Shown here piece by piece: positions 1-64,000 of a DNA stretch of 64,000 nucleotides; position 1 is the stretch's first letter, and the number at the start of each line of letters is the position of its first letter. This DNA comes from Caldilineaceae bacterium (lineage in GTDB: Bacteria > Chloroflexota > Anaerolineae > Caldilineales > Caldilineaceae): assembly GCA_034428395.1 (NCBI GenBank), contig DAOUHX010000424.1, positions 62,679 through 126,678 of the forward strand, in the 5' to 3' direction. The notes beneath the pieces were generated by a model. It searched no databases, had not been told where the DNA came from, and saw only the letters and a program-made list of their open reading frames with translations. The position numbers were made by a program, and so were the translations under genes.

Positions 1-222
1 CTTCCGAAAAAAACAGTAACGGCATCTACCTCAATGCGCCTCTAACGGGGCGGTCCGTCCGGCCATTTCCTGCCAGAAGCCTTAGGGGTGCTGTACCGTC
101 TGCCGCCTGTTGCCTCGCAGCGGCCGGCAACTCTCTGAAAGAACGGGCTGACGGACATGGTCCCCGGTCACGGCCACTCTGATCGTATGTGCCGGCAAAG
201 ATAGCACAGTGCCGGCTGGCTG

Positions 223-1236
223 TCAATTCTCCGCCAAAGCGAGGTTGGCCAGATCAACCAGCTGAAACATTGCCAGGGGACCGTCGCTGCGAAAACAGAA
301 CGCTGCCGGCACCGAAAGATGGGAGGCAAGCCACTCAACGACAGAATCGGGCATGGCAGCCTCGTATTCGAGACGGACGACCGGCGAAGCAAGCTGCTGG
401 TGGCGCTGGCCTCGGCTCCGGGCCTCCAATTCGTCTCCCGAACGCGACCCGTTCGAAGCCCGTAGCACGCGAAACAAAAACGCGCCCTCGATCTGCATCC
501 CCGGGAAGAGCTCGTCAAGAAACCCCGCGACCGCGTCTTCACTCCAAATGTACAGCCGCTCTCCGGCCTCCGAGGGAACTGCCACAAAGCGGGACATGAG
601 CTGCGGCACTTTTATGCGCGCGTGTGAGAGCGGTCCGAATCTGACATCCGGACTGCTGAGATGAACGAGAATATTGATACTGTGCGAGCTGATGAACGGA
701 AACGGATGCCCCGGGTCGACCGCCAGCGGTGTCAGCATCGGGTAGAGCTGCTGGCGAAAGAAGCGGCGCACGTGGTTCCGCTGCTGCATCTCCAGCGAGC
801 CGGGATCACCAATGAGAATGCCGAAGTCCCGTTTCAGCTCGGGCAGAAGTGTCCGACTGAGTTCGATAAGAGCCTGCTCCAGCAGCCGGTCCAGTTGGAC
901 CGTTATCTCCTGCCTGCTTGAATCGGTCAAGTCAGGCGCCTGCTCCGCGAAATAGTGGTCGAGAACCGAGGCGAGCAGTCCGATTATTCGCACACGTTCC
1001 AGCAGCGGGCAGTCCGGGCTGCGGCTCTCCTCGAGAAGGTAGGTAGCTTCGACGACCGGCGCCGGCTGGCTGCTCGTATGGACCCGTTCCTTCAGTCCCG
1101 CCGCCAGGCCCTTGGCCCGGGCGATCGCTTCTTCGTCGGTGGGCGTCGCAAATGCGGGCAATGAGGCTTCGTATCCGGCAGGGGCGAAGGGCCGCTCGCG
1201 TGCAGGCTGCCGTCCTTCAATCAGGTCTTGCTTCAT
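223..1236 (-). CDS. PPK1-like protein with only the N-terminal and head (H) domains; no catalytic C1/C2 domains
   Basis: 337-aa ORF. PLLERVRIIGLLASVLDHYF and LYPMLTPLAVDPGHPFPFISSHSINILV match PPK1 N/H-domain signatures. The ORF stops (TGA 223-225) at about the H/C1 boundary. The same frame read through 222-148 shows no PPK C1-like sequence. Confidence 0.55.
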   Translation of the reverse strand: MKQDLIEGRQPARERPFAPAGYEASLPAFATPTDEEAIARAKGLAAGLKERVHTSSQPAPVVEATYLLEESRSPDCPLLERVRIIGLLASVLDHYFAEQAPDLTDSSRQEITVQLDRLLEQALIELSRTLLPELKRDFGILIGDPGSLEMQQRNHVRRFFRQQLYPMLTPLAVDPGHPFPFISSHSINILVHLSSPDVRFGPLSHARIKVPQLMSRFVAVPSEAGERLYIWSEDAVAGFLDELFPGMQIEGAFLFRVLRASNGSRSGDELEARSRGQRHQQLASPVVRLEYEAAMPDSVVEWLASHLSVPAAFCFRSDGPLAMFQLVDLANLALAEN

Positions 1237-1245
1237 CGGAGACTC

Positions 1246-2010
1246 TCACCGTTCGTTGGCCACAAATTCGATGCGGATCGTAAACTCATCCTGGACCGTG
1301 AGCGTGTTCGCGAAGTTGGGAGGATCGAAGCCCAGATCGGTCATGCGCAGGCGGGTCTCAAGACTGCCGCTGATCATGCCGTCCTTCAGAATGGCCTCGA
1401 CATGCCAGCGGGAGGGCAGTGAGACGCCGCGCAGGGACAGGTCGCCTTCCAGTTGAAAGCGAACGGTCTCGCCCTCCCGGTAGTTTGAAGGCGCGTCGTC
1501 TATTTGGGTGGCGACAAAGAGCGCCACCGGGTAGCGGTCCGACTCGAGCGCGTTCTCCCGGATCCAGCCGTCTCGCAGCTTCTGGTCGGTGCGCAGGGTA
1601 GGCAGGTAGACCGCGAAGCGATTTGGACCGAGCGACGCGCCTGAGAGGTCGATCTGAACGACTCCGGTCACATCCTGGGTCTCCCCAATAACCTCGGCCT
1701 TTCCGGGCTCCAGCCCGTACTTGCGTTTCGCTTCCGCGAAAAACTCCTCGTCCACAATATAGGCCGCCCTCGAACTGGCCGGCTCTATCCGGAAGGTGCG
1801 CAACGCCCCGCTGTCTTCCAGTTCAACCGAGGGCAGGTCCGAAAAAGCCGCCGCCGCCTCGCGCGAAAGACTCTCGGCGGCAGGAGCTTCCTCTTGCGCC
1901 GAGGACGGTTCCTGCCGCCCACTCTCAGCTGGGGAGCTGTCTCGTCCGCCGCAGCCGACCGCGATCAATAGGGCATACAACAGCAGGAGGTGCTGGAATC
2001 TGGTTTTCAT
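1246..2010 (-). CDS. YceI-like domain lipoprotein
   Basis: 254 aa. Signal plus lipobox MKTRFQHLLLLYALLIAVGC. The C-terminal ~170 aa resemble the YceI polyisoprenoid-binding barrel (FRIEPASSRAAYIV, VTGVVQIDL, LEGDLSLRGVS). 9-nt gap to the PPK-like ORF. Confidence 0.6.
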   Translation of the reverse strand: MKTRFQHLLLLYALLIAVGCGGRDSSPAESGRQEPSSAQEEAPAAESLSREAAAAFSDLPSVELEDSGALRTFRIEPASSRAAYIVDEEFFAEAKRKYGLEPGKAEVIGETQDVTGVVQIDLSGASLGPNRFAVYLPTLRTDQKLRDGWIRENALESDRYPVALFVATQIDDAPSNYREGETVRFQLEGDLSLRGVSLPSRWHVEAILKDGMISGSLETRLRMTDLGFDPPNFANTLTVQDEFTIRIEFVANER

Positions 2011-2080
2011 GGGCTGACGTCACTCTTACTCAGTTTGGAACACCTGCTTAAGATCGTCGCTGCAACGCGGTTGGGCCATT

Positions 2081-3961
2081 TCAGGGCGCGGGCACTGCCG
2101 GCCGCGGCATTTCGTTGTCAAGACGCACGCCTTCAGGCAAATAGGGAGGCAGGCCGCCGCCGCTTCCGTATGCCGCCAGCAGTTGACGGACGAAGAGCGA
2201 ATAGAACGCCTCATGGCGGAAGGTCGGTTCCGCGCCCGCAACGGCCAGCCCCTCCTCAAAACCGTACCCACCAAATGATGCAACGAATTGGTCGTTTTTG
2301 GCAATGATGTGCAACGGGGTGTCCCAGCCGTCTTCGCCGCGCGAGACGCGCGGCGGCTGGTGGTCGCCCACGAGGACAAAGACCGCCTCCTGGCTGGGCT
2401 CGCTGATGATGAATTCGGTCAGCATCTCCAGTTGGTATTCGATGGCATTCCAATAATTCTGGCGCCGTTCCCTGTGTTCGATCAGCTCGGATGAGGCCGG
2501 CGGCTGCACCCCGGGAACGTTCAGCGCGCGCCAGTCCTCTTCCAGGGCAGGCAGCGGCGTCCACGGGTAATGTGAGTTCTGTGTGATCGTGAAAAACAGA
2601 TAGGGCGCGTCCGACTCCTGCCGTATGGCCTGGCGCGCGAACTGCAGAGAGTACTGGTCCGGTGGCGCGGGGCCCCACCCGTATTCAGGGCCGCTGAAAT
2701 TAAGGTCTTCGTAGAGCAGCCAGCGGTCCACGCCAAAGAAGTCGGCATACTTTTTCCAGGCCGCGGCCGGCAGCCCCATCGAGAGCGCGGTCAAGCGGTA
2801 GTAGCGATAGCCCTGGCCCTTGAGGAAACGCCCCAGGTCGGGGTACTCCTCCAGCTGGTACTTGTCGACCAGTGCGTAATACTGGGGGTCCGAACTGACC
2901 CGCAGGCCAAAGAGAGCGCTGGTGTAGGACATCCAGGACCCGCCGCCCCAGGTTGGCGCCAGACTCAGGGCCGATGCGGCGTACCAGCCACCGCCGGCCA
3001 GCCTCTCTTCGAGTCGTTCTGTCAACGCCCGGTAACGGACGCGCCAGTCAGTGCGCTTGTAGAGAACGCTGCCGTATGATTCGACAAATATGATGTAGAT
3101 CGGTGGCCGCTCGTCCAGGCTGTAACCGCCGTAGTCATATGCGAGTTGAGCTTGCGCGCCGTCGAACCTCTTCACGTTGCCGTAGACGCGGCGGGACTCG
3201 GACAGGTTGCGGCTCAGTTTGGCGGTCAGGCTGCTGAACACCATGCCCGGCCGGCCAGTTGCCTGGCGATAGATGGCCGCCTGCCCGAGGACGAGAACTG
3301 CCAGCAGGGCCACCGCCAGGCGCGACAGACGCGTGGGGCCGGTATCAGGCAGTGCCAGCCGCGCCAGGCGGTGGACCGCAAACGCGCCCGCCGCGATGAG
3401 CAAGACAGTGCCTGCCACAAAGGCAACCGTCACCCGGGCGTTTTGCAAAAAGAAGGAAAACCCCTCGGTCGCCATCCGGAACTGGCTGTAGAAGACCGGT
3501 TCCAGGTTGAAGAACGTGACCGACGCGCCCTCATATAGATAGTAGGCAAAGACGAAGAGATACGCCGCGACGAATCCGGCGCGCAGGCCCGGCCTGCGCA
3601 GCCGCGGAAGCACTGTCCACAGCGCGATGGAGAGCACGATTTCGGAGTTGAAGCGCAGCACGTCGGGCCGGCCGCGCCAGAGAAAGAGTTGACGCCAGAC
3701 CCGCTCCATCGAGCCCCCTTGGAGTTGGATCGCCGGCAGGAGCGCCCCCTCCTCCCTGTCCATCAGGACGACGGGAATAAAGAGCAGTGCGTTCAGAAGG
3801 ACAAGGACGGCCCAAAATCTGAAATCAGGGTGTATCCGTAGCCCCAATTTCCCCACGCGACCAAGCGGGGCGGAGCCTGCCCGCGCTGCAGAGGAAGCGG
3901 TTTCCTTATCAGCAATATCGGTCCGAAACAGGAAATTGAAGGCGCGGGTCAGCGGGCGCAT
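2081..3961 (-). CDS. LTA-synthase / sulfatase-family membrane protein (alkaline-phosphatase superfamily)
   Basis: 626 aa. Multi-TM N-terminus followed by a soluble domain with PPIYIIFVESYG and FVLVGDHQPP motifs typical of the phosphoglycerol-transferase/LTA-synthase family. Confidence 0.7.
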   Translation of the reverse strand: MRPLTRAFNFLFRTDIADKETASSAARAGSAPLGRVGKLGLRIHPDFRFWAVLVLLNALLFIPVVLMDREEGALLPAIQLQGGSMERVWRQLFLWRGRPDVLRFNSEIVLSIALWTVLPRLRRPGLRAGFVAAYLFVFAYYLYEGASVTFFNLEPVFYSQFRMATEGFSFFLQNARVTVAFVAGTVLLIAAGAFAVHRLARLALPDTGPTRLSRLAVALLAVLVLGQAAIYRQATGRPGMVFSSLTAKLSRNLSESRRVYGNVKRFDGAQAQLAYDYGGYSLDERPPIYIIFVESYGSVLYKRTDWRVRYRALTERLEERLAGGGWYAASALSLAPTWGGGSWMSYTSALFGLRVSSDPQYYALVDKYQLEEYPDLGRFLKGQGYRYYRLTALSMGLPAAAWKKYADFFGVDRWLLYEDLNFSGPEYGWGPAPPDQYSLQFARQAIRQESDAPYLFFTITQNSHYPWTPLPALEEDWRALNVPGVQPPASSELIEHRERRQNYWNAIEYQLEMLTEFIISEPSQEAVFVLVGDHQPPRVSRGEDGWDTPLHIIAKNDQFVASFGGYGFEEGLAVAGAEPTFRHEAFYSLFVRQLLAAYGSGGGLPPYLPEGVRLDNEMPRPAVPAP

Positions 3962-3967
3962 TCCCGG

Positions 3968-4591
3968 TCAGATCTGCTCCTGTCGGTCGCACCAGGAGAG
4001 GGGCAGAAGACCGCTTTCAGTTGCCTGCTCCACGATCGCGGCGACAACGTCGCCCAGCGCTTGCGAGCCTTGCCCGACCGGGGTCATGCGGTCTTCTACT
4101 TGTGCTCTCGTGACCCGGTTCTCGCGCCAGGTAATGCCGCAGGTGTGGTAGTTGTGCAAGAAGGGCATGAGCCTGTCGAGCGCAAGCGCGAAGCGGGCTT
4201 CCGGCGTCAGTTGGGCTTCGTACTCCTCCCACAGCGCCGTCATCTCCACCGCCTGATCGCGGGGCAACAGGCCGAAGATGCGCAGGGCCGCCGTCCGCTC
4301 CCGCTCTATCTTGCCTTCGTGGCTATCATCGTCGTAGGCGTAGGTGTCGCCGGCGTCTATCTCAACGACGTCATGAATCAGCAGCAGCCTCAAGGTATGC
4401 AGCAGATCCACCGGTTCGTTGGCGTGTTCAGCCAGCACCAGCGCCATCATCGCCAGATGCCACGAATGCTCGGCCGAGTTCTCACGGCGCTTGCTCTCCA
4501 GCAAAAGGGACCGCCGCAGGACGCCCTTCAATCTGTCGATCTCAAGGATGAATGCCAACTGCTTTCTGAGTCGTTCGCTTTCCATTGTCAT
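3968..4591 (-). CDS. HD-domain phosphohydrolase (YfbR-like 5'-nucleotidase type)
   Basis: 207 aa. NSAEHSWHLAMMALVL ... LLIHDVVEIDAGD gives the H..HD..D metal signature. The start ATG overlaps the CHAD stop (ATGA at 4588-4591). Confidence 0.75.
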   Translation of the reverse strand: MTMESERLRKQLAFILEIDRLKGVLRRSLLLESKRRENSAEHSWHLAMMALVLAEHANEPVDLLHTLRLLLIHDVVEIDAGDTYAYDDDSHEGKIERERTAALRIFGLLPRDQAVEMTALWEEYEAQLTPEARFALALDRLMPFLHNYHTCGITWRENRVTRAQVEDRMTPVGQGSQALGDVVAAIVEQATESGLLPLSWCDRQEQI

Positions 4592-5556
4592 GGGTCCTGC
4601 GCGCCGAATTCAGCGGTCGGAAGTTTGGCACGGCGATAGGCGCGCCAGTAGGCTGCGATGCGCCCGGCGAATCGGCCCGGGCTTTCCTGGTAGATCCGCG
4701 CCGCCTGCAGGGAGGCAGTGCCCCGAATATGGCTCCTTTCGCGGGCTACCAGGCTGTCGAGCCGTTCGGCGAAATCCCCGCCTTCCTCCCGTAGTTCCCG
4801 TACCTGCCTCGACTGCAGCAGCATCGCCAGGTCGTGTTCATCGCCCAGCCGGTCGGCAAGCCGGTCGCATTCGCGCGCCAGCGCGCCGACCGGGCCCGGC
4901 CAAACAGGCCTCAAGATCTGCATGTGGTACCAGAGATACTTGACCCGCTTGCGGAAAGCATGAAAGTTCTCGGTCGTGGGCCGCTTGGCCGCGACGCTCA
5001 GTTCGGCGCGTCCGCGGGCGTAGTTCCTCCGCAGACCTGGCGCAAATGGAGTGAAGTCGTCTGCGCGGAACTTCCAGCAATCGACGCGGGATCTCGCTTC
5101 CTGGAGTGAGTCCACAATTGACGCCAGCTGCTGCGGCTCACGGGTGTAACCGTCCAAAAGCGTCCTGTGACCTTTCTCCAGGGCGTGGCTCAGCCGGGTG
5201 AAGGAGTTGCCGGTCATGCGCGCGCCGTAACGGCCCCGCAGCCGGTCGAAGGTCTCGATGTGGACTGCACTGTCCCGCACGGGCGACAGAATGCGGCCCT
5301 GGTCGCGGAAGAAGGCGTTCTCGCGGCGGTAGGTCTTGTCGGGCAGAGCACCGCGCGCCAGGCGCAGGACCGCGCGAATACGCTTGAAATGTTTGCGCGC
5401 TTCGTGGATCTCTTCGTTAACGTCGTTGCCGCGTCCAAGCTGACTTATCGCCCCGTCGATCTGTTCATAGACGATGCGGCGCAACGAATTGTCCGGCGTT
5501 TCGTCCGGGGAAAGCGAAAAACTCATCGGCGGTTGTTTGCCGTGCCTTTCCTGCAA
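4588..5556 (-). CDS. CHAD domain protein
   Basis: 322 aa. Paired helical His/Arg-rich motifs IHEARKHFKRIRAVLRL and FHAFRKRVKYLWYHMQIL are characteristic of the CHAD domain. Confidence 0.75.
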   Translation of the reverse strand: MQERHGKQPPMSFSLSPDETPDNSLRRIVYEQIDGAISQLGRGNDVNEEIHEARKHFKRIRAVLRLARGALPDKTYRRENAFFRDQGRILSPVRDSAVHIETFDRLRGRYGARMTGNSFTRLSHALEKGHRTLLDGYTREPQQLASIVDSLQEARSRVDCWKFRADDFTPFAPGLRRNYARGRAELSVAAKRPTTENFHAFRKRVKYLWYHMQILRPVWPGPVGALARECDRLADRLGDEHDLAMLLQSRQVRELREEGGDFAERLDSLVARERSHIRGTASLQAARIYQESPGRFAGRIAAYWRAYRRAKLPTAEFGAQDP

Positions 5557-5565
5557 ATAACGCCT

Positions 5566-6504
5566 CTATCCATCTGAGGCGGCCCGGCCTAGCTTGGTGA
5601 ACAGATCGCGCAGAATGCTGTCCCGGTCGACATAGCGGGCACTGGCGATCGTGTGCCGGCTCTCGTCGAAGGCCCAGGTCAACCGATCCGTCAGGCGGGG
5701 CGCGCTCACCCGTTCCACCTGCGCCCACTGCGGATTCACCAGCCAGCCAACCGGTGCCATATCCCAGATCTGCTTGGAGTAAGCGAACTGGTCTTCGTGG
5801 TAGTCGCGGTATATCTCGTGGAGGTAGTCGCCGATCGCCCCGCGGCCCTTCACGTGAGCTGCGATCTCTGGCAGCGTCGTGTGCAGGTGGGAGACGACGC
5901 CCATGCAGGGGAACCGTATGAGTGGTACCCCGCAATCGAGGACGACGCGGCTGGCCGCCGGGTCCTGGTACAGGTTGAACTCACGCGTGTCCGGCCAGTG
6001 GCGCGCGTGGCCGCCCAGCCACACCACCACGATGCGCTCGCGGATTGCCGGCTCCATCAGGAGCGCGCAGGCGACGTTTGTGATCGCGCCGATCGCGACG
6101 ACGTAAAGGGGGTCATCAAACGCCGACGCCAGCGCCTTTTCAATAAGATCGGACGCGGCATCGCTTTCAAACGGTTGGCGCTCGTCGGCCAGCCATGCCG
6201 CCGAGCCGCGCTGGACAAAGCCGGACCGGGGAAGATCCAGGAATGTCAGGCGAGCCAGAAGTCGATGAATCTCCTCGTAGCTCTTCTCCATGCCGTCTCC
6301 GGGCCCGGCGCTGCGTCCGTTGTGGAACGGCGCCGCGTAAAGGGCCTCCACCCGCAGCCGTTCCGGCGAGAGCAGCGAGTACACCACGGCGAACTGGTCG
6401 TCAATCTCATTGTACGTATCGGTGTCCAGCACCATGCGCACGCGCCCGCCGGGCGGATTGAGGCGGTCTTCGAGCTGTTGTTGGTCGAGCGGTGCGAAAT
6501 TCAT
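5566..6504 (-). CDS. Nucleoside hydrolase (inosine/uridine-preferring family)
   Basis: 312 aa. N-terminal VLDTDTYNEIDDQFAV matches the DxDxxxDD signature. Size and overall pattern fit the IUNH family. Confidence 0.8.
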   Translation of the reverse strand: MNFAPLDQQQLEDRLNPPGGRVRMVLDTDTYNEIDDQFAVVYSLLSPERLRVEALYAAPFHNGRSAGPGDGMEKSYEEIHRLLARLTFLDLPRSGFVQRGSAAWLADERQPFESDAASDLIEKALASAFDDPLYVVAIGAITNVACALLMEPAIRERIVVVWLGGHARHWPDTREFNLYQDPAASRVVLDCGVPLIRFPCMGVVSHLHTTLPEIAAHVKGRGAIGDYLHEIYRDYHEDQFAYSKQIWDMAPVGWLVNPQWAQVERVSAPRLTDRLTWAFDESRHTIASARYVDRDSILRDLFTKLGRAASDG

Positions 6505-6549
6505 GTGTCAATTCTCAACAGTTCCAGTAGCTGGAACCGCATCTGCCTG

Positions 6550-7527
6550 CTATGCCGCCAGCCGGTTCACCATCTCGAGCATGGCCGTCATGTAGCCGAT
6601 GGCGTAAGCGCGGCCTCGGTGGCCCCAGTCGCTGTCTTCAACCATCTGCGGCACGTGATCTGTGATCATGAAGCCGGTGAATCCCACCTCTTTAAGCGTT
6701 TTCATCACCTCGAACGGGTCAACATTGCCCTCGTTGATGAAACACTCGTTGAAGTTGGGCACGGTCCCTTGCACGTCACGAAAATGGACGTAAACGATGC
6801 GGCCTCGCCCGCCGAAGTGGCGCACCGCGTCAATCACGTAGTCGTGCCCATTCATCTCAGACCAGCAGCCCATGCAGAAGTCAAGGCCGTGATTTGGGCT
6901 GTCAAAACGGTCAATGGCCCGCTTGAACCCTTCAAAGTTACGGAAAATGCGCGCCACGCCGCCGAGACTCTCCACCGGCGGGTCGTCCGGGTGAAGCGCC
7001 AGCGTAACACCGGCCTCCTCGGCAACCGGCAGCAGCCGCTCCAGGTAATACTCGTAGTTGGCCCACATCTCCTCTTGGTCGTAGACCCGACCGTGCGTCA
7101 GCTCTTCCGGGTCGTGTTCAGCGAGATTGAAGCGCGTGCCCCGCGCGCCGCCGCGCAGCCTCGCCGGTTCCTGCGTGCGCCAGACAGAGTTCGGCATCCA
7201 GTGATAACCGAGGATTGGGATTCCCGCTCTGCCCATGTTGCGGACCGTGGTCTGCATGTGGGCGATCTGCTCGTCGCGCCCTGGCAGCCCAAGCATCGCC
7301 TTGTCGTAGAAGGTGATCGGCACGTTTTCAAGGCAGATCAGGCGCAGACCGGCCGCCTCTGCCCGGTCTACGGCCGCCTTCAAGTCGCCGTACTCCCACT
7401 GCTTGTCGCCGGGGAGCCTGGGCGTATTCATCAGAAAGTCATCCGCGCCAAGCTGCTTGATGAAGGCCAGCTTCTCGTCCGTGAGCTCATTGAACTGCCC
7501 CAGGCCGATTCGCATTTGCAACGACAT
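6550..7527 (-). CDS. uxuA: Mannonate dehydratase family protein (UxuA-like, xylose-isomerase-like TIM barrel)
   Basis: MLGLPGRDEQIAHMQTTVRNMGRAGIPILGYHWMP and VYVHFRDVQGTVPNFNECFINEGNVD match the UxuA pattern. Start re-set to ATG 7527, preceded by AAGGAG; the track ORF extends to 7632. Confidence 0.7.
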   Translation of the reverse strand: MSLQMRIGLGQFNELTDEKLAFIKQLGADDFLMNTPRLPGDKQWEYGDLKAAVDRAEAAGLRLICLENVPITFYDKAMLGLPGRDEQIAHMQTTVRNMGRAGIPILGYHWMPNSVWRTQEPARLRGGARGTRFNLAEHDPEELTHGRVYDQEEMWANYEYYLERLLPVAEEAGVTLALHPDDPPVESLGGVARIFRNFEGFKRAIDRFDSPNHGLDFCMGCWSEMNGHDYVIDAVRHFGGRGRIVYVHFRDVQGTVPNFNECFINEGNVDPFEVMKTLKEVGFTGFMITDHVPQMVEDSDWGHRGRAYAIGYMTAMLEMVNRLAA

Positions 7528-7582
7528 GAAAACGCTCCTTTGGCTTGCAGAGTACGGTTCAAGTCGACGGGCGGACCTCTTC

Positions 7583-8497
7583 TCAGGCCGCGACCGGCCG
7601 CGAAAGTTTCGCCAGCAGCTGTGCCTGCTCATCTTCGGTCAGGTCGACCAGCGGCGGACGTACGCGGCTCCACCCAGGCCGGCCCGTCTGGTCGGCCACG
7701 ATAACCTTCAGCGCGGCAATCATGTTGAGACCGGAATCAAGAATCGCGTTGCGAATCCAATTGGTGCGCGTCTGGCGCTCCTCGGCGTCGGGGGCCTGCC
7801 AGTTCTCATAGAGGTCGCGGATGACATGGGGCAGCACGTTGGCCATGCCCGAGATACAGCCACCGCCGCCGCCCTGCATATTCTTCAGCAGGAGACCCTC
7901 CGAGCCGCAGAAAACGGCGAATCCCGGGAATTGGCGTGCGACCGCGTGCAATCCGAGCAGCGTATCGACGTCACCCGAGCTGTCCTTCACACCGGCCGCG
8001 AGGCGCGGATAGGCCGCGGCCAGCCTTGCCAGCAGCGCAGGCGAGAGAGGCACCCCGCTGACCTGCGGGATGTGGTAGAAGTAGATTCGCAGCCGCTCGT
8101 CGTCGACGCCGTCAAGAATCGCTGCGAAGGACCGAAACAGACCCTCATCGGAAACATTGGGATAGTAGAACGGCGGCAGCGTCAGGACCCCGCGGCACCC
8201 GGCCTGCACTGCGTGGCGGGACAACGCCACCGCCTCCGTGATGGCGGCCGCACCGGTCCCGATCACCAATCGATCAGCCGGGATGCCGGCTTCGATCACG
8301 GCGTCAACCGCAGCCATCCGCTCAGCCGCGCAAAAGGAGGTCGCCTCACTGTTGGTCCCGAAGAGGACCAGGCCGTGGCAGCCTCCTTCAAGCAGACGTT
8401 TGCAGAACTCGACATAAGCCGGTAGATCGATAGCGAGGTCGGCCTCTACAGGCGTCAGTGTCGGGGCGAAAACACCGCGCATAGATAAGTCGGCCAT
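7583..8497 (-). CDS. DHDPS/NAL-family class I aldolase (DapA-like; possibly a 2-keto-3-deoxy-sugar-acid aldolase)
   Basis: MADLSMRGVFAPTLTPV...GCHGLVLFGTNSEATSF...YFYHIPQVSG are typical of the DapA/KDG-aldolase family. Start re-set to ATG 8497, preceded by AAGGAG. Confidence 0.8.
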   Translation of the reverse strand: MADLSMRGVFAPTLTPVEADLAIDLPAYVEFCKRLLEGGCHGLVLFGTNSEATSFCAAERMAAVDAVIEAGIPADRLVIGTGAAAITEAVALSRHAVQAGCRGVLTLPPFYYPNVSDEGLFRSFAAILDGVDDERLRIYFYHIPQVSGVPLSPALLARLAAAYPRLAAGVKDSSGDVDTLLGLHAVARQFPGFAVFCGSEGLLLKNMQGGGGGCISGMANVLPHVIRDLYENWQAPDAEERQTRTNWIRNAILDSGLNMIAALKVIVADQTGRPGWSRVRPPLVDLTEDEQAQLLAKLSRPVAA

Positions 8498-8680
8498 TCG
8501 ATGGCTCCTTTGCTTCTGGCGCAGCCGTCTGCTGTCAAAGAGAGCGGGAATATAGCTACATGGTAAGGCGAGCAGGACGCCATTGTCAAGTGAAGCCGAC
8601 GTTCCCCAAGTCATTGCGTGCAACCCGGAACTCCACTGCAAGCATCCAGACCCCTGGCAGCAACTAAGTCATTCGCGGCC

Positions 8681-9516
8681 CCCGCAGTTCCTGGCCACTG
8701 ACAACTGCCAACTGGCTACTGCCGTTGTACGGTCGGGCCGTTCCGGCCCTCCCTTGTGCGGGGGGACACCCCCCCGCAACGCCCCCCTGTAGCTATGCCA
8801 CCGTGCGTGCGCTTCTCCAGTTTGTGTGCCAGCGCCCGGGAGATGATGCCACCGTGCCTGCGCGTCTCCAGCCTGCGTGCCAGCGACCGGGAGATGCTGC
8901 CACCGTGCCTGCGCAATTCCAACTTGGCGCCGACCCCCCGCGTACACGACGCCAGCATGCCCGCCCGGCTCCCGCAGTTCGAATCACGACTCACGACTCA
9001 CGACCCACGGCCGTTCCGGCCCTCCCTTGTGCGGGGGGACACCCCCCGCAACGCCCCCCTGTAGCTATGCCACCGTGCGTGCGCGTCTCCAGCCTGTGTG
9101 CCAGCGACCAGGAGATGATTCCACCGTGCCTGCGCGTCTCCAGCCTGCGTGCCAGCGACCGGGAGATGCTGCCACCGTGCCTGCGCAATTCCAACTTGCC
9201 GCCGACCCCCCGCGTACACGACGTCTGCGTGCCCGCCCGGCGCCCACATTTCGACTCACGACCCACGACTCACGACCCACGACTCACGACTCACGGCCGT
9301 TCCGGCCCTCCCTTGTGCAGGGGGACTCCCCCCGCAACGCCCCCTGTAGCTCTGCAACCGTGCGTGCGCGTCCCCACCTCGTCGCCAACCGAGCCCCGGT
9401 TCGACCCAGCTCCCACCTTCCCCACCGGTTCCTCGCCACTGGCAACCGGCAACTGGCAACTATCCACTATCCACTATCCACTATCCTCTGTCCTCTGTCC
9501 ACTGGCCACTGCAGTT
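8681..9516. repeat. Nested tandem repeat array: three head-to-tail units with 51-bp sub-repeats, G-run/C-run hairpins and 7-bp micro-arrays
   Basis: Units start at 8736, 9009 and 9295 (periods 273 and 286 bp). Each opens with GGCCGTTCCGGCCCTCCCTTGTGCGGGGGGACACCCCCCGCAACGCCCCCCTGTAGC. 51-bp sub-repeats start at 8796/8847/8898 and 9068/9119/9170. Heptads (T/C)CACGAC lie at 8984-9011 and 9249-9297. The array is flanked by TGNCNAC heptads at 8692-8719 and 9433-9509. Confidence 0.9.
9433..9509. repeat. 7-bp periodic array (11 units, consensus TNNCNAC)
   Basis: Reads TCGCCAC TGGCAAC CGGCAAC TGGCAAC TATCCAC TATCCAC TATCCAC TATCCTC TGTCCTC TGTCCAC TGGCCAC, then TGCAG. Confidence 0.9.
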
Positions 9517-10005
9517 CTGCGCATCCGGTCCCGCCGTCCCCTGCAAGAGGCTCCGAAACGTGCTATACTGCAAGGTCGAGCCCGAACACAACCAGGCTCT
9601 GGACCCCAACGCGCTGCATGCACACACCTGCCCGCCCACCATGCCCGGACCGCCATTCATGTCGACCTGCTCCGAACCGAACGTCCGTATCCTGCCCCAA
9701 GCGAACTTCGCTCCGGGCATTGCCGGTAACAACTCGAAATGCGCAGACCTGCCGTCCGCCGCGCCGCCCGCACACACTGTAGTGACGCACGCCATGCGGC
9801 ACATGCCGGCGCCGCCGTCATCCGGTTCTGTATCCTGTCACGAAAAGCAGGCAGCTGTCGCTGTATTGCGCAATTCCTGCGCTCAAAACGACATCTTTTG
9901 CGCGTTCTCACGACAAAAACGACAGGAACTGACCGCGGCCGCATCCTGCTACGAGAGTCCATGCCGATATCCTGTCACGAGAAGACCGAAAAATTTTTTA
10001 AAGTT

Positions 10006-10064
10006 AGGCCAAACAGGCCAAAACAGGCAATTCGATACCCTTTCGATTCCCTGTCGATTCCCGA
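10006..10064. repeat. Short tandem direct repeats (iteron-like) next to an A5T6 tract
   Basis: AGGCCAAACAGGCCAAAACAGGCAA (9-10-bp period) is followed by TCGATACCCTT TCGATTCCCTG TCGATTCCCGA (three 11-bp units, 10032-10064). AAAAATTTTTT lies just upstream. Local GC is about 42-45%. Confidence 0.8.
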
Positions 10065-10392
10065 TTTCCGAAAAATTCGCAGCCACTTTACGTCACAATA
10101 CGACGCTCTTGGGCCTATTCCGGAAAGAATCGGCCGTATTCTTGCCCCTATGTGCGGCTTCACCGACAAGGAAACTGACGCCACTACTGACTTCGACCCT
10201 GATTTCAGCGCGCGCAGGCCAGGTGGCCCGCGACGAAGTCCTCAAATCGTCCAAAAGGCCGGAAGCCGCCATCCCGCCGTTCCCGCTGCTACAACACTGC
10301 CCCAAGAAAAGGAAAGCGGGGCAGACAACGAATACGAAACCTGAGCACGGATGGAGTTGGGAACCATTCGCAAGCAGGATTAATTTTGGTAC

Positions 10393-10421
10393 TTTTCAGT
10401 CAACCGATTTTGGTATAGAAT
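10393..10421 (+). promoter_or_regulatory. Candidate sigma70-type promoter for the ATP-grasp operon
   Basis: TTTTCA (10393-10398), 17-nt spacer, TAGAAT (10416-10421). Weak -35, good -10. About 170 nt upstream of the proposed start. Confidence 0.3.
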
Positions 10422-10596
10422 TGCCAACCATGCCCCGCTCGGCAACCGTATGGCGCACCCGTCGTCTCAAGGTAAGTCTTCACGAGCGCGGCGCTGCCAA
10501 GCCGCAATCTTGAATTGCGCAACTGTTCAAATAGGCCATCCTCCCGCCTTGCAGGCAGCAATCCAGAAATCTTCACAAGGATTGGCAGGTATCAGC

Positions 10597-12081
10597 GTGG
10601 CAACGCAAAAGGAAACGGAAATACCCCCCGGTCTGGCTCTGTTCAGTAACTATGCCCTGGACACCGACTACTTCGACGAGATGTTCCAGATGGATGGTAG
10701 GCCGCGCGATTCCTACCGAAAACTACTGCAAAGTATCCTTGAGCTGCAGGCGAACGAGCTGACGCAGCGTCAGCAGGCGGCCGACCTGACCTTCTTGAAC
10801 CGGGGCATTACCTTCACGGTCTACGGCGAAGAATCGACCATCGAGCGGATCTTCCCCTATGACATTCTGCCCCGTATCGTCAGCGCGCAGGAGTGGGACA
10901 CGATAGAGCGCGGCCTCATTCAGCGGATACACGCGATCAATCTTTACCTGCGCGATGTCTACCATGAGGGCCGCATTTTGCAGGAGGGGGTCATCCCGTT
11001 CGATCTGGTGTACAGTTGCCAGAACTACCAGCGGGAAATGCGCGGGCTCCATGTCGCCAACGACGTCTACACCACAATCGTCGGCACCGACCTTGTCCGC
11101 CTTCCCAGCGGAGAATTCGCCGTGCTGGAGGATAACCTGCGCGTTCCCAGCGGCGTCTCCTATATGCTCGCCAACCGCGAGGTGATGACCCAGGTCTTCC
11201 CGGGCATGTTCGGCGGCTACGGAATCCGATCGATCGCCCACTACGGGCAGGCGCTTCTGGAGCGGCTCCAGGCGCTGACGCCCAAAGGGCGCGACGCCAC
11301 CGTCGTGCTGCTGACGCCCGGCATCTTTAACTCCGCCTACTTCGAACACACATTCCTGGCGCGCGTGATGGGGATCGAGCTGGTCGAAGGCGCCGACCTG
11401 CTGATACGCGACGGCTTCGTCTACATGCGCACGACCGGCGGTCTCCAACGCGTTGACGTCATCTACCGCCGCGTCGACGATGAGTACATCGACCCGCTGC
11501 ACTTCCGTACCGACTCGGTCCTCGGCATTCCTGGCCTCTTCAACGCCTATCGCGCCGGCAACGTAACGCTTGCCAACGCCATGGGCACCGGAATCGCCGA
11601 CGACAAGGCGGTCTACGCATTCGTACCCGAGATGATCCGATACTACCTGGGCGAGGACCCAATTCTGCAGAATGTCGAGACCTATCTGTGTTCGCGCGAG
11701 GACGAACGGGCGCACGTTCTCGAAAACCTGGACAAGCTGGTGGTAAAGGCGGTCGGCGAGTCTGGCGGTTATGGCATGCTGATCGGGCCCTTCAGCACCA
11801 AGGACGAAAGGGAGAAGTTCCACCGGCAGATCCAGGCCGACCCCCGCAACTACATCGCACAGCCAACACTCCGCCTTTCACGCGCGCCCTGCTATATCGA
11901 CGGCAACGTCGTCTCCCGCCACGTCGACCTGCGGCCGTTCATTCTGTACGGCGGCTCCCCCGACGATACGGTCATCGTCCCCGGGGGCCTCACGCGCGTC
12001 GCGCTACCCGAAGGGTCGCTTGTTGTCAACTCCTCCCAGGGCGGCGGCAGCAAGGACACCTGGGTGCTGGAGAACAACTGA
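10597..12081 (+). CDS. Circularly permuted ATP-grasp type 2 protein (COG2308 family)
   Basis: The long conserved body ([72 protein letters not shown]..) is typical of this family. Start uncertain: GTG 10597 is my choice; the track ORF begins at 10450. Confidence 0.8.
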
Positions 12082-12106
12082 GTGATAGGAGCGAGAAACT
12101 TAGCTC

Positions 12107-13090
12107 ATGCTTTCACGATCTGCTGACAGTCTGTACTGGCTCGGACGCTACATGGAGCGGGCCGAACACACGGTCCGTCTCTTGAGAGTCCGGCTCAACT
12201 TTATGGTGGGGCAGGCGCGGCCGCGACAGGCCGGGAACGATAAGGGCTGGCAGCAGTTCTTCACTGCCTTGCGCCAGCCCGCGCCGTTGACCGAGAGAGG
12301 GTATGTGGACGGCGAAGCCGCCCTGAAGATGGCCCATGATCTCACCTTCAATGGCGACAATCCGCATTCCATCTCCGGTTGCATCAGCTTGGCCCGCCAG
12401 AACGCCCGCTTCGTGCGCTCCCAACTGAGCAGCCAGGTATGGGAGCACATGAACCGGCTCTATTTGCGGCTGCACTCGTGGCAAGGGCACCACAACTGGC
12501 ACGACGAGCGCGACAACTTCTTTCGCGAGCTCGAAAGCAGCGTCTCTCTCTTCCAAGGTCTCGCCGTCTCTTCGCTCCTGCACGATGAGGGCTGGCACTT
12601 CATCCAGGTCGGCTCGCACCTGGAGCGCGTCCAGGCTGTCTGCAGCCTCATGGACGCCCACTTTAGATACTTCGGCGTCGACGGTGGGAAGAAATTGGCG
12701 ACGGAGGATCCGCTCAGCGGGATCGGCGTCCTGCGGGCATGCAACTCCTTTGAGCCGTACTGCCGCGTCTACGACCCGCGCCCTGAAATCAGCCAAGTGA
12801 CTTCATTCCTGCTTCTGAGCCCCGACCTGCCCAATTCGGTTAGATTCAACGTGACGCAGATCTCGCAGCAGCTTGAACAGTTGGCCGCAGCCACAGAGAC
12901 GCGCCTTGCCGCCGACCTCAACCGGATGGCGGGCAAGCTGCAGGCCCATCTGCAATACAGCCAGCTCGAAGATGTGATCGAAGTGGGGCCGGCTGCCTTT
13001 CTGGGAGAGGTCTTGAGCGCGTGCGACCAGATCCACGAAGCGCTCTACGATACATACATCAACTATCCGGCCGAAGAGGCGTTTGCCTGA
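12107..13090 (+). CDS. Alpha-E domain protein (COG2307 family)
   Basis: 327 aa. The N-terminus MLSRSADSLYWLGRYMERAEHTVRLLRV is the hallmark opening of alpha-E proteins. It follows the ATP-grasp gene after 25 nt. Confidence 0.85.
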   Translation: MLSRSADSLYWLGRYMERAEHTVRLLRVRLNFMVGQARPRQAGNDKGWQQFFTALRQPAPLTERGYVDGEAALKMAHDLTFNGDNPHSISGCISLARQNARFVRSQLSSQVWEHMNRLYLRLHSWQGHHNWHDERDNFFRELESSVSLFQGLAVSSLLHDEGWHFIQVGSHLERVQAVCSLMDAHFRYFGVDGGKKLATEDPLSGIGVLRACNSFEPYCRVYDPRPEISQVTSFLLLSPDLPNSVRFNVTQISQQLEQLAAATETRLAADLNRMAGKLQAHLQYSQLEDVIEVGPAAFLGEVLSACDQIHEALYDTYINYPAEEAFA

Positions 13091-13114
13091 CAGCCCCCAA
13101 GAACTCCTGGAGCG

Positions 13115-14095
13115 ATGAACTACTACACGATTCACCACCACACGCGCTACCGCTATGAAGCTGCGGTCAGCGAGAGCACGATGGAAGTGCGGATGCAGCC
13201 CCGCACCGACCGGCAGCAGCGCTGCCTCAACTTTCAGCTGGCCATCAACCCGCATGCCCAGGTTCTGACCACCGACGACTGCGTGCAAAATGTGATCCAC
13301 TATTTCGACATTCCTAGGAGCCACGCCGAACTGGTCCTGCGCGCGCAAAGCCTTGTTATGGTACAGGAAGGTCCCGCCCTGCCTGACGCATTGGCTGGGT
13401 CGGAATGGGATGCCCTGGAGGAGACAGCGGCCGCAGGGCGGATGTGGGACTGGCTGGCGCCGAGCCACTACGCACGCCCGACGTCCCTCCTCACCGCATT
13501 TTCAGAGGAGATCGGCTTCAGCCGCCAACAGGACCCACTGACCGCCATCCTGCACCTGAATGAAAGCGTTCACGACGCCTTCGAGTATATGCCGAAGAGC
13601 ACCGCGGTCGATTCCCCGATCGACACGGCGTTGGAGAACCGCCGCGGCGTCTGCCAAGACTTTACACACGTGATGACTGCGGTGCTGCGCCAGCAGGGCA
13701 TACCGGCCCGCTACATCAGCGGATACGTGTTTCAGGACCCGGAGAAAAAGAAGGAGCAGGACCTGTCGAGCGCCTCGCATGCCTGGGTTGAGGCCTTTCT
13801 GCCTGCCGTCGGTTGGATTGGGCTGGACCCCACCAACAATTCGCTTGTCGAAGACAAGCATGTCCGCATCGCCATTGGACGCGATTACGCCGACGTCCCA
13901 CCGACCAGGGGCGTCTACAAGGGGAATGTCAAGAGCGAACTGACCGTCGGCGTCCACATCTCCGAGACCGAAGACGAGGAAATCCCGACCGACCTGCTCG
14001 ATAACGGACACTGGACGCCGAGGGAGCAAGTAGAGCAACTGGTCGCCGAGGAGAAGCAGCGCGCCGACCAGCAACAACAGCAACAACAGCAGTAA
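13115..14095 (+). CDS. Transglutaminase-like cysteine-protease-fold protein (Bact_transglu_N + transglutaminase core) with an acidic/poly-Q C-terminal tail
   Basis: YTIHHHTRYRYEAAVSES (N-domain); RRGVCQDFTHVMTAVLRQQGIPARYISGY...SHAWVEAF...GLDPTN gives the Cys-His-Asp core. It ends ...EEKQRADQQQQQQQQ*. Confidence 0.85.
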   Translation: MNYYTIHHHTRYRYEAAVSESTMEVRMQPRTDRQQRCLNFQLAINPHAQVLTTDDCVQNVIHYFDIPRSHAELVLRAQSLVMVQEGPALPDALAGSEWDALEETAAAGRMWDWLAPSHYARPTSLLTAFSEEIGFSRQQDPLTAILHLNESVHDAFEYMPKSTAVDSPIDTALENRRGVCQDFTHVMTAVLRQQGIPARYISGYVFQDPEKKKEQDLSSASHAWVEAFLPAVGWIGLDPTNNSLVEDKHVRIAIGRDYADVPPTRGVYKGNVKSELTVGVHISETEDEEIPTDLLDNGHWTPREQVEQLVAEEKQRADQQQQQQQQ

Positions 14096-14150
14096 AATGG
14101 CCGGCCCCGAGTTCAGACCGGCGGGCTGACACCTTTCGCAAATGCCTCGG

Positions 14151-14471
14151 CTACTGCATTACCGACTTGGCAGTAGGCACGAGGCGCATCACCTTAATCG
14201 TCTCGCGATTGATAAGTTCGGGAATGCGGGGCGCGATCTGGTCCAGCCACTCGTTCGACTCGTAGACAGCCCCGTACAGCGCCTCCCGTTCGGCCTCGTC
14301 AGCGAAACGGCGCATCCACACGTAGCGGTCTTCATCCTGCTCGTCGATGAACGAGCCGGCAATGACCATCCCTTTTGAAACCTGGAACGGAATGATAACG
14401 CTTTCCATGTAGGTCACCCATTCGGCGCGCTTGCCGGGCCGACACTCGTAGATTCGATATTCGTACAGCAT
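14151..14471 (-). CDS. NIPSNAP family protein
   Basis: MLYEYRIYECRPGKRAEW...YVWMRRFADEAEREALYGAVYES is the NIPSNAP pattern. ATG 14471 is preceded by AGGAG at 8 nt. Confidence 0.7.
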   Translation of the reverse strand: MLYEYRIYECRPGKRAEWVTYMESVIIPFQVSKGMVIAGSFIDEQDEDRYVWMRRFADEAEREALYGAVYESNEWLDQIAPRIPELINRETIKVMRLVPTAKSVMQ

Positions 14472-14506
14472 ACGACGCACTCCTGTCTCTCGGCTGATGA
14501 ATTTGT

Positions 14507-15907
14507 TCAGTCGGCCATGGCCGGCTCCGCCTGCGCCTCGGACAGCAGACGCATGGGACGGTCGCCCTCGACTTCGTAGGTGGAAAAAGTCGGCAGGTGC
14601 TCGATGTTGGCCTCAAACATCCGGTTGACCATGTCGCGTATCTCGGCCATCGTCAGCACCGCCGTGGTCAGCGGATCGTGCAGGATCGCCTGGAAGATCT
14701 TGCGCGGGTCCCCCTCGAGAATGCCATCGACAGCCATCTCCTCTATCTGTGCGCTCAACCCGGTCAACATGGCCACCGAGGGCGGGAGCGGGCCAACGCG
14801 GACGCTCTCCAACCCGTTCCTGCTTGCCCAAACGGGGATCTCGACGCAGGCCCCGATCGGCAGATTGTCCACGAGGGGCGTCTCGCCGCTGCCATTGGGC
14901 ACGTTGCCATTGAATTGGAACGGCTCGCCACCCTCAAGCGCATTGATGATGTAGGCAGCGTACTCGTAACCGCGCGTCAGGTCGAGCGGCGCCGGGTTGT
15001 CCAGCCATTCGATGATCTGCTCGCGCCAAGTCTCCTCGCGCCCCGAATAGTGCTTTAGAACATAGGCGTATTCGCCAGGATTCCAGCCCGTGCCGTGCGT
15101 GCAGTACTTCTCGATCAGGTCCGGCCGTTTGCGGAACCAGGGATTGTACTCCGAGTGATGGCCGCTCGACTCCGTCGGATAGTAGTCGAGGTGCAGGTAC
15201 ATCTCGTTGCGGACCTGTTCCTCGTTGTAGACCTCGGGCCTCTCGGTAATGGCCTCGCGGATGAGCGGGTAGGCGTCCTCGCCATTCCAGTTGAACTCGG
15301 TGTACCAGGCCATATGGTTGATACCGGCGCAGGTGAACGTGATCTCATCGGCCGGCGCGCCGATCCAGCGGGCAAGCATATTGGCGGTGCCCTGCACGCT
15401 ATGGCACAGGCCCGTCGCGACGATGTCGGTCTGCGACTGTATAGCGCGGCAGTTGATCACCATCGGATTCGTGTAGTTGAGCATTACCGCGCCGGGGCAG
15501 AGCCGCTCCATGTCACGCGCGATGTCCAGCATGACGGGCGCTGTGCGCATGGCGCGGAAAATACCGGAAGGGCCGCGCGTATCGCCGATATTGGTGTCGA
15601 TGCCGTACTGTTTGGGAATCTCGATGTCGCTGCGCCACACGTCGGTCCGGCCGACCAGAATGGTGACGATCACGTAGTCGGCGCCGTCCAGCGCCTCCTC
15701 GCGACTGAGCGTCGTCTCGACGCCCGCGGGATAGCCGCCCTCCCGTATGATGCGCCTCACCGCCCGCTCGATGTATTCGAGCTTGGCAGGGTCGATGTCC
15801 ATCAGGCAGATTGTGGCGTCCTCAAGTCGAGGGAAGGTCAGGACGTCCTTGACCAGCTTGCGCGTAAAGCCGAAGCTTCCGGCTCCTATGAAAGTTATCT
15901 TTGTCAT
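14507..15907 (-). CDS. Glycoside hydrolase family 4 (alpha-galactosidase/alpha-glucosidase, NAD/Mn-dependent)
   Basis: 466 aa. [21 protein letters not shown] (Rossmann), [14 protein letters not shown] and INHMAW motifs are typical of GH4 (MelA/AglA-like). Confidence 0.85.
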
Positions 15908-16075
15908 CTGTTTACCCCGATTGCCAGTTTGTGTGTTCCTCTTTTCGGCCGCGCTGCCGCCGGCAAAAGAGGTGACGGGGCGTCCACGCCGATGGCGTAA
16001 CGCTCCTACATTGAGCTGCCTCGCGTAAGAATTCTAGCACCGCAGCGATGTCTCCCCAATGCGACACGCGGCCGT

Positions 16076-16435
16076 TCAACCCAGGAGACGGCCAAAGAAA
16101 GGTACCGGGGCGCGCCGTGCGCGTAAGACGTTGACGATCCCCGCGACCCAGGCTACCACCACCGCAATGTAGACCGCGACGACAAGGGCAAAGACGTAGG
16201 CCGCGATGACGCCGCCAAACGGTATGAAGGAAACAAGGGCCGAAAAGAGAAACCAGGCGACCGGCGCCAGGACCAGCGCCAGCACGAGCGTCAGCCCCTG
16301 CAGTGCGTGGTAACGTCCGAAGCCGTCCTCCCTGCGGAGCAGGAGAATGTAGGCCGAGCCCAGGACAGGAGTGAGATAGGCGAGCAGGGCAACGTCGATA
16401 TTGATCCTCCCCGGGCTGCCCGCGCTCTCACTCAT
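16076..16435 (-). CDS. DUF4870-like small membrane protein
   Basis: 119 aa from ATG 16435. [31 protein letters not shown] resembles the DUF4870 signature, and there are 3 TM segments. The start overlaps the upstream ATPase stop (ATGA, 16432-16435). The track ORF is over-extended to 16576. Confidence 0.5.
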
Positions 16436-17448
16436 TCCGTCTCTCCGATTCCCTGCAGTGTCAGTTCGCGCGCGAAGTGGCAGCTGGCGAAGTGGCCCGG
16501 CTCGATTTCCTCCAACTCCGGCTCCTCCTGCTGGCACAGCTCCTGCGCGTATAGGCAGCGAGGATGAAAGACGCATCCGGGCGGCGGGTTGGCGGGACTG
16601 GGAATGTCGCCCTCAAGGATGATGCGATTCAGTTTGATTTCAGGATCGGCAGGGGGAATGGCCGATACGAGAGCCTCAGTGTACGGATGCAGCGGTCGGC
16701 GCAGAAGTCTGTCCGATCCGGCGATTTCGACCAGCCGGCCCACATACATCACCGCGATGCGGTCGCACATGTGCTCGACCACCGACAGGTCATGCGCGAT
16801 GAAAAGGTAGGTCAGGCCCAACTCGTCCTTCAGCCGCTGCAGCAGGTTCAGGACCTGGGCCTGGATCGACACGTCCAGCGCCGAGACCGGCTCGTCCGCG
16901 ATAATCAGCCGCGGGCTCAACGCCAATGTGCGCGCCAAGCCGATGCGCTGCCGCTGCCCGCCCGAAAACTCGTGCGGATAACGGCGCATATAGTTGGGGT
17001 CCAGCCCGACCGAGTGCATCAGCTGCGCAACGCGGTCCTCCAGCGCACGGCCTGACGCCTCTTTGTGGATGATAAGCGGTTCGCCGATCAGGTCCTTCAC
17101 CGTCAGCCGCGGGTTGAGCGAGCTGAACGGGTCCTGGAAGATCATGCGCATCTCTTTGCGCAGCGGCTTCATCTCCGCCTGCTCGATGTTGGCGATGTCG
17201 AAGCGGCGGCCGTCGTCCGCCGTGTACCAGATTTCACCGGCCGTCGGGTCGTAGAGCCTGAGAACACTGCGTCCGACAGTCGTCTTACCCGAGCCGCTCT
17301 CACCCACCAGGCCGAGCGCCTCGTTGCGGCTGATCGCAAAACTGACGCCGTCGACAGCCTTGACGTGCCCGACCACCCGCTGCAAGAACCCTTGGCGGAT
17401 TGGGAACCACTGTTTCAGATCGTTGACTTCGAGCAGAGTGCTATCCAT
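16432..17448 (-). CDS. ABC transporter ATP-binding protein, oligopeptide/dipeptide type (OppF/DppF-like)
   Basis: Start re-set to [15 protein letters not shown] (ATG 17448). Walker A GESGSGKT, signature [13 protein letters not shown], Walker [13 protein letters not shown], and the C-terminal oligopeptide-ATPase extension are present. Confidence 0.85.
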
Positions 17449-17459
17449 GTCTGTCTGTA

Positions 17460-19280
17460 TCAGGGCGCGGCCGGCGCCTCTTCCACTTCGATGAATTCGC
17501 TTGCAAGCAAAATGTCGGCATCGTCCCACCCCTTCCACTCTTGCAGCTGCTGGAACGCCCTCCGGAAAATGAGCTGCACCTCCACCGTCGCCGTACGCCC
17601 GCCCGTCGCGTCGAAGCGGTAGCTGCTGCTGCGCGTGGCCAGCGCTGGGATGCGCGTATCCGATGCAAGCTCCACCATGCGCCAGTGGGAAAAAGTGGGC
17701 TCCTCGCCCGTCAGGGTATCGCGCAGGATCTTGGCGAATCCCTGGCCGGCTTCGCCCGCTACGTCTCCCGCCCATTCCGGCAGTACATCGCCGCCCAGCA
17801 GCGGCATCGAACTGCCGTCGCCGTCGGTCGCCCGCACCACCAGCAGCACTTGCCGCAACGGCGACCCGGTTGGATAGTGATGGCCCGCCCCGGTGTTGGT
17901 CACAGCCGCGTTTACGACCAGCTCGCCGCCCTCAATCTCCGCCGAGACCTCCAGCGCAATGGCGCTGCGCAGAAACATCCCGTCGCTCGCCCCGGGCATG
18001 TCGTGCTGGTGAATCTGGTCCAACTCCCGGAAGAGACCGCCCTTCTCCGGGTAAACGAAGTAGCTGCGCTGCGCCCGTTCCGCCAGGTCCCCCAGGCCCG
18101 CCGGCAACGTGCGGCCGCTGACATTCTCGAGCCACGCCGCGGTCTGCACCAGCGACTCCATGCCCGTCGTCAGGCGCGGCGCAGTCGGCATGTGGCAGCT
18201 CTGGCAGGTCGCGCCGTTCTCCTCGTCGTTGTACGGGCTTTCCAGCCACTCCCCGTACGAGTTATAGATCTCAGTCGTATCGTTGACGCCGTAGTGACAG
18301 GCGGCGCAGAACGCGCTCTCGCCGTGCAGCTGATTGAAGCTGTCCATTGGCCGCGACACGTCGTCGACGCTGCCCATCAGCAGGTCTTCGCCCGACTTGG
18401 GTCGGTAGAGTGTCAGCGACAGAATGCCAGGCATCGCCGGGTCAGGCAGCAACGAGTCCGTGTAGAAACGCACCGCGCCGATCTTGTGGCAGAAATCACA
18501 CGAGATACCCTCGGCGGCCACGCCGACAGCCTCATTCGGGCTGACCCCCTCGGGCAGCTCGTCGCTGGCATCCTCTGTCTCCTGCATGTGGCAGCCGCTC
18601 CAGCCGCAGGTGTTGTCCGCATCCAGCTTCGACGCCATCGGTGTGTGGCAGGAGGCGCAGTTGCCGTCTCGCTTGGGAAAGTCCACCTTGAAGCCGGGCC
18701 CGTAGTAGGGGTATTCCGGGTCGCGCGTGCGCGGCAGGCCGGTATCGTAGTTGCTGTTGCGGCTGCGATTGCCCTCGACGTCAGTGCCGTTGTACATCGT
18801 CATAAAACGGGAGTTGACCGCCGACTGGCTGTGTGCGTCCCGCAGCCACTCCGCAAACGAGGGATGACACTCTCCGCAGTTTTCCGACGGCTCCCAGTCA
18901 TAGACGGTGTGATCAACCCGGTTGTGCGGGTGCAGATCGATTTCCACGTCGATGTCGCCGCCGCGCGCCTCGGTCCAGCCGAAAATATAGCCTTCCGCCC
19001 AGGCAACCAGGGTAACGCTCTCCGCGGTGGAAAGGCCTTCGATAGTGAAGCCCCCGTCCGCAGCTGTGTACGTATGATTGCCCGTCGTCTGCACGCGCAC
19101 AAGCGCGCCCCCAACCGGCCCGTCGATGTCGCTGACGCTGCCGCTCACCGAGGCCGTGGCGGGCTGCGGCCAGGCAAAAATGACGGTCACGGCGCCCAGG
19201 ACCAGCACAACCGCCAGGAGGATGAGAAGAATCAGCCGGCGCGCCAGTTTGCCAGACAGATTCAAGCCGTCCTGGAACAT
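17460..19280 (-). CDS. Membrane-anchored multihaem cytochrome c with an N-terminal carboxypeptidase-regulatory-like domain
   Basis: 606 aa from ATG 19280 ([31 protein letters not shown] anchor). Five CxxCH motifs (CGECH, CASCH, CDFCH, CAACH, CQSCH) plus one [19 protein letters not shown] motif near the C-terminus. The track's 872-aa version runs into oppC in another frame. Confidence 0.7.
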
Positions 19281-19321
19281 CCTGCGCCCGCCCAACTCAG
19301 TTCTCCATGAATAGCCGCGCT

Positions 19322-20470
19322 TTAGACGATCGAATAGGGGTCGGCCGCGTCGCGCAGGCCGTCGCCCAGAAAGTTGAATCCTAGCACGGCCACGATTATG
19401 AAGATGACCGGCGTCATGATCCACGTGTGCGTGCCCAGCGTCTGCAAATTCTGGGCGTCGCGCATCAGAAAGCCCCAGCTGACCAGCGGCTCCTGGATGC
19501 CGATGCCCAAAAAGCTCAGGAATGCCTCCGCCAGAATGATTTGGGGGATGGTGAGCGTGAGCACAACGATGATGTGGCTGATCGAGTTGGGGAAGAGATG
19601 CAGGAAAATGATGCGGGCGTCGGACGCGCCCATCTCCTTGGCCGCCAGAATAAAGTCTGTCTCGCGGTAGGCCAGCACCTTGCCGCGCACCTCGCGCGCC
19701 AATAGGGTCCACGAGAGCAGTGAGAAGATGATCACCATAATGATGAAAACCTGCAGCGAGTCCCACGTCCGTGGGATGATGGCGGCCAGCGCCAGCCACA
19801 GCGGCAGCTGCGGAAACGACGCCACGAACTCGACGAAGCGCTGGATAATGTTGTCTGTGATGCCGCCGTAGTATCCCGAGATGATGCCCACGACCGCGCC
19901 GACCACGATGCTGACAATCGTTGCGAACATGCTCAGCGAAAGCGAGATGCGCCCTGCCGTGCACGCCCGACCCCACAGGTCTCTTCCCTGCTTCTCCGTC
20001 CCCATCAGGTGGATTTTGCCCCCCTCGTCCACGCCGAAAAGGTGCCACCGCGTCGGGATCAGCCCCAGGATCTTCCACTCCCAGCTTCGGACAAAAAGCT
20101 TGATCTCATAGCGCTGCGCCGGGTCTTCCTCCCACAGCGGCTCAAAGGTCTTGGGATCGATGGTCACAACCAGGTTGTAGACGAATGGGCGCAGATGGAA
20201 CTTGCCTTCGTCGTCGATCATGCGGATGCGCGTCGGCGGGATGAAGCTATCCTGCAGATTGGCGTCGGTCGGGTCGACCGGCGCGAAGAATTCGGCGAAC
20301 AAAGCCAGGATGACAAGCGAGAGCACCATGAGGCCGCCGGCAATGGCCGGTCGGCTCTTCCTGAAGCGCTGCCACACAAGCTGAAAGTAGGACTCGTGCT
20401 GTTCCTGGTCGGCGCCCGAGTCCGGGTGGTCTGCTAGTATTCTGTCATTGACGTTTGCAGTTTCCATCAT
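19322..20470 (-). CDS. ABC transporter permease (OppC/DppC-like)
   Basis: 382 aa. N-terminal OppC-type extension, 6 TM, and a binding-protein-dependent transport signature region ([20 protein letters not shown]). Confidence 0.85.
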
Positions 20471-20508
20471 TTCCGGCGCCAGGCCGGACTGTCCTTCCTG
20501 TCAGAAAT

Positions 20509-21537
20509 CTACGAAAACCGCACCCGCGGGTCCAATATCGCCAGCGAAATGTCCGCGATCAGATTCCCCGCCACCAGCAGCACGCCGTAGATGAGCAAAC
20601 AGCTGGCTGCAATATAGATGTCCTCATTGCGCAGAGAAGTCAGCAGCAGCGTTCCAATCGTCGGCAAACCCATCACGATCGAGGCTTGCAGCTCACCCTG
20701 CAGCATGTAGGGCAGCACGGTGCCCTGGTACATGATGATCGGATGCAGCGCGTTGGGCACCGCGTGGCGACGCATCACCTGCCCGTCGGTCAACCCCTTC
20801 GAACGGGCCGTCGTTACATACTGCGCGTTCAGCTCGTCGAGCATGTTGCCGCGCATCACGCGCATGTTGCGCGCCACACCGCCCAGACCGGCGATGAACA
20901 CGACCGGCCAGATGTGTTTGAGAAGATCGATCAGCTTTTCCCACGTAAGGCGTATCTCCTCCATGCTGCCGAACGCCCACGGCACGACCACGTAGTGCGG
21001 CGAATGGAAGGCGGTAACGTGCTCCTGCTCCAATGTAAATACAAGGAAAAACATGATCGCCAGCGCGATCCAGAAGCGGGGAAGCGCCGAGAGAACAAAG
21101 GCAAAAAACGCGGCCAGATTGTCGGCTACCGAATACTGCCGCGGCGCGACGAATATGCCGATCACAATCCCAACAATCGTTGAAGTCAGGTGCGCCAGCA
21201 CCGCCAGGAGCAGCGTGCGCGGAAAACGCTCCGCGATCAGTTCGCCAACGTCCCGCTTGTAGGCGAACGAAAAACCGAAGCTGCCCTTCGTCACCATGTC
21301 CCTGATCCAGACAAAGAACTGCAAAGGCAATGGTTTGTCCAGGCCGTAGCGCCGGCGGAAAAGCTCGGCCTGCTCCTCGGCCTGGGCTTCGGTTGCGCCG
21401 CCCTGCTCAATCAGAAATGACTTGTAGCCGTCGGCATAGTCGCCCGGCGGCAGCTGGATCACAATAAAGCTGACCAGCGCAATGCCCAGTACAACGGCAA
21501 CCGAGACGGCAAAACGGCGAACGATGAACCCAATCAT
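20509..21537 (-). CDS. ABC transporter permease (OppB/DppB-like)
   Basis: 342 aa. MIGFIVRRFAVSVAVVLG start and TARSKGLTDGQVMRRHAVPNAL (EAA loop) are typical of OppB/DppB. Confidence 0.85.
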   Translation of the reverse strand: MIGFIVRRFAVSVAVVLGIALVSFIVIQLPPGDYADGYKSFLIEQGGATEAQAEEQAELFRRRYGLDKPLPLQFFVWIRDMVTKGSFGFSFAYKRDVGELIAERFPRTLLLAVLAHLTSTIVGIVIGIFVAPRQYSVADNLAAFFAFVLSALPRFWIALAIMFFLVFTLEQEHVTAFHSPHYVVVPWAFGSMEEIRLTWEKLIDLLKHIWPVVFIAGLGGVARNMRVMRGNMLDELNAQYVTTARSKGLTDGQVMRRHAVPNALHPIIMYQGTVLPYMLQGELQASIVMGLPTIGTLLLTSLRNEDIYIAASCLLIYGVLLVAGNLIADISLAILDPRVRFS

Positions 21538-21592
21538 GGAGTGCGCAAAATGAGTGAGGAATGCAATGAATTACGCCAGGTACAGGAATGAA

Positions 21593-21628
21593 GAGTGAGG
21601 AGCAGCGGGCTGCCACTGCTCCTCACTC
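21593..21628 (-). other. Perfect 13-bp stem-loop in the SBP-permease intercistronic gap
   Basis: GAGTGAGGAGCAG (21593-21605), 10-nt loop, CTGCTCCTCACTC (21616-21628). It lies 24 nt past the SBP stop on the transcribed strand. Confidence 0.6.
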
Positions 21629-21651
21629 CTTGCACTATACGTCTCTACACG

Positions 21652-23829
21652 CTATTCGCTGTCATAGGTCGCGATGACGCCCGGGCGGATCTGCTCGATC
21701 TGCTCATCAGGCGACACCCAGACCTGCTCGGCCATGACGTTGTCCCATGTCCACTGGTACATGAACACGGGCATGCCGGCCGGCACATTGTTAAAGCGCT
21801 TCGCAGCCGCAAGCCCGTAGCGGCCAACGAAGACACCGGCAAAGTAGACGTTGTCAGTCACGATCCGGTTGTACTCGGCCATCTGACCAAGGCGGACATT
21901 CGTGTCCGGCTCGGCACAGAACGCCTCGACGATGTCGACCAGCTCCTGCTCAAAGTCGAGAAGCTCGCGCGGTTCAGAGCCTTCGCGGTGGAAGGAGAAT
22001 TCCCTCGTCAGCGGCGCCAGATCGGTGCAGCGCGTGAAGGGAACGGCATAGACCTGGCTGTCGCGGTCGACACGCAGCTCCCACTCGCCCGACTCGTTCA
22101 TCTCGCGGCGCGCCGCGCTGTTCAGCGGGCGAACGTTGATCTGCACACCCAGGTCGCCGAGCAGCGTCACCGCCGCCGCGCCCACGGTCTGCGTCTCTTC
22201 GGCATCCTCACTCGTCACGAGCGCAATCACCAGGTTTTCGCCGCTGGCCAGCCGGTCGGACGGCCAGTTCAGCGTGCCGTCGCCATCCGTGTCCTCGAAG
22301 CCCAGTTCGGCCAGCAGCGCAGCCGCCGCCTCAGGGTTGTTGTTGAAGTAGGAAACGGTGCCGCGGTCGAAGTAGGAGGAGCCGGGGAACAGACCGCCGG
22401 CCCAGCCGCGCAGGAACGGGCCGCGCAGAATCGACTGCGAGATCCCGTCGCGGTCCAGCGCGAAGCTGAATGCCTTGCGGAAGCGCACGTCGCGGAACAG
22501 CTCGCGCAACGCCGCGTCGCGGTCATCGCTTACGCCTAGCGAGGTCGAAAGATTGAACTTGATGCTGAAGCCCAGCGTCTCCGGACCCCACTCGACGTAG
22601 AAGTGAGCGTCATCCTCTTCGGCCCGCTTCAGCGTCTCGATGAAGGTGCTAGGGTTCTCCAGGTTGGAGTGATCGGCCGTGCCCGCCAGCGTACTCAGCG
22701 TGCGGCCTACACCGGACGGACCCTTCTCGAACACGACCTCATCCAGGTACGGCAGCTGGTTCCCTGCCTCGTCAACCGACCAGAAGTAGGGGTTGCGGCG
22801 CAGGATCATCAGCTCGTCAGTTATGTACTCGACCGGCACGAACGGCCCCAGCACGACCGGAATCTGGTCCGGCGGCATCGAAGCTTCGAAGTCCACATAG
22901 TCCATGTCCGAGTTGTACCTGGGATGCAGTGGCTTCAGGTAGTGCGCCGGCGAGATGTGGAAATCGCCCTCGTCCATCTGGAATAGCGACTGGACCGGGA
23001 ACTGCACTGGGAAGACGAACTTGAAGGAGTAGTCGTCGATCACCTCAAGCTGGGTCATCTCTTCACCGAACATCCAGGCCGATCCGCCCTTGGGCGACTG
23101 GACGTTGGGGTCGACGATCATGTCCTCCCACGTGAACAGAACGTCCTCGGTCGTGAACGGGTGGCCGTCCGACCACCTCGCGCCCTCGATCAGGTTCATC
23201 GTCAGCTCATAGCCGTCCTCGCTCCACTCCCAGCTCTGCGCCAGGAACGGCAACGGCTCGAGCGAATCGGACCGACGGAAGATGGGGCCGGACTTGAGAA
23301 GCGAAGCAAACGCCGCCGCCTCGATGCCGAACCAGCCCGCGCTCTGCCCCGCACCGCGATTGAATCCCTCGGTCGGGCAGGCCGAGAAGTCGCGCCAGAC
23401 TCCGCCATAGACACCGATTCCCTCAGCCATGCCGCTCTCAAGAACGACGCGCGGCGCAACCGGCAGACGCTCTTCGACCGGCGGCAGCTCACCGGCGGCC
23501 ACCAGCTCGCTGATCCAGTCCGGCTCGCTGTAGGAATCCAGCGACTTGTAGGTCACGATCTGGTCCAGCGGCAGCTTCGCAACGGGCCGGCTGCCAACGA
23601 TCAACTGCGGCTCAGGATACTCGCTCGGGGAGAGATCGACCTCCATCATCTCCTCTTCCGCCTCTTCCTCCTCGGCCGCGGCCTCTTCAGCAGCCGGCGC
23701 CGACTCCTCTTGCGGCGTGTCAGCCGCCGGTTCCGGCTCGTCACCGCCGCCACATGCGCTGAGGACCATCGAAGCGATGATCAGCAGCGATAGCAAAACG
23801 GAAATCGTCCTCTTGCGTCGAAATGACAT
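21652..23829 (-). CDS. ABC transporter substrate-binding lipoprotein, family 5 (OppA/DppA/NikA-like), unusually large
   Basis: 725 aa from ATG 23829 (AAGGAGG upstream). Lipobox LSAC, followed by an acidic linker (EEAAAEEEEAEEEMM) and a family-5 SBP body. Confidence 0.85.
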   Translation of the reverse strand: MSFRRKRTISVLLSLLIIASMVLSACGGGDEPEPAADTPQEESAPAAEEAAAEEEEAEEEMMEVDLSPSEYPEPQLIVGSRPVAKLPLDQIVTYKSLDSYSEPDWISELVAAGELPPVEERLPVAPRVVLESGMAEGIGVYGGVWRDFSACPTEGFNRGAGQSAGWFGIEAAAFASLLKSGPIFRRSDSLEPLPFLAQSWEWSEDGYELTMNLIEGARWSDGHPFTTEDVLFTWEDMIVDPNVQSPKGGSAWMFGEEMTQLEVIDDYSFKFVFPVQFPVQSLFQMDEGDFHISPAHYLKPLHPRYNSDMDYVDFEASMPPDQIPVVLGPFVPVEYITDELMILRRNPYFWSVDEAGNQLPYLDEVVFEKGPSGVGRTLSTLAGTADHSNLENPSTFIETLKRAEEDDAHFYVEWGPETLGFSIKFNLSTSLGVSDDRDAALRELFRDVRFRKAFSFALDRDGISQSILRGPFLRGWAGGLFPGSSYFDRGTVSYFNNNPEAAAALLAELGFEDTDGDGTLNWPSDRLASGENLVIALVTSEDAEETQTVGAAAVTLLGDLGVQINVRPLNSAARREMNESGEWELRVDRDSQVYAVPFTRCTDLAPLTREFSFHREGSEPRELLDFEQELVDIVEAFCAEPDTNVRLGQMAEYNRIVTDNVYFAGVFVGRYGLAAAKRFNNVPAGMPVFMYQWTWDNVMAEQVWVSPDEQIEQIRPGVIATYDSE

Positions 23830-24013
23830 CAAACTTCCTCCTTGAAAGGGTAGTGGAATCTGTTTGCCGCGACGCGCCAATGTGAGACGCATTGCGACAA
23901 GAATTGAAAAAAGTCTCTCAACCTTCTATGCAGACCGCAGCCAGTTCCGCGACCTACCGGTCTTTTGAAGGATGCTGAAGCGGCAGGAGGACCCATCTCC
24001 AACCAAAACGGCA

Positions 24014-25075
24014 TCAGTCATGAAGCCAGCAAGCCACGGAATGGCCGGGCTCGTGCTCCTTGTACTCGGGCGTCTGCTCCCAGCATATCTCCATCGCTTG
24101 CGGGCAGCGATCGGCAAAGGCGCAGCCGCGAATCTCGTCCGAAGGGCTGGGAACCATACCACTGATGGGGACCAGCATCTTGTCCTCTTTGCGCCCAAGC
24201 ACAGGCACCGAGTTGAGTAGCCCGATGGTGTAAGGATGCTTGGGGCTATGGAAAATCTCGTAGACGGGCGCGTATTCGACGACGCGACCCAGGTACATGA
24301 CGGCCACGTGATCGGCCATCTGTGAAACGACGCCCAGGTTGTGGGTGATCAGGACGATGGCGGAATCGAAGTCTTCTTGCAGTTCTCGCATCAAATCCAG
24401 GATCTGCGCCTGCACCGTTACATCCAGTGCGGTCGTCGGCTCATCGGCAATCAGGATCGACGGATTGCAGCTCAGCGCCAGCGCAATCATGACCCGTTGC
24501 CGCATTCCCCCGCTGAGCTGGTGCGGGTACTCGTAAATGCGACGGTCGGGGTCCGCGATGTGGACCTTGTTGAGCATCTCTTCCGCCCGCTCGAGCGCAG
24601 CGCGGCGCGAAAGGTTCTGGTGCAGCAGTACCGACTCCGAAATCTGCCGGCCCACGGGGTGCAGAGGATTCAAAGAGGTCATCGGCTCCTGGAAGATCAT
24701 CGCGATCTCGGCGCCGCGAATATCGCGCAGCTGGCGGCCGCGCGGGTCAAGCTGCACAATGTCGACTGTCTCGCCGTCCTTGCGGTGCAGCAGGATTTCT
24801 CCCTCTACGATCTTGCCCGGAGGTGACTGGATCAGGCGCATCACGGAGCGGAAGGTGACGCTCTTGCCGCAACCGCTCTCGCCGACAACGCCGAGTGTCC
24901 TCTTGCGTCCAAGCGATACGGTTACGCCGTCAACCGCCTTCACGACACCGCGTTCGAGGAAGAAATGAGTCTTAAGATCCCTCAGCTCGAGGATCGGGTC
25001 TTCGGCTTCGCGACTCGCGTCCGCGGCCGCGCTCACCCGTTGGGTTACAGCCATTGGTCGGCAGAATCCCGCCAA
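24014..25075 (-). CDS. ABC transporter ATP-binding protein (OppD/DppD-like)
   Basis: Walker A GESGCGKS, signature LSGGMRQRVMIALAL, Walker B LIADEPTTALD. The start may be the internal ATG at 25054. Confidence 0.85.
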   Translation of the reverse strand: MAGFCRPMAVTQRVSAAADASREAEDPILELRDLKTHFFLERGVVKAVDGVTVSLGRKRTLGVVGESGCGKSVTFRSVMRLIQSPPGKIVEGEILLHRKDGETVDIVQLDPRGRQLRDIRGAEIAMIFQEPMTSLNPLHPVGRQISESVLLHQNLSRRAALERAEEMLNKVHIADPDRRIYEYPHQLSGGMRQRVMIALALSCNPSILIADEPTTALDVTVQAQILDLMRELQEDFDSAIVLITHNLGVVSQMADHVAVMYLGRVVEYAPVYEIFHSPKHPYTIGLLNSVPVLGRKEDKMLVPISGMVPSPSDEIRGCAFADRCPQAMEICWEQTPEYKEHEPGHSVACWLHD

Positions 25076-25229
25076 TTGGTTTCGCTACTGGGACTTAGGA
25101 ATCGATCTGAAACAAAGTGCCAATCTCGGCCCAGCGGCAAATGCTAGGAGCCAATTCAGTCGCCCATTCTGCCGGCACGAACATGGCCCTGGCGTTGCGG
25201 AAGAAACAAACCGGCCAGAAGTTGCAGCA

Positions 25230-25258
25230 ATTCTAGCCGCGTGCGCATTTCTTGTCAA
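25230..25258 (-). promoter_or_regulatory. Candidate sigma70 promoter of the opp-type operon
   Basis: On the minus strand: TTGACA (25258-25253), 17-nt spacer, TAGAAT (25235-25230). About 150 nt upstream of the first ATPase gene. Confidence 0.5.
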
Positions 25259-25319
25259 TTTTTGGAGTGTCTGGGTAGCGGTGGCGTTTTGTGCGCGCCT
25301 GGCTGAACAGGGCTTGCAG

Positions 25320-26309
25320 CTAGCCGGCGCCGTTCGGCCCCGCAGCGCGCAAGACCTTGACGCGCAACCAGATGGCGGGCAAGCGCCTCAACTTCCTCCA
25401 GGCGCTCACATGGGCGCGTCGGCTAAAGACATCGTAGTCGTGCGCTTCAATGTCTGCCAGAATTGCACGATACAGGTCGGCAGCAACGGAGATCGCAAAG
25501 TGTCCGTCGGCGCTAAGGAGGGAGATGCCGGGCCAGGACTCCCGATAAAGCCGGCGCGTGCGGTCGATCTGGAAACGCATGAACTCTCGCCAGCGACCGT
25601 CGACGATCCCCGCATCGATATCGCTTTCCTCGAGGCCGAAACGGTGAAGGTCCTCAAGCGGCAGGTACAGACGACCCGCCCGCCAGTCCTCGCCCACGTC
25701 TCGCAGAATATTGGTCAACTGTAGGGCCACGCCCAGCTTCAGCGCGTACGGAAACGCCGCGGCGGAACTGAAGCCGATAATGTACATGCACATGAAGCCT
25801 ACCGTTGCAGCCACGCCATAGCAGTAAGCCGTCAACTCTTCAAAGGTCTCATACCGGCTGATGTCGATATCACGTGCGACTCCCTGAAAGAGTTGCTCTG
25901 CGAAAGCCGGTGGCATGCGATAGCGCAGGCGGGCGTCTGTCCAGGCCGCGACGATGGGATCGTTTGCATCGACCACCGTGGTCATGGAACGCGCACGCCA
26001 GGCTTCAAAGGCAGTTCTCAATTGAATCGCGTTCGCACGGCCTTCAGCCGGCCTGTCGACGATGTCGTCCGTGCTGCGACAGAAGGCGTACAATGCACGG
26101 ACGGAGCGGCGCTTGCGCTTGGGAAGGAAACGCGAGGCCGTAAAGAAGGAGCGGCTGTTGATCGCGGTGATCGCTTCACAATAGTCATAGGCGAGCGCAA
26201 GGGCCTCTTCGTTTGCGACCTGAAGGGCCGGCGCCAAGCCTTCCGACAGCCTGGCTTCGTTCGCGAGCGAGAGAAGGGGACGCTCCCATTCACTGATCAC
26301 ATTAGCCAT
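25320..26309 (-). CDS. crtB: Phytoene synthase
   Basis: [36 protein letters not shown] and [22 protein letters not shown] are the two Asp-rich squalene/phytoene synthase signatures. Start re-set to ATG 26309. Confidence 0.85.
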
Positions 26310-26803
26310 TCGAGCACCTTTGCTCCTGGATCCCACGCGCTGCCAAAGACTGCCGCGAGTCTAAGCATGAAGATTGCCGTCTGTCAGTAAGAACGTATCC
26401 CATCCTGGCCAGTCTCGTCAAGGCAAAATGAAGTGAGTGCCCAATTCTTCCAAAAATTCGAGGAGCCAAACGAGGAGTCAACACTCAGCCGGCCATGTGG
26501 CCTCTGGGAAGGGGAAATGGCGCCAGCCGAAAACGGGCGTGGCACCAAGACGGCGCGTTCATCCTACGCCTCGGTCGCCCGCGGCTGCTCTTCAACTGAA
26601 AGCGTGTGATCTCGGGATGGCGGTTCGACGGGGAACCTGAGAGTGGGGAACTGTTGCCAGGGCCCAGGTCGCTAAGCGAGCTTAACCAAGGGGCAGTCCG
26701 CTGCAAACAATAGGGCAGTTGCGTCTTCTTGCCTCATTCGCCCGCCTTGCATCTGCCCTTTTTGAAGGACAGGCTGAACGACGTATCGCCCTGTTCGCCG
26801 GGA

Positions 26804-27337
26804 TTACGGCGCGTGCGGGTCGCCCAAACCAGAAGCCGGTCGGCGCCTGACTGGTCGGGCCTGCGACCTGGCAGCTTCATTGAGCAGGATTCTCTGAGTA
26901 ACGCGGAAGAAGGCAGCCAGGTCGTCGTCCGTTACACCGTCGGTCAGGGCATCTTCGAACTCTCTCATGCGCTTGTCGATGTCATTGGCCAGCGCTCTTC
27001 CCTCTTTGGTCAGGGAAAGAATAACGACCCGGCGATCATTGCGGAGGCGGCGACGACGCAGAAACCGGTCGTCGACCAACTTGGCCACAAGGCGGCTCAT
27101 GCGGGGGGCTCCAACAGGAATCAGTTGGAGCAGCTCTGTGCTCGTCCAGCGGTCCCTGTGCAAGAAGCGGCGCAGCACCGCGAAGTGAAGAGAGCTGAGA
27201 TCGAAAGGCGCAACAATCTCGTCGACTCCCTTCGAGGCTGCCTTCACCAGGGTGATTGCGCTGGTACCAAGATCGGTGGGGAGGGCTCCCAATTCGAGAG
27301 CAGTCCCGAGCGAGTCCTTCTTCAGGTAGTTTGTCAT
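26804..27337 (-). CDS. MarR family transcriptional regulator
   Basis: 177 aa. Winged-helix segment PRMSRLVAKLVDDRFLRRRRLRNDRRVVILSLTKEGRAL is typical of MarR. Confidence 0.8.
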   Translation of the reverse strand: MTNYLKKDSLGTALELGALPTDLGTSAITLVKAASKGVDEIVAPFDLSSLHFAVLRRFLHRDRWTSTELLQLIPVGAPRMSRLVAKLVDDRFLRRRRLRNDRRVVILSLTKEGRALANDIDKRMREFEDALTDGVTDDDLAAFFRVTQRILLNEAARSQARPVRRRPASGLGDPHAP

Positions 27338-27375
27338 GGCGCAGTGTCGAATCGAACCCGAAGAGGAGATCCGGG

Positions 27376-27391
27376 TCCCCCATCAGGGGGA
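27376..27391. promoter_or_regulatory. Perfect 6-4-6 palindrome upstream of marR (possible operator)
   Basis: TCCCCCATCAGGGGGA lies 39 nt upstream of the marR start codon. MarR-family proteins commonly bind palindromes in their own promoter regions. Confidence 0.25.
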
Positions 27392-27963
27392 ATTCAAGTG
27401 ATAGACTGCCGAGGGGGAAAGGGGGTTTTTTCTGTTCGATCTTTCAGAACTTCAAGTAGCGACTCCTAGTCGAAGGCCTGTTGCCAACCGGGCAGGAATC
27501 ACTGAGTCTGCTGCTGTTGGTCCATCCAAAGCACGGGGGTGTGCGGTCAGACCCTCTGGCAGGAAATACTTCGGTGGGTTTGCAAAGGCTTGTACGGCAT
27601 ACAACACTGTACCAGCCATGAAGAAAGTATACAGCATGGCTGACAATTGGCGCAAACGAAGAGCCTGACTGATTCAAAATAAAGCGAGGTCGTACGTGAT
27701 TCACCCTGTCAGTGGCCGTAGCGGGAAGAGCGTAGGAGATTGAGAGACGGCCCCCGGCCGTACATGGATCCAGCGTCCCCAGAGCCGACAAGGGCGCCGG
27801 GCGGGGGCCTTGGGCACAATGGCCCCGCGCAACTACGCTCCGTCCGGGCTGACGCCTCTGCCCCCGCGCTTACTGGATTCTCCGCGCAAGGGTTCTGTCC
27901 GTGTTCAGTCCACAATGGCCGTACACATTCCTATACCCCGTGCAGCAACCGAGCCTTCCCCGC

Positions 27964-28272
27964 CCACTGCAGTCCCCGGCCACGAATCACGAATCCCGGC
28001 CGCTCTGGGCGGTCGGGCCTTTCCGGCCCTCCCTTGTGCGGGGGACCCCCTGCAACGCCCCCCTGACACCTCTCCTCCAGCCACGTGCCGCTGCTTTGGA
28101 CAGTCAGAGGTCAGCGCAGCCGTGGTGATGCCATCGTGTGTCCCCGGTTCCAGCTGACGTGTCAGCGCCAGCAAGGGTGTGCCGCCGTGCCGCCGCGTCC
28201 CCAGCCGATCGCGCGTTCACCCGGCGCCTCCAGTTCCTGACCACTTATCACTATCCACTATCCACTGCAGTC
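27964..28272. repeat. Dispersed copy of the 8681-9516 repeat element, bounded by an 11-bp direct repeat (MITE/REP-like)
   Basis: CCACTGCAGTC occurs at 27964-27974 and 28262-28272. Inside are CACGAA heptads, GGTCGGGCCTTTCCGGCCCTCCCTTGTGCGGGGGACCCCCTGCAACGCCCCCCTG (28011-28065, matching 8731-8789), a degenerate 51-bp-type sub-repeat, and TATCCAC heptads (28249-28265). Confidence 0.7.
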
Positions 28273-28392
28273 AGGCCTTGGGCCTGCTGCCCCTCCCAGA
28301 ACCGGCAAGCAACTCCAGCAATCGCTGGCATGCAACTCCCGCCAGACGACTCCCACCCCAACAGTGGGCTGCACCTGTACCGTGCAGAAAAC

Positions 28393-28422
28393 TGGACAAG
28401 ACCTTAACAAATCCGGTATAAT
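28393..28422 (+). promoter_or_regulatory. Candidate sigma70 promoter of the MerR/B12 regulator gene
   Basis: TGGACA (28393-28398), 18-nt spacer, TATAAT (28417-28422). About 50 nt upstream of ATG 28473. Confidence 0.4.
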
Positions 28423-28472
28423 CTGGTGAATCCGGCTCCTTTGTTGTGCACAATCGGCGAAAATGAGGCTCT

Positions 28473-29873
28473 ATGAACGCGGAGAGTCCCACATTCAATC
28501 TCAAGGCAGTGGTGCAGGAAACGGACATAAAGGCGGAGACGTTGCGCGCCTGGGAGCGTCGCTACGGCATTCCCCGCCCTGAGCGCAGCCCCGGAGGGCA
28601 TCGCGTCTATTCGCGGCGAGATATCGAGACGCTGCACTGGCTGAAGCGGCGCAAACTGGAGGGACTCAGCATCAGTCGGGCTGCGGCCCGCTGGCATGCC
28701 GTCGTCAGCGCAGGTGGAGACCCACTCCAGGATCCGGGCGAGGCCAAAGCCGCGTCTGGGGCCGGTCGAAGGTCATCTCACGAGCCTCTTGCAGGCCGGC
28801 AACGCTCTCCCGAACACGACCTTCAGGTCGCAGCCGCACGTTCGGAGTGGCTAGCAGCGTGTCTTGCCTACGACGAAATCGCCGCCATTGATGCGCTGAG
28901 TCAGGCCTTCGCGCGTTTCTCCGTCGAGACCGTCTGTCTCGACCTTCTATGTTGGGCCTTGAGGCAGCTGGGTGAAGAGTGGCACGCCTGCAATGCCGCC
29001 GTGCAACAGGTACACTATGCCACAGGACTTGCCATGCAGCGGATCGAGATCCTGCTCGGCGGGTCCCCGCTCGGCCGGCGCCCGGGCCAGATACTACTAG
29101 CCTGCCCACCTGAAGAGCATCATACCTTCGGGCTCGCCCTGCTGCAGCTCTTCCTCAGGCGGAGAGGTTTCAGCACCGTAAATTTGGGCGGCAACGTCCC
29201 ACTGCAAGAGATGGAGAAGACGGTCCAGAAGACACGTCCCGACCTTGTCATCCTCTCGGCACAGCAACTGCATTCGGCCGGCAAACTGCTCGATTTGAGC
29301 GAAGTGATTCTCAGGCAGGATGTGCCGGTCGCCTTCGGCGGAAGGGTCTTCAATGCCTCGGAGTCAGTTCGGGCCGGCATCCCAGGCCACTTTATTGGAA
29401 CCGACCTGTTGGAGGCGGCCGGCGCTGTTGAGTGCCTACTGACGGGCACGCCACCTCCGGTCAAGCGTGCCCCTTCTTCGGCATCCTACGATGCCGCCCT
29501 CGCCGACTATTTCTCAAAGCGCCCCCTGATATTGGCTCAGGTCTGGACCGGCCTCATTTCCACGTATGAGACACAGGAAACGCTGGCCCAGGTCGACTCT
29601 TTCCTTTCCAGGAACATCATCGCCGCGCTGCGATTCGGGGACCTGTCGCTGCTCGCGATCGACGCCGATTGGCTCTGCGCGCTTCTTCATCACAGAGAAG
29701 TTCCTGTCTACGTGCTGGAAAAGTTTCTTACTGCCTATCGGTCGGCCGTAATCTCGGTGCAGGGTCGATTGGGGCACCCCGTTGCGGAGATGTTGGACAT
29801 TTTTCTGGAGCAAGTTCGCTCGCAAAACGAGCGCATCGTAAGCGCAAAAAACGACCACGCAAAGGACGCTTGA
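28473..29873 (+). CDS. MerR-family regulator with a cobalamin-binding domain (CarH/LitR-like) and a ~170-aa C-terminal extension
   Basis: N-terminal MerR HTH (LKAVVQETDIKAETLRAWERRYGIPRPERSPGGHRVYSRRDIETLHWL). B12-binding signature E-x-H-x-x-G (EHHTFG), then S at +42 and GG about 27 residues later. The helical-bundle segment reads W-x9-VH (GEEWHACNAAVQQVH). Confidence 0.75.
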   Translation: MNAESPTFNLKAVVQETDIKAETLRAWERRYGIPRPERSPGGHRVYSRRDIETLHWLKRRKLEGLSISRAAARWHAVVSAGGDPLQDPGEAKAASGAGRRSSHEPLAGRQRSPEHDLQVAAARSEWLAACLAYDEIAAIDALSQAFARFSVETVCLDLLCWALRQLGEEWHACNAAVQQVHYATGLAMQRIEILLGGSPLGRRPGQILLACPPEEHHTFGLALLQLFLRRRGFSTVNLGGNVPLQEMEKTVQKTRPDLVILSAQQLHSAGKLLDLSEVILRQDVPVAFGGRVFNASESVRAGIPGHFIGTDLLEAAGAVECLLTGTPPPVKRAPSSASYDAALADYFSKRPLILAQVWTGLISTYETQETLAQVDSFLSRNIIAALRFGDLSLLAIDADWLCALLHHREVPVYVLEKFLTAYRSAVISVQGRLGHPVAEMLDIFLEQVRSQNERIVSAKNDHAKDA

Positions 29874-29927
29874 CACTGCCTTCTCAGGCCCGCGAGTCGG
29901 ACCGGGCGACCCTTTCAAGGGCCCTGT

Positions 29928-30716
29928 ATTACCTATTCGGCCTTTCTGGCCCTGTTCTTGCCGTTTCCTGTCATGGCTGCCGCCGCGTTCGCACGGACCT
30001 TGCATCGACGCGGAAATCGTGTTCCTTCCCCCCTTCGAGCGTGGCCAGCAATGCCGCTACTGACGGGCCACGCGGCCCTTGCCGTTCTCGATACGCTCCT
30101 TGGGACAGCTAGCTTGTAGCCGCGTAGGACTTGAGGTGCGACCCGGCCCTGGTGAGCGGTCCCGTGATCGGATGTGTGCCGTTTGAGGAGAATCTCTTGT
30201 TCATCGCCAGGACCATATTGGTCGGACTTTGGACGCTGCTGGCAGCCCGGCTGTCGGGGCGCGACGGACGCAAACTGCTGCCGCGTCCGTTCCTTCGCCT
30301 GTCATCGACTTTGCTGGACGGCCTGACCGCGGCCTTCGGCGTCTACCTTTTGGCGAGCTAGCAACTCGCGACCACCTATCTCGGCCCGGAGCTGGTCTGG
30401 GCCGCCGCCCCGAAAGTAATTCAGCTCAGCTTCGGGGCTGACATTCTTTGGCACTACCGGTCGCAAATCGCCTTAACGCTGATTCCGGCCGCAGCCTGCC
30501 TTTCAATCGTCGACGCCCTGGCCATGGGCGCCGACACCTGGACCGGAAGCCCGCGGCAATCGTCAGGCATTTTCCTGGGCGGGGTGCGGCCTGCCTAAGA
30601 GGTGCTCATCTTTTTTGCTGACAACGGCCATGGTCCTCTTTGGGTTGACATTGATCCTGTCAAGGTTCAGTCACCAGCGCGCCGGAAGGCCGCCGTTCAA
30701 ATGGAGAAACGTATGA
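29928..30716 (+). pseudogene. Decayed lycopene-cyclase-domain gene (CrtYc/Yd-type, two-domain form)
   Basis: N-terminal segment in frame 0 (ITYSAFLALFLPFPV... ending at TAG 30117). Middle segment in frame 2 with GCVPFEENLLFI and IVDALAMGADTW..GGVRPA*EVLIFF (PxEE motifs), interrupted by TAG 30359 and TAA 30596. The tail returns to frame 0 after a T6 run (FLLTTAMVLFGLTLIL) and ends at TGA 30714-30716, overlapping the next gene's ATG (ATGA). Confidence 0.45.
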
Positions 30717-31447
30717 GAGGAAGAAGAATCCTGAAAGGGGCAATCTCCTCGCTGCTGGCGCTGCTCTGTGCGGTCGTTTCGACGCACATAGCCCTTGCCC
30801 ATCAGCCGTTCTTCGAAGGTCCCGATACGACCGCGTCGACGCCGCTGAGAGTCCGCGACCCGGTCATCTCGACGGCGCTCTTTTCGACCTTAGAGCAGCC
30901 CGATGACATCGATTTCTTCACTTTTTCCGTCACCGCCGGTCAAACGATAGAGATTGGGATGACCGTCCCACAGATAGAGGGCCAAGACCGGTTTGCCCCC
31001 CACGTCGGCATCCTCGCAATAGGGCTGGACAACGCTGTCATTCCCGATCTACCTGAAGCCGTTCGGCCCCTTGCCACAAGCCAAAAGGGGGCCCTGATTT
31101 TAGAACCGGCGCAGGCAACAGTTTTCTTCGAACCCTTCAGCCGCACGGCCTATTGGCGAAGGCAGCGCAAGAAAATCACCTTCCCGGTGGATGGTGAAGT
31201 CTACGTCGTCGTCTGGCATGCGCAGGGGTCGGTCGGCCGCTATGCACTGGTGGTGGGTCAGCGTGAGGTGCCGGGCGGCGACTCGGACTTCTCCCGCAAG
31301 TTGAAGGCGTACTGGACGCCCGTTGAAAAGGCTCCCGACAGCCGTACGCAGCCCGACTCGGATGCAGCGCAGGAAAGCGCGCCCAAATGCAATTGGCTCG
31401 TGAGGTTGCTGGCCGCCCTGTTCGGCTCGGGCGACATCTGCTCGTAA
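30713..31447 (+). CDS. Secreted hypothetical protein (predicted mature N-terminus His-Gln-Pro)
   Basis: ATG 30713 is preceded by GGAG at 6 nt. Signal peptide MRGRRILKGAISSLLALLCAVVSTHIALA | HQPFFEG. The middle segment DDIDFFTFSVTAGQTIEI resembles pre-peptidase C-terminal (PPC)-type beta-sandwich motifs. Confidence 0.5.
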   Translation: MRGRRILKGAISSLLALLCAVVSTHIALAHQPFFEGPDTTASTPLRVRDPVISTALFSTLEQPDDIDFFTFSVTAGQTIEIGMTVPQIEGQDRFAPHVGILAIGLDNAVIPDLPEAVRPLATSQKGALILEPAQATVFFEPFSRTAYWRRQRKKITFPVDGEVYVVVWHAQGSVGRYALVVGQREVPGGDSDFSRKLKAYWTPVEKAPDSRTQPDSDAAQESAPKCNWLVRLLAALFGSGDICS

Positions 31448-31606
31448 CCGGTCTCCGTCTCTGATCGGCCAGACTATGATTGCATCTTTCCGTACGGCTG
31501 AGGTTTCCGCGAGTCTGCAACACCAGTTCGGGCCCGCCTCTGGCCTGTTGATGACCGGCCTCGAAGTGCCGGCTTTGTGGTGGCAGTTCGGGTATGAAGG
31601 GCCGAT

Positions 31607-32404
31607 GTGGAAAGGGCGCAGGGCGGTCGCGTGAAAGTAATCACACGGAGCAAAACGTTTACTGCTGAAGGAAGTGCCGGGGTTCCCCCTGAAGGTGTCG
31701 TCCACCTGTGGTCTTGGCTTCTGCCCGTGGAGGAACTGACCCTGTCAGAACTCGAAGGGACGCTGTCCGACGACGAGTGGCGACGCGTCCGCCGCCTCCG
31801 TTCGCACCGCGACGCCCGCCGCTTCATCTCACGCAGGGGAATGATGAGGCAGATCCTGGGCAGCTACCTGGAATTGCACGCCCACGAACTGGCGTTTTGC
31901 TACGGGGGGCAGGGGAAGCCCTTCCTGGCTCCGTCCCAGGCGCGTTCTCTTTCCTTCAATCTTAGCGATTCAGGGGAATTGGCTGTTCTCGCCGTCTGCT
32001 CCGGCCATCCGATCGGCGTTGACGTCGAGCGTATTCGGCCGTGCACCGAAGCCGCCGGGATAGACGCAGTCGCCTTCGCCCAAAGCGGAATCGGGCAGGC
32101 GAATGCCCGTCCTCCATTAGTCGACGCAGACTCATTCTTTCGGTCCTGGACCAGGAAAGAGGCCGTCGTCAAAGCCAGAGGCAGCGGCCTCCAGCTCTTG
32201 TCCGGGGGGATGACCCCTTCTCAGGCAGCCCATGCCCTTCCACCACCACCGCACAGTCAACTCGATGATGGGCCCGGACCCTGGCGCGTCTACCCGCTTC
32301 CCCTGCCTCCCTGTTACGCCGGCGCGCTGGCGGCATCTCAGGAAATAGAGACGATCGCCTGCTTTCCCTGCGCCCCCGATCTTGCGCCGGTTTCAGGCCC
32401 TTAG
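31607..32404 (+). CDS. 4'-phosphopantetheinyl transferase, Sfp type
   Basis: VHLWSW...RFISRRGMMRQILGSYL...GKPFLA...FNLSDSGELAVLAV...GVDVERI...FFRSWTRKEAVVKARG are the Sfp-family motifs. GTG start at 31607, or 31631. Confidence 0.8.
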   Translation: MERAQGGRVKVITRSKTFTAEGSAGVPPEGVVHLWSWLLPVEELTLSELEGTLSDDEWRRVRRLRSHRDARRFISRRGMMRQILGSYLELHAHELAFCYGGQGKPFLAPSQARSLSFNLSDSGELAVLAVCSGHPIGVDVERIRPCTEAAGIDAVAFAQSGIGQANARPPLVDADSFFRSWTRKEAVVKARGSGLQLLSGGMTPSQAAHALPPPPHSQLDDGPGPWRVYPLPLPPCYAGALAASQEIETIACFPCAPDLAPVSGP

Positions 32405-32505
32405 CTGCACCTACTCCTGTTCGCCAGCGAAGCGCGCTACGCGTACGTGGCGTCTCTGGGCTCGGCCTGTCCTGTTTCCATTTCCCTGAGTTGGTTCGAC
32501 ACCAC

Positions 32506-33318
32506 TCATTCTCTCACGTTGTCCACCCCCAACGCCTCCAGCCGCGTCGCCATCTTCTCCCGCGCTTGACCGCCCTTCCGCATCATCTCCCTGCTGTAAA
32601 CGCGTGGATGATTCTCGTTCAAATGGGCGCGAACGGTCGCGCGCAGAGCGGAGATTTCCAGCAGATCGTCCAACGGATCGGGTGTGTAGCCAATGAACAT
32701 TGTGCGGCGCGGCCGCCCGTCGCTGCGCCTGAACGCGGAGTGCCACAGACGATTGTCCCATAGCACAACGTCTCCCGGACTCGTCTCCAGGGAAACCGCG
32801 CCGGGAACATCACGAGGATCGAGCCGCAGGCGCGGGCGCCGCTCATCCCAATAACCGCAGGAGCGGAAGACGGCCGCACAGAATTCAGGATGATGGCTGC
32901 CCGGGATTACATTCAGGGCACCCTGGCTCGCGTCCTGTTCGTCGAGGTAGATAGCAGTCTTCAACGTGAGTACCTCACGCCCGGGGGCACCGTCGGAGTG
33001 CCATGGCGTGTCATCCAGATTGGCCCACATGTCGCTGCCGCCGTTATAGAGACATTCAGTGCCCCAAATGTCGCGCATCGCCTCCATCACACCGGGATGC
33101 TCGATGAGTTCGCCGAAGGCGTCATCTGCCTCGACAAAGGGCGAGAGCGTTCTCGTGCCGGCTCCTCCGCCGAAATAGTTATTGACCGGGGCGCCCGCAA
33201 TGACGCGATCGTGCGCCTCCAGCAGGCGGGCGACTTCGCGCGAGCTGAGGCAGCTCCTCAGGACAACATATCCGAACGCACGAAATCTACCGATCTCCAG
33301 GTCTGGTAGCATGCCCAC
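32506..33318 (-). CDS. Phytanoyl-CoA dioxygenase (PhyH) family Fe(II)/2-oxoglutarate oxygenase
   Basis: 270 aa. WHSDG (HxD), NVIPGSHH, and VVLWDNRLWHSAF (distal His) fit the PhyH fold. Confidence 0.8.
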   Translation of the reverse strand: MGMLPDLEIGRFRAFGYVVLRSCLSSREVARLLEAHDRVIAGAPVNNYFGGGAGTRTLSPFVEADDAFGELIEHPGVMEAMRDIWGTECLYNGGSDMWANLDDTPWHSDGAPGREVLTLKTAIYLDEQDASQGALNVIPGSHHPEFCAAVFRSCGYWDERRPRLRLDPRDVPGAVSLETSPGDVVLWDNRLWHSAFRRSDGRPRRTMFIGYTPDPLDDLLEISALRATVRAHLNENHPRVYSREMMRKGGQAREKMATRLEALGVDNVRE

Positions 33319-33339
33319 TTCCCTCTGCTGCTTTTCTCT

Positions 33340-34383
33340 TCATGAATCCGATTGGCCTCCGGCCAGCGCGCGGTGGCGCAGGAGAAGCTGCCCGGCCTCC
33401 CCGTTGGCAGCGTCAAGCAGCGCCCTCATGTACCCTACGGCAAAGGCTACGGAGGTATGGTTTTTTTCACCATCAACTCCCAGGCCAGGCACGTGGTCGT
33501 ACATTAGCGCGCCTTCATACCCCACTTCTTTGTATGTCAGCATGGCTTCCAGCGCGTCGACGTGGCCTTCATCGATGAAGGTTTCGGAGAAAGCGGGCAC
33601 CGTCCCCGTCACGTTGCGGAAGTGAACGTAGAAGATCTTGTCCCTGCAACCGAAATACCTGATCGCGTCGAGAACATTACCCGGCATCTCCGAAACAGTG
33701 CCCTGGCAGAACCACAGGCCGTTATAGTCGCTGGGCTCGATCTCGATGAAACGCTTCAACGCCGCGTGGCTCCTCATAATGCGAGCAACACCGGCAATCG
33801 GCGAGATAGGCGGATCGTCAGGGTGAAGCGCCATCCTCACCCCAGCCTCCTCGGCAACCGGAATAACGGCCTTGAGGAAATACGCAAGGTTCTCCCACAT
33901 CTGCTCGTCCGTCACCTCCTGCTCCTCGCTGACCGGAGGGTCCCAGTAGTCCTGCCTGGCGCCCTGCACGAGGTCATAGTCGAAGCTCGGCACAATCGCA
34001 CCGCCCCGGCCGCGCGTCGTCTTGGAGGTTCGCAATCCATAGTTGCCGTCGCGGCAGCGCAGTGAGAAAAAGTAGCCCAGCACCGGCACGCCGGCAGCGC
34101 CCATGTTTCTCAGTGACCTGCACCAGTTTTCTATCTGCTCGTCTCTGCCGGGAAGTCCCAGTTTTATCTTGTCGCACCAGTCCTGCGGAACGCCGCCAAG
34201 AACTGCCCACTTCAGGCCGGCATCCTCGATTTTCTGCTTCAACAGTAGGAGGTCTTGAAACTCGTAGTAGCCTCTGTCCGAACTGCCAATGAGCTGGCCT
34301 CCCGCGTCGACGTGCGTGGCACCCAGTTGCCGCGCCAGCGTCAGAGATTCATTGCCATAGCCGGAAGACATTGCCAGCTTCAT
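33340..34383 (-). CDS. UxuA-like (mannonate dehydratase family) protein, second paralogue
   Basis: KLGLPGRDEQIENWCRSLRNMGAAGVPVLGYFF and FYVHFRNVTGTVPAFSETFIDEGHVD parallel the gene at 6550-7527. Start re-set to ATG 34383. Confidence 0.7.
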   Translation of the reverse strand: MKLAMSSGYGNESLTLARQLGATHVDAGGQLIGSSDRGYYEFQDLLLLKQKIEDAGLKWAVLGGVPQDWCDKIKLGLPGRDEQIENWCRSLRNMGAAGVPVLGYFFSLRCRDGNYGLRTSKTTRGRGGAIVPSFDYDLVQGARQDYWDPPVSEEQEVTDEQMWENLAYFLKAVIPVAEEAGVRMALHPDDPPISPIAGVARIMRSHAALKRFIEIEPSDYNGLWFCQGTVSEMPGNVLDAIRYFGCRDKIFYVHFRNVTGTVPAFSETFIDEGHVDALEAMLTYKEVGYEGALMYDHVPGLGVDGEKNHTSVAFAVGYMRALLDAANGEAGQLLLRHRALAGGQSDS

Positions 34384-34487
34384 GCGCGTATTTTGGCACA
34401 CCCCGCCGAATGCAAGCCGGGCGGGCCGCCTCCCTCCAATAGATCCCAACTGTTCAATTATTGGCCCCGAAAGGCCGAGAACGGGCT

Positions 34488-35696
34488 CTAATCAAACTGC
34501 CGGTCGCTCTGATGGAACGCTTTGCCCTTGCCCCGAACCAGATCGGCCCTCTGCCAGGTCCCTATCGTCCGGCAGATATAGTGGCCCTCGCCGAGACTCG
34601 ATTTCAGCTCCTCTTGCGTGACCCATTGGTGGGGCGTGCTGTCCGGCATCTCCAAGTCCAGCCCTTCGTCCAGCACGGCATACACCCGGCAGATGCCCTC
34701 CTCCATCTCAATGTCTTCGATGTAGGTCATCCACGGAATGTCCACCCCTATCTGATCTTTCGTCAAGGCCTGCAGGGAAGCGATCCGCGCTCCCACGTCC
34801 CAGCCGCCCGTACCCTCCTCTTCCCATCCCTCGCCTCCGGGCAGGTCCCAGCAATCGTTTTCAATGTCGCCCAGAAGCAGAAACTGGGATTCCCCGCCCG
34901 ACGAGCGCTCGATCAGCAAGCGCGTCGTGGTAATCGGCTTGTCAAAGCAGACCGGAATCAGCCGTTTGCCTGCGTCGCTAAGCGCGTTCAGCGCGGCCGG
35001 ATTGTACGGATAATAGCCCGCCGCGGGCGGCGCACTGGACGCGCAGAACTTATGGAAAATGCCGCAGCGGTCTTCCAGTGCCGTGCCTGTCGGTGCCAGG
35101 TGCCACGTATGCTGGTTCGCCAGCAACAGGTCGCCCGCCCTCAGCTCCGGATCAACGAAAGGGGCCAGTTGCTCCGGGTCGGGGCCCCGAAGGTCCAGAA
35201 CGCGCGCCTCCTCGTCAACAACCTGAGTCAGCTTATGCGAGCCGGGAGAGACCAGAAACTGCCCGAACTCAACGTCGAAATCCGTGAGCGGAATGATGGC
35301 GAACATCCAGTTCATCGAGGAGCCGACCGGCCGCCAGCGCTTGTAGTCGCAGTGCGCGGGACCTCCCTTATTACCCGGAGTGCGCACGTAGGCGACGAAC
35401 GCGGCAAGATGGGCCGGCTGACCCAACAGGCCCTCGACTGCGTCGATCATGCCCGCGTGTTCTGCCATCGGGGCCATCCCCGGTTCAGCCAGCTTGTTGC
35501 CGCTGACCGTGTATTTAGCCGGCTCAGGGTATTTCAGCGTGGGCGGGTACGCGTTGATCTGCGCCTGTTGCCGAACGACACCGCGCCAGGCTTCAACTTC
35601 GTCAGCGGAAAGTAGATTGCGAACGATCAGATAGCCGTCCTCTTCGTAGCTGGCCTTCTGCTCTTCGCTGATGGTCGAACGCACTGTCATCGTCAT
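34488..35696 (-). CDS. PhyH-family dioxygenase fused to a C-terminal degenerate Nudix-like domain
   Basis: 402 aa. N-terminal YEEDGYLIVRNLLSADEV, HCDY (HxD) and NQHTWHLAP. The C-terminal ~150 aa carry CWDLPGGEGWEEEG... (Nudix-like LPGG) but lack the REUxEE catalytic box. Confidence 0.65.
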   Translation of the reverse strand: MTMTVRSTISEEQKASYEEDGYLIVRNLLSADEVEAWRGVVRQQAQINAYPPTLKYPEPAKYTVSGNKLAEPGMAPMAEHAGMIDAVEGLLGQPAHLAAFVAYVRTPGNKGGPAHCDYKRWRPVGSSMNWMFAIIPLTDFDVEFGQFLVSPGSHKLTQVVDEEARVLDLRGPDPEQLAPFVDPELRAGDLLLANQHTWHLAPTGTALEDRCGIFHKFCASSAPPAAGYYPYNPAALNALSDAGKRLIPVCFDKPITTTRLLIERSSGGESQFLLLGDIENDCWDLPGGEGWEEEGTGGWDVGARIASLQALTKDQIGVDIPWMTYIEDIEMEEGICRVYAVLDEGLDLEMPDSTPHQWVTQEELKSSLGEGHYICRTIGTWQRADLVRGKGKAFHQSDRQFD

Positions 35697-35960
35697 CGCG
35701 CTTTCTCCACGTGGAAAAGGAAGTGAGGGGACTACTGTGTCTTGTTGTCGCTTCGGCTCCGGAGGAGACAGGACCTCCCCACCGGCCGCTGCGCCATTCC
35801 GAGCCCTTTCGCCCAGCCGCGCCCGTCAGGGCTGAACTTGCATGTGGTAGCCAGCATACCAGAAGCATCTGGACCGAGAAAGCCGCGATTCCGGTCTCGC
35901 CGCAGGCTTCCAACAAGGCAAAGCGGCAGATCAGGCCTGCTTGGCAGCACTTAGGCGGGC

Positions 35961-36797
35961 TCAATATCTGTCTTCGCTCGCACCCAGTGCTTCGAAGTGC
36001 TCCCGTTCCGCCTCTGTGCGCGCAGCCAGCTCGAGCAAGGGATCCACCATGGCGCGGATGCGCGGGTGGTCGCTCTTGAGGAACGCCTCGTCCGGCTGAA
36101 ACATGCTGCCGCGCCTGTTGTAGCGCATAAAGGAGGCGATCTGCTCGTCGGTCTCCAGCTTGCCGGCAAACCGCAGCTTCAGAAAGCGCCGGCCAGGCTG
36201 CATTCCATATACGCCGTGGTAGATCTTCTGACTGAAGAAAACAATGTCGCCGGGATCGGACTCGATGACGACGCCGGGCATTTCGGTCGGGCTTAGCCCA
36301 AGGAACTTCCTGGCTGTCTCCCCGGTCTGCTCGTTGAGCGGGAGCAGCTCGTCGTAGAGAGGCGGCTTGTGCGATCCGGGTATCAGGCGAAGCGCGCCGG
36401 TGTCAGCCCGGAGCCTTTCCAGGTAGAGGTGGAAGCTGTACGTGTTGGCATGGGGCTCGCTGGGTCTGTCGGTGTGCCAGTGGTGTATTCCCTTGTCGTT
36501 CACGCCCTCGTTGTTCAGGCTGCCTCCCGATCCGTTCCAGATGAATCCCGGCCCCAGCAGGGCCTCAACCGTCGCCCAGATTCGGTCGTCCACCAGCATG
36601 TTCGTAAACACTTCGCTCTTCTCTACGATGTCGAAAATGCCCTCATTCTTGCCTGTCGGAGGGCCTCCTCCTCGTTGCTCCCAGAAGAGCCTGTCCGCTT
36701 CCACGGAGGCAGCCGCCATCTCTTCGGCCGAGAACTGCTGCCGGAGGTGAATGAAGCCAAATACATCGAAGCGGGCCTTCTGCTGTGGTGAAATCAT
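35961..36797 (-). CDS. PhyH-family Fe(II)/2-oxoglutarate oxygenase
   Basis: 278 aa. FDVFGFIHLRQQFSAEEM, HWHTD (HxD), LRLIPGSHKPP, and IVFFSQKIYHGVY. Confidence 0.8.
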   Translation of the reverse strand: MISPQQKARFDVFGFIHLRQQFSAEEMAAASVEADRLFWEQRGGGPPTGKNEGIFDIVEKSEVFTNMLVDDRIWATVEALLGPGFIWNGSGGSLNNEGVNDKGIHHWHTDRPSEPHANTYSFHLYLERLRADTGALRLIPGSHKPPLYDELLPLNEQTGETARKFLGLSPTEMPGVVIESDPGDIVFFSQKIYHGVYGMQPGRRFLKLRFAGKLETDEQIASFMRYNRRGSMFQPDEAFLKSDHPRIRAMVDPLLELAARTEAEREHFEALGASEDRY

Positions 36798-36857
36798 GAT
36801 CTTTCCGCCCTTGTTTTCTCAGGGTTGCAGCCATGGCGCACCGGGCCTCTCATCCCG

Positions 36858-37775
36858 TCAGCGCACCAGCATTCGCGGGTCGAGTGCGTCGCGTAGTCCG
36901 TCGCCTATAAAGTTGATCGAAAGCACGCAGGTCGTAATCATCATGCCTGGCGGTATCCAGAGCCAGACCATGTGCTGAATGATGTGGATCGATCTTGCTT
37001 CGTTGATCATCGTGCCCCAGCTCGGCGTTGGCGCCTGAACGCCCAGGCCCAAAAAGCTCAGGCCGGCCTCGGTGAGAATGGCCCCGGCCACGCCAAAGCT
37101 GGCCGCGACCACAAGCGGCGCCACAATATTGGGCCCAACATGCTTGACTATAATGCGGCTCTTTGCCACGCCAATCGACTCTGCCGCCGTAATGAAGTCC
37201 ATCTCGCGAATGGCCAGAATCTGCCCGCGCACCAACCGCGCAATGCTTGTCCAGTTGATCAGCCCAATCGCCAGCATAGTGTTTTGCAGACCGGGGCCGA
37301 CGATCGCAACCACGCTGATGAGAATGATCAACGTGGGAAACGACATCACGACGTCGGTAAGACGCATGATGATCATGTCGACCTTGCCGCCGTAATAGCC
37401 GGCCAGACAGCCCAGCACAGTACCGATGCTCAGATAGATCGCCACCGCCACGAGACCCACCGACATCGATATGCGTCCGCCATACACGATGCGGCTCCAG
37501 CGGTCCCTCCCGTTCAGATCCGTACCCAGAAGGTGGTCCCGGCTCGGCGGCACGCCCACCTCTCTCAGATTCCCGCGAATCGGGGACAAGGGGGCCACAA
37601 CGGATGCAAGCGGAAAGGACATGAGTACTACAATCACGATGTATATTGCCCCCGCCAATGCCAACCTGTGCCTGACAAAACGGCGCAGTGTCTGGAAACG
37701 GCGCTCCGGAAGCGCCGCGGCCACCGCATTGTGAACTTGCTCGGAGCCGGGACTTTCAATGGACTCGACGGCCAT
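36858..37775 (-). CDS. ABC transporter permease (DppC/OppC-like)
   Basis: 305 aa. 6 TM. EAA-loop region AAESIGVAKSRIIVKHVGPN. Confidence 0.85.
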   Translation of the reverse strand: MAVESIESPGSEQVHNAVAAALPERRFQTLRRFVRHRLALAGAIYIVIVVLMSFPLASVVAPLSPIRGNLREVGVPPSRDHLLGTDLNGRDRWSRIVYGGRISMSVGLVAVAIYLSIGTVLGCLAGYYGGKVDMIIMRLTDVVMSFPTLIILISVVAIVGPGLQNTMLAIGLINWTSIARLVRGQILAIREMDFITAAESIGVAKSRIIVKHVGPNIVAPLVVAASFGVAGAILTEAGLSFLGLGVQAPTPSWGTMINEARSIHIIQHMVWLWIPPGMMITTCVLSINFIGDGLRDALDPRMLVR

Positions 37776-37828
37776 GACCTTTTTTTCGAGGCGATTGCCC
37801 TTTGTGCTCTTCCAAAAGTCTCTTTGTC

Positions 37829-38809
37829 CTACTCATAGCGGATGCGTGGGTCGGCCACCGCGTAAGCGAGGTCCGCCGCAAGATTGCTCAGGACAATGAG
37901 GACGGCTGACAACAGGACCATACTCATGATCAGGGGATAGTCGCGGGCTGAGACTCCGTCAAGGTACAATCTACCCAACCCGGGCCAATCGAAGATTGTC
38001 TCAATGATCAGTGCGCCGCCAAACAGCCCGGGAATCTGCAGGCCGGCGATCGTGATCACCGGGAGAATAGCGTTGCGAAAAGCGTGTTTGTAGATCACCA
38101 TCCGCTCCCGCAAACCTTTGCTGCGCGCCACGGTTACATAGTCGGTGCGTAATACCTCCAGCATGCTCGCACGCGTGTAGCGCATGTAGGTCGCCATGCC
38201 TTCGATCGCCAGCACACCTGCCGGCAGGACCATGTACTTGAGCCTGTCAAAAAAGGTGGTAAAAAAACCTGCGTCGGTCAAGGTGACAGTCGAGTAGCCG
38301 CTGGTCGGCAGCCACCTCATGTTCACGGCAAAGAGGTAAAGGACCACAATCGCGGCAAAGAAGTTGGGAATCGAAATTCCGGTGAACACGAACACGGTGA
38401 AGACATAGTCCGCCCAGGAGTACTGCCTGACTGCCGAAAAGATCCCTAAGGCAATTCCTCCGATCAGGGCTATCAGCCCTGAAGTCACCATCAGCTGAAG
38501 CGTGGCCGGCAGACGCCGTCCAATTGCGTTCGATACGTCCTCGCGCGTGATGATCCGCTTCCCCAGGTTGCCCGTCAGAATCGACTGCAGCCAGCTCACG
38601 TAGCGCACGGGCGCAGGCTTGTCCAGACCGTAACTGGCCCGCAAGGCCTCCATGTCCAGCTGCAATTCCTGGGTCTCGTCCAACCGCGAGAGGACCATGG
38701 AGGATACGGCGTCACCCGGAGCCAATTCCGTGAAGGCAAACGTTACGACTGTGATGCCCAGCAGCACAGGCAGGGCCAGTGCGATGCGCCGCAGCAGATA
38801 CGTTTGCAT
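37829..38809 (-). CDS. ABC transporter permease (DppB/OppB-like)
   Basis: 326 aa. MQTYLLRRIALALPVLLGIT start; VARSKGLRERMVIYKHAFRNAI EAA loop. Confidence 0.85.
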   Translation of the reverse strand: MQTYLLRRIALALPVLLGITVVTFAFTELAPGDAVSSMVLSRLDETQELQLDMEALRASYGLDKPAPVRYVSWLQSILTGNLGKRIITREDVSNAIGRRLPATLQLMVTSGLIALIGGIALGIFSAVRQYSWADYVFTVFVFTGISIPNFFAAIVVLYLFAVNMRWLPTSGYSTVTLTDAGFFTTFFDRLKYMVLPAGVLAIEGMATYMRYTRASMLEVLRTDYVTVARSKGLRERMVIYKHAFRNAILPVITIAGLQIPGLFGGALIIETIFDWPGLGRLYLDGVSARDYPLIMSMVLLSAVLIVLSNLAADLAYAVADPRIRYE

Positions 38810-38866
38810 TGCTTGCCTCGAAAAGCGTGTCGCCGGCTATAGTGGCGGATCGCTGCCCCGCCTGGT

Positions 38867-38916
38867 CTCCCCTCCCTCCCAACGCCGCTCAATTGCCAGG
38901 CCGGAAGGGAGGGGAG
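38867..38916 (-). other. Stem-loop (11-bp perfect stem) in the SBP-permease intercistronic gap
   Basis: CTCCCCTCCCT (38867-38877) pairs with AGGGAGGGGAG (38906-38916), with a 28-nt loop. It sits in the 172-nt gap after the SBP stop. Confidence 0.5.
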
Positions 38917-38981
38917 CCGCCTGCAGCGGCTTTCCCGCTCCGTCGGGTAGTCAAAGAGCGAAGCCTTGACGGGACCGACCG

Positions 38982-40697
38982 TTACTCTTTGAGGTACCAG
39001 GTGTACGGCAGCTGGTCGGCATAGGCCCCCAGTGACAGGAAGAAGCGGTAGTTGCACAGGTCAGACCGGACGGCGATGCGGCGGTCCTGCTGCCAGAACG
39101 GCATGTCGATCACCTCATCTGTCGCAATCTCGGTGATCTCGTTGAATAGCGCCGTTCGCCTCTCAGGATCGAACTCTGTCATCGTAGCGACCGCCAGTTC
39201 ATCATACGCCTCGTTGCAGTAACGCGGCGTATTCGAGCCGTGGGGAGGCACGACCTCACACCGGTATCGCGCCGCGTAGTCCTCCGGCACCATCGGAGCG
39301 CAGCAGCCGTACAGCAAGTCGAAGTCGTCGTCCGACACGACCCTCTCAATCAGCGTTGGGATTTCAACATACTGCGGGTTCACCTTCACGCCAACATCCG
39401 CCCAAAACTGTTGCATGGCCGCAGTGACGCGCTTGTGAATGTCGTCCCCATAGTAGAAGAGAAGGTCCAACTCCCTATCCGCATCCCACTCGGCCTCGGC
39501 CAGAAGCTCCTTGGCCTTCTCCGGGTCGTACGGATAGAGGGTGATGTCCGGGCTCATCCATTCACGATTCGGATCGAACATGAACCAATCGTAGACGATC
39601 GCTTCGCTCCCCCAGATGCCGTCCTGGATCGCCTCCAGGTCCAGCGCGTAGAGAAGGGCCTTTCGCACGCGAATGTCCGCCAGGTTCAGATGGTTGGGCC
39701 GTATGAAAATGGCCCCAAAGGGTGCCCCAACCAGCGCGATATCCGGGTTCTCATCCATGCGGATGCGCTCGGTCCCGCTGGCCTGGGCGCCAACGTGAAT
39801 TTCACCGGCCTCCAGGGCCGCCACCCAGGTCGCCATGCTGGCGCGCAGCCCGAAACGGAAGATGATCTGGTCCAGGTAGGGCCGGCCAGCCCAATAGTCC
39901 TCGTTGCGTTCGAGGACGTAGTACTGGTCCGGCACCAGTTCGGCCAGCTTGAACGGGCCCGTGCCGATCGCTTCCATTGTCGTCCCAACTTCGGAAAAGG
40001 GAATCCCCTCGATCGACGCCTTGCTGAAAATGTTGTCATTGGGAGGAATGCTGCGCAGGAAGTTGGGCTCCGGCGTGAGGAAATGGAACTCAATTGTGTG
40101 ATCGTCGATCACCTTCAACCCCGAGATCTCGTCGGCCTCGCCCTCTTGGAACGCCACCGCGCCTACAAGGTTCGCCAAACTGCCGCTTTGGCCGCTGGCG
40201 CTTTCGGGATGCGCGAACACCTCATAGGTGTACTTCACGTCCTCCGCCGTAAATGGGCTTCCGTCGTGAAACAGCACGCCCTGCCTCAGGTGGAACGTAT
40301 AGGTGTGCAGATCATCCGAAATGTCCCAGCTCTCTGCCAGTTCCGGAACGATCGCATAGGTGCCTGCCTGGGCCTCAACCAACTGGTTGAAAATATAGGA
40401 GTTGTTGGTATCCGAGAGCCAACCCGACCCCTCCAGACCGCGGGCCGCAGCGGTACTTACGATAGTGCCTCCATAGCGCGGCGGATCATCCGCGCATAGG
40501 TTAATCCAGGTAGCGCCAAGCGTCTCAGGATCGTACCAGTCTGTCGGCGCCAGGACTTCCGTTTCCGGCTGGTCCTTCGGCGCGGCGACAGGCTCCTCCG
40601 CCTCGGTGGCTTCGGTGGCGGGGGTCGGCGCAACGCAGCCGGCGAGCAGCACCGCCGCTGCAATTGCCAGATATGCTACCAGCATACGGGCTCGCAT
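38982..40697 (-). CDS. ABC transporter substrate-binding lipoprotein, family 5
   Basis: 571 aa from ATG 40697 (AAGGAGG upstream). Lipobox MRARMLVAYLAIAAAVLLAGC, followed by a family-5 SBP body. The track ORF is over-extended to 40913. Confidence 0.85.
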   Translation of the reverse strand: MRARMLVAYLAIAAAVLLAGCVAPTPATEATEAEEPVAAPKDQPETEVLAPTDWYDPETLGATWINLCADDPPRYGGTIVSTAAARGLEGSGWLSDTNNSYIFNQLVEAQAGTYAIVPELAESWDISDDLHTYTFHLRQGVLFHDGSPFTAEDVKYTYEVFAHPESASGQSGSLANLVGAVAFQEGEADEISGLKVIDDHTIEFHFLTPEPNFLRSIPPNDNIFSKASIEGIPFSEVGTTMEAIGTGPFKLAELVPDQYYVLERNEDYWAGRPYLDQIIFRFGLRASMATWVAALEAGEIHVGAQASGTERIRMDENPDIALVGAPFGAIFIRPNHLNLADIRVRKALLYALDLEAIQDGIWGSEAIVYDWFMFDPNREWMSPDITLYPYDPEKAKELLAEAEWDADRELDLLFYYGDDIHKRVTAAMQQFWADVGVKVNPQYVEIPTLIERVVSDDDFDLLYGCCAPMVPEDYAARYRCEVVPPHGSNTPRYCNEAYDELAVATMTEFDPERRTALFNEITEIATDEVIDMPFWQQDRRIAVRSDLCNYRFFLSLGAYADQLPYTWYLKE

Positions 40698-41231
40698 CGG
40701 GACTCCTCCTTGGGAATAGCTCAAGTTGTGCAAGATCGTGCAATCACGTTCGACTCGACAACCATCTGCAAGACATACACCCCGAGAGAAACCGAGAGGC
40801 AGGCTGGCCAGGCCTGTGAATGAAGCAGCGCACTTCATCTTGTGGGCAAATCCGCTCCTTTCGCTCGGAAACTGCAGCCGCACGCTGTCAAAAAAGATGC
40901 CGGCAACACCCATTCAGCAGGTGCGGTCAAAGGACTGCGGGAACCCGTCGCCGAAAACTGCGCCGCAATGCGGCGGCGGTTGACAACGGGCCCCGGCCGC
41001 CTTCGACCGCTGCCGTGCTTCAATCGGAAACGTCGCCGCGGCCAGCACGGGTTGGTCGATGGAGTTTCGATCCTTGACGCCTGTCTTGGCTTCTGCGGCA
41101 ACAGCGAAGTTTGCATGGATGTAGTAGTCTCCCGGTTACCCCGCAAAGGGCTGCCAAGGACAAGACTGAAATCCCGCTCTTTCCGGCGTCGGACCAGCAA
41201 GCCAGCAATCAAGACACCGGCATCACCTACC

Positions 41232-41259
41232 ATAATAATGAAATATAAGTGAAAGTCAA
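41232..41259 (-). promoter_or_regulatory. Candidate sigma70 promoter far upstream of the SBP gene
   Basis: On the minus strand: TTGACT (41259-41254), 16-nt spacer, TATTAT (41237-41232). If used, it gives a leader of about 525 nt. Confidence 0.3.
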
Positions 41260-41372
41260 GGGAGCAAAAAGAGGCCCGGGCCGCCTTCCATTGGGCGAAG
41301 CCTTGCAGCATAGGATATAATAACGAACCGAAATTCGGAGACGCCAGACCTACTTGTGAAGGACGATCCAGC

Positions 41373-41663
41373 ATGGCCCGTCGTAGCAGACGCCGCCGAT
41401 CAAGCCCCAGCAGAGCCAACCCGCGCAGTTACAGCGGCCTGCGGCCGAGAGTTGAATTGGAGCAAGGCCAGCCCGAGCCGCCCCGATCCGAGCCAAGACC
41501 GGCTGTAGAAGGGCCGCAGCAGCAGCCCGCCCCAGCCGGCACTAGCAAAGCCCAGGCCGACTGGAAAAACGAATACAGCCGTGTTTTCTCCGACCTGAAA
41601 CAGCTGCTCGTCGTTTCGGTCGCTCTGTTTGCCCTGATGCTGGTGGTGGGATTCTTCCTGTAG
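41373..41663 (+). CDS. Small tail-anchored protein (Arg-rich N-terminus, Pro/Gln-rich middle, C-terminal TM)
   Basis: 96 aa: MARRSRRRRSS...KQLLVVSVALFALMLVVGFFL*. No family recognised; coding status inferred only from the ORF and TM pattern. Confidence 0.4.
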   Translation: MARRSRRRRSSPSRANPRSYSGLRPRVELEQGQPEPPRSEPRPAVEGPQQQPAPAGTSKAQADWKNEYSRVFSDLKQLLVVSVALFALMLVVGFFL

Positions 41664-41681
41664 AGGCTGCTGCCCGATCCA

Positions 41682-42365
41682 TCAATTGGGCCGAGGTTGC
41701 CGCTGTGCCGGCGGTTGCCGCCACTGCAGAACCGCGCGAATGCCGGCATGAAGCAGCCACGACAACCAGAAGTTGCGCGTATACAGAAAAAGGCTGGTCG
41801 TCGACAACAGGATTGCCGCCGAAATCAGGCGATTTGAGTTGCCCCTCGAATGAAGGATGACGCCGGGCACGGCCAGCGCGGCCCCGAGCCATGTTGACCA
41901 GTACTGGACTACCTGGTCCGGCGCCGGAAAGGATATTAGCAGGTCCAGCGACGCGCCGCGCAGAAAGCACCAGTGGAACTCCTGAGCGCTGCTCTCTATC
42001 CACATCATGAGCGAAAACTGACCCGCACTTCGCTCGCCAGGAGGAAGGCCTCTCTCGCTATGGAGCCAGATGCGGACGATAACGAGCAGGGCCAGCATTC
42101 CCGCCAGCACGACTAGACCAACGCGTAAGCCCAGCGACCAGTCGAGGTAGGAAACGCCCATCGAGCGGGGGGACAAATCCCCCACAACCAGGCCCAAATA
42201 CGGCAGGGAGACCCACCGGACCACGCGCAGAGTTCGCTCCAGGCCCGGGGCGAATAGCCGTGCCAGACCGGAGGTAAATCCGGCCAGCAGAAAACTTGAG
42301 GCCAGCCATAGCCCCGCCCGCGTAGGGGCCGCACTCAGTTGCTCCAATATCCACGCGATGTCCAT
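41682..42365 (-). CDS. Polytopic membrane protein, possibly a degenerate CPBP (CAAX protease-like) family member
   Basis: 227 aa with about 6 TM. ESSAQEFHWCFLRG loosely resembles the EExxxR/FRG motif; the other CPBP motifs are not convincing. Confidence 0.4.
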   Translation of the reverse strand: MDIAWILEQLSAAPTRAGLWLASSFLLAGFTSGLARLFAPGLERTLRVVRWVSLPYLGLVVGDLSPRSMGVSYLDWSLGLRVGLVVLAGMLALLVIVRIWLHSERGLPPGERSAGQFSLMMWIESSAQEFHWCFLRGASLDLLISFPAPDQVVQYWSTWLGAALAVPGVILHSRGNSNRLISAAILLSTTSLFLYTRNFWLSWLLHAGIRAVLQWRQPPAQRQPRPN

Positions 42366-42393
42366 ACGGGGATCTTAGCGAAACGGTCCATCC

Positions 42394-42594
42394 GTGAAAA
42401 TCAGATACCTGCTGCTTGTCCTCGTTATGCTCGCCGTAATCTTCCTGCTCAAACCGAAGGCAGTCTGGGCGGAGTACAAGCGGATACGCAGCCAGTGGAA
42501 TACGATTCTCACTCTCCTCGTTGTCGTAGTCGGAGCCTACCTGCTGTTTGGCTTTTGGCGAGCATATGTCGGCACTGGCGGCATTCCGTGGTAG
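42394..42594 (+). CDS. Small two-TM hypothetical protein
   Basis: 66 aa, GTG start, two hydrophobic helices. Divergent from the membrane protein at 41682-42365 (28-nt gap). Confidence 0.3.
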   Translation: MKIRYLLLVLVMLAVIFLLKPKAVWAEYKRIRSQWNTILTLLVVVVGAYLLFGFWRAYVGTGGIPW

Positions 42595-42712
42595 CAGCCC
42601 CCGCAAGCAAGCCCACGACCCACTTGGGCTGGCGGCACGACTAAACGATCTGTCAGGCCGACTCTGTAAATGAACCGGTCTGTGAGGCGATCAGCGACAA
42701 GTGCTTCCCGCG

Positions 42713-43177
42713 TCAGGAGACCGCCGCCAGAGCCGCAGCGGGGCTGTCCGCCGGCGCAACATTGTAGCTCGTCTCCAGCAAGTCGCCGTTCTCGTCGATG
42801 ACAAAGTGGCTGCGGTGGATGCCCATGAATGTGCGCCCGTACATGGTCCGCTCGCCCCAGACGCCGTACGCTTCGGCGATCGAGTGATCTTCATCGACAA
42901 GCAAAGTGAACGGCAGGTCGAACTTGGCGCGGAAATTCTGATGGCTTTCCTCGCCGTCGGGGCTGATGCCGAAGACGACGGCATTCTTCTCAGTGATCTC
43001 GACGTGAACATCGCGAAATCCACAGGACTGCGTCGTGCAGCCGGGCGTGTCGTCCTTTGGATAAAAGTAGAGAATCACCTTTTGGCCGCGAAAGTCGGCC
43101 AGATTGACAGTTTCGCCGCCGTCAGTCCTGGCTTCGAAAGTGGGGGCTGGTGTCCCCGGGGCTAGTTCGCTTCTCAT
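42713..43177 (-). CDS. bcp: Thiol peroxidase / peroxiredoxin, Bcp type
   Basis: GTPAPTFEARTDGGETVNLADFRGQKVILYFYPKDDTPGCTTQSC is the classic Bcp active-site context. ATG 43177 is preceded by GGAGG. Confidence 0.85.
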   Translation of the reverse strand: MRSELAPGTPAPTFEARTDGGETVNLADFRGQKVILYFYPKDDTPGCTTQSCGFRDVHVEITEKNAVVFGISPDGEESHQNFRAKFDLPFTLLVDEDHSIAEAYGVWGERTMYGRTFMGIHRSHFVIDENGDLLETSYNVAPADSPAAALAAVS

Positions 43178-43376
43178 TTCAGACCTCCAGTCTGTCGATT
43201 GGTGCGGTTCCGACGGCGGGCCGGGCCGGCCGGGCCGCGGGGCACTGTTGGAGTACGATCCCATCCAGTCGGAGCAAGGTTATTCTACCCGATCGGTCCA
43301 CATTTCTGAAGCAAAGGCTGCCCCGGCAATGCGCTTGAGCGGACTTCCGAAAGTGTGATAGAGTAGCCCTAGTTAG

Positions 43377-44186
43377 ATGTCCGCCCAGGAGCCCGGGTTA
43401 GGGCCAGGGATCATGTCAGCCATCCGTAAACGCCTGCGACAACAGTACCGGCGGGCAAGACTATCGGTCAGAGAAGGCTCTGTTGTGCCTTCGGGCGCAG
43501 GAACCGGTCTAAGATTCCACGCCGCCGGCGACCCGCGTCGGGATGAACAGCCGCCCACCGTTTTGGTTCACGGTTACAAAGACGACGCGACCGTGTTCGC
43601 GCCGCTCGCCCGGCATCTGAGCGAGGTGGGCGTTCGCACATACGCTGTGACATTGGCGCCGAGCGATTGCAGCGTGCCCCTCGAGGTGCTGGCTCAACAG
43701 CTGAAGACCTACATCAGCAGCAACTTCGCATACAACCAGCAGTTGAATTTTGTCGGTTTCAGCCTGGGTGGAATCGTGGCGCGCTACTACTTGCAGCGCA
43801 TGGGGGGCCTGGAGCGGACCGGCCGCTTTCTTTCAGTAGCAACGCCCCATCGCGGCACGTGGGTCGCCTTCGCAAGCCGCCTGCCGGCCGCGCTGCAGTT
43901 GCGGCCCAACAGCGCCTTCCTGCGAGACCTAAACGCTGACGCCGAGCGTCTGGCGAGCATCAGTTTCTCTTCGATGTGGACACCGCTCGACCTGATGATT
44001 GTGCCGTCTTTCAACAGTCGATTTCACGTGGGCGCGAACATGGCAGTTTGGACGCTTCAGCACCAGGGGCTGATTACCGGCCGTCGCGGCATCGGCGCCA
44101 TCGCGAAAGTGTTGACCTCGAACGATAGAGAGAGTCCTGGACTTGGCAGGTCTCCGCTGGATAGTGGGCTCATGATGAGCCGCTGA
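43377..44186 (+). CDS. Alpha/beta hydrolase, lipase/esterase (EstA / PGAP1-like)
   Basis: VLVHGYKDD (oxyanion region) and NFVGFSLGGIVARYY (GxSxG nucleophile elbow). Confidence 0.7.
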   Translation: MSAQEPGLGPGIMSAIRKRLRQQYRRARLSVREGSVVPSGAGTGLRFHAAGDPRRDEQPPTVLVHGYKDDATVFAPLARHLSEVGVRTYAVTLAPSDCSVPLEVLAQQLKTYISSNFAYNQQLNFVGFSLGGIVARYYLQRMGGLERTGRFLSVATPHRGTWVAFASRLPAALQLRPNSAFLRDLNADAERLASISFSSMWTPLDLMIVPSFNSRFHVGANMAVWTLQHQGLITGRRGIGAIAKVLTSNDRESPGLGRSPLDSGLMMSR

Positions 44187-44253
44187 ACAGGCCGCATGCC
44201 TGTGGGCGGTTGATTCGCCGGTGTTCCCCGGTCTTCCCACCGAAGCACGCCAC

Positions 44254-44916
44254 TCAACCCTTGGCCCCGGCCGCCTTTCGAAACGTCTGCATCAGCCGCT
44301 CGACTTTCACCGGATCACGCCGCCCGCGGGCCGACTCGACGCCGCTGCAAAGGTCGATACCGTCGGGCTGCACCGTGCCTACGGCTGCCGCGATGTTGTC
44401 CGGGCCGATCCCGCCTGCCAGGAAAACGGGAATGCTAACCTCCTGCATCAGCGTAGCGACCGCCTCCCAGTCTCCGACTTTACCGGTGCCGCCAAGGCGA
44501 GCAAAGCCTTCACTGGTGTCGACCGTGTCCGCCAGGAGCGCGTCGGCGCCGGCGGCCTCGTACGCTTGCGGCGCGGCCTGGCCGGCCAAATTGGGCAGGT
44601 GGACCGTCTTCCAGATTGCGCAATTCAGCGTTTTCTTCAGGTCGGCCACCAGTGAGGGCGGTTCCTGGCAATGAAGCTGGAGGGCGTAGGGCCGAAGAGT
44701 CCCGGCTACGGCGCGGGCGAAAGCGGCCCTCGGATTGCACAATAGGATGACATTGCGCACACCAGACGCCTCGGCGACCTGACGGGCCTGCTCCAGGCTC
44801 AGGCTGCGCTCGGACCAGTCGACATCCACCAGGATGCCGCAGAAGTCGGCGCCGGCGCGTCCGGCGAGAAGCGCGTCTTCACGGTTCGTGGTCCCGCAGA
44901 GCTTGAGCAGTGTCAT
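44254..44916 (-). CDS. trpF: Phosphoribosylanthranilate isomerase
   Basis: MTLLKLCGTTNREDA..., LGGTGKVGDW, and FLAGGIGPDNIAAAV...GIDLCSGVE match TrpF signatures. Confidence 0.85.
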   Translation of the reverse strand: MTLLKLCGTTNREDALLAGRAGADFCGILVDVDWSERSLSLEQARQVAEASGVRNVILLCNPRAAFARAVAGTLRPYALQLHCQEPPSLVADLKKTLNCAIWKTVHLPNLAGQAAPQAYEAAGADALLADTVDTSEGFARLGGTGKVGDWEAVATLMQEVSIPVFLAGGIGPDNIAAAVGTVQPDGIDLCSGVESARGRRDPVKVERLMQTFRKAAGAKG

Positions 44917-44932
44917 CAGGTCAATTTCGCCG

Positions 44933-46003
44933 CTACTTGGGACGGGCGATTTCGGTTTCCCGCCTGGAACTTCCGCTGGCAGCAGCGCCCGCCTTCGCCT
45001 GGCCGGCCGGAATCAGCCTGTATCCCTCGTTGTTCGCTCTCGTCAGAACTACCTCGTCCCCGCCCCTGGCAGAGAGCCATTCTCTCGCCTTCAAGCGCAA
45101 GCCCGACAGGTCGCGTCCAAAGGCATGGAGCGACGGTCCCCAACTGCTCATGCCTACGCCCACACCGCCGTTCACTCGCAGGAACTCGACACATTCAGGA
45201 ATCAGAGGACCCTGAGTATTGAATTCGAAGCGCTTGAAGCCGTAGCTCTGATATGCTTCCAACGCCGCGCCGAAAGCCGGCAAATCGGCCTCTACGAGCG
45301 CCGGCAGCATCTGCACAAGCAAAATGCGCGACATCTTCTCCACGTCCCGGGCTGCAATGGGGCATGCCTCTTCAAAGAGGTCCCGTTCCCGTTCGCCGCT
45401 CGCGCCCTCCCCGCGTGGAATTACGATCAGCACGTCCCAGTCGGGAAAACTGTAACGCGCCAAGACCGGAGGCGGCGACACGCCAACGGATGCCGAAGAG
45501 GGTAAGTAGCCCTCCTTGCTGCCCCGCCCGCGACGGAAGCGATGACCGCCGTCGAGAACGAATCCCCCGGTCTCGATCGCGCCGACGCCGATCCCCGAGG
45601 TACCTCCACGCCCGACCAGCGCGGCAATTTCGGACGCGGGAGCCTTCCGCCCGTAGAGCGCACATATTGCTATCCCCGCGCCCACTAGGGTCTGTGAAGC
45701 GCTGCCGAGGCCGGAATGCGGCTTCGCACGCGCAAGGACTCTGACCGACGCGCCTGGCAATGCATACGACTCGCAGACCGCGCGCGCCGCCGCACACAGG
45801 CGGTCTTCGAAGTCCCGGTCCATCGGGCAGGCAACCTCGACTGCGGGGCCTCGGCTGGCTGAAACTACTGTGCGCGGTTCTTCCAAGGCCAGGCCGATAC
45901 CTCCGTCGATACGGCCCAGCCCGCCGTTCAGGTCGAGAAGGCCAAAGTGAAGCCGCGCGGGCGTCTGTATCGTAATCGGTCCCGTTACTTGCTTCGTTGA
46001 CAC
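44933..46003 (-). CDS. Beta-ribofuranosylaminobenzene 5'-phosphate (beta-RFAP) synthase-like GHMP-family protein
   Basis: 356 aa, GTG start. TPARLHFGLLDLNGGLGRIDGGIGLAL, PHSGLGSASQ (GHMP motif) and GRGGTSGIGVGAIETGGFVLDGG fit the TIGR00144-type pattern as I recall it. Confidence 0.65.
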   Translation of the reverse strand: MSTKQVTGPITIQTPARLHFGLLDLNGGLGRIDGGIGLALEEPRTVVSASRGPAVEVACPMDRDFEDRLCAAARAVCESYALPGASVRVLARAKPHSGLGSASQTLVGAGIAICALYGRKAPASEIAALVGRGGTSGIGVGAIETGGFVLDGGHRFRRGRGSKEGYLPSSASVGVSPPPVLARYSFPDWDVLIVIPRGEGASGERERDLFEEACPIAARDVEKMSRILLVQMLPALVEADLPAFGAALEAYQSYGFKRFEFNTQGPLIPECVEFLRVNGGVGVGMSSWGPSLHAFGRDLSGLRLKAREWLSARGGDEVVLTRANNEGYRLIPAGQAKAGAAASGSSRRETEIARPK

Positions 46004-46037
46004 GGCTCTCGTTTAACTCCTGCCTCTCGACGCGAAT

Positions 46038-46784
46038 TCAGCTCAGGTCGCCGGACAGATGCATGATGATTGTAACCGCCGCAATCGCGGCGGTTTCAGC
46101 GCGCAGCAGGCGCGGTCCCATCGACACCGGCTGCCAGCCGGCCTCGATGGCCGTGCCGGCCTCTTCGTCGCTGATACCCCCTTCCGGACCGACGAGTAAG
46201 GATGCCGCCTTTGCGTCAGCAAACCCGGTATCGATTCCGGGGGCGCTGCTTCCTGCGCTCTCCCAAGGCATCAGAAGGTGCCCGCTGCCCTGTTTCACGG
46301 CCTGACCCCAGCTTTGCGGCTCGGCCAGAACGGGCAACCGGCCGCGCCCGCTCTGCTCGGCCGCTTCCCGCAATATCGCGCGCCATCGATCGTGCTTTTT
46401 GGACAGAATCCCACGCGGACGTGCGACGGTTCGGCTGCTGATAACCGGCACAAAACGGCGCACTCCCAGTTCCGCCCCCTTTTGAAGGACCCACTCGAAG
46501 CTGTCTCGCTTCAGCGCGCACTGGAAGAGCGTCAACTCGACCTTCGGCTCGCTCTCCACCGGCGCCCTCGCCAGGACCAGGCCCGCGGCCCGCTGGCCGT
46601 CCAGGACCTCGATGCGGGTGTGAAAGGCCGCCCCGCTGTCGTCGAGCAAAGTGATCGTGTCCCCGGGAGAAAGTCGCAGGACGTTGCGAAGCTGGTGTGC
46701 CAGCGGCGCCAGGTCGATGTCGCCTTCGACCTCTAACGATTCGCCCTCGATGAAAAAGCGGTGGTGCGCCTTTTCAACCCCCAT
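46038..46784 (-). CDS. rsmE: 16S rRNA (uracil1498-N3)-methyltransferase
   Basis: Start re-set to MGVEKAHHRFFIEGE. HQLRNVLRLSPGD and the C-terminal SPOUT knot LLVGPEGGISDEE...VSMGPRLLRAETAAI are present. Overlaps the prmA stop by 11 nt. Confidence 0.85.
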   Translation of the reverse strand: MGVEKAHHRFFIEGESLEVEGDIDLAPLAHQLRNVLRLSPGDTITLLDDSGAAFHTRIEVLDGQRAAGLVLARAPVESEPKVELTLFQCALKRDSFEWVLQKGAELGVRRFVPVISSRTVARPRGILSKKHDRWRAILREAAEQSGRGRLPVLAEPQSWGQAVKQGSGHLLMPWESAGSSAPGIDTGFADAKAASLLVGPEGGISDEEAGTAIEAGWQPVSMGPRLLRAETAAIAAVTIIMHLSGDLS

Positions 46785-47766
46785 TTTCCCGTTCCCCTCT
46801 GCAGTCGCGCATGACCAGCGCCACCCAGTCTCCCTCTTGCAGCCGGTCGACCTCGCGCAGGCCATGCCGTGCGGCTGCCGATTGTACGATTCCGACCCTG
46901 TCTTCCAGGATTCCTGACAGAATCAGGTGCCCTCCGGGCGCAAGCGGCTCACACAACGGCACGTTCCCGTATTCACCATCCAGCAGGCCGACCAGGACTT
47001 CAGCGAGGATATTGGCCACGATTAGAGGGAAACGACCGGATTGCCCGGGCGGTACGCTTGCCTGTTCAACCCGCATTGTCTCGCCGGAACAGGGAATCGC
47101 GTTGCGCCCGGCGTTGTCGCGCGCCGCGCGTACTGCCAACGGATCGATATCGGTCGCCCAGACCGGCCGCGCGCCCAGCCGGGCCGCCGTGATGGCAAGA
47201 ACGCCGCTTCCCGTGCCAACATCCAGTACGGGCTCGTTAGGTCGGACCTTATCTTCGAGCGCAGCCACGCAGAGTCGCGTCGTCGGGTGCAGACCCGTGC
47301 CAAACGCCATGCCCGGTTCCAGACGGACCACCAGTTCACCGGGCCGTATTTCAGGCGTCTCCCAAGCCGGCGACAGCAGAACGCGCCTCCCGATACGCAG
47401 GGGCTTAAAGTGCTTCTTCCAGGCATGCGCCCAGTCTTCCTCGCTCATGCGGCGCAGCGAAGGCTCAGGCATGGGATAGAGCAGACGCAGATGCCACAGC
47501 CCCTCTTCAATTCTGGACTGTATTCGCCGGCCTCGTACACCGGGCTTGAGATAGGTCTTGACAACGTGACGAAACTGGCCTGATCCAAGCCTGCCGCAAC
47601 CGTCGTGAGGGGTAGACTCTATGACGGCCCCTCCACCTGATGCTTCGCCGGCCCGGCTGTCCTCGACCCAGTCGCCGCCGTTGAAGCGATTGAATAGTTC
47701 GGCGACCGCCTCGGCCGCCTCGCCGTCAGCTTCGACCGCGATCTCTAATAGCTCGTCGGATTCCAT
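46774..47766 (-). CDS. prmA: Ribosomal protein L11 methyltransferase
   Basis: 330 aa. FGTGLHPTTRLC and VLDVGTGSGVLAI SAM-binding motifs, with the typical PrmA N-terminus. Confidence 0.85.
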   Translation of the reverse strand: MESDELLEIAVEADGEAAEAVAELFNRFNGGDWVEDSRAGEASGGGAVIESTPHDGCGRLGSGQFRHVVKTYLKPGVRGRRIQSRIEEGLWHLRLLYPMPEPSLRRMSEEDWAHAWKKHFKPLRIGRRVLLSPAWETPEIRPGELVVRLEPGMAFGTGLHPTTRLCVAALEDKVRPNEPVLDVGTGSGVLAITAARLGARPVWATDIDPLAVRAARDNAGRNAIPCSGETMRVEQASVPPGQSGRFPLIVANILAEVLVGLLDGEYGNVPLCEPLAPGGHLILSGILEDRVGIVQSAAARHGLREVDRLQEGDWVALVMRDCRGERENGG

Positions 47767-47872
47767 GGCGATTCAGTGGTAATCCACGGGATTTCTCGGC
47801 GCGATGGCACTTGCGATATACTTCGGCGCCGTGCGTCAGTCGATTTCGCTTTCGAACTGAATACTACACCCG

Positions 47873-48781
47873 ATGTCATTGCCTGCGCGTTCTTACTTCA
47901 ACCTCGCCCTTTGCATTCTGCTCTGGGCTTCAATCCCCGTCGCCTCGAAAACGATCCTGGCAGAACTGGACAACTTGCAGATGCTCTTCTGGAGCACGGT
48001 CTTCTCGGTCCTGGCGCTGGCGGCCCTCGTGGTCGGGCAGGGGAAGATCTCCACTCTCAAGAGCTACGGTCTTTCCGGCATCTTGAGCCTCGGCTGGCTG
48101 GGCTTTCTTGGCGCCTTTCTATACTACATTCTTCTCTACGGCGCCTTTGCTCGAACTTCGGCGGCCGAGGGGTTCATTCTGGCTTACACGTGGCCGATCA
48201 TGGTTTCGGTGCTGGCGGTACCGCTTCTGGGCGAACGCCTCACCGTGGCCAGGATTCTGGCGGTTGCGACCAGCTTTTTCGGGGTCGTGGTGATTGTTAC
48301 GCGCGGCCGATTTGTGGAGTTGAGCGTTACAAGCCTTCCGGGAAATCTGATGGCTTTATGCGGAGCATTCGTCTTCGCGCTGTTCTCAATACAGGGAAAA
48401 CGGGTAGGCTATGACCTGACGGTCGCCGCATTTGTATACTTCGTTGCCGCACTGTTCTGCTCTGGGGTCGCGATGGCTTTCGTCGGGTTCACAACTCTGC
48501 CCCCGCTTCACATTTGGGGATGGATCCTTTATAACGGCCTGCTCGTGAACGGGATCAGCTACCTGTTCTGGTTTAAGGCGCTGCAACACGCCGACACGTT
48601 TGTAGTCTCAAACCTGCTTTACCTAACGCCGGCACTTTCGCTCCTGTTCGTCCGCCTGTTCCTCGACGAGCCAACGCACCTGTCAGCCCTGCTCGGTTTG
48701 CTCTTGATTGTTGCCGGAATCCTGCTGCAGTCCTGGAAGAAGATCCTGGGCCCTGCCCTCGGCAAGGATCCCCTAGACTGA
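47873..48781 (+). CDS. DMT-superfamily (EamA-like) transporter
   Basis: 302 aa, 10 TM, with two EamA-type halves (LWASIPVASK.. / ..ISYLFWFKALQH). Confidence 0.8.
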   Translation: MSLPARSYFNLALCILLWASIPVASKTILAELDNLQMLFWSTVFSVLALAALVVGQGKISTLKSYGLSGILSLGWLGFLGAFLYYILLYGAFARTSAAEGFILAYTWPIMVSVLAVPLLGERLTVARILAVATSFFGVVVIVTRGRFVELSVTSLPGNLMALCGAFVFALFSIQGKRVGYDLTVAAFVYFVAALFCSGVAMAFVGFTTLPPLHIWGWILYNGLLVNGISYLFWFKALQHADTFVVSNLLYLTPALSLLFVRLFLDEPTHLSALLGLLLIVAGILLQSWKKILGPALGKDPLD

Positions 48782-48813
48782 GCGTGTGAAGATCTGAAAG
48801 AGGAATTGCAGGG

Positions 48814-49938
48814 TTAGTCGGGGCGCAGAATGCGGTCGAAAAAGCCGCGCCTCGGTTCGTGGACCTCCTCGCCCAGGCTCTCGGCAAGCTGGCGAAACAA
48901 CATCTCCTGCTCTTCGGTCAGATCGGTTGGCGTCAGAAGGCGCACGGTAACGATCAGGTCCCCCCGGCCGCTGCGCTGGAGCCGCGGGATTCCAATCCCT
49001 GCCTTGTGGAATCTCTTGCCGGTCTGTGTGCCTGCCGGGATGTCGAGGACGAAAGACTCCCCTTCCAGCGTTGGAATATCCACCGATGCGCCAAGCGTAG
49101 CCTGCGCGACGCTCAAAGGCAGCTCCATGTGGAGATCAAACTCGTCGCGGGCGAAAACCGGGTGGTCCTGCACGCCGATCAGGACATATAGATTGCCGCG
49201 CGGACCGCCAAGCGAGCCGGCCTCTCCTTCCCCGGCCAGCCTGATGCGCGTGCCTTCATCAACGCCGGCAGGCACGTTTACCTTTATCTTTCGGGTCACG
49301 CGCGTGCGCTTGCGTCCTCGACACACGTTGCAAACGGTGGCGATAACCTCGCCCTCTCCATTGCAGCGTGGGCAGGCCGCGGCGGTCACGATCGTTCCGA
49401 AAAGGGGGCTCTGCTGCCGACGTTGCACCTCGCCGCTTCCGCCGCAGGTGGGACATCTCTCGGGAGTTGTCCCCGGCTCCGCGCCGCTGCCACCGCAGGA
49501 CTCGCACTCCTCCATGCGAGGCACTTCAATTTCCTTCTCCGTGCCGAACGCGGCGTCTTCGAAACTTAGAGAAATGTCGACGCGCAGATCCGCGCCGCGC
49601 CGCGGGGCCCGGCGACTGGTCCGACCCATGCCGCCAAAACCGCCGAAAAACTCCTCGAAGATGCTGCCGAGGTCGCCAAAGCCCTGGCCGAAGTCGCTGA
49701 ATCCACCCGACCCGCCCAGGCCGGAATGGCCGAAGCGGTCATAAACGGCCCGCTTCTGAGGATCGTTTAGAACCTGGTATGCCTCGTTGATCTCCTTGAA
49801 CTTGCTCTCGGCTTCGGCATCGGAGTTGACGTCGGGGTGATACTGCTGGGCAAGTTTACGGAAGGCCTGCTTGAGCGTACGTTCGTCCGCGCCTCGGTCC
49901 ACACCGAGAACCTCGTAGTAGTCACGCTTCTCGCTCAT
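48814..49938 (-). CDS. dnaJ: Molecular chaperone DnaJ
   Basis: J domain ([31 protein letters not shown]), G/F region, and four CxxCxGxG zinc motifs. Confidence 0.95.
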
Positions 49939-49944
49939 GAATTG

Positions 49945-50196
49945 CTATTCCCAACTGATGATCCATGCGCAAAGGCCGGCCAGCCCTACCGTCGCGCCGA
50001 TGAGTGCTGCCCACTGCCCACCACCAAATCCCACATCGCGAGCACTGTAGACAAGAATTGCAACAAAACCGACAGCAAGAACTATCCAGTTGGATATTGT
50101 CGTATGCTCGACCCAGAACCGTCTCAGAAAATCCATCTGACGTGGCAATTCGCCTAGAATCTTGGCTTCTGCGCGCATGACCGTCCTAGCGCGCAA
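49945..50196 (-). CDS. Small membrane protein (hypothetical)
   Basis: 83-aa ORF (the start could be internal) with two TM helices, between coaE and dnaJ. Overlaps the coaE stop by 11 nt. Confidence 0.35.
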   Translation of the reverse strand: MRARTVMRAEAKILGELPRQMDFLRRFWVEHTTISNWIVLAVGFVAILVYSARDVGFGGGQWAALIGATVGLAGLCAWIISWE

Positions 50197-50818
50197 GCGT
50201 CGTCATTCTGCGCGGGTAGCGCCTCTTCAGATCGTCCCAGATGGCGTCGAGTTGGGCGTGCAGCTCTGTCAGCGTGCCGTCGTTGTCGATGACACGGTCG
50301 GCCTGGTTCACCTTGGCGGCCTGGGGCGGCTGCAAATCTATCATGCGGCGGGCGTCGGTCTCCTCCATTTTGCGCATCTCGAGCAACCGTCGGAACTGTG
50401 TGGCGAAACTGGAAGTGACGACCCATATCTCATCGCAGAGCGTCGACATCAACCCGGCCTCCAACAGTTTGATCGCTTCGAGGATGATCACGGGGGAGTC
50501 GTTGTCGGCGATTTCCTGCTTCCCCAGCTCGAAAATCTTGGGGTGGACGATCTTTTCGAGTCGGCCGAGGTCCAGCGGATTGGAGAAGACGATCTTGCCC
50601 AGCTTCTTGCGATCAATCGTGCCGTCCTCCCTTAGAATCCCTTTGCCGAAGGCGCGCACCACCGCATCGTAGGCCGGTCCCCCAGGCTCTATCACGCGGT
50701 GGCCCAGTTTGTCGGCATCGATGATCGTCGCACACTTCTCAATCAGGTAGTTGAGAATCGTGCTCTTGCCCGTAGCGATGTTCCCAGTTAGCCCGATGAC
50801 CAGTGATCTGCGCGCCAT
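50186..50818 (-). CDS. coaE: Dephospho-CoA kinase
   Basis: VIGLTGNIATGKST P-loop and the typical CoaE layout (IDADKLGH..., ILEAIKLLEAG). Confidence 0.9.
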   Translation of the reverse strand: MARRSLVIGLTGNIATGKSTILNYLIEKCATIIDADKLGHRVIEPGGPAYDAVVRAFGKGILREDGTIDRKKLGKIVFSNPLDLGRLEKIVHPKIFELGKQEIADNDSPVIILEAIKLLEAGLMSTLCDEIWVVTSSFATQFRRLLEMRKMEETDARRMIDLQPPQAAKVNQADRVIDNDGTLTELHAQLDAIWDDLKRRYPRRMTTLAR

Positions 50819-50892
50819 CTCGAAAGTCCTTCTCCTATGGTGAATGCCGCCCGCCCTATTTTAGCCGAAGGAGTCGCCTGCTGACAAGCCCG

Positions 50893-53028
50893 TCATACCG
50901 CCATTGCCGCCCACTCTTCCATCAATGTCTCCAACTGTGTTGTTAGCGAGCGGTGACTTTCCTGGAGGGTGTGAAGCCGTTCCAACTCCTGGGCCAGGCT
51001 CGCCTCCGCCATGGCGCGCTCAACCGTTTCCAGCCTGCTCTCGAGGCGTTCGATTCGCTGCTCCGCCTCGGCGGCAGCCTGTTCGCGGCGCTCCGCCTGC
51101 TGGCGCCGCCGCCGATCGGAGCGCTGCCTCTCTCGTTCGGCCTGGGCCTCGCTCTGCCCGGTTTCGACAGGATTCGCCACCGCACCTTTCTCGGCAACTG
51201 AACGCTCTTGCTGCCACTGCCTCCACGTGCCCTTGAACAGCTCCATCCTGCCCGGCTGACCGCTTTCTCCTCTCTCGACGTGCCAGATCTGGGTGGCCAG
51301 CGCGTCAACCAACGCCCGATCATGCGTAACAAGCATAATCGTTCCGCTGAACTGTCGCAGCGCGTCCTGGAGAATCACCTGGCTGTCCAGGTCGAGGTGA
51401 TTGGTCGGCTCGTCCAGCAGCAGGAAATTCGCGCCTTGCAGAATCAGACGCGCCAAGGCTACGCGGCTGCGTTCTCCACCCGAAAGGCTTTCGATAGTCT
51501 GAAAAACGTCGTCGCCGCTGAACAGAAACTGGCCCAGAAACGTGCGCGCCCGCACCGTAGGCAAACGCTTTATCTCCAGTAGTGCATCGAGGACCGTTTG
51601 GCTGCCCTGCATCAGGCCGAAGCCTGCGCCGGTATGCCGCTGCGCGAGATAGCCTACCTCAACCGAGGCGCCCAGCTCGACGCGACCGGTAAGCGGCTCC
51701 AACTCCTCCAGAATCGTGCGGACAAACGTTGTCTTGCCTGCGCCATTCGGCCCAATCAGCGCCACAACCTGCCCCCGGTTCAGGTCCAGATCCGGCACTT
51801 CCAGAACCGGGGTATCGGACGAGGACAGCGTCCGCATAGGCCGCAGTCGACCCTGCGGCTTCGGGAGGCCGCGACCGACAGATGCCGTGCCGTCTTCCAC
51901 CCCGCCTGCATTTGCCAGGAGGCGACCAGGATTCACGGTTGGGCGTCCGTCTACCGACCCACTTTCATCGGATTTGCCCCGCCCTGCGCCGCCCGCCGGC
52001 GGCTCGATCCTATAGCCTGCCACCAGTTTGCGCGTGCGGAGCACGAGGTCGCCGCTGCGCGAATTAGAACGCAAAGGAAGGCGAATCCGTTGTTCCGCGG
52101 GCGGCGGCGGCAGGGCTTCCTGCTCCATAAATTTGTTCAGCCGCGTCTCCCGGCCCTGTGCCTCCTTCGTGCGCTGGCCTGCCTTATAGCGGCGCACGAA
52201 CTCCTGCGTATCGCGGATGTATTTCTGCTGTCGCTCGTACTCCTTGCGCCAGAGGGCGTAGCGCTCTTCCCGTTGCTGCCGGTAGTGGCTGTAGTTCCCG
52301 CGATAGCTCTCCACCCGGCGGCTGGAAAGATCCCAGATCCTCGTCGCGACCGCGTCGAGAAAGTAGCGATCGTGGGAAACGACGACCAACGCCCCCTTCC
52401 AGCCTGTCAGCACGCCTTCCAGCCAGCCCATCGAGCGGACGTCCAGGTGATTCGTCGGTTCATCCAACAGAAGCACGTCCGGCTCTTCGAGCAACAGACG
52501 GCCCAGGCTGACCCGGGTTCTCTGCCCGCCGCTGAGGTGGGAAAGCGGCGCGTGCCAGAGCGCCCTATCCAGGCCAAGACCGGTCAGAACAAAGTGAATT
52601 CTTTGATCGACCAGATAGCCTCCGGCGCGCTCAAACGCTTCCTGCTGCTTTCCGTAACTCGCCAGCAGGGGCCCCAGCTCGGCCTCTCCCTGACCGACTT
52701 CATTCATGCGAGCTTCCAGCCTCCGCATCAGCTCGCCCTGCGTCAGGAGCGCGGCAAATACGTCCTTCAGCTCGGTGTACGGCGTGCGGCCGCCAGCCGG
52801 TGGAGGGTCCTGCGCCAGGAAACCGACGCGCGTTTCACGGGCGACAAAGAGGTCCCCCGTGAAGCCCGTATCGATGCGCGCAAGCGCCCTCAGCAGACTG
52901 GTCTTGCCCGCCCCGTTCGACCCCACCAGCCCGATCCGGTCACCACTCTCGATGCGCACGCTGACATTTTCCAGCACATCGAGGTCGCCGTAATTCTTGG
53001 AAATCTTATTCGCGACGAGAAGGCTCAT
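50893..53028 (-). CDS. ABC-F family ATPase (two NBDs, no TMD) with an insertion before NBD2 and an Arg/Glu-rich C-terminal coiled coil
   Basis: Start re-set to MSLLVANKISKNYG (ATG 53028). Two Walker A motifs (GSNGAGKTS; GPNGAGKTT) and two LSGG signatures. C-terminus is RERQRSDRRRRQQAERREQAAAEAEQRIERLESRLE. Confidence 0.85.
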   Translation of the reverse strand: MSLLVANKISKNYGDLDVLENVSVRIESGDRIGLVGSNGAGKTSLLRALARIDTGFTGDLFVARETRVGFLAQDPPPAGGRTPYTELKDVFAALLTQGELMRRLEARMNEVGQGEAELGPLLASYGKQQEAFERAGGYLVDQRIHFVLTGLGLDRALWHAPLSHLSGGQRTRVSLGRLLLEEPDVLLLDEPTNHLDVRSMGWLEGVLTGWKGALVVVSHDRYFLDAVATRIWDLSSRRVESYRGNYSHYRQQREERYALWRKEYERQQKYIRDTQEFVRRYKAGQRTKEAQGRETRLNKFMEQEALPPPPAEQRIRLPLRSNSRSGDLVLRTRKLVAGYRIEPPAGGAGRGKSDESGSVDGRPTVNPGRLLANAGGVEDGTASVGRGLPKPQGRLRPMRTLSSSDTPVLEVPDLDLNRGQVVALIGPNGAGKTTFVRTILEELEPLTGRVELGASVEVGYLAQRHTGAGFGLMQGSQTVLDALLEIKRLPTVRARTFLGQFLFSGDDVFQTIESLSGGERSRVALARLILQGANFLLLDEPTNHLDLDSQVILQDALRQFSGTIMLVTHDRALVDALATQIWHVERGESGQPGRMELFKGTWRQWQQERSVAEKGAVANPVETGQSEAQAERERQRSDRRRRQQAERREQAAAEAEQRIERLESRLETVERAMAEASLAQELERLHTLQESHRSLTTQLETLMEEWAAMAV

Positions 53029-53205
53029 GCGAGATTCCGGTCTAGCGCCTGATAGGGACATAGAAACGCCAAACTGCTTTGCCCACTCCACGCTCAGGCG
53101 GTTGCCTGTGCCAGTAGCGGCCGACAGTCTGGCTGTCGTGGCAACTATACCACAGCGGCCGCGCTTTGCCGATACGGCAGGCAGTGACGCAAAAAATTGG
53201 TTGTC

Positions 53206-53235
53206 TTGCCCGAACGTAAATCGTTCGTATATAAT
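53206..53235 (+). promoter_or_regulatory. Candidate sigma70 promoter of the liv-type operon
   Basis: TTGCCC (53206-53211), 18-nt spacer, TATAAT (53230-53235). About 125 nt upstream of ATG 53362. Confidence 0.35.
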
Positions 53236-53361
53236 CGGAAGTTGGATAGGACGGCAGCTGTTTCCTCCGGGCTCACCTGGCAATTCCTCGTCTTCGAGGT
53301 GGATGCGTATGTACGGAACTATGTCAGCCTGCGGACCACGTTCAACTCAAAGGAGGTTCAC

Positions 53362-54618
53362 ATGTCCAAATCTTTCACAGTTCTCGGTTTGATCCTTGTT
53401 GCAGTCCTCGCGCTCGCCGCCTGCGTTGCCGCTCCATCGCCTGCGGAAGCGCCCATGGCCGACGATCAGATGGAGGACGCGCCCGCAGATATGAGCGGGA
53501 AAGTTGTCATCCCCGCGGGCGGAATGATTCGCATTGGCGGCTCCTTTGCCCTGACAGGGCCGATTCCGGACCCGGGCAAGGACATTCAGTATGGCGCCGA
53601 AATCGCTATCGACGATCTCAACGCGATGGGCGGTTTTGAAGGCTTCATGTTCGAGCTGGTCGGTGAAGACGGCGCATGTGACGGCACGCAAGGCACGAAC
53701 GTGGGCAACAAATTTGCCGCCGATGAAACTATCGTCGCCGTGTCGGGCGGTACCTGCTCCGGCGAGACGTTCGGGCTGATGCCGATCTTGCAGGAGGCGC
53801 GCATCCCCTTCGTCAGCCCCAGCGCTACCAATCCTGACATTACGTCGGAGGACTGCGATGTCTGCAACCGCGTTGCGCTGAGCGACGCCTTGCAGGGCGT
53901 CACCGACGCCAACTTTGTCGTGAATGAATTGGGCCTTTCCAAGTTCGCGGTTGTCCATGACAACTCCGACTACGGCAAGGGCCTGGCTGAGATTTTCCAG
54001 AACCATCTGATGGCAATCGGCGGCGAAGTCTCCAGTTTCGAAGGCGCGCAGGTCGGGGATACTGACTTTCGCGCCATGCTGGCCAAAGTTGGCGCAGACG
54101 GCCCGGAGGGTATCTTCTTTGCCGGCTACTCGACCGAGGCGGGTCTGATCGCCCAGCAGATGACCGAGACACCCGGGCTCGAAAACACGGTCTTCATGAG
54201 CGTTGACGGTGCCTACACACAGCAGTATCTCGACGCAGCCGGCCCAGCCGCCGAAGGCACGTACGTCTCCTTCGTCGCCGGAGCCGAGTCCGAAGAGATG
54301 AACACCGAGTTTGACGCCAAATTCATGGACAAGTACGGTGTCGCAGCCGGTGACCTTGGCCCGTTCCACGGCCAGAGCTACGATTCTGTCAAGCTGATCG
54401 CCGCCGCCATCATGGAAGTGGGCGAGGTCGGCGATGACGGTAGCCTCGTAATTGACCGGGAAGCCTTGATTGCAGCCATCCGCTCCGTCGGCCCAATCAA
54501 TGGCCTGACAGGCTCACTCATGTGCGACGCCATGGGCGAGTGCGGCGCAGGCGGTGTGCAGATCTTCCAGGTAGGAGACGGCGACTTCAACCAGGTCTCC
54601 GGCTTTGGCTTGGAGTAA
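53362..54618 (+). CDS. Branched-chain amino acid ABC transporter substrate-binding lipoprotein (LivJ/K-like, type I PBP)
   Basis: ATG 53362 is preceded by AAGGAGG. Lipobox LALAAC, followed by a periplasmic-binding-protein type 1 body (IRIGGSFALTGP..., DNSDYGKG). Confidence 0.85.
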   Translation: MSKSFTVLGLILVAVLALAACVAAPSPAEAPMADDQMEDAPADMSGKVVIPAGGMIRIGGSFALTGPIPDPGKDIQYGAEIAIDDLNAMGGFEGFMFELVGEDGACDGTQGTNVGNKFAADETIVAVSGGTCSGETFGLMPILQEARIPFVSPSATNPDITSEDCDVCNRVALSDALQGVTDANFVVNELGLSKFAVVHDNSDYGKGLAEIFQNHLMAIGGEVSSFEGAQVGDTDFRAMLAKVGADGPEGIFFAGYSTEAGLIAQQMTETPGLENTVFMSVDGAYTQQYLDAAGPAAEGTYVSFVAGAESEEMNTEFDAKFMDKYGVAAGDLGPFHGQSYDSVKLIAAAIMEVGEVGDDGSLVIDREALIAAIRSVGPINGLTGSLMCDAMGECGAGGVQIFQVGDGDFNQVSGFGLE

Positions 54619-54624
54619 TCTACC

Positions 54625-54667
54625 GAGAGAGGAGAAGGAGCCCTGAACGCCCTCCATCTCCTCTCTC
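54625..54667 (+). other. Stem-loop after the SBP gene (11-bp stem), followed by a C/T-rich tract
   Basis: GAGAGAGGAGA (54625-54635) pairs with TCTCCTCTCTC (54657-54667), then CCCCTCTTTTCCC. A possible partial terminator or mRNA stabiliser. Confidence 0.45.
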
Positions 54668-54694
54668 CCCCTCTTTTCCCACTCGAAGGCGGGT

Positions 54695-55768
54695 ATGGCA
54701 GGTCGAGCTACTTCGGCGCAGCCCTTCAATCTGGATGGGGCCACCTTCCAGAAATACGCTATCCGGGCCTTCGGCCTTTCAATTGTAGCAGTCGTACTTT
54801 GGCGGGTGATCACCGTCGGGTTGGCTGAGGGCTATCCCGCTTCATTCTGGATATCCCAGGCCCTGAACGGGCTGGTCCTGGGCGGCGTCTACGCGCTCGT
54901 CGCACTGGGCTATACGCTCGTATACGGCATCCTCTTCATGATCAATTTCGCGCACGGCGAAGTGATGATGATCGGCGGCATCGCCGGTTTCTTCGCCCTT
55001 CAATTCGCCCAGGCCCGTGGCTGGATGGAAGGGCCCTGGCTCGTTGTCGTAGTCGCCTTGTTCTTCATCATGTTGGTCGGTATGGCAGCCTCCGTTCTGA
55101 TCGGCGTCACCTTGGAACGGCTGGCCTACCGCCCGCTGCGCCAGGCGCCGCGGCTGGTGCCTCTGATCAGCGCAATCGGCGCCTCTCTGTTTCTGCAGTA
55201 TTCGGTGCTTCTGATCTTCGGTGTCAGCCCGCACAGCTACCGCAAACCCGAACTGATTTCGGGCGGCCTGCGACTGGGAAATGTATTCATCCCCTACACC
55301 GGCGCCATCATCTTCTTCACCTCCATCCTGTTGATGTTGGTTCTTTTCTTTATCATTCAGCGGACGAAGCTGGGACGGGCAATGAGAGCCGTAGCCGAAG
55401 ACAGGGCAACCGCTTCGCTGATGGGCGTCGACGTCAATGCAGTCATTGTGCTGACGTTTATGCTCGGCTCGGCGCTGGCCGGTGCGGCCGGCGTAATGCT
55501 CGGATTTCACAACACGGTCGTCAAGTTCAACAGCGGCTTCATTCCCGGCTTGAAGGCATTCACTGCCGCCGTTCTGGGCGGCATCGGCAACATTCCCGGC
55601 GCAATGTTCGGCGCCCTCTTACTCGGCCTGATTGAAGCGATTGGACCGAGCGCCCTGGGCATCCCCACCGAATACAAGGATGTCATCGCCTTCACGCTCC
55701 TTGTCCTGATACTGATCTTCCGTCCGTCCGGCCTCTTTGGCGAAGTGCTAAGCGAGAAGAAGGCCTGA
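54695..55768 (+). CDS. livH: Branched-chain amino acid ABC permease (LivH-like)
   Basis: NGLVLGGVYALVALGYTLVYGILFMINFAHGE is the LivH signature start region. The exact start is uncertain. Confidence 0.85.
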   Translation: MAGRATSAQPFNLDGATFQKYAIRAFGLSIVAVVLWRVITVGLAEGYPASFWISQALNGLVLGGVYALVALGYTLVYGILFMINFAHGEVMMIGGIAGFFALQFAQARGWMEGPWLVVVVALFFIMLVGMAASVLIGVTLERLAYRPLRQAPRLVPLISAIGASLFLQYSVLLIFGVSPHSYRKPELISGGLRLGNVFIPYTGAIIFFTSILLMLVLFFIIQRTKLGRAMRAVAEDRATASLMGVDVNAVIVLTFMLGSALAGAAGVMLGFHNTVVKFNSGFIPGLKAFTAAVLGGIGNIPGAMFGALLLGLIEAIGPSALGIPTEYKDVIAFTLLVLILIFRPSGLFGEVLSEKKA

Positions 55769-55782
55769 GCCGAGGCGTTACT

Positions 55783-57684
55783 GTGCCCACAGCAATCAAG
55801 ACCGGGCTCATCACTTTTGCACTTCTGAGCTACCTGATCCTCGTCGGCATCCCCGGTCGGACGGGTGGCAACGCCCTGCCTCTCCTCGCCCTTTTGGCCG
55901 CGCTCCTCTTCTGGTACAGTCTCCGCCGTACTTCACAGGCCATTTCAGAAAGAGTTCCCCTTGCCGGTACAGCCGGGCAGCCCAAGCCAGGTTGGGAAGT
56001 TGGCCATGGGCCGCAGGCCCAAGTGCAGGCTCGGGCCGAGACACGGGGGGGCCTTTCAAGCCTGGTATTGGCGCAAGGCGCCGCGGCCGGCGCCACAACG
56101 GGGCTGCTGATCGCAACTGTGAGCGCCGTGTTCGCCGCAATTCTGGGAAGCGGCGTGGCGATTCAACCGGTCTTTGACAAGATTGTTCCCGTAAACGTAG
56201 CCGCATTGCTCGGCGTGTCGCCCGGCGCGGTCGCTGAGGCGCAGGTGCCTCCGCTGCGCTACCTCTTCTCCGTACTCTATTTTACGGGCGGCGGGGTACT
56301 GGCCGCGCTTGCCGTCCTGGCAGGTAAGGCTGACGCGGCTCAAGCGGCTGGTTCAGCCCTATTGAAGGCGCGTCTTTCCGGACCTGCGTTCGCCTCGGCG
56401 CTGCACTGGCTGGTGATTGCATTTCCTTTCGCGCTACTGGCTGTCGTCGTCTGGCTGGGGCTGCCCGGCGTCGGCGCATTCGGAACCGACAGGAGCACGG
56501 TCCGCCTGCTGTTCACGCTGGTTGCAACCGGCAGCGGGCTGTTCGCCCTGCGGGCTGCGAATCCGGGCCGTGAACGGCTAATCGTCTCCGTTCTGCTCGG
56601 CATCGGCGTGCTGATCATGCCTTTTGTCCTCGACCAGTTTCAGAATTCGGTCATGGGAATCGTCTTCATCTTTGTCATGATGGGGCTTGGCCTGAACATC
56701 GTTGTCGGCTATGCGGGTCTGCTCGACCTTGGTTATGTCGCTTTCTTCGCCATCGGCGCCTATGTTTACGCCTTCGTGTCAGCCCCGTTCTCTTCGCCCT
56801 TTATCAGCGGCCTTTTGACCGGATTGGGCGTACAGGCAGACAGCCCTCTGCTCGGATACTGGATGGCGCTTCCTCTGGCCATGATTACGGCCGCTATCGG
56901 CGGCATCCTGCTAGGCATTCCGGTTCTTCGCCTGCGAGGCGACTATCTTGCAATCGTTACGCTCGGTTTTGGCGAGATCATCCGTCTCTTCATGCTCAAT
57001 TTGGGCGAGCTGACCAATGGGCCGCGCGGCATCCTCGAAATCGCGCAGCCGGGTCTCTTCGGGCTTGAACCGGAGGCGGTATCCGGCGGACTGCTCAGTT
57101 CGCAGGGATGGATCTTTCTGCTGGCCCTCGCAAGTTCTGCAGCGATCGCATTTGTCGCGGTCCGCTTGAACGACTCGCGGCTGGGCCGGGCCTGGATCGC
57201 TATGCAGGAAGATGAGGATGTCGCCCAGGCCACGGGCGTCCATCTCGTGCGCACGAAACTGCTCGCATTTGCCATCGGTGCCACCTTTGCCGGACTGGCC
57301 GGGCAGCTGTACGCCGCGCGCCAAATCAACATATTCCCTGAGAACTTCTCGCTCTTCGTCTCCATAGACGCACTGGCGCTGATAATCGTGGGGGGCATTG
57401 GCAGCCCGGCCGGCATCGTTCTCGGCGCGCTCGCGCTCAAGGGGCTTCCCGAAGTGCTGCGCGGGGTAGACGAATACCGCATCGTTGCCTTTGCCGCCCT
57501 GCTGGTGATTATGATGATCGTCCGCCCCGCCGGCATTCTGCCGTCATCGCGCCGGCGATTTGAAGCCGCCGCGGAGGATGCAGGAGAGAGCCAGATCGGC
57601 CCGGAAGCAAATGGGGAGATCGTGCAAGAGTTGGCAGACGACGACGGGGCGGCTGCGGCCGGCCAAGACGGTGCGATGCAATGA
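55783..57684 (+). CDS. livM: Branched-chain amino acid ABC permease (LivM-like) with a ~260-aa N-terminal membrane extension
   Basis: The core begins near GLGLNIVVGYAGLLDLGYVAFFAIGAY. It is preceded by about 260 aa of extra TM-rich sequence. GTG start. The stop overlaps the livG start (ATGA). Confidence 0.8.
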   Translation: MPTAIKTGLITFALLSYLILVGIPGRTGGNALPLLALLAALLFWYSLRRTSQAISERVPLAGTAGQPKPGWEVGHGPQAQVQARAETRGGLSSLVLAQGAAAGATTGLLIATVSAVFAAILGSGVAIQPVFDKIVPVNVAALLGVSPGAVAEAQVPPLRYLFSVLYFTGGGVLAALAVLAGKADAAQAAGSALLKARLSGPAFASALHWLVIAFPFALLAVVVWLGLPGVGAFGTDRSTVRLLFTLVATGSGLFALRAANPGRERLIVSVLLGIGVLIMPFVLDQFQNSVMGIVFIFVMMGLGLNIVVGYAGLLDLGYVAFFAIGAYVYAFVSAPFSSPFISGLLTGLGVQADSPLLGYWMALPLAMITAAIGGILLGIPVLRLRGDYLAIVTLGFGEIIRLFMLNLGELTNGPRGILEIAQPGLFGLEPEAVSGGLLSSQGWIFLLALASSAAIAFVAVRLNDSRLGRAWIAMQEDEDVAQATGVHLVRTKLLAFAIGATFAGLAGQLYAARQINIFPENFSLFVSIDALALIIVGGIGSPAGIVLGALALKGLPEVLRGVDEYRIVAFAALLVIMMIVRPAGILPSSRRRFEAAAEDAGESQIGPEANGEIVQELADDDGAAAAGQDGAMQ

Positions 57685-58481
57685 CCGTCCTTCTCGCTGT
57701 CCGGGGTGTCACCAAGGTTTTCGGCGGCCTAGTCGCCGTAGACAAAGTGGATATCGATATCGAGGCGGGTTCGATCGCCTCTCTCATCGGGCCCAATGGG
57801 GCGGGCAAGACCACGCTGTTCAACTGCCTGACAGGTCTGCACCGCCCCGAAGAAGGGGAGATTCTCTTTGAGGACCAGTCGCTTGTGGGCCTGCGTTCGG
57901 ACGAGATCACGGCACGCGGCATCGCCCGCACATACCAGAATATCCGGCTCTTCGGCAGGATGACTGCGCTAGAAAACGTGCTCGTTGGACAGCACCTGCG
58001 CCTGCACGCTTCACACTGGAGCGCCATCCTGCGTACCACCCGGCAGCGGGCAGAAGAGCGGGCCGCGCGTCAGACTGGGCGAGAACTACTCGATTTCGTG
58101 GGTCTCGGCGGACAGGAGGAGGTCGTCTCAACCAACCTGCCGTACGGGGAGCAGAGGCTGCTGGAGGTTGCGCGCGCTTTGGGTAGCCGCCCGCGGCTGC
58201 TTCTTCTCGACGAACCGGCAGCCGGCATGAATCCCCGCGAGACCGAGCGGATGATGGAGTTGATGCACAGGCTGCGCGACGGGATGGGAATCACTGTCTT
58301 TCTGATCGAACACGACATGAAGGTGGTAATGAGCGTTTCCGAGAACGTAACCGTCCTGGACTACGGGAAAAAGATCGCCAGCGGCGCGCCCGATGATGTG
58401 CGGGCAAACCCAAGAGTCGTCGAGGCCTATCTGGGTCCCGAAGTAGCCATGGAGGGTCCGGTCGCAGCCGGGGAGCGGTAA
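57681..58481 (+). CDS. livG: Branched-chain amino acid ABC ATPase (LivG-like)
   Basis: GPNGAGKTTLFN, LPYGEQRLLEVARAL, LLLLDEPAAGMN, and the LivG-type C-terminus (RANPRVVEAYLG). Confidence 0.9.
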   Translation: MTVLLAVRGVTKVFGGLVAVDKVDIDIEAGSIASLIGPNGAGKTTLFNCLTGLHRPEEGEILFEDQSLVGLRSDEITARGIARTYQNIRLFGRMTALENVLVGQHLRLHASHWSAILRTTRQRAEERAARQTGRELLDFVGLGGQEEVVSTNLPYGEQRLLEVARALGSRPRLLLLDEPAAGMNPRETERMMELMHRLRDGMGITVFLIEHDMKVVMSVSENVTVLDYGKKIASGAPDDVRANPRVVEAYLGPEVAMEGPVAAGER

Positions 58482-58484
58482 CCG

Positions 58485-59237
58485 TTGTTGATTCTAGATT
58501 CAGTCCACACTTTCTACGGCCACATTCACGCGCTCAAGGGCGTCTCTTTGACCGTGAACAAAGGCGAAATCGTCACGCTGATAGGCTCCAATGGGGCCGG
58601 CAAAACGACAACGCTCAACACGATTAGCGGCGTGATTAGCGCGCAGTCGGGCGCAATCTACCTGGAAAGCAGCCAGAACGGTGGAAGCGAACGCGCCGGC
58701 GACGTGCAAGAACCTGGAATCCGTCTCGACCGCCTTCCTGCCCACGAAGTTGCCAGGCTCGGCGTCTCGCAGTCGCCTGAAGGCCGCAAAATCTTCGCCA
58801 GGCTCTCGGTCAAGGAGAATCTGGCGATGGGCGCGTTTGCCCGCACGGATGCCGACGGAATCCGGAGCGACATGGCGCGTGTCCTCGAACTCTTTCCGCG
58901 ACTGGAGGAGCGGCTCAGCCAGCCGGGAGGCACGCTGTCCGGCGGAGAGCAGCAGTTGCTGGCCATCGGGCGTTCGCTGATGAGCCGCCCAAGCATTCTT
59001 CTCCTGGATGAGCCGTCGATGGGTCTGGCGCCTCTCCTTGTCCAGCAGATCTTCCAGATAATTCGCGAGATAAACGCGCAGGGGACGACCATCTTGCTGG
59101 TGGAGCAGAACGCCCAGGCAGCCCTCCAGGTCGCACACCGCGGCTATGTTCTAGAAACCGGGCACATCGTCCTCAGCGGCGACGCCCAACATCTCCTTTC
59201 CGATCCGCAGGTTGCCGAGGCCTACCTGGGCATCTGA
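58485..59237 (+). CDS. livF: Branched-chain amino acid ABC ATPase (LivF-like)
   Basis: TTG start. GSNGAGKTTTLN, LSGGEQQLLAIGRSL, ILLLDEPSMGLAP. Carries a ~20-aa insertion (SSQNGGSERAGDVQEPGIRLDR). Confidence 0.9.
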   Translation: MLILDSVHTFYGHIHALKGVSLTVNKGEIVTLIGSNGAGKTTTLNTISGVISAQSGAIYLESSQNGGSERAGDVQEPGIRLDRLPAHEVARLGVSQSPEGRKIFARLSVKENLAMGAFARTDADGIRSDMARVLELFPRLEERLSQPGGTLSGGEQQLLAIGRSLMSRPSILLLDEPSMGLAPLLVQQIFQIIREINAQGTTILLVEQNAQAALQVAHRGYVLETGHIVLSGDAQHLLSDPQVAEAYLGI

Positions 59238-59249
59238 CTTCGCTCCGAC

Positions 59250-60200
59250 TCAGAACAACCTTGCCTTGTCGACAACGTTCCGAAGCGGCTCGCCGTTCAG
59301 GTAGCGGCGCAGATTGCCGCAGAGCGTATCGATGCGGCGCTGGGGCACGTGGGGATTGTCTGCGGCTACGTGGGGCGTCAGGATCACATTCTCCATCTGC
59401 CAGAGCGGATGATCGGCCGGCAACGGCTCCTGCTCGTAAACGTCGAGCGCGGCGCCGGCAACGCCTCCGGCCTCGAGCGCGTCGACGAGGGCGTCCAGCT
59501 TGACTACGACCCCGCGACTGATGTTGATCAGATAGGCGGTCGGCTTCATCCGGGCCAGCTCCTCCGCCCCGATCAGCCCGACTGTCTCTGGCGTCTGTGG
59601 CACACAGCTTACGACGAAGTCCGATTCGTCCAAGAGGTCGTGCAGCCGCTCCTGAGGCCAGAGCGCGTCCAGCTCCAGGTCACGTCCGGGCGTATCGCCG
59701 GCCCGGGCGTCGACCGCGATCACATGCATGTCGTGTGCCTTGCCGCGGCGGGCCAGCTCCGCGCCGATGCCCCCAAGTCCGATGACGCCGAGCGTGCAAT
59801 CCCCAAGGTGATGGACCGGCGTTCCCTTCTGCCAGACGCCCTTGATTTGGCGGCGCATGTACAAGTGAATCCCGCGCGCGAACATCAGGATGAAACAGAA
59901 GGCGTGGTCAGCGATCATGTCGCCGTATATCTTTGCCATATTGCTGACCACGATGCCGCTCTCGGCCAGCGCGGGGAACATGTAGTGTTCCAGGCCCGCA
60001 ACCGGCGTCTGCAGCCAGCGAAGGTTTTCGGCCCGCTCCAGCAGGGCCGGGGTTAGGTCGCCGTACATGCCGACCGCCTGTGGAATCGCAGCCAGTGCGT
60101 CCTCTTCCGTCAATGCGTTGACGATCTCCAACTCGGAAGAAAGCGCCTGCACCTGCGCAAGCTCGCTGGATCTTAACGCCGGGTAGATGAGAAAGTTCAT
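59250..60200 (-). CDS. D-isomer-specific 2-hydroxyacid dehydrogenase family protein
   Basis: GVIGLGGIGAELARR (NAD-binding GxGxxG), INISRGVVV, and LDVYEQEPLP...NVILTPHVA are family signatures. Confidence 0.85.
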   Translation of the reverse strand: MNFLIYPALRSSELAQVQALSSELEIVNALTEEDALAAIPQAVGMYGDLTPALLERAENLRWLQTPVAGLEHYMFPALAESGIVVSNMAKIYGDMIADHAFCFILMFARGIHLYMRRQIKGVWQKGTPVHHLGDCTLGVIGLGGIGAELARRGKAHDMHVIAVDARAGDTPGRDLELDALWPQERLHDLLDESDFVVSCVPQTPETVGLIGAEELARMKPTAYLINISRGVVVKLDALVDALEAGGVAGAALDVYEQEPLPADHPLWQMENVILTPHVAADNPHVPQRRIDTLCGNLRRYLNGEPLRNVVDKARLF

Positions 60201-60351
60201 CGTTCTTTACCTTTCGTGAGTCGGTAGCCTCGATTGCTTGCCACATCCATTGTAATGAAATCTGGCGGGCCAGCAATGCCGGTAGTTATCCCGGGGCCGT
60301 TCTCCGGATCGCCGAATTGCCACTAAATTCGGGCCTCCGGGGTGACTCAGT

Positions 60352-60380
60352 TTGCTTGGCTGACCTTCCGCGGTTACAAT
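60352..60380 (+). promoter_or_regulatory. Candidate sigma70 promoter of rpmG
   Basis: TTGCTT (60352-60357), 17-nt spacer, TACAAT (60375-60380). Leader of about 110 nt. Confidence 0.35.
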
Positions 60381-60496
60381 ACCCCTTCTAGATTCAGGTA
60401 CGGACCATGACGGTGCGAGGCCAATCCTCGCTCGGTCCCCGGGGCAGCGCCTGCGTGTTGCCACTTCTATATAAAGAAAGCATGTTGGAGGAGATT

Positions 60497-60658
60497 ATGG
60501 CGAAGAGAGGCCCGCGCCAGCTCGTGAGGATGCGCAGCACGGAGAGTCACCATGTGTATCTGACGAGCAAGAACCGGCGCAATAATGACAAACGCCTGGA
60601 GTTGCGAAAGTTTGATCCGGTCTTGCGCAAGCACGTGGTCTACCGGGAGACCCGATAG
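60497..60658 (+). CDS. rpmG: 50S ribosomal protein L33 (Cys-less, non-zinc form)
   Basis: MAKRGPRQLVRMRSTESHHVYLTSKNRRNNDKRLELRKFDPVLRKHVVYRETR. GGAGGAG lies upstream of ATG 60497. Confidence 0.9.
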   Translation: MAKRGPRQLVRMRSTESHHVYLTSKNRRNNDKRLELRKFDPVLRKHVVYRETR

Positions 60659-60768
60659 CGCGAGAGCGCTTGCCAAAGCAACAAGCGTCCGCCTTCGCTC
60701 GGCTCCGAAAGTTGGCTGAAGCGTCACGGCACATGCGGACTTGCTACCCAATCGACGGTCAAACGTGA

Positions 60769-60803
60769 CCCGTTGTCGCGTAGGTTGAGCGCAGCGGGTT
60801 TTT
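60769..60803 (+). terminator. Candidate intrinsic terminator downstream of rpmG
   Basis: CCCGTTGT...GCAGCGGG stem (8 pairs including G-U wobbles, 60769-60798) followed by TTTTT (60799-60803). Confidence 0.45.
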
Positions 60804-61102
60804 GGTGTCGGGAGCGAGCGGGTCGCCCACCGAAAGGGTAGCTGAATGCGAGGTCTGCGCAGCGTTTAGGGGTAGCGATACCAGGCTCGGTTTGACGGCG
60901 TACCTGAAATATTGGGGCATTTGCCTCCAGCGGACAACCGCGATCAATCTCCTGTCGAGCGGCCCTTTGTCGGGGCGAACTGCAGGAGCAAATGGGCAGC
61001 GGCCCGGCGTTCCTGGGCATGTGAACGGCCCGAACCCGATGCTTAGTTGCTTCATCGCAAAAAAGAATGCGGGGGACACCGTACTGTCCGCCCGCAATGA
61101 GA

Positions 61103-61175
61103 TGACCCACCAGGGATTCGAACCCCGAACCCGCGGATTAAGAGTCCGCTGCTCTGCCAGTTGAGCTAGTGGGCC
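61103..61175 (-). tRNA. tRNA-Lys (anticodon CUU)
   Basis: Manual cloverleaf: GGCCCAC TA GCTC AACTGGCA GAGC A GCGGA CTCTTAA TCCGC GGGTT CGGGG TTCGAAT CCCTG GTGGGTC A. All stems pair. CCA is not encoded. Confidence 0.9.
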
Positions 61176-61189
61176 GTTTGCCACAAGAT

Positions 61190-61218
61190 ATTCTATTGAG
61201 CTGGGCGGGGCTTGTCAA
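61190..61218 (-). promoter_or_regulatory. Candidate sigma70 promoter of tRNA-Lys
   Basis: On the minus strand: TTGACA (61218-61213), 17-nt spacer, TAGAAT (61195-61190). The -10 ends 14 nt before tRNA position 1. Confidence 0.55.
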
Positions 61219-61385
61219 GTTCGCGGGCGGCTCGGGCAATTCGCATACGCGCCTTGTCCAGGCTGGTTTTCTTGCAACGAAACAATTGTAATTCCGGCCC
61301 GTTGGCACACTTTCACACTTTCATACTGACACAATTGCAGGAAATCGCGCGGCCGTCTCAGGGCCAGCGCGGAAAGAGCATCCCG

Positions 61386-62702
61386 ATGACAGATCGCAGA
61401 GCAGAGCTCGAACAGTATGCTCAACTCCTGATCCGCTTGGGCCTGAACCTGCAGGCCGGCCAGTCGCTGGTGATCAAGACTGAGCCCATCCATCGTGACT
61501 TTGCACTTCAGGTGGCTGAAGCGGCCTACGACGCCGGGGCTAAATACGTTCAGATCGAGTACAACGACATGCGTCTGCAAAGCATTCGCATTCGCAAGAG
61601 CCGAGAGGAGACCCTGGAGCATCTTCCCGGCTATTTCAAAGAGATGGCCCAGGAGCGCAGGGATGACGCCTGGGCCGCGCTAAGCCTGGTTGGCGAGGAG
61701 GACCCGTCGCTTCCGACCCAGCTTGACCCGGCGAAACTACGCATCCTGCAGACCGCTGAATACCGCGCCATGATGCCCTGGCGCGAGTCGATGATGGAAA
61801 TGAAGCAGCAGTGGAACGTGGCCTCGCTGCCCACGCCAGCCTGGGCGCAGAAGGTCTTCCCCGACCTCGCGGCCGAAGAGGCCTTGGACCGCTTTTGGGA
61901 CGAGATTCGCCGCATTATTCGGCTTGACGCCGGCGACCCGTTTTCAGCGTGGCAGGACCATCTCGACAACCTCGAATCGGCGCGCTCGACGTTGCAGGCC
62001 AGACAAGTGCGCTCCCTGCACTTTTTTGATCCCACGCCCGCCGCAGACGGCAGGCCGTCCACCGATCTGACGATAGGATTGACCGACCGGCCCAACTGGG
62101 CGGGCGGCGTGGGCGGACTGGGCGCGTCGGAAGACGACGGATTCGGCGGCAACGGCGAGGAGAACAAAGCCGGCGCGCCTGTATTCCTGCCAAACATTCC
62201 TACTGAGGAGCTGTTCACAACGCCGCACCGACTGCGCGTCAATGGCTGGACCAAGACCTCCCGCCCCAGCTTCCCGTTCCGGCGCGAAGTGGCCGAGGTG
62301 ACATTTCGCTTCGAAGAGGGACGCGTTGTCGAGTTTTCGGCAGGTGAAGGCCAGGAGATTTACGAACAGTTCTTCGCCGTAGAGGGGACGCGATTCCTGG
62401 GCGAAGTGGCGCTGGTGGACGTTTCGTCGCCGATCTTCCAGAGCGGCCTCGTATACTACAATACGCTATTCGACGAGAACGCCGCTTGCCACATCGCTTT
62501 CGGTCAGGCCTATCCGATCGGCCTCGCTGGCGGCGCAGAGCTGTCGCCGGATGAGTTGAAGGCCGCTGGCGTAAACAAGTCAGATTTGCACCTGGACGTC
62601 ATGATCGGTACCCCTACGCTGGATGTCACCGGCCACCTGAGCGACGGCACGAGACTGGCGATCATGCGCGCAGGCCGCTACACACCCGCAGTGCTGGAAT
62701 GA
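61386..62702 (+). CDS. Aminopeptidase, M29 family (AmpS/aminopeptidase T-like)
   Basis: [30 protein letters not shown]..., ...EELFTTP..., and [12 protein letters not shown]...DLHLDVMIG fit peptidase family M29. Start re-set to ATG 61386. Confidence 0.8.
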
Positions 62703-63655
62703 GCGGAAATCTCGCCCTGGAGCCGTTTCTGATCGGCCAGGGCGTCATGATCCTTGACGGCGGCCTGGCGACTGAGCTCGAAAGAAGAGGGGCCGACCTG
62801 TCGGACGATCTCTGGTCGGCGCGTCTTCTGCTCGAAGACCCCGCCTCGGTTCGCCAGCTTCATCTTGACTACTTCGAAGCCGGCGCAGATGTCGCCATCA
62901 GCGCCAGTTACCAGGCCAGCTTTGAGGGATTCACTCGGAGAGGACTCAGCCGCAGGCGGGGCGTGGAACTACTGCAGAGCAGCGTGCATCTGGCAAAAGA
63001 AGCGCGCGACCAGTTCCTGGCTGCGGCCGAACATCGAGGCGAAACCCATCGACGCCTGCCTCCGCTGGTCGCCGCTTCTATCGGTAGCTACGGCGCGTTC
63101 CTCGCCGACGGCTCCGAATACACGGGCGACTTCGGTCTCTCGAAGAAAGCGCTGATTGACTGGCACCGGCCTCGTCTCGAGGCCCTGCTTGGCGCCGAAC
63201 CTAACCTTCTGGCCTGCGAGACCATACCCTGCCTGGTGGAGGGAGAGGCGCTGGTCGAACTGTTGACGGAGTATAGGGGGACGCCCGCCTGGATCGGATT
63301 CAGCTGCCGCGATGACGAGCACGTCTGCCGCGGTGAGCCAATTGCCCGTTGCGTGGAGCTGGCTAACAGCTGCGAAACCGTCGTCGCCACCGGTGTGAAC
63401 TGTACGGCGCCCAAACACGTGGCAGGGCTATTGAAAAGGGCGCGGGCAGCGACGCGCAAGCCCCTTGTCTGTTACCCCAACAGCGGTGCCTGCTGGGACA
63501 GCGTCGCCGGCGAGTGGCAGACCGGCAGCGCTGTCGTCGATTTTGCTGGCGAGGCATCGACCTGGAAAGCAGCCGGAGCCCAACTGATCGGCGGCTGTTG
63601 CCGTACGTCGCCCGAGGATATCCGCAAACTGCGCCGGTTGCTTCTCAACGGTTGA
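62699..63655 (+). CDS. mmuM: Homocysteine S-methyltransferase
   Basis: [26 protein letters not shown], the Zn-binding Cys context (GVNCTAP; [12 protein letters not shown]), and an ATGA overlap with the upstream gene. Confidence 0.85.
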
Positions 63656-63692
63656 CCCCACCCCGGGCTGTTCGGACACCGTACACAACAAA

Positions 63693-63711
63693 CCGGCCCC
63701 TGAAGGACCGG
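63693..63711. terminator. Weak hairpin between convergent genes (possible bidirectional terminator)
   Basis: CCGGCCCCTGAAGGACCGG (6 pairs with one mismatch), followed by CTCTTAAGACTTGCTTTT. Poor T-run. Confidence 0.25.
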
Positions 63712-63753
63712 CTCTTAAGACTTGCTTTTAGTATTCAGTGGAGAACCGAGAGT

Positions 63754-64000
63754 CTACTGCTCCTGAACAGCCGCCTCAGCTCGCAGCGAAAGCAAATAGG
63801 TCAACAAGTGAGCGAGATCCTGCGCGTCCATATCGTCAGAGAATGTCTGGGGCATTTCGCCTGAGTTGTATCCACTGACGACAAAGCTGTCGGGATCCGT
63901 GATGCTGGTGTAGAGGTACAGCGCCGGCCCGGCTTCACCCGTCTGTCGGGCCCGCCCAACCGCCGTATCCGCAATCTCAAACCAGGTGGGCGCAATCTCT
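63754..64000 (-). CDS. Partial CDS (5' end outside the window): C-terminus resembling a cytochrome c-type domain
   Basis: The minus-strand frame reads ..EIAPTWFEIADTAVGRARQTGEAGPALYLYTSITDPDSFVVSGYNSGEMPQTFSDDMDAQDLAHLLTYLLSLRAEAAVQEQ* (stop 63754-63756). MPxxF...DLxxLxxYLxSL is typical of class I cytochrome c C-termini. It is not in the ORF track because no start lies in the window. Confidence 0.45.
   Translation of the reverse strand, partial: EIAPTWFEIADTAVGRARQTGEAGPALYLYTSITDPDSFVVSGYNSGEMPQTFSDDMDAQDLAHLLTYLLSLRAEAAVQEQ

Follow-up and report, generated by a model that had tools for sequence, protein, structure and literature searches.

A dispersed family of nested hairpin and heptamer repeats, probably inserted as mobile DNA, in sponge-associated Caldilineaceae

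CRISPR arrays are made of identical short repeats and unique spacers of similar length, with cas genes or a leader nearby, and MITEs are defined by terminal inverted repeats together with a target-site duplication whose sequence varies between loci. REP hairpins are recognised by HUH/Y1 enzymes (RAYT, IS200/IS605 TnpA), and a genome with REPs, BIMEs or REPINs is expected to carry a cognate RAYT (Y1/HUH transposase) gene with the repeat on its flanks. The cyanobacterial STRR are heptanucleotide tandem repeats comparable to LSSR, the SDR of Nostoc are very small hairpin repeats nested in heptamer tracts and other repeats, and the RPE of Rickettsia are palindromic elements inserted in-frame into genes. 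In BIMEs the REPs of a cluster are regularly spaced in alternating orientation (PMC2817692). The REPINs of P. fluorescens SBW25 also form tandem near-identical units with flanking sequence, the largest cluster having four units and more than 700 bp (PMC3116915). Heptanucleotide repeats are intergenic tandem heptamers, often mixed, that differ by 7-nt steps between relatives, and TAACTGA repeats occur in Beggiatoaceae, Cyanobacteria and Bacteroidetes (PMC4679880).

In the present study we have analysed a 64,000-nt stretch of a Caldilineaceae contig (DAOUHX010000424.1; hereafter the window), in which a repeat array at 8681-9516 sits in a 2.1-kb gap separating two divergent genes (Table 1). We consider it likely that this array arose by insertion of a mosaic repeat that is lineage-specific, non-coding and non-autonomous and belongs to a family present in sponge-associated Caldilineaceae (Chloroflexota); such repeats would insert as mobile DNA and then expand.

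Table 1. Features of the array, its surroundings and the second unit (window coordinates).
Feature	Position	Strand	Remarks
DHDPS-family gene	7583-8497	-	left neighbour of the array
Promoter-like site	8589..8560	-	
Variable zone, flanked by the conserved promoter block of each divergent gene	8598..10358	.	alignment with L034, L030/L031, L035, L036, L033
Left junction	8681..8726	+	CCGCAGTTCC motif, then TGNCNAC (ACTG-core) heptads, into module 1
Module copy 1 (family core)	8722..8792	+	profile match E=3.7e-22
Hairpins of module copy 1	8722-8732; 8735-8749; 8757-8778	+	second GGGCCG-TTC-CGGCCC, third G-run/C-run; then AACGCCCCCCTGTAG
Unit 1 51-nt sub-repeats	8795..8947	+	start ATGCCACCGTGC; about 2.4-3 copies; unstructured
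Inter-unit linker	8966..9009	+	CGGCTCCCGCAGTTC, then (T/C)CACGAC heptads, 4.3 copies
Module copy 2	9009..9066	+	hairpin 9030-9050; profile match
Unit 2 51-nt sub-repeats	9067..9219	+	
Degenerate junction	9244..9296	+	CACATTTC, then heptads, 6.3 copies
Module copy 3	9295..9352	+	hairpin 9316-9336; single G-to-A change, uncompensated
Truncated sub-repeat and terminal segment	9353..9432	+	TTCGACCC...CGGTTCCT; common to array ends of L008 and L014 (alignment)
Right-hand heptads	9433..9517	+	GGCAACT, CTATCCA, CTCTGTC; end is palindromic junction CCACTGCAGTTC
Non-coding dispersed element, ~780 nt	9508..10290	+	adjoins the array
Extended -10-like TGCTATACT, conserved	9561-9569		within ~780-nt element
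TATCCTGTCACGA, twice	9831, 9968		within ~780-nt element
AT-rich stretch	9990-10005		within ~780-nt element
11-nt TCGATNCCC repeats, three	10031-10062		within ~780-nt element
Promoter-like site	10393..10421	+	
CP_ATPgrasp gene	start 10450, or more likely GTG 10597	+	right neighbour of the array
Second, solo unit of the array family	27965..28272	+	profile match E=1.3e-13
Module of solo unit	28005-28071	+	heptads either side
10-nt direct repeat CACTGCAGTC bounding solo unit	27965-27974 and 28263-28272		

The array is formed by about 2.3 units of about 272 bp, in which a hairpin core is combined with 51-nt sub-repeats and heptad linkers. Tandem Repeats Finder gave a period of 272 at 8736-9376 (2.3 copies, 90% matches, score 1012), and a repeat search of the window placed successive unit starts 273 and 286 nt apart, the same head-to-tail spacing that an earlier note on this DNA had reported. 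The 51-nt arrays at 8795-8914 and 9067-9186 hold 2.4 copies each, with 89% and 91% matches, respectively; the sub-repeat called 'exact' in that note is exact in its period, but its copies are not identical. CGACTCA heptads were found in 4.3 copies at 8980-9009 and in 6.3 copies at 9252-9295, and outer heptads at 8697-8723, 9438-9461 and 9459-9511. The G-run/C-run hairpin occurs three times, at 8757-8777 and in the second and third modules, with a chance expectation of 0 matches, and the terminal TGGCCACTG is present at both array ends (8692-8700 and 9503-9511). The claimed anatomy of three nested periods, a conserved hairpin and bracketing heptads was thus recovered by Tandem Repeats Finder and the repeat search. 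The general plan of a unit comprises the junction motif C[A]CTGCAGT[T/C]C, a heptanucleotide microsatellite, a core of about 60 nt with two GC hairpins, and a tail of either one to three 51-nt sub-repeats or an alternative sequence. At other loci junction and heptads likewise lie 5' of the modules, and the counterpart of the CGGCTCCCGCAGTTC linker is CCCGCAGTTCGAATCACGA. The segment 8676-8690 resembles 8966-8980, both belonging to one repeat family.

Long ORFs are open in several frames of the array, and 48 database 'proteins' match one of them, as a protein-coding repeat gene would have it; short-read contigs also break in these repeats (L001/L029 end 406 nt and L032 245 nt upstream of DHDPS), which could speak for an assembly artefact. 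Both explanations are scarcely credible. Pfam recognised no family on the long ORFs across the array, none of these has coding-like codon usage, and most unit periods cannot be divided by 3 (286, 118, 178 and 185 nt), so that the frame shifts between units. The 48 matching proteins lie on sister arrays and are nameless singletons of 183 to 560 aa, all without a Pfam domain, and a repeat protein gene was rejected on these grounds. Independent circular assemblies built from long reads, as well as several metagenomes, show the same architecture. Real homologues of a translated frame and an assembly artefact, two of the doubts that the earlier note had raised against its own reading, are answered in this way, and its view of a non-coding array in a gene-free gap stands. 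The exact look-up of the ATP-grasp product of the window gave no match, probably because the start of its ORF is over-extended.

The module of about 70 nt is predicted to fold into three consecutive hairpins (-22 kcal/mol), with z = -3.95 on the plus and -3.61 on the minus strand. The description of the array as 'highly structured' is valid for the module only, because the 51-nt units give no structure signal (z = +0.3 to +1.7). Inverted pairs returned by the repeat search of the window reflect the self-complementarity of each hairpin. A z of about -4 would suit a unit that is a small structured RNA, or an array that is a long non-coding transcript with the hairpins as its RNA structure, and so would the variants of divergent copies, in which the H2 stem is retained as GGGCCG-TTC-CGGCCC, GGGCC-TKC-GGCCC or GGGCG-CAAG-CGCCC and the closing pair of H3 is flipped in one sub-family. 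Covariation was detected at 1 pair (2 cells with two-sided change), a score reached by only 4/500 shuffles; the check for compensatory changes that had been proposed gives weak support to the hairpins. However, among closely related copies 17 broken cells stand against 1 compensatory cell out of 471, the strands fold equally well, promoter-like and terminator-like sites were found inside the units on neither strand, the elements, which are found in both orientations, are dispensable, and a related copy lies in-frame within a protein-coding gene. Rfam 15 matched the whole window only at a tRNA (61103-61175), and a permissive scan of 8450-10500 reached at best 15.2 bits against a gathering threshold of 58.6, and 14.3 against 80, with no match at E<=5. 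A known structured RNA was accordingly rejected, and we regard an RNA function as very unlikely.

The architecture, taken at first as a one-off, is in fact dispersed. The core of about 60 nt occupies 44 sites in 20 loci of the complete Caldilineaceae chromosome OZ242331.1, a lower bound with loci ascertained by an exact 22-mer, and the window itself holds a second copy. The 22-mer search returned 23 loci, nearly all in Caldilineaceae MAGs, and a profile search (nhmmer) detected 64 modules spread over 27 sources; their arrays have 1-6 units and periods of 118 to 304 nt. The core is also present in other Caldilineaceae assemblies and, by a hairpin-core scan of JGI metagenomes, in three Mediterranean sponge metagenomes (LXNJ, LXNI and MKWU), which is the reverse of the absence of further copies that the earlier note would have counted against itself. 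The 22-mer scan of JGI metagenomes and scans of viral contigs with both the 22-mer and the hairpin core gave 0 matches, and BLAST against plasmids and phages only trivial heptad matches of 39-45 nt. All modules within any one array share the same strand; the sole case of two inverted modules, about 1.5 kb apart, is L025. A 27-nt core is identical in organisms of 44-65% G+C. Of a related element with this core, one copy is carried by a PriA gene as an in-frame insertion of 87 nt immediately 5' of Walker A (L051), and another lies beside phage portal and terminase genes; both support mobility, for this related element.

The array is accompanied by the non-coding element of about 780 nt at its right. 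This element lies 3' of module arrays in L008, L014, L018, L022 and L025 and is also found in L030/L031, so that the limits 8681-9516 hold for the array itself but leave out a second dispersed repeat that travels with such arrays. It shows no covariation (RNAalifold covariation term +3.99) and no conserved ORF; a 69-aa minus-strand ORF common to 5 copies was rejected because its amino-acid identity is about 55% and the nucleotide identity about 83%. The array-plus-780-nt arrangement, present in five copies in OZ242331.1, and the VNTR-like evolution of the arrays would fit an immobile minisatellite, produced by local tandem duplication, whose likeness to other loci comes from ancient segmental duplication. 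This is highly improbable, however, as the core has three or more alternative modules on its 5' side and likewise on its 3' side, lies next to unrelated genes, is far more conserved than the surrounding paralogous DNA, and occurs across different species and different sponge hosts, and as the same gap has been occupied independently in reverse orientation.

The DHDPS and ATP-grasp genes keep their synteny in relatives and the content of the gap differs. In L034, whose DHDPS has 92% amino-acid identity, the gap is empty (about 80 nt); in L035 it holds two modules of the array family in reverse orientation, and in L036 and L033 unrelated tandem repeats. A relative with a DHDPS of 95% amino-acid identity retains of the array only the right-hand heptads (CTATCCA x8) and no module. 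The gap of L030/L031 has heptads and the ~780-nt element but no module, which makes 8705-9458 of the window an indel; the direction of this change between L030 and the window is uncertain, and CTATCCA is repeated 8 times in L030 and about 4 times in the window. The solo unit of the window lies between divergent genes for MarR-like and MerR/B12-binding regulators, and a relative with a MerR/B12-binding protein of 82% amino-acid identity lacks it in the orthologous gap. The number of units differs between orthologs, with 3 in L005 and 5 in L027, and at least 3 in L007 and 1 in L012, this pair also differing by a 7-nt heptad indel, and between L010 and L028 the flanks are 98.5-99.1% identical but the arrays are rearranged. 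These comparisons establish that the units are dispersed, present or absent at orthologous sites, found in both orientations and variable in copy number between close relatives. The array is dispensable for its flanking genes. Part of the presence/absence pattern could reflect deletions between heptad tracts, not insertions.

Analysis of the gene context placed 9 sites between divergent genes, 8 between tandem genes and none between convergent ones. In the background these classes number 8, 67 and 11, respectively, so that divergent sites are enriched with a Fisher odds ratio of 11 (p=1.2e-4); the tool-called genes surrounding L026-L028 are also divergent. The array in the window lies beyond both promoters of its flanking genes, and such a preferential position between divergent genes, beyond both predicted promoters, is demonstrated for the units in the sites compared. 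The core, at about 95% identity across 60 distinct copies from Caldilineaceae genomes, is as strongly conserved at unpaired as at paired positions, and neighbouring paralogous DNA is only 80-85% identical. Together with the very stable hairpins of both strands and the identity of the 27-nt core across such a range of G+C, these data could suggest a selected cis-acting DNA between divergent promoters, either as a binding-site array of a lineage-specific DNA-binding protein or as a cruciform or other non-B-DNA that absorbs the negative supercoils of divergent transcription and insulates the promoters. We consider this unlikely, since in close relatives the orthologous gap is empty, reversed or filled with unrelated repeats, the copy number ranges from 1 to 6, 8 of the 17 sites are co-directional, the orientation relative to the flanking genes is not fixed, and a candidate binding protein was not found. 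The array is most likely selfish or neutral DNA, and any influence that it has on expression or on the local structure of the DNA would be a by-product.

Thus, we propose that a unit arrives as mobile DNA and that the array may subsequently expand and contract at three nested scales (7, 51 and ~270 nt), with changes of size occurring through slipped-strand mispairing and unequal recombination between the internal repeats of the unit. Several observations count against this reading: the Pfam search of about 45 ORFs of the window found no transposase or integrase domain, in line with the earlier note, and the all-against-all BLASTP of ORFs across loci found as recurrent neighbours only ABC-transporter-type paralogues and orthologous pairs; terminal inverted repeats and a locus-specific target-site duplication are missing; unpaired positions of the core are as conserved as paired ones; the covariation is weak; and a selected role could likewise explain why the sites are enriched at divergent promoters. 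Mobilisation by a trans-acting enzyme that recognises the hairpin core, by analogy with HUH/Y1 enzymes, is a guess that we hold as possible though doubtful. Somewhat less probable still is a wider proposal, in which the G6-loop-C6 hairpin with AACGCCCCCC 3' of it would be the recognition site of a mobilisation system that passes between unrelated bacteria in the sponge holobiont, and perhaps also its phages. The Caldilineaceae would have built this site into a composite unit, which either inserts specifically into the supercoiled region separating divergent promoters or persists there, seeding the three-level satellite arrays. If so, the near-uniform strand orientation of modules along the chromosome would mean single-strand, replication-coupled insertion. 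A link of module orientation to the replication strand was rejected: gene strand dominates the GC skew at the loci, and in OZ242331.1 the GC3 skew, once gene strand is corrected for, is positive nearly throughout the top strand, with no flip where module orientation flips.

The family accounts for a class of long intergenic regions that look 'empty', and for contig breaks and false ORF calls, in the genomes of Caldilineaceae and other sponge symbionts, and its arrays are hypervariable loci usable for strain typing. Alone it reveals no new biological mechanism. In sister species, different repeat families have settled time and again in the same intergenic sites, and the 27-nt core is common to sponge organisms of very different G+C content, which makes this a tractable case for studying how such elements move and why they build up between divergent promoters. 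Furthermore, Chloroflexota join the few lineages (enterobacteria, pseudomonads, cyanobacteria and Beggiatoaceae) known to have organised families of hairpin or heptamer repeats.

With regard to known classes, the array had been described as unlike REP/BIME, CRISPR or known non-coding RNA, which is correct for CRISPR and Rfam families; for REP/BIME it holds on membership tests but not in behaviour. CRISPR was rejected, the segments between modules being repeats (51-nt units and heptads) common to loci, and no cas-like Pfam domains were found near the array. The family shares with MITEs a non-autonomous, intergenic and structured nature with presence/absence polymorphism, and was rejected as a MITE for its lack of terminal inverted repeats and of a locus-specific target-site duplication. 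Its ends carry an identical direct motif (GCAGTTC / CACTGCAGTC) at every locus, so that CACTGCAGTC must be part of the element or of its target. As in the REP/BIME of enterobacteria and pseudomonads, there are short GC-rich palindromes (a G-run/C-run of 19-21 nt and a 15-nt hairpin, in agreement with the imperfect, extragenic and multicopy REP palindromes of about 20-40 nt), tens of copies or more per genome, mosaic clusters with other short motifs, no coding capacity and strain-variable copy number. In contrast, the hairpin has no GTAG head at its 5' foot (GTAG stands 13 nt 3', in some copies only), the unit includes nested heptads and 51-nt sub-repeats, the sites are enriched at divergent promoter regions with none at convergent gene ends, and neither the window, with about 45 ORFs searched, nor the neighbours of the loci gave a RAYT. 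The modules within arrays are all direct, not alternating as in BIMEs (PMC2817692). The SBW25 REPIN clusters are likewise non-autonomous hairpin elements in ordered tandem repeats; the direct repeats at 118-304 nt differ from the inverted REP doublet of a REPIN, with its fixed short spacing and one long hairpin. An LSSR/STRR-type assignment suits the linkers only and not the whole unit, based on five heptad tracts, the one-heptad difference between L007 and L012 and the CTATCCA counts given above. The outer heptads NNACTGN share an ACTG core with TAACTGA repeats, whereas the heptads of the array are linkers of a larger conserved unit, not arrays that stand free beside start codons, and are not placed immediately 5' of start codons. 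The in-frame insertion of the core-sharing element in PriA recalls RPE; compared by description, SDR and RPE differ in sequences, hosts and sizes, and the array family builds multi-unit arrays. The best reading is that this family, while set apart from BIME, REPIN, MITE and CRISPR by these tests, behaves like REP/BIME/REPIN elements combined with heptamer microsatellites.

The array lies in a gap without genes (window 8498-10596) between two divergent genes, one of the DHDPS family and one encoding a circularly permuted ATP-grasp protein. The ATP-grasp ORF, if started at ATG 10450 (543 aa against 494-501 aa in the orthologues), is probably over-extended; a start at GTG 10597 gives 494 aa, sets the right limit of the gap and would leave a 5' leader of ~170 nt behind the promoter-like site on that side. 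The description of the array in the earlier note is accurate, as nested periods, unit starts (spaced by 273 and 286 nt), hairpins and heptads were all recovered (see table), except that the 51-bp sub-repeats, said to be exact, are similar copies. The claim that the array is highly structured holds for the ~70-nt module opening each unit, which folded as single-stranded DNA into three consecutive hairpins (-22 kcal/mol; z = -3.95 for the plus and -3.61 for the minus strand), but not for the 51-nt units, whose structure in the fold test was no greater than in shuffles. The outer heptads (NNACTGN; window 8684-8726 and 9433-9517) each hold one half-site of the palindromic junction ACTGCAGT, which closes the array, while the other half (CAGT) opens the left junction; these half-sites may represent a protein-binding or recombination site, or else a coincidence.

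Features of the array, its gap and the second family copy (window coordinates; TRF, Tandem Repeats Finder)
Feature	Coordinates	Strand	Remarks
DHDPS-family gene	7583-8497	minus	left of gap
Promoter-like site	8589..8560	-	near DHDPS side of gap
Heptads	8697-8723		TRF
~272-nt unit	8736-9376		2.3 copies, 90% matches, score 1012; TRF
G-run/C-run hairpin	8757-8777, 9030-9050, 9316-9336		three copies; chance expectation, none
51-nt array	8795-8914		2.4 copies, 89% matches; TRF
Heptads	8980-9009		4.3 copies; TRF
51-nt array	9067-9186		2.4 copies, 91% matches; TRF
Heptads	9252-9295		6.3 copies; TRF
Heptads	9438-9461		TRF
Heptads	9459-9511		TRF
Promoter-like site	10393..10421	+	near ATP-grasp side of gap
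Circularly permuted ATP-grasp gene			right of gap; then Alpha-E and transglutaminase genes
Solo unit	27965-28272		second family copy; ends form 10-nt direct repeat CACTGCAGTC

The array is a confirmed, non-coding feature. No Pfam family was found in the three long ORFs crossing the array region, a codon-usage log-likelihood caller trained on long ORFs called no gene within the arrays, and the unit periods of the family (118, 171-185, ~206, 240, 263 and 272-304 nt) are for the most part not divisible by three. Rfam at gathering score returned for the whole window a single match, a tRNA outside the array, and in 8450-10500 nothing beyond sub-threshold noise. Although 48 database 'proteins' of 183-560 aa match the translated 8725-9729, they form mostly singleton clusters, none of more than five members, and have neither name nor Pfam domain; we rejected a coding reading, these being spurious ORFs called on sister arrays. 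The family is real and not an assembly artefact, because the same architecture recurs in independent long-read circular assemblies; this statement covers the family, the copy number in the window being as assembled. Short-read contigs terminate within the repeats, which break up assemblies of this Caldilineaceae lineage: two contigs with the DHDPS gene stop upstream of it, an ENA scaffold (L001/L029) after 406 nt in 51-nt repeats and a Logan contig (L032) after 245 nt in a heptad tract.

The exact 22-mer CCGTTCCGGCCCTCCCTTGTGC, scanned against one genome per species, was found at 23 loci: the closed Caldilineaceae MAG chromosome OZ242331.1 has 20, a second Caldilineaceae MAG two, and a small contig from another bin one. 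For the DHDPS protein flanking the array, the nearest homologues carry Caldilineaceae MAG annotations. A profile search recovered 64 modules from 27 sources, solo or in arrays of up to 6 units. Their core, GGCCGTTCCGGCCC-TCCCTTGTGC-GGGGGGACNCCCCCC-GCAACGCCCCCCTG, is ~95% identical across 60 distinct copies, with equal conservation in unpaired and paired columns. The elements around it are mosaics, with a junction CCGCAGTTC and then heptads of varying sequence (CCACTGG, CGAATCA, CCGACCA, CTATCCA) on the 5' side, and TAGCTATGCCACCGTGC plus 51-nt units, or an alternative 'ACACC...' tail, on the 3' side. The solo unit in the window, missing from the earlier note, sits between divergent MarR-like and MerR/B12-binding regulator genes. 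In one locus of OZ242331.1 (L025, reverse complement, ~2616 and ~4110), the sole case seen, two inverted modules flank one copy of a ~1-kb element.

Scanning metagenomes with the hairpin core GCGGGGGGACNCCCCCCGCAACGCCCC gave 36 further contigs, mostly from three sponge metagenomes, those of Petrosia ficiformis (LXNJ), Sarcotragus foetidus (LXNI) and Aplysina aerophoba (MKWU) (PMC5099237), with zero matches in the seawater assembly of the same study (LXNH). The high-G+C copies keep the core but differ in the modules on its 5' and 3' sides, and they show stem-preserving variants: the second hairpin, GGGCCG-TTC-CGGCCC in the Caldilineaceae genome copies, becomes GGGCC-TTC-GGCCC (n=20), GGGCC-TGC-GGCCC (n=14) or GGGCG-CAAG-CGCCC (n=3), and the closing pair of the third, G-run/C-run hairpin is flipped in one sub-family. 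Among 41 distinct sequences 91.8% of cells are paired, with both-sided change in only one pair (two cells), and the covariation score was reached by 4 of 500 shuffles; in the closely related genome copies the third hairpin shows 17 broken against 1 compensatory cell (471 in total). From these comparisons the hairpins are maintained, a pattern that DNA and RNA structure would fit alike. A related GC-rich hairpin element of 90-120 nt, in which the 27-nt core is identical, occurs on five contigs whose G+C is 44-56%. At L046:3255-3360 such an element occupies an AT-rich intergenic stretch, with phage portal, large terminase and HTH genes as neighbours; the IMG/VR viral contigs nevertheless gave no match to either the core or the 22-mer. 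A further element with this 27-nt core, GC-rich and with multiple hairpins (L051:5893-5979), forms an in-frame 87-nt (29-aa) insertion in a PriA helicase gene, immediately upstream of the Walker A motif; its contig has 51% G+C.

By our own gene calls, 9 of the intergenic regions with arrays are divergent, 8 co-directional and none convergent, against 8, 67 and 11 among neighbouring regions without arrays (Fisher odds ratio 11 for divergent enrichment, p=1.2e-4); the context is divergent too in L026-L028, three loci with tool-called genes. Since a promoter-like site is found near each flanking gene, the whole insertion in the window stands between two predicted promoters. This context bias, together with the extreme conservation of the core, leads us to retain one main rival, that the arrays are under selection for an architectural or regulatory role at divergent promoters; we nevertheless consider it unlikely. 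Module orientation on OZ242331.1 forms two contiguous arcs (chance ~0.004), with '+' modules at 4.864, 0.016, 0.312 and 0.752 Mb and '-' modules at every one of the 16 loci between 0.808 and 4.392 Mb; gene-strand corrected GC3 skew does not flip where the orientation switches. In the window, the modules lie on the strand that is C-rich and carries fewer genes.

The order of ATP-grasp gene, gap and DHDPS gene is kept in relatives, whereas the content of the gap is not (percentages are amino-acid identities of the relative's DHDPS to that of the window). The gap is empty in L034 (92%), with ~80 nt between two conserved promoter blocks; L035 (91%) has two modules, junction and heptads in reverse orientation without the 780-nt element described below; L030/L031 (95%) have the junction, CTATCCA x8 heptads and the 780-nt element without the module, window 8705-9458 being an indel relative to them; L036 (86%) holds 694 nt of unrelated sequence, and L033 (85%) 3.3 kb with a different tandem repeat of ~200 nt (~4 copies with ACGAGAG runs, at ~300-1010 of the reverse complement of L033:1581-5000). 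The solo unit is likewise absent from the orthologous gap of a relative (MerR/B12-binding protein 82% identical), which holds a different ~107-nt x3 repeat (L037:3628-3900), REP-like in look, with GTAG followed by the hairpin GGGCGCC-CCTTGTG-GGCGCCC. As gap content differs among relatives with the same synteny, the arrays are dispensable for the flanking genes, and both sites are places where repeat DNA repeatedly lands or is retained.

Directly 3' of the array, window 9508-10290 is itself a dispersed non-coding repeat, found at 80-85% identity after module arrays in L008, L014, L018, L022 and L025; on OZ242331.1 a module array precedes each of at least 5 copies. This 780-nt element has an invariant, extended -10-like TGCTATACT, a TATCCTGTCACGA repeat x2, an AT-rich stretch and three 11-nt TCGATNCCC repeats; the copies share no conserved ORF, and their covariation gives no support for an RNA fold. 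Other copies run ~170 nt further, so that of the window is 3'-truncated. The copies are far more diverged than the adjoining modules, which suggests that the modules are of more recent origin, have been homogenised or are more strongly constrained.

Unit number differs between orthologous arrays (3 units in L005 against 5 in L027; at least 3 in L007 against 1 in L012, with linkers differing by one heptad), and L010 and L028 have arrays that are not colinear within flanks 98.5-99.1% identical, as would be expected if nested direct repeats slip and recombine unequally. In one orthologous hairpin (L007 reverse complement, ~3530-3560; L012, ~3050-3080), with GTAG at its 5' foot as in REPs, the two genomes carry the loop in opposite orientations (GGGCAGGC-CTTGT-GCCTGCCC against GGGCAGGC-ACAAG-GCCTGCCC), as hairpin-mediated template switching would give. 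The best-supported reading is that the array is a lineage-specific, non-autonomous mosaic repeat, which would insert as mobile DNA and subsequently grow into nested tandem arrays. The ~45 window ORFs gave no transposase, integrase or HUH domain, and no protein was recurrent beside the family loci; that an HUH/Y1 enzyme recognising the hairpin mobilises the repeat is no more than a reasonable guess.

The array has neither the terminal inverted repeats and variable target duplications of a MITE nor the unique spacers of a CRISPR. Its workings resemble those of REP/BIME/REPIN elements and heptamer microsatellites, yet it differs in what defines them: BIME modules alternate and REPINs are inverted doublets, whereas its modules are all direct. 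REPIN tandem clusters that include flanks (PMC3116915) and intergenic heptamer arrays with an ACTG core (PMC4679880) are known. Notable for its three-level architecture, for the bias of its family to divergent promoters and for a core common to unrelated members of sponge microbiomes, the array belongs among the bacterial interspersed repeats, an already known kind.

Follow-up and report, generated by a model that had tools for sequence, protein, structure and literature searches.

The window, by which we mean the whole 64,000-nucleotide stretch of Caldilineaceae DNA analysed here, carries on its minus strand the genes of an ABC importer with a multihaem cytochrome gene set among them. Open reading frames and their translations give the order oppD, family-5 substrate-binding protein (SBP), oppB, oppC, cytochrome, oppF, a small transmembrane protein and a GH4 glycosidase, and the genes and their flanking signals are as follows.

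25230-25258, minus strand: promoter-like site TTGACA-17-TAGAAT (11/12) upstream of oppD, candidate operon promoter (consensus match only)
24014-25075, minus strand: oppD-type ABC ATPase with ABC_tran and oligo_HPY domains (Pfam/NCBIfam)
21652-23829, minus strand (alternative upstream start at 23892): family-5 SBP lipoprotein of 725 aa, apparently AgpA/MelB-type (Pfam, match to 6EPY)
20509-21537, minus strand: oppB-type permease (Pfam/NCBIfam)
19322-20470, minus strand: oppC-type permease with OppC_N and BPD_transp_1 domains (Pfam/NCBIfam)
17460-19280, minus strand: predicted hexahaem c-type cytochrome of 606 aa, probable member of the c552/ExtKL superfamily (motifs, homologs, AF2, Foldseek)
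16432-17448, minus strand: oppF-type ABC ATPase (Pfam/NCBIfam)
16076-16435, minus strand: small membrane protein of 119 aa, in ATGA overlap with oppF; relatives have a MamF_MmsF-like gene at the same place, and this copy has no Pfam match
14507-15907, minus strand: GH4 glycosidase, alpha-galactosidase type (NCBIfam NF011657, 487.7 bits against a cut-off of 486)
14100-14122, minus strand: terminator-like hairpin 3' of the GH4 gene, possible operon end (consensus match only)

The original prediction had reported this gene order together with short gaps on either side of the cytochrome gene, 41 nt to oppC (19281-19321) and 11 nt to oppF (17449-17459), and the open reading frames and translations confirm both. 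An alternative start for the cytochrome is a TTG at 19295 with GGAG ahead of it, which would shrink the oppC gap to 26 nt; this may be the true start, as it fits the N-terminus MGGRRKF of an 86%-identical homolog (P0002). In a consensus scan of the operon region the single strong promoter-like site is that upstream of oppD, and neither a promoter-like site nor a convincing terminator was found at the cytochrome junctions. The terminator-like signals within the operon are weak, fall in coding sequence and turn up at least as often in shuffled sequence, and positions 14000-26500 contain no Rfam elements. Among about 60 relatives the gaps are likewise short, with medians of 66 nt between oppC and the cytochrome and 30 nt between the cytochrome and oppF. 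Co-transcription of the cytochrome with the opp genes, which had been claimed as very likely, is plausible given these short gaps and the lack of junction signals.

The cytochrome itself is divided into the following parts.

19173-19253, minus strand: N-terminal hydrophobic helix, residues 10-36, membrane anchor or signal-anchor (AF2)
18936-19157, minus strand: CarboxypepD_reg-like beta-sandwich, residues 42-115 (Pfam, AF2, Foldseek)
17991-18908, minus strand: helical region predicted to bind the haems, residues about 125-430, which holds all six motifs (motifs, homologs, AF2)
18588-18608, minus strand: CGWSGCH, residues 225-231, sixth haem motif, additional to the other five and confined to the transporter-embedded clade
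17481-17960, minus strand: C-terminal Ig-like beta-sandwich, residues 441-600, homologous to the c552 stem (AF2, Foldseek, profile)
17865-17891, minus strand: GAGHHYPTG loop, residues 464-472, with invariant H467; equivalent to the PHxxPTGAPFR loop of c552

In the AF2 model (pLDDT 84) the N-terminal helix is followed by a beta-sandwich, the helical haem region and the C-terminal beta-sandwich. The six motifs, CGECH (residue 135), CASCH (208), CGWSGCH (225), CDFCH (261), CAACH (325) and CQSCH (359), are all invariant among 72 homologs, as are H150, H426, H467, M364 and M428; the motifs are therefore not chance CxxCH matches. All 12 cysteines of the protein fall inside these motifs, the frame contains no in-frame TGA, and the sequence offers H150, H424, H426, M364 and M428 as candidate distal haem ligands. 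Although the Pfam CarboxypepD_reg model scores 29.6 bits, under its cut-off of 32.3, that fold is backed by Foldseek matches to the transthyretin-like domains of carboxypeptidase D/N and to the SusC NTE domain. No cytochrome c maturation genes occur within the 64-kb window. The gene product is thus largely established as an extracytoplasmic, membrane-tethered hexahaem c-type cytochrome, with haem attachment predicted from the motifs, and motifs, AF2 and Foldseek bear out the earlier description of a multihaem cytochrome c with a TM anchor, a CarboxypepD_reg-like domain, five CxxCH motifs and CGWSGCH.

Classification by HMM and by structure, which the original prediction had put forward as a check, largely places the cytochrome in the c552/ExtKL (MccSep) superfamily, whose members would share a haem cap and an Ig-like stem bearing a GHHxPTG loop; a haem cap with an Ig-like stem has been described for both MccSep and c552 (bioRxiv 10.1101/2025.11.18.688581; PMC11976967). 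A single-sequence search against the PDB returned nothing at E<=1, and c552 was found solely by the family profile, which matches 5ZE8 at E=4.5e-11 with the common motifs H-x-M and H-x-x-P-T-G-x-P-x-R, and by fold search, in which the best Foldseek match is the same pentahaem c552 (E=5e-15, TM 0.68 normalised to target). The NCBIfam ExtKL model NF040886 scores 45.9 bits over residues 132-365, below its cut-off of 250. Like Thermochromatium tepidum c552, a soluble five-haem protein (5ZE8; 435-aa chain in the PDB sequence set, 385 residues modelled) without an assigned function (PMC11976967), the window cytochrome has a helical multihaem domain followed by an Ig-like beta-sandwich in both the AF2 model and the Foldseek alignment, and the two share CxxCH-x6-W-x3/4-H at haem 1, H-x-M after the last haem and the H-x-x-P-T-G-x-P-x-R loop. 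That loop is conserved in 38 c552-type fragments spanning it, and among the cytochrome homologs H426, M428, H467, P470 and R476 are invariant and T471 nearly so; the association of GAGHHYPTG with multihaem cytochrome families, made in the original prediction, thus holds in that GHHxPTG is common to the Ig-like domain of c552. The window protein nevertheless differs from c552 in being only about 16% identical, in its sugar-importer operon and Chloroflexota host, and in adding a membrane anchor, a CarboxypepD_reg-like domain and a sixth, CX4CH haem motif that falls between the equivalents of c552 haems 2 and 3. With six motifs where c552 has five CxxCH haems, it is a hexahaem variant.

The same superfamily and architecture are shared with MccSep/ExtKL, the multihaem polysulfide reductase of Geobacter sulfurreducens (GSU2937-2936), in which a loop of the Ig-like stem reaches into the haem-2 pocket of a five-haem cap and the active site lies at haem 2 (bioRxiv 10.1101/2025.11.18.688581). 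What defines MccSep, however, is a Cys as distal haem ligand (C239) together with a Sec/Cys (U325) in a D-G-U-P loop, neither of which the window cytochrome has, and MccSep is a periplasmic homotetramer of sulfur respirers with no transporter link. We rejected MccSep-type chemistry, which is beyond the cytochrome alone because it has no non-haem Cys or Sec. When we searched with the c552 C-terminal fragment to set MccSep Sec325 against GHHxPTG, only c552-type fragments were returned, so the equivalence of H467 and U325 is an assumption. Membership of the OmcA/MtrC decahaem family was also rejected, as TIGR03507 scores 17.1 bits against 209.3 and the protein has six haem motifs rather than ten. 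At least 327 species genomes contain a member of the cytochrome family, and at E<=1e-30 the wider superfamily falls into 477 clusters of 50% identity; every source that names the cytochrome either leaves it unnamed or names it solely for its CarboxypepD_reg domain.

The sixth haem motif separates the cytochromes by genomic context: CxWxGCH is present in 48/48 operon-embedded copies and in 0/33 others. H424 follows the same split, save for five operon-embedded copies with N or R and one copy outside (L061) with His, and it is likely the distal ligand of the sixth haem. Comparison of the sequences largely shows a hexahaem clade that is essentially Chloroflexota-specific, that would have gained the sixth haem and that in our data set occurs only inside AgpA/MelB-type/GH4 operons. 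Most of the 33 non-operon copies adjoin Sortilin-Vps10/BNR propeller proteins (for example L052 and L064) or are fused to them (L071, L078). These pentahaem paralogues, from Acidobacteriota, Verrucomicrobiota, Thermodesulfobacteriota and some Chloroflexota, are about 36-44% identical and have the same domain order, including CarboxypepD_reg and the GHHxPTG loop, but they lack CxWxGCH and, in all but L061, His424; their haem-1 motif is variable (CxxCH, CGHCM or CxxCK), and at the loci examined they were never found in an opp operon. A BNR propeller protein was the only recurrent partner at non-opp loci, and some of these partners carry a PF06439 3-keto-disaccharide-hydrolase-like domain. An aldehyde:ferredoxin oxidoreductase is present at five non-opp loci, and ABC/FtsX, PD40 and CBM11 neighbours are sporadic.

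By Pfam, the importer has the make-up of the Opp/Dpp/Nik (PepT-type) group, with two BPD_transp_1 permeases of the OppB_N and OppC_N types, two oligo_HPY ATPases and a family-5 SBP, and it had been described as a peptide-type importer with an atypically large SBP, possibly for a metal chelate, nickel, haem or an oxidised substrate. The SBP and the neighbouring genes point instead to alpha-galactosides. Counted from MSFRRK..., the SBP has 725 aa and a lipobox, LSAC, and it is homologous over its full length to Agrobacterium fabrum MelB (6EPY; query residues 72-710 against chain residues 15-656, E=5e-153, 514 bits, about 45% identity over 640 residues), whereas NikA reaches 53 bits and the haem-binding protein HbpA 30.6 bits; Nik and Cnt models match the permeases and ATPases below threshold. 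Downstream lies the alpha-galactosidase-type GH4 gene, GH4 genes accompany 39 of 68 related loci, LacI-type regulators are found upstream in 21 loci, and sister operons without the cytochrome carry GalT and GalE. From sequence, we assign the transporter to the AgpA/MelB-type alpha-galactoside ABC importers, a subfamily in which an SBP of 725 aa is normal, the 6EPY chain having 683 aa. Import of nickel, haem or peptides was rejected on the SBP similarity and on the GH4, GalT/GalE and LacI-type neighbours. The Rhizobiaceae AgpA/MelB importers are alike in their Opp-family permeases and ATPases with oligo_HPY and in their link to an alpha-galactosidase, but they have no cytochrome, and the window SBP is a lipoprotein, unlike that of the MelB system. 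The Sinorhizobium agp/melA locus we take to be an importer of this same type.

The pairing of cytochrome and importer is widely conserved. Among the best 80 genome loci the cytochrome adjoins opp genes in 47, and these embedded copies reach down to 36-39% identity across orders of Chloroflexota, with Anaerolinea thermolimosa IMO-1 and Litorilinea aerophila among the hosts. A reverse search from the SBP recovered the cytochrome in 22 of 23 informative metagenome operons. Its position varies slightly at L009-L011, L085 and L100, where the order is oppC-oppF-cytochrome. The original prediction had allowed that an arrangement conserved in no relative would mark a chance insertion; because the synteny is strongly conserved in both searches, that outcome does not apply. 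Besides the operon itself, no conserved redox gene lies near the opp-embedded cytochromes in the related loci, and any single redox role must be reconciled with hosts that range from aerobes to strict anaerobes. Sister operons without the cytochrome occur in Chloroflexota, KSB3 and other lineages (L095, L161-L169, L172, L175); they share the order oppD, SBP, oppB, oppC, oppF, MamF_MmsF-like, GH4, their SBPs are 60-75% identical to one another, and GalT/GalE or AraA/aldolase genes often follow downstream. We found no description of a multihaem electron-transfer protein linked to a carbohydrate ABC importer in the searchable literature.

Within the SBP, Cys151 lies in the motif WRDFSACPTEGFN and is invariant in the SBPs of cytochrome-bearing operons. 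FSACPT is present in 60/60 such operons, and the cytochrome is missing from 9/9 operons in which V, I, A or S replaces the Cys of the SBP (Fisher p=1.5e-10, a value that ignores phylogeny). The link is not strict, as one operon (P0218) has FSACPT and no cytochrome, and with five Fitch changes on a neighbour-joining (NJ) tree, most of the signal could come from a few evolutionary events. MelB (6EPY) has Gly where the Chloroflexota SBPs have Cys151. A search for specificity-determining positions found no other position fixed between the groups, and for Cys151 itself this search is circular because the groups were defined by it.

We are highly confident of the identity of the cytochrome and of its conserved association with the importer. 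As to what it does there, we tentatively propose, at somewhat short of even probability, that it serves the importer as a dedicated redox accessory outside the cytoplasm. It would be made together with the importer on the outer face of the membrane, and would act on or with the lipoprotein SBP much as, by analogy, the pentahaem paralogues appear to act with their BNR/sortilin propeller partners; the sixth haem could then be an extra entry or exit point for electrons facing the SBP. A Cys-specific version, which we regard as unlikely, has the cytochrome exchanging electrons with Cys151 or with a substrate adduct; this exchange would keep or reset Cys151 in a state competent for binding and delivery, and might echo the sulfur redox chemistry of the related MccSep. 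Decidedly unlikely is the further proposal that the cytochrome is an integral subunit of the importer, which would make this the first such case of a multihaem cytochrome in an ABC importer; it would dock on the SBP and exchange electrons with Cys151, the thiol of which may serve as a haem ligand in trans or carry a substrate adduct. In that case capture or delivery of the sugar would be coupled to or gated by extracellular redox chemistry, and the family would be a modular 'redox plug-in' for SBPs in Chloroflexota and for BNR propeller proteins elsewhere. Against an accessory role, AgpA/MelB systems of Proteobacteria and the sister operons take up alpha-galactosides without a cytochrome. The cytochrome has a single TM helix, and the operon contains no obvious electron donor or acceptor such as a quinol dehydrogenase or other redox partner.

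Several other explanations deserve consideration beside an accessory at the importer. The cytochrome may be a co-regulated electron outlet at the cell surface, comparable with multihaem cytochromes known from other monoderms, that passes on the reducing equivalents which galactoside catabolism yields, with Fe(III), humics, O2 or partner cells among the possible extracellular acceptors, and with its place in the operon serving co-expression only and no contact with the transporter. A surface-tethered multihaem protein, with expression likely under sugar control given the LacI-type neighbours, would suit this role, and in being a surface-exposed multihaem c-type cytochrome it resembles MtrC/OmcA and Thermincola OcwA; the Pfam MtrC/MtrF domain II/IV model PF22113 gives a borderline match (30.7 bits, cut-off 30). 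Extracellular cytochrome nanowires and conduction have been connected with the c552/ExtKL superfamily (PMC11976967), and within the Chloroflexota, extracellular electron transfer by means of surface cytochromes is known, as in Ardenticatena (PMC5808234). Its genomic context, however, differs from that of MtrC, OmcA and OcwA, none of which is among the top 50 Foldseek matches; the hexahaem clade is found 48/48 in this operon and in no respiratory or electron-transfer gene cluster, its conserved neighbours include neither a quinol oxidase nor another cytochrome, and hosts as different as the aerobe Litorilinea aerophila and strict fermenters carry the hexahaem form. A general need for an electron sink also leaves its absence from close sister operons for similar sugars unexplained, and we consider an outlet rather unlikely. 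It is distinctly unlikely, in turn, that the cytochrome is or serves an extracytoplasmic oxidoreductase converting a glycoside before uptake, with the SBP binding only the product, for example through reduction or oxidation of a sugar that carries a modification or a thiol link, or by taking up the electrons of a 3-keto-glycoside-type oxidation. In favour, MccSep is a genuine enzyme whose active site at haem 2 adjoins the Ig-like loop (bioRxiv 10.1101/2025.11.18.688581), the loop assumed to correspond carries the invariant H467, the haem-1 variation among the paralogues would be expected if some haems are catalytic, and some of their propeller partners have the PF06439 domain. Yet the cytochrome has no non-haem Cys or Sec, the operon includes no dehydrogenase or flavin/PQQ partner, known alpha-galactoside substrates require no redox step, and conserved candidate ligands of four His and two Met for six haems would leave no obviously open haem.

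The gene lies between those of a permease and an ATPase, as a gene for a transporter subunit might, and CarboxypepD_reg-like and Ig-like sandwiches are typical of surface-interaction modules, both of which would fit a redox sensor or gate whose haems sense redox state, O2 or NO, or a non-redox scaffold that mainly tethers or organises the SBP at the surface and has structural haems. A sensing role had also been raised in the original prediction. Six strictly conserved haems, one of them gained, are nevertheless a heavy investment for a scaffold, the protein has no signalling output domain, and we know of no precedent; we judge both very unlikely. Family-5 SBP systems import nickel or haem in some bacteria, and this, with the sub-threshold Nik and Cnt matches of the permeases and ATPases, is what speaks for a metal chelate, haem or nickel complex being reductively released or processed ahead of an Opp/Nik-type importer. 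The orthologue-level match of the SBP to AgpA/MelB, set against its far lower NikA and HbpA scores, and the sugar-related neighbours make that reading extremely improbable. Equally remote is a chance hitchhiker with no functional tie to the operon: this transporter type does without the cytochrome in other lineages and the position of the gene varies slightly, but the gene is kept across Chloroflexota orders to about 36-39% identity and in nearly all SBP-found operons, and the operon-embedded cytochromes have innovations specific to their clade.

In sediments, anaerobic digesters, activated sludge and sponges, the Anaerolineae and Caldilineae rank with the most abundant and the least understood of bacteria, and sugar uptake is central to their ecology. 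The link between the cytochrome and a carbohydrate ABC importer holds in both search directions, and because two hosts are cultured and the cytochrome-less sister operons are natural controls, the pairing is directly testable. Should the link prove mechanistic, redox chemistry would enter into the workings of binding-protein-dependent importers, and one branch of the c552/ExtKL superfamily, in which MccSep alone has a known activity, would acquire a function.

The cytochrome gene lies within an operon of Opp/Dpp-type transporter genes that occupies approximately 25.1 kb to 14.5 kb of the minus strand in the window, with the following layout.

Genes of the operon (window coordinates)
25075-24014, minus strand: oppD, first in the operon order
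23829-21652, minus strand: family-5 substrate-binding protein (SBP), open reading frame reaching 23892
21537-20509, minus strand: oppB
20470-19322, minus strand: oppC
19280-17460, minus strand: multihaem cytochrome, 606-aa open reading frame
17448-16432, minus strand: oppF
16435-16076, minus strand: membrane protein of 119 aa
15907-14507, minus strand: GH4 glycosidase

Open reading frames and translations bear out the gene order and the placement of the cytochrome that had been predicted, and the gaps flanking it have the same values as before, 41 nt and 11 nt. We detected one strong promoter-like site upstream of oppD (11/12 matches) and a hairpin 3' of the GH4 gene; neither of the two cytochrome junctions showed a promoter-like site or a convincing terminator, and no Rfam elements were found across the operon region. 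We infer that the operon genes are co-transcribed. Two starts are uncertain. For the cytochrome (19281-19295), a TTG at 19295 preceded by GGAG competes with the ATG at 19280 and may be the real start, since the N-terminus of an 86%-identical homolog (P0002) agrees with it; for the SBP (23830-23892), the frame stays open for 21 codons ahead of the probable start, MSFRRK..., which is followed by the lipobox LSAC.

Several neighboring genes were also recorded. Directly upstream of the operon is a phytoene/squalene synthase-like (CrtB/HpnD-like) gene (25320-26336, minus strand), and the nearby MerR + B12-binding (CarH-like) regulator (28473-29873, plus strand) suggests light-responsive carotenoid control in this region. 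A second family-5 SBP/oppB/oppC cluster, with a 643-aa SBP and with neither a cytochrome nor adjacent ATPase genes, has downstream of it three genes of PhyH type (Fe/2OG dioxygenase-like) and one UxuA-like gene (36858-40913 and, with the downstream genes, 32506-36797, both minus strand); another UxuA-like gene occupies 6550-7632. Facing the GH4 end of the operon are three convergent genes (10450-14095, plus strand), which encode circularly permuted ATP-grasp, Alpha-E, and transglutaminase-like proteins; three unannotated gene clusters of matching size (clusters 8, 10, and 13), found downstream of GH4 in close Caldilineaceae relatives, are probably the same triad.

The permeases and ATPases are of Opp/Dpp type, and the SBP matches PDB 6EPY, a periplasmic alpha-galactoside-binding protein (E=5e-153, 514 bits, ~45% identity over 640 residues); its other PDB relatives include SBPs of Opp type that bind sugars (chitin oligosaccharides and mannosides) as well as chains whose names refer to peptide binding. 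The GH4 protein scores above the NCBIfam alpha-galactosidase cut-off (487.7 vs 486), and closely related operons have GalT and GalE at their end and LacI- or AraC-type regulators upstream. Judged by homology, the transporter is a sugar importer of the AgpA/MelB subfamily. The peptide, nickel, or haem substrates of the original prediction are unsupported given the 6EPY match and these sugar-related neighbors, and the 725-aa SBP, which had been called atypically large, is of normal length because it belongs with the AgpA/MelB subfamily.

All haem-related motifs read earlier in the cytochrome are present in its translation: five CxxCH (residues 135, 208, 261, 325, and 359), CGWSGCH (residue 225), and GAGHHYPTG (residues 464-472). 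Domain matches were weak (Pfam MtrC/MtrF domain II/IV, 30.7 bits; Pfam CarboxypepD_reg, 29.6 bits; NCBIfam ExtKL, 45.9 bits against a cut-off of 250). An AF2 model built with 72 homologs as input (pLDDT 84, pTM 0.81) runs from an N-terminal helix through a beta-sandwich and a helical haem region to a C-terminal beta-sandwich, and its sole strong full-length Foldseek match was the pentahaem cytochrome c552 of Thermochromatium tepidum (5ZE8, E=5e-15), which the family profile also matched (E=4.5e-11). An H-x-M motif and an H-x-x-P-T-G-x-P-x-R loop are common to c552 and the window cytochrome family, the loop being kept in c552-type sequences. As c552, ExtKL/MccSep, and related proteins form one family with a five-haem cap and an Ig-like stem (bioRxiv 10.1101/2025.11.18.688581; PMC11976967), these matches show that the cytochrome is a member of this superfamily. 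The polysulfide reductase MccSep has an active site made of Cys-ligated haem 2 and a selenocysteine on an Ig-domain loop (bioRxiv 10.1101/2025.11.18.688581), whereas the 606-aa cytochrome has no Cys outside its haem motifs and no Sec; we therefore rejected an MccSep-type enzyme. Across the 72 homologs, the six haem motifs and H150, H426, H467, M364, and M428 are invariant and H424 almost so, and by counting, four His and two Met would be the candidate distal ligands for six haems. The anchor, the lipoprotein nature of the SBP, and lipoboxes in some paralogues indicate that the cytochrome probably faces outward. An insertion of ~40 residues after the last haem motif (18065-18184, minus strand; residues ~366-405), modeled as two short helices with low pLDDT, is found chiefly in the closest, Caldilineaceae-like relatives plus a few other homologs, and most Anaerolineae homologs in the alignment lack it.

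The pairing of cytochrome and importer is conserved in both directions. We found at least 1280 homologs, which where named are called 'hypothetical' or carry only the CarboxypepD_reg domain name, and relatives in at least 327 species genomes. Opp genes adjoin the cytochrome in 47 of the 80 best loci, three of which have the order oppF-cytochrome; where flanks suffice, the usual order is oppD, SBP, oppB, oppC, cytochrome, oppF, and it persists at cytochrome identities as low as 36-39%. Hosts range over Caldilineaceae, Anaerolineae, Aggregatilineales, Thermoflexales, and others, and two cultured species are among them, Anaerolinea thermolimosa (strain IMO-1, L030) and Litorilinea aerophila (L018). 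The cytochrome is separated from oppC by a median of 66 nt (n=63) and from oppF by a median of 30 nt (n=59). Of 68 opp-cytochrome loci, 39 have a GH4 gene and 37 a gene for a small MamF_MmsF-like membrane protein, with no further conserved redox gene near the cytochromes of these 68 loci. In the reverse search, the SBP alignment was used to scan metagenome contigs, and a cytochrome was present in 22 of the 23 operons informative downstream of oppC (19 oppC-cytochrome, 2 oppC-oppF-cytochrome, and 1 with the cytochrome cut by the contig end), the sole operon lacking it being L095. The predicted cytochrome-in-opp arrangement is thus conserved whether approached from the cytochrome or from the SBP. 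When the window SBP was aligned by tblastn to several close Caldilineaceae relatives (L001, L002, and L005-L008), the alignments crossed 1-3 in-frame stop codons in the 5' part of the gene; these probably fall where the N-terminal part is rich in Ala and Glu and would stem from leader alignment or local MAG frameshifts.

When the window protein was aligned with the cytochromes of the 80 genome loci, the sixth haem proved to be clade-specific: CxWxGCH is present in 48/48 operon-embedded cytochromes and deleted in 33/33 outside opp operons, and His424 is present in 43/48 of the former and replaced in 32/33 of the latter (exception, L061). Alignment to c552 places the additional haem between the counterparts of haems 2 and 3 of that protein; its motif follows haem 2, the active-site haem of MccSep, by 13 residues. 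Among 477 superfamily clusters at E<=1e-30 (library clustered at 50% identity), P0019 and P0292 stood far above the others, the profile covering almost their entire length in one continuous match, as would be expected of the hexahaem clade. Most of the 33 pentahaem paralogues directly adjoin an 800-1020-aa Sortilin-Vps10/BNR (Asp-box) propeller protein (e.g., L052, L064, and L021), some of which carry PF06439 (3-keto-disaccharide hydrolase-like) or CarboxypepD_reg domains, and two are fused to one (L071:4251-9626, 1791 aa; L078:4956-9590, 1544 aa); their haem-1 motif varies (CxxCH, CGHCM, or CxxCK). Because of these adjoining and fused propeller proteins, the family seems to serve as an add-on redox module for an extracytoplasmic partner protein associated with carbohydrates.

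A cysteine of the SBP covaries with the cytochrome. The motif FSACPT, with a single invariant Cys (Cys151; Gly in MelB), was found in the SBPs of all 60 cytochrome-bearing operons with a readable motif. The cytochrome-less L095 operon has FSAVQT, and a search with its SBP recovered many SBPs in which V, I, A, or S stands in place of the Cys; the cytochrome was absent from all eight such operons inspected (P0121, P0127, P0139, P0197, P0140, P0133, P0137, and P0225), which otherwise keep the architecture. Cysteine and cytochrome were both present in 60 operons and both absent in 9, with 1 operon having the cysteine only and 0 the cytochrome only (Fisher p=1.5e-10, a value that overstates independence among related sequences), and only 5 changes on a neighbor-joining tree suffice for this pattern. 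The sole exception is P0218 (locus L171), an FSACPT-bearing SBP in an operon without cytochrome, so that in this sample the cysteine looks necessary but not sufficient for the cytochrome. L171 has a GH4 gene inserted between SBP and oppB, and a nearby Omp85-family gene suggests a diderm host. In a sister operon whose SBP has Ser for the Cys (FSASPT), the place of the small membrane protein after oppF is taken by a cytoplasmic 4Fe-4S (Fer4) protein of 344 aa (L172:6787-7821).

Our preferred inference is that the cytochrome may be a dedicated redox accessory of the sugar importer, a role it would exert probably through the SBP. A co-regulated electron outlet is the main general alternative, but we prefer a dedicated accessory because the hexahaem clade is found in this data set only in importer operons, near-identical sister operons lack the cytochrome, and no respiratory partners travel with it; we accordingly regard the outlet as unlikely. 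That the cytochrome itself converts a substrate is rather improbable, the MccSep-type site being absent, and a role as sensor or scaffold seems more doubtful still. Metal or haem processing is very improbable beside an alpha-galactoside-type SBP, and it would be most surprising if a gene with this two-way conservation were a hitchhiker.

Full-text literature searches returned no relevant description of a cytochrome associated with a sugar importer. Cytochrome and importer are each of known kinds; what is new is the hexahaem clade, its confinement in this data set to a sugar ABC importer operon, and the covarying SBP cysteine. The pairing of the two is of appreciable interest as it is widespread, unannotated, and directly testable.

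Follow-up and report, generated by a model that had tools for sequence, protein, structure and literature searches.

An importer-linked cluster of three PhyH-family oxygenases and a short UxuA-like gene in a sponge-derived Caldilineaceae genome

Opp/Dpp importers (PepT family, TC 3.A.1.5) comprise a family-5 SBP lipoprotein, OppB-like and OppC-like permeases, and OppD/OppF ATPases. UxuA, the D-mannonate dehydratase of the E. coli glucuronate pathway, and ManD of Streptococcus suis belong to a Pfam family of TIM-barrel enzymes. PhyH-family Fe(II)/2OG oxygenases are prominent in sponge symbionts: Kamke et al. 2014 describe PhyH as the most abundant Pfam domain of sponge-symbiotic Poribacteria, with a largely unknown function (PMC3909097). 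Precedents for PhyH enzymes that act on sugar moieties are KanJ, SnoK/SnoN, EvdO2 and the FJS/PHYHD1 demethylases; members of the last group, one of them from Poribacteria, have been shown experimentally to O-demethylate ribose in nucleosides (PMC12709175). Sponge Caldilineae have been described as degraders of carbohydrates and uronic acids that are rich in ABC importers (PMC6306507).

The window analyzed here is a 64 kb stretch of a Caldilineaceae genome (Chloroflexota) recovered from sponge metagenomes. On its minus strand, from 40697 to 32506, seven genes of the importer, PhyH and UxuA families follow one another. The features, in gene order and followed by two ATPase genes of a neighboring locus, are:

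38982..40697, minus strand: SBP5 lipoprotein, 571 aa, with a signal peptide and lipobox LLAGC (PF00496, E=1e-79)
37829..38809, minus strand: permease B, OppB/DppB-type, 326 aa (BPD_transp_1, E=1.4e-40, plus BPD_transp_1_N)
36858..37775, minus strand: permease C, OppC/DppC-type, 305 aa (BPD_transp_1, E=7e-31, plus OppC_N)
35961..36797, minus strand: PhyH-A, Fe(II)/2OG oxygenase, 278 aa (PF05721, E=1.5e-14; H108, D110, H194, R203)
34488..35696, minus strand: PhyH-B, Fe(II)/2OG oxygenase with a C-terminal Nudix-fold domain, 402 aa (H115, D117, H199, R210)
33340..34383, minus strand: short-form UxuA-family putative metal-dependent dehydratase, 347 aa (PF03786, E=5e-54)
32506..33318, minus strand: PhyH-C, Fe(II)/2OG oxygenase, 270 aa (PF05721, E=8e-19; H107, D109, H193, R204)
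24014..25075, minus strand: OppD-type ABC ATPase (ABC_tran plus oligo_HPY) of the neighboring complete Opp-like locus
16432..17448, minus strand: OppF-type ABC ATPase (ABC_tran plus oligo_HPY) of the neighboring Opp-like locus

An earlier note, made from the letters alone, had described seven co-directional genes separated by 21-264 nt, with neither an ABC ATPase nor a regulator among them. All seven are present on the minus strand, the gaps measure 172, 53, 60, 264, about 104 and 21 nt in gene order, and no ATPase or regulator was found inside the cluster. No terminator-like site was detected on the coding strand in any intergenic gap, which is consistent with a single transcription unit without proving it, and we infer that the seven genes are co-transcribed. 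A second promoter could fit into the 264 nt that separate PhyH-A from PhyH-B. The gene directly downstream encodes an Sfp-type phosphopantetheinyl transferase (PPTase) and runs convergently with PhyH-C on the other strand; among relatives its identity declines much more steeply (45-63%) than the cluster's (80-95%).

The importer genes stand in the usual Opp/Dpp order but lack OppD and OppF of their own; the nearest such genes belong to another Opp-like locus, at a distance of 8-16 kb, and the enzyme genes come directly after them in the same orientation. SBP5 has peptide and dipeptide SBPs as its best solved relatives (E about 1e-43) but stays far below the cut-offs of all NCBIfam SBP equivalog models (Opp4A, 210 bits versus 650; DppA, 142 versus 1005). 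Permease B likewise falls under every equivalog cut-off, and permease C scores 356 bits against the Opp4C cut-off of 350. Aligned to 1dpe, SBP5 has Pro at the position of DppA Asp408, the conserved residue that anchors the peptide N-terminus, and is missing the PVQRP loop that carries Arg355. The absence of an Asp408 counterpart has been used as a criterion for excluding dipeptide binding (PMC3295651). The two ATPases that the earlier note had named as candidates proved to be the only oligo_HPY/PepT-type ATPases in the window, and the spacing of the 24014-25075 gene to the cluster is the same in two relatives (L005 and L007). The importer probably borrows the ATPases of the neighboring Opp locus.

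Outside these three genes, PhyH occurs nowhere in the window (ORFs of at least 80 aa, six frames), and alignment columns show the iron triad HxD...H and the 2OG arginine preserved in each of the three proteins, in line with the earlier assignment of three Fe(II)/2OG oxygenases to a transport-linked cluster. Their mutual identity of only about 23-26% indicates old paralogs rather than a recent tandem duplication. The PhyH-A subfamily is rare, with 41 of 1.84 billion representative proteins matching at E<=1e-30. PhyH-B, which matches PF05721 over residues 17-202 (E=3.7e-16) and continues for about 150 further residues, has more than 500 full-length homologs (62-87% identity); the few that bear an organism name are all Candidatus Poribacteria (62-69%). 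Best solved relatives are found at E about 1e-5. EctD is at or near the top for PhyH-A and PhyH-B, and those of PhyH-B and PhyH-C include the sugar-modifying KanJ, SnoK/SnoN and EvdO2, the last (4xab) being nearest to PhyH-C at E=1.9e-5 with WHxD aligned. The cluster proteins share the fold, triad and arginine with these enzymes and with FJS/PHYHD1, although the similarity is at family level only (E about 1e-5 to 1e-3), with no orthology seen. The cluster also differs from the Poribacteria PhyH repertoire, with which it has sponge habitat and family in common: it lies in Chloroflexota, it links a PhyH triple to transport and a UxuA-like gene, and one of the three carries a Nudix-fold domain as a fusion, an architecture that the available text of PMC3909097 does not mention.

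That domain (about residues 252-390 of PhyH-B) has a degenerate Nudix box and no Pfam NUDIX match. In its structural model (pLDDT 73.8, pTM 0.70) the top 50 Foldseek matches are all Nudix-fold proteins, so the earlier description as "Nudix-like" applies at the level of fold and not at that of Pfam or sequence. The domain resembles NrtR, Bacteroides AraR and the MutY C-terminal domain (Foldseek E 2e-6 to 1e-4, TM 0.5-0.6) and, like non-catalytic Nudix-fold ligand-binding domains, has lost the catalytic REuxEE residues. Unlike the comparison domains, it has an Fe(II)/2OG oxygenase as its fusion partner in place of a DNA-binding or glycosylase domain, and it shows an invariant acidic run, GWEEE. 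It is probably a non-catalytic ligand-recognition module.

The UxuA-like protein has a xylose-isomerase-like TIM barrel and most likely starts at the ATG at 34383 ("MKLAMSS"), as judged by homolog alignment. Compared with mannonate dehydratase 3ban (E=2e-40), the HPDDPP, C-x-G, H-x-R-N-V and D-H motifs align, and they are invariant in 15 homologs. Despite this likeness to UxuA, the protein is about 30-50 residues shorter and does not reach the cut-offs of the UxuA equivalog and subfamily models in NCBIfam; uxuB-, uxaC-, kdgK- and kdgA-type partners are absent among the annotated genes, which are complete from 14.5 to 47.8 kb. At 6550-8641, a paralogous UxuA-like gene adjoins a DHDPS-family aldolase gene, and a nucleoside-hydrolase-like gene also lies beside it. 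No close homolog of any of the four cluster enzymes has a characterized function, database names are generic, and NCBIfam equivalog scores are far under cut-off, which agrees with the earlier remark that the set matches no described pathway.

We surveyed the neighborhoods of short UxuA-like genes across 65 metagenome loci unrelated to one another. Whereas UxuA belongs to the glucuronate pathway, the recurrent neighbors of these genes are PhyH and ABC importer genes, RraA-type aldolases and enolase-superfamily proteins. Among 107 direct neighbors we counted BPD_transp_1 (7), RraA-like (5), PhyH (5), MR_MLE (4), SDR (3) and SBP5 (3). PhyH accounts for 5/107 genes at distance 1, 2/72 at distance 2 and 1/202 at distance 3 or more; this excess, eight genes from five independent loci, is raw and takes no account of genome-specific background frequencies. 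The arrangements include PhyH followed by UxuA-like, PhyH and PhyH (L083); UxuA-like and PhyH with PhyH and MR_MLE on the opposite strand (L016); a glycosidase-like gene, UxuA-like and PhyH (L074); UxuA-like, RraA aldolase, MFS, PhyH, UxuA-like and SDR (L071); UxuA-like, PhyH and an ILVD/EDD dehydratase (L014); and UxuA-like beside PhyH and MR_MLE (L012). SBP5, UxuA-like, permease and permease occur in two loci (L027 and L029), in the latter adjoining a complete system that includes two ATPases. Amino-acid-type enzymes are also found, namely an M81/MlrC peptidase with an aminotransferase (L071) and a D-Ser-dehydratase-like PLP gene (L029). The PhyH proteins at these loci are non-orthologous to PhyH-A/B/C (at most 27% identity) and the SBPs are about 25% identical to SBP5. 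The SBP5-UxuA-permease-permease and UxuA-PhyH-PhyH arrangements are of independent origin, and the recurrence is a looser one, at the family level.

The exact seven-gene order is confined to close relatives within Caldilineaceae. Conserved synteny, which the earlier note had proposed to check, is seen for the whole set only within this family, where the flanking genes are conserved alongside, so that the conserved order says little about function. L006, the most remote of the syntenic relatives (60-82% identical), retains the permease-PhyH-A and UxuA-PhyH-C junctions and has a co-directional GH4 glycosidase gene between PhyH-A and PhyH-B. Orthologs of PhyH-B (64-69% identity) and PhyH-C (51-70%) from other genomes have unrelated surroundings, with no UxuA-like or SBP5 gene adjacent.

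We favor, at a probability of about 0.5, a catabolic route in which this bacterium imports, oxidizes and dehydrates a carbohydrate-like substrate in preference to a peptide. In this scheme, the lipid-anchored SBP5 and two permeases would bring in a small organic compound present in the sponge matrix or in dissolved organic matter. Energy would be supplied in trans, the most plausible source being the OppD/OppF-type ATPases encoded in the complete Opp-like locus. The three oxygenases would then act in the cytoplasm, hydroxylating the compound or oxidatively stripping its substituents, with hydroxylation, O- or N-dealkylation and deamination as candidate reactions, while the Nudix-fold domain would probably recognize the ligand. 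The UxuA-like enzyme would dehydrate a hydroxy-acid to a 2-keto-3-deoxy acid, and an aldolase encoded elsewhere would cleave the product; the DHDPS-family gene beside the UxuA-like paralog is a candidate. What the sequence analysis shows is the gene content, the intact catalytic motifs, the Nudix fold, the lack of ATPases within the cluster and the repeated family-level association of UxuA-like genes with PhyH, ABC importer and aldolase genes. We infer the sharing of ATPases, the order of reactions and the class of substrate.

The earlier note had suggested a peptide-, opine- or amino-sugar-like compound. The last fits better, and the first two are less likely given the missing Asp408 anchor (PMC3295651), the GH4 gene in the relative's cluster and the sugar-acid-type partners of UxuA-like genes. 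The more likely substrate is a modified carbohydrate, a glycoside or a sugar-acid-like molecule. Also in favor of such a substrate are the UxuA-like paralog beside the aldolase and nucleoside-hydrolase-like genes, the sugar-modifying oxygenases among the solved relatives of PhyH-B and PhyH-C, and the ribose O-demethylation carried out by PhyH-family enzymes (PMC12709175). The sequence-best matches of SBP5 are still peptide binders, which counts against a carbohydrate. It is conceivable, if unlikely, that a di- or oligopeptide or amino-acid conjugate is imported, that PhyH enzymes hydroxylate its side chains in the manner of ectoine, proline or asparagine hydroxylases, and that the TIM-barrel enzyme processes the product. 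The best-scoring models for the SBP and permeases (Opp4A, DppA and Opp4B/C), the rank of EctD and the peptidase and PLP-enzyme genes at some UxuA-like loci all point this way. The Pro substitution and lost Arg355 loop, the low SBP equivalog scores, an EctD model score of 17-19 bits against a 336-bit cut-off, the inserted GH4 gene, and UxuA-family chemistry with its commonest neighbors (RraA and DHDPS aldolases, MR_MLE, ILVD/EDD, SDR) argue otherwise. We also consider it rather improbable that chance has placed functionally distinct units side by side in a genome from a PhyH-rich habitat, these units being the transporter, PhyH-A, PhyH-B and the UxuA-like/PhyH-C pair. The absence of PhyH from the other ORFs of the window, the co-directional layout with gaps of 21-172 nt in all cases but one and without terminator-like sites, the two junctions surviving in L006, and the fact that UxuA-like genes of unrelated lineages independently lie beside PhyH and SBP5/permease genes speak for a functional set. 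On the side of chance are the unconserved contexts of PhyH-B and PhyH-C orthologs beyond Caldilineaceae, the 264-nt gap that another gene interrupts in L006, and multi-PhyH runs elsewhere (e.g., L096 and L083). PhyH makes up more than 1.9% of genes in Poribacteria (PMC3909097), a frequency at which we estimate roughly 0.1-0.2 chance triplets per genome.

Two further explanations carry little weight. Salvage of modified nucleosides is quite unlikely; here, 2′-O-methylated or sponge-type sugar-modified nucleosides would be imported, PhyH would remove or oxidize the sugar modification, the Nudix-fold domain would bind the nucleoside moiety and the UxuA-like enzyme would help catabolize the released modified pentose acid. 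It draws on the FJS/PHYHD1 activity on 2′-O-methyl nucleosides (PMC12709175), on a fold that typically binds nucleotides or sugars, and on the UxuA-like paralog between a nucleoside-hydrolase-like gene and an aldolase gene. Yet the best BLAST match between PhyH-A/B/C and the tested Poribacteria and Sphingomonas demethylases has E 0.001 over 31 residues, PHYHD1 structures are absent from their PDB sequence matches, and the Nudix box is degenerate. Opp/Dpp-type importers are, to our knowledge, not known as nucleoside transporters. Even less credible is a biosynthetic role, with the oxygenases and TIM-barrel enzyme modifying a secondary metabolite whose precursor, or the product itself, is handled by the ABC components. 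The adjacent PPTase gene and the antibiotic-tailoring relatives of PhyH-B and PhyH-C (KanJ, SnoK/SnoN, EvdO2) would suit such a role, but binding-protein-dependent systems import and do not export, the PPTase gene is on the opposite strand and diverges faster than the cluster, and NRPS, PKS, glycosyltransferase and carrier-protein genes are absent among the annotated ORFs of the window, a set that is complete from 14.5 to 47.8 kb.

Our favored reading remains the route for a carbohydrate-like substrate. The gene families involved are ordinary and their combination is one not previously described; in its sponge-associated host bacterium, the cluster probably takes up and oxidatively degrades a host-derived compound.

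We class the seven minus-strand genes that run from 40697 to 32506 as a putative catabolic gene cluster. The earlier note had described an importer followed by three PhyH oxygenases and a UxuA-like enzyme, with neither an ABC ATPase nor a regulator in the interval 32506-40697, and our gene calls, Pfam assignments and survey of gaps and ATPases agree with that description. The genes are, in order:

38982-40697, minus strand: family-5 solute-binding lipoprotein (SBP); ATG at 40697, 571 aa, signal peptide with lipobox LLAGC, PF00496 at E=1e-79
minus strand: OppB-type permease; BPD_transp_1 and BPD_transp_1_N (Pfam)
minus strand: OppC-type permease; BPD_transp_1 and OppC_N (Pfam), Opp4C at 356 bits against a cut-off of 350
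35961-36797, minus strand: PhyH-A; 278 aa, PF05721 at 55.2 bits against a cut-off of 22
34488-35696, minus strand: PhyH-B; 402 aa, PhyH domain at residues 17-202 with about 150 residues after it, PF05721 at 60.5 bits against a cut-off of 22
33340-34383, minus strand: UxuA-like putative dehydratase; probable start ATG at 34383, PF03786 at 183.8 bits
32506-33318, minus strand: PhyH-C; 270 aa, PF05721 at 69.2 bits against a cut-off of 22

The intergenic gaps measure 172, 53, 60, 264, about 104 and 21 nt, and none carries a terminator-like site on the coding strand. The start of the UxuA-like gene is probably the ATG at 34383, not that of a longer ORF opening with TTG, because its homologues begin with 'MKLA...'. 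Upstream, the cluster is bounded by a 985-nt gap containing a divergent 96-codon ORF; downstream, by a convergent gene for an Sfp-type phosphopantetheinyl transferase (PPTase). A promoter scan returned a single good sigma-70-like site (41259-41232, 535 nt 5′ of the SBP start); shuffled sequences give as many, and the scan is uninformative for a Chloroflexi genome. At gathering thresholds, Rfam found tRNA alone and no riboswitch in the whole window, and a search of 40500-41800 at E<=1 gave no credible RNA clue to a ligand 5′ of the SBP gene.

Among the components of a PepT/Opp-Dpp importer, the cluster has the family-5 SBP and the OppB and OppC permeases and lacks the in-operon pair of oligo_HPY ATPases. 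The window's only PepT-type ATPases (ABC_tran plus oligo_HPY), at 24014-25075 and 16432-17448, lie in a second, complete Opp-like locus. Wedged between a permease and the OppF-type ATPase of that locus, an odd location for a cytochrome, is a minus-strand gene (17460-19262) whose product, about 600 aa long and anchored in the membrane, has five CxxCH haem-binding motifs and weakly matches multihaem cytochromes.

To read the catalytic residues of the three oxygenases, we built an alignment of 24 diverse PhyH proteins, among them a Poribacteria enzyme of proven 2OG-dependent activity (PMC12709175). In it, the HxD His and Asp, a distal His and an Arg occupy invariant or near-invariant columns. The corresponding iron triad and 2OG Arg are H108/D110/H194/R203 in PhyH-A, H115/D117/H199/R210 in PhyH-B, where they are invariant in 30 homologues, and H107/D109/H193/R204 in PhyH-C. 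Judged by these residues, all three are hydroxylase-type and not halogenase-type enzymes; the presence of the HxD motif rules out the latter. Ectoine hydroxylase (EctD) is likewise rejected (NCBIfam TIGR02408 at 17.5, 18.1 and 19.5 bits, against 336.5 needed), as is the FJS/PHYHD1 2′-O-methyl-nucleoside demethylase: with the Poribacteria and Sphingomonas enzymes in the supplement of that paper, the best BLASTP match has an E of 0.001 and spans 31 residues. The three are old paralogues, given that their mutual identity is just ~23-26%. Sugar-tailoring enzymes (KanJ, SnoK/SnoN and EvdO2) are among the closest solved relatives of PhyH-B and PhyH-C, though only at E ~1e-5. The PhyH-A subfamily is rare: a search of 1.84 billion representatives yields 41 at E<=1e-30. 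Full-length homologues of PhyH-B at 62-87% identity number more than 500, and the few with a source name come from Candidatus Poribacteria. Between the Caldilineaceae (Chloroflexota) and Poribacteria proteins, full-length identity is 62-69%, and mean column identity over 30 sequences is 79%. This is unusually high for different phyla and suggests that the PhyH-B gene has passed between sponge symbionts.

The earlier note had also called PhyH-B Nudix-like, a label that holds at the level of fold and finds no counterpart in sequence searches. The C-terminal 150 residues have no Pfam match even at E<=1, a PDB profile search with this domain gave no sequence match at E<=10, and hhalign of PhyH-B against another long PhyH gave nothing. 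The AF2 model of the full-length protein was poor (pLDDT 51) yet confident in the C-terminal region, where Foldseek returned Nudix-fold proteins exclusively; we therefore modeled the domain alone. The isolated domain reached a pLDDT of 73.8 and a pTM of 0.70, and Foldseek against the PDB gave 127 matches at E<=1e-3, with all of the top 50 having the Nudix fold; the matches include Ap4A hydrolase, NrtR, AraR, the MutY C-terminal domain, MutT and Dcp2. On the basis of these models, the PhyH-B C-terminal domain has a predicted Nudix fold. Compared with the Nudix box GX5EX7REUXEEXGU and its catalytic glutamates, the motif in PhyH-B (...LPGGEGWEEEGTGGWDVGARIASLQALTKDQIG...) is degenerate: 'LPGG' is kept, Ile follows R304, and the EE pair is absent at the box positions. 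We therefore expect the predicted domain to bind a ligand and not to act as a pyrophosphatase.

Among solved structures, the UxuA-like protein matches the mannonate dehydratases 3ban (E=2e-40), 1tz9 and 4eac. Its HPDDPP, Cys, His-x-Arg-Asn-Val and Asp-His motifs line up with those of 3ban and 1tz9 and do not vary among 15 UxuA-like homologues. Although it thus has the domain and the metal and catalytic motifs in common with the D-mannonate dehydratase UxuA, it differs in score and in gene linkage. It falls below the NCBIfam equivalog cut-offs (TIGR00695, 115.9 against 199.55; NF003027, 153.6 against 191), and the hexuronate partners uxuB, uxaC, kdgK and kdgA occur neither among its annotated neighbors in the window nor among the commonest neighbor families of 65 related loci. 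Thousands of proteins share its short form (~325-335 aa).

The window contains a second short UxuA-like paralogue (6550-7632, minus strand), 43% identical to the cluster copy. Within 5566-8641 (minus strand), it lies between a nucleoside-hydrolase-like gene (5566-6504) and a DHDPS-family aldolase gene (7583-8641), and with the latter it looks like a dehydratase-plus-aldolase pair. On one side of this region, at 223-5556 (minus strand), is a polyphosphate-related run comprising a polyphosphate kinase fragment at the window edge and YceI-like, CHAD-domain and HD-domain phosphohydrolase genes; on the other, at 10450-14095 (plus strand), a circularly permuted ATP-grasp, an alpha-E domain and a transglutaminase-like protein form the trio of a conserved system of unknown role.

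Metagenome contigs carry identical or near-identical copies, and a scan of genome contigs with PhyH-B found matches in five Caldilineaceae genomes (MAGs) only. All seven genes are syntenic across the five. The flanking genes (AhpC, a hypothetical gene, the PPTase and a CarH-like regulator) are syntenic too, and the seven-gene synteny is therefore plain genome collinearity. In the window, a MerR regulator of the CarH/LitR type (28473-29873), which has B12-binding domains, is close to a phytoene synthase gene (25320-26336), and the pair suggests light-regulated carotenoid synthesis. The PPTase (31607-32404, plus strand), at 45-63% identity among the relatives, diverges much faster than the cluster genes. 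In two syntenic relatives, a gene is split over two reading frames, the SBP gene of L003 (4783-6713) and the PhyH-C gene of L005 (12383-13190); these are either pseudogenes or long-read indel errors. L006, the relative farthest from the window (60-82% identity), is nonetheless informative on two points: it retains the permease/PhyH-A and UxuA/PhyH-C junctions, and it has a GH4 glycosidase gene (8591-9889, plus strand) inserted co-directionally in the PhyH-A/PhyH-B gap. The L006 GH4 is 42% identical to the GH4 encoded at 14507-15907 of the window.

Outside the family, the arrangement dissolves. The contexts of distant PhyH-B orthologues contain no SBP5 or UxuA-like neighbors, only unrelated genes or other PhyH genes. 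Distant PhyH-C orthologues also lack SBP5 and UxuA-like neighbors; theirs are other PhyH, Gfo/Idh/MocA, MR_MLE and BNR genes, or thiolase and amidohydrolase genes. We abandoned the idea of a conserved seven-gene operon because these scans and contexts showed no orthologous synteny beyond the Caldilineaceae.

We then asked what accompanies UxuA-like genes in general. On three long contigs, they lie beside or a few genes from PhyH genes, which are accompanied by enolase-superfamily, ILVD/EDD, RraA, SDR and BNR genes. We also fetched 80 metagenome loci with UxuA-like genes 41-67% identical to ours, called genes de novo and labeled them by iterated HMMs, with key cases checked by Pfam. The following loci, among others, independently combine UxuA-like genes with PhyH or importer genes:

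L083: PhyH, then UxuA-like, PhyH, PhyH
L016: UxuA-like, PhyH, then opposite-strand PhyH and MR_MLE
L074: glycosidase-like gene, UxuA-like, PhyH
L071: UxuA-like, RraA aldolase, MFS, PhyH, UxuA-like, SDR
L027 and L029: SBP5, UxuA-like, permease, permease

The L029 set, which like the cluster is built without an ATPase of its own, adjoins a complete system that has two. Among 107 direct neighbors, the top Pfam families are BPD_transp_1 (7), RraA-like (5), PhyH (5), MR_MLE (4), SDR (3), SBP5 (3) and ABC_tran (3). PhyH genes are concentrated right beside the UxuA-like gene: in raw counts, they make up 5/107 genes at distance 1, 2/72 at distance 2 and 1/202 at distance 3 or beyond. The SBPs and PhyHs that adjoin UxuA-like genes elsewhere are just ~25% identical to those of the window, and we rejected orthology. 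As read from gene order, the link of UxuA-like, PhyH and ABC importer is one between families, not orthologues, and rests on few loci. At another locus, L024 (2372-8622), SBP5 is followed by UxuA-like, a radical-SAM activase and a PFL-like glycyl-radical enzyme, an arrangement that may be an anaerobic counterpart of the O2-dependent PhyH partners.

Several explanations of the cluster have to be weighed against catabolism of a carbohydrate-like compound. Chance juxtaposition in a PhyH-rich genome is unlikely in our estimate; the loss of the arrangement outside the family speaks for it, and the junctions retained in L006 and the PhyH genes that adjoin UxuA-like genes in other lineages speak against it. 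A peptide or amino-acid route seems about equally improbable. The SBP and permeases score highest against Opp/Dpp models and peptide-binding structures, but every equivalog score of the SBP is far under its cut-off (NCBIfam DppA, 142 bits against 1005). In E. coli DppA, Asp408 forms a salt bridge to the charged N-terminus of the ligand and is strictly conserved in the DppA family (PMC3295651). The cluster SBP differs from DppA in having no counterpart of this residue: in a phmmer alignment to 1dpe, of moderate confidence, it has Pro at the Asp408 position, and the PVQRP loop, which carries Arg355, is deleted.

For a carbohydrate-like compound, we count the GH4 gene inserted in L006, the chemistry of UxuA with its aldolase and dehydratase partners, the window's second UxuA-like paralogue beside an aldolase and a nucleoside-hydrolase-like gene, and the presence of KanJ, SnoK/SnoN and EvdO2 among the closest solved relatives of PhyH-B and PhyH-C. 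In some bacteria, such as Thermotoga, binding proteins of the Opp family carry oligosaccharides, and a non-peptide cargo for the cluster SBP would therefore not be exotic. We also count the recent demonstration that PhyH-family enzymes O-demethylate the ribose of free nucleosides (PMC12709175). That work makes salvage of modified nucleosides conceivable, but by BLASTP none of PhyH-A, B and C is close to these demethylases, and we give salvage a slim chance. Biosynthetic tailoring, the role of the KanJ-type relatives, is the least credible alternative; no carrier-protein, NRPS or PKS gene to go with the Sfp-type PPTase occurs among the annotated ORFs of the window.

For catabolism of a carbohydrate-like compound, we propose a scheme of import, PhyH oxidation, UxuA-like dehydration and aldol cleavage, to which as a whole we assign a probability of roughly 0.5. 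The SBP and the permease pair would import the substrate, with ATP energy supplied in trans by the adjoining OppD/OppF-type ATPases. The three PhyH enzymes would then hydroxylate the substrate or remove substituents from it, with the Nudix-fold domain of PhyH-B possibly serving as a recognition module. Based on family chemistry and co-occurrence with aldolases, the UxuA-like enzyme would dehydrate the product to a 2-keto-3-deoxy acid, which an enzyme encoded elsewhere would cleave in an aldol reaction.

Every part of the cluster belongs to a known family, and none reaches equivalog level for a characterized function. A full-text literature search found no paper that mentions PhyH and mannonate dehydratase jointly. 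The transport-linked triple-PhyH and UxuA-like arrangement, the association between the UxuA-like, PhyH and ABC importer families, and the strongly conserved PhyH-Nudix fusion all appear to be novel. The fusion, conserved across phyla, is a defined structural and biochemical target.

PhyH is the commonest Pfam domain in sponge-symbiotic Poribacteria, where its largely unknown function has been a question since 2014 (PMC3909097). The Caldilineae of sponges are portrayed as degraders of carbohydrates and uronic acids that are rich in ABC importers (PMC6306507). The compact, transport-linked cluster offers a concrete handle on the role of PhyH in sponge symbionts: the SBP could lead to the ligand, and the ligand to ordered assays of the four enzymes. 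A broader and distinctly speculative idea, which we think probably wrong, is that the cluster reflects an undescribed, widespread catabolic logic in which the PhyH batteries of host-associated marine bacteria strip decorations (methyl, amino and similar groups) off imported modified sugars or nucleoside-like host metabolites, and a UxuA-type dehydratase and aldolases feed the products into central metabolism. PhyH-Nudix would then be a new oxygenase type whose Nudix fold picks the nucleoside- or sugar-bearing substrate, and anaerobes may use a glycyl-radical enzyme instead, as in L024. If true, this would explain the long-noted PhyH expansion of sponge symbionts. Should the link of UxuA-like, PhyH and importer fail, what remains is an ordinary lineage-specific catabolic operon; if it holds, thousands of 'mannonate dehydratase' genes would need re-annotation, and an unrecognized degradation route for host-derived or dissolved organic matter would be indicated. 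The cluster would matter more if it proved to be the key to the PhyH expansion of sponge symbionts.
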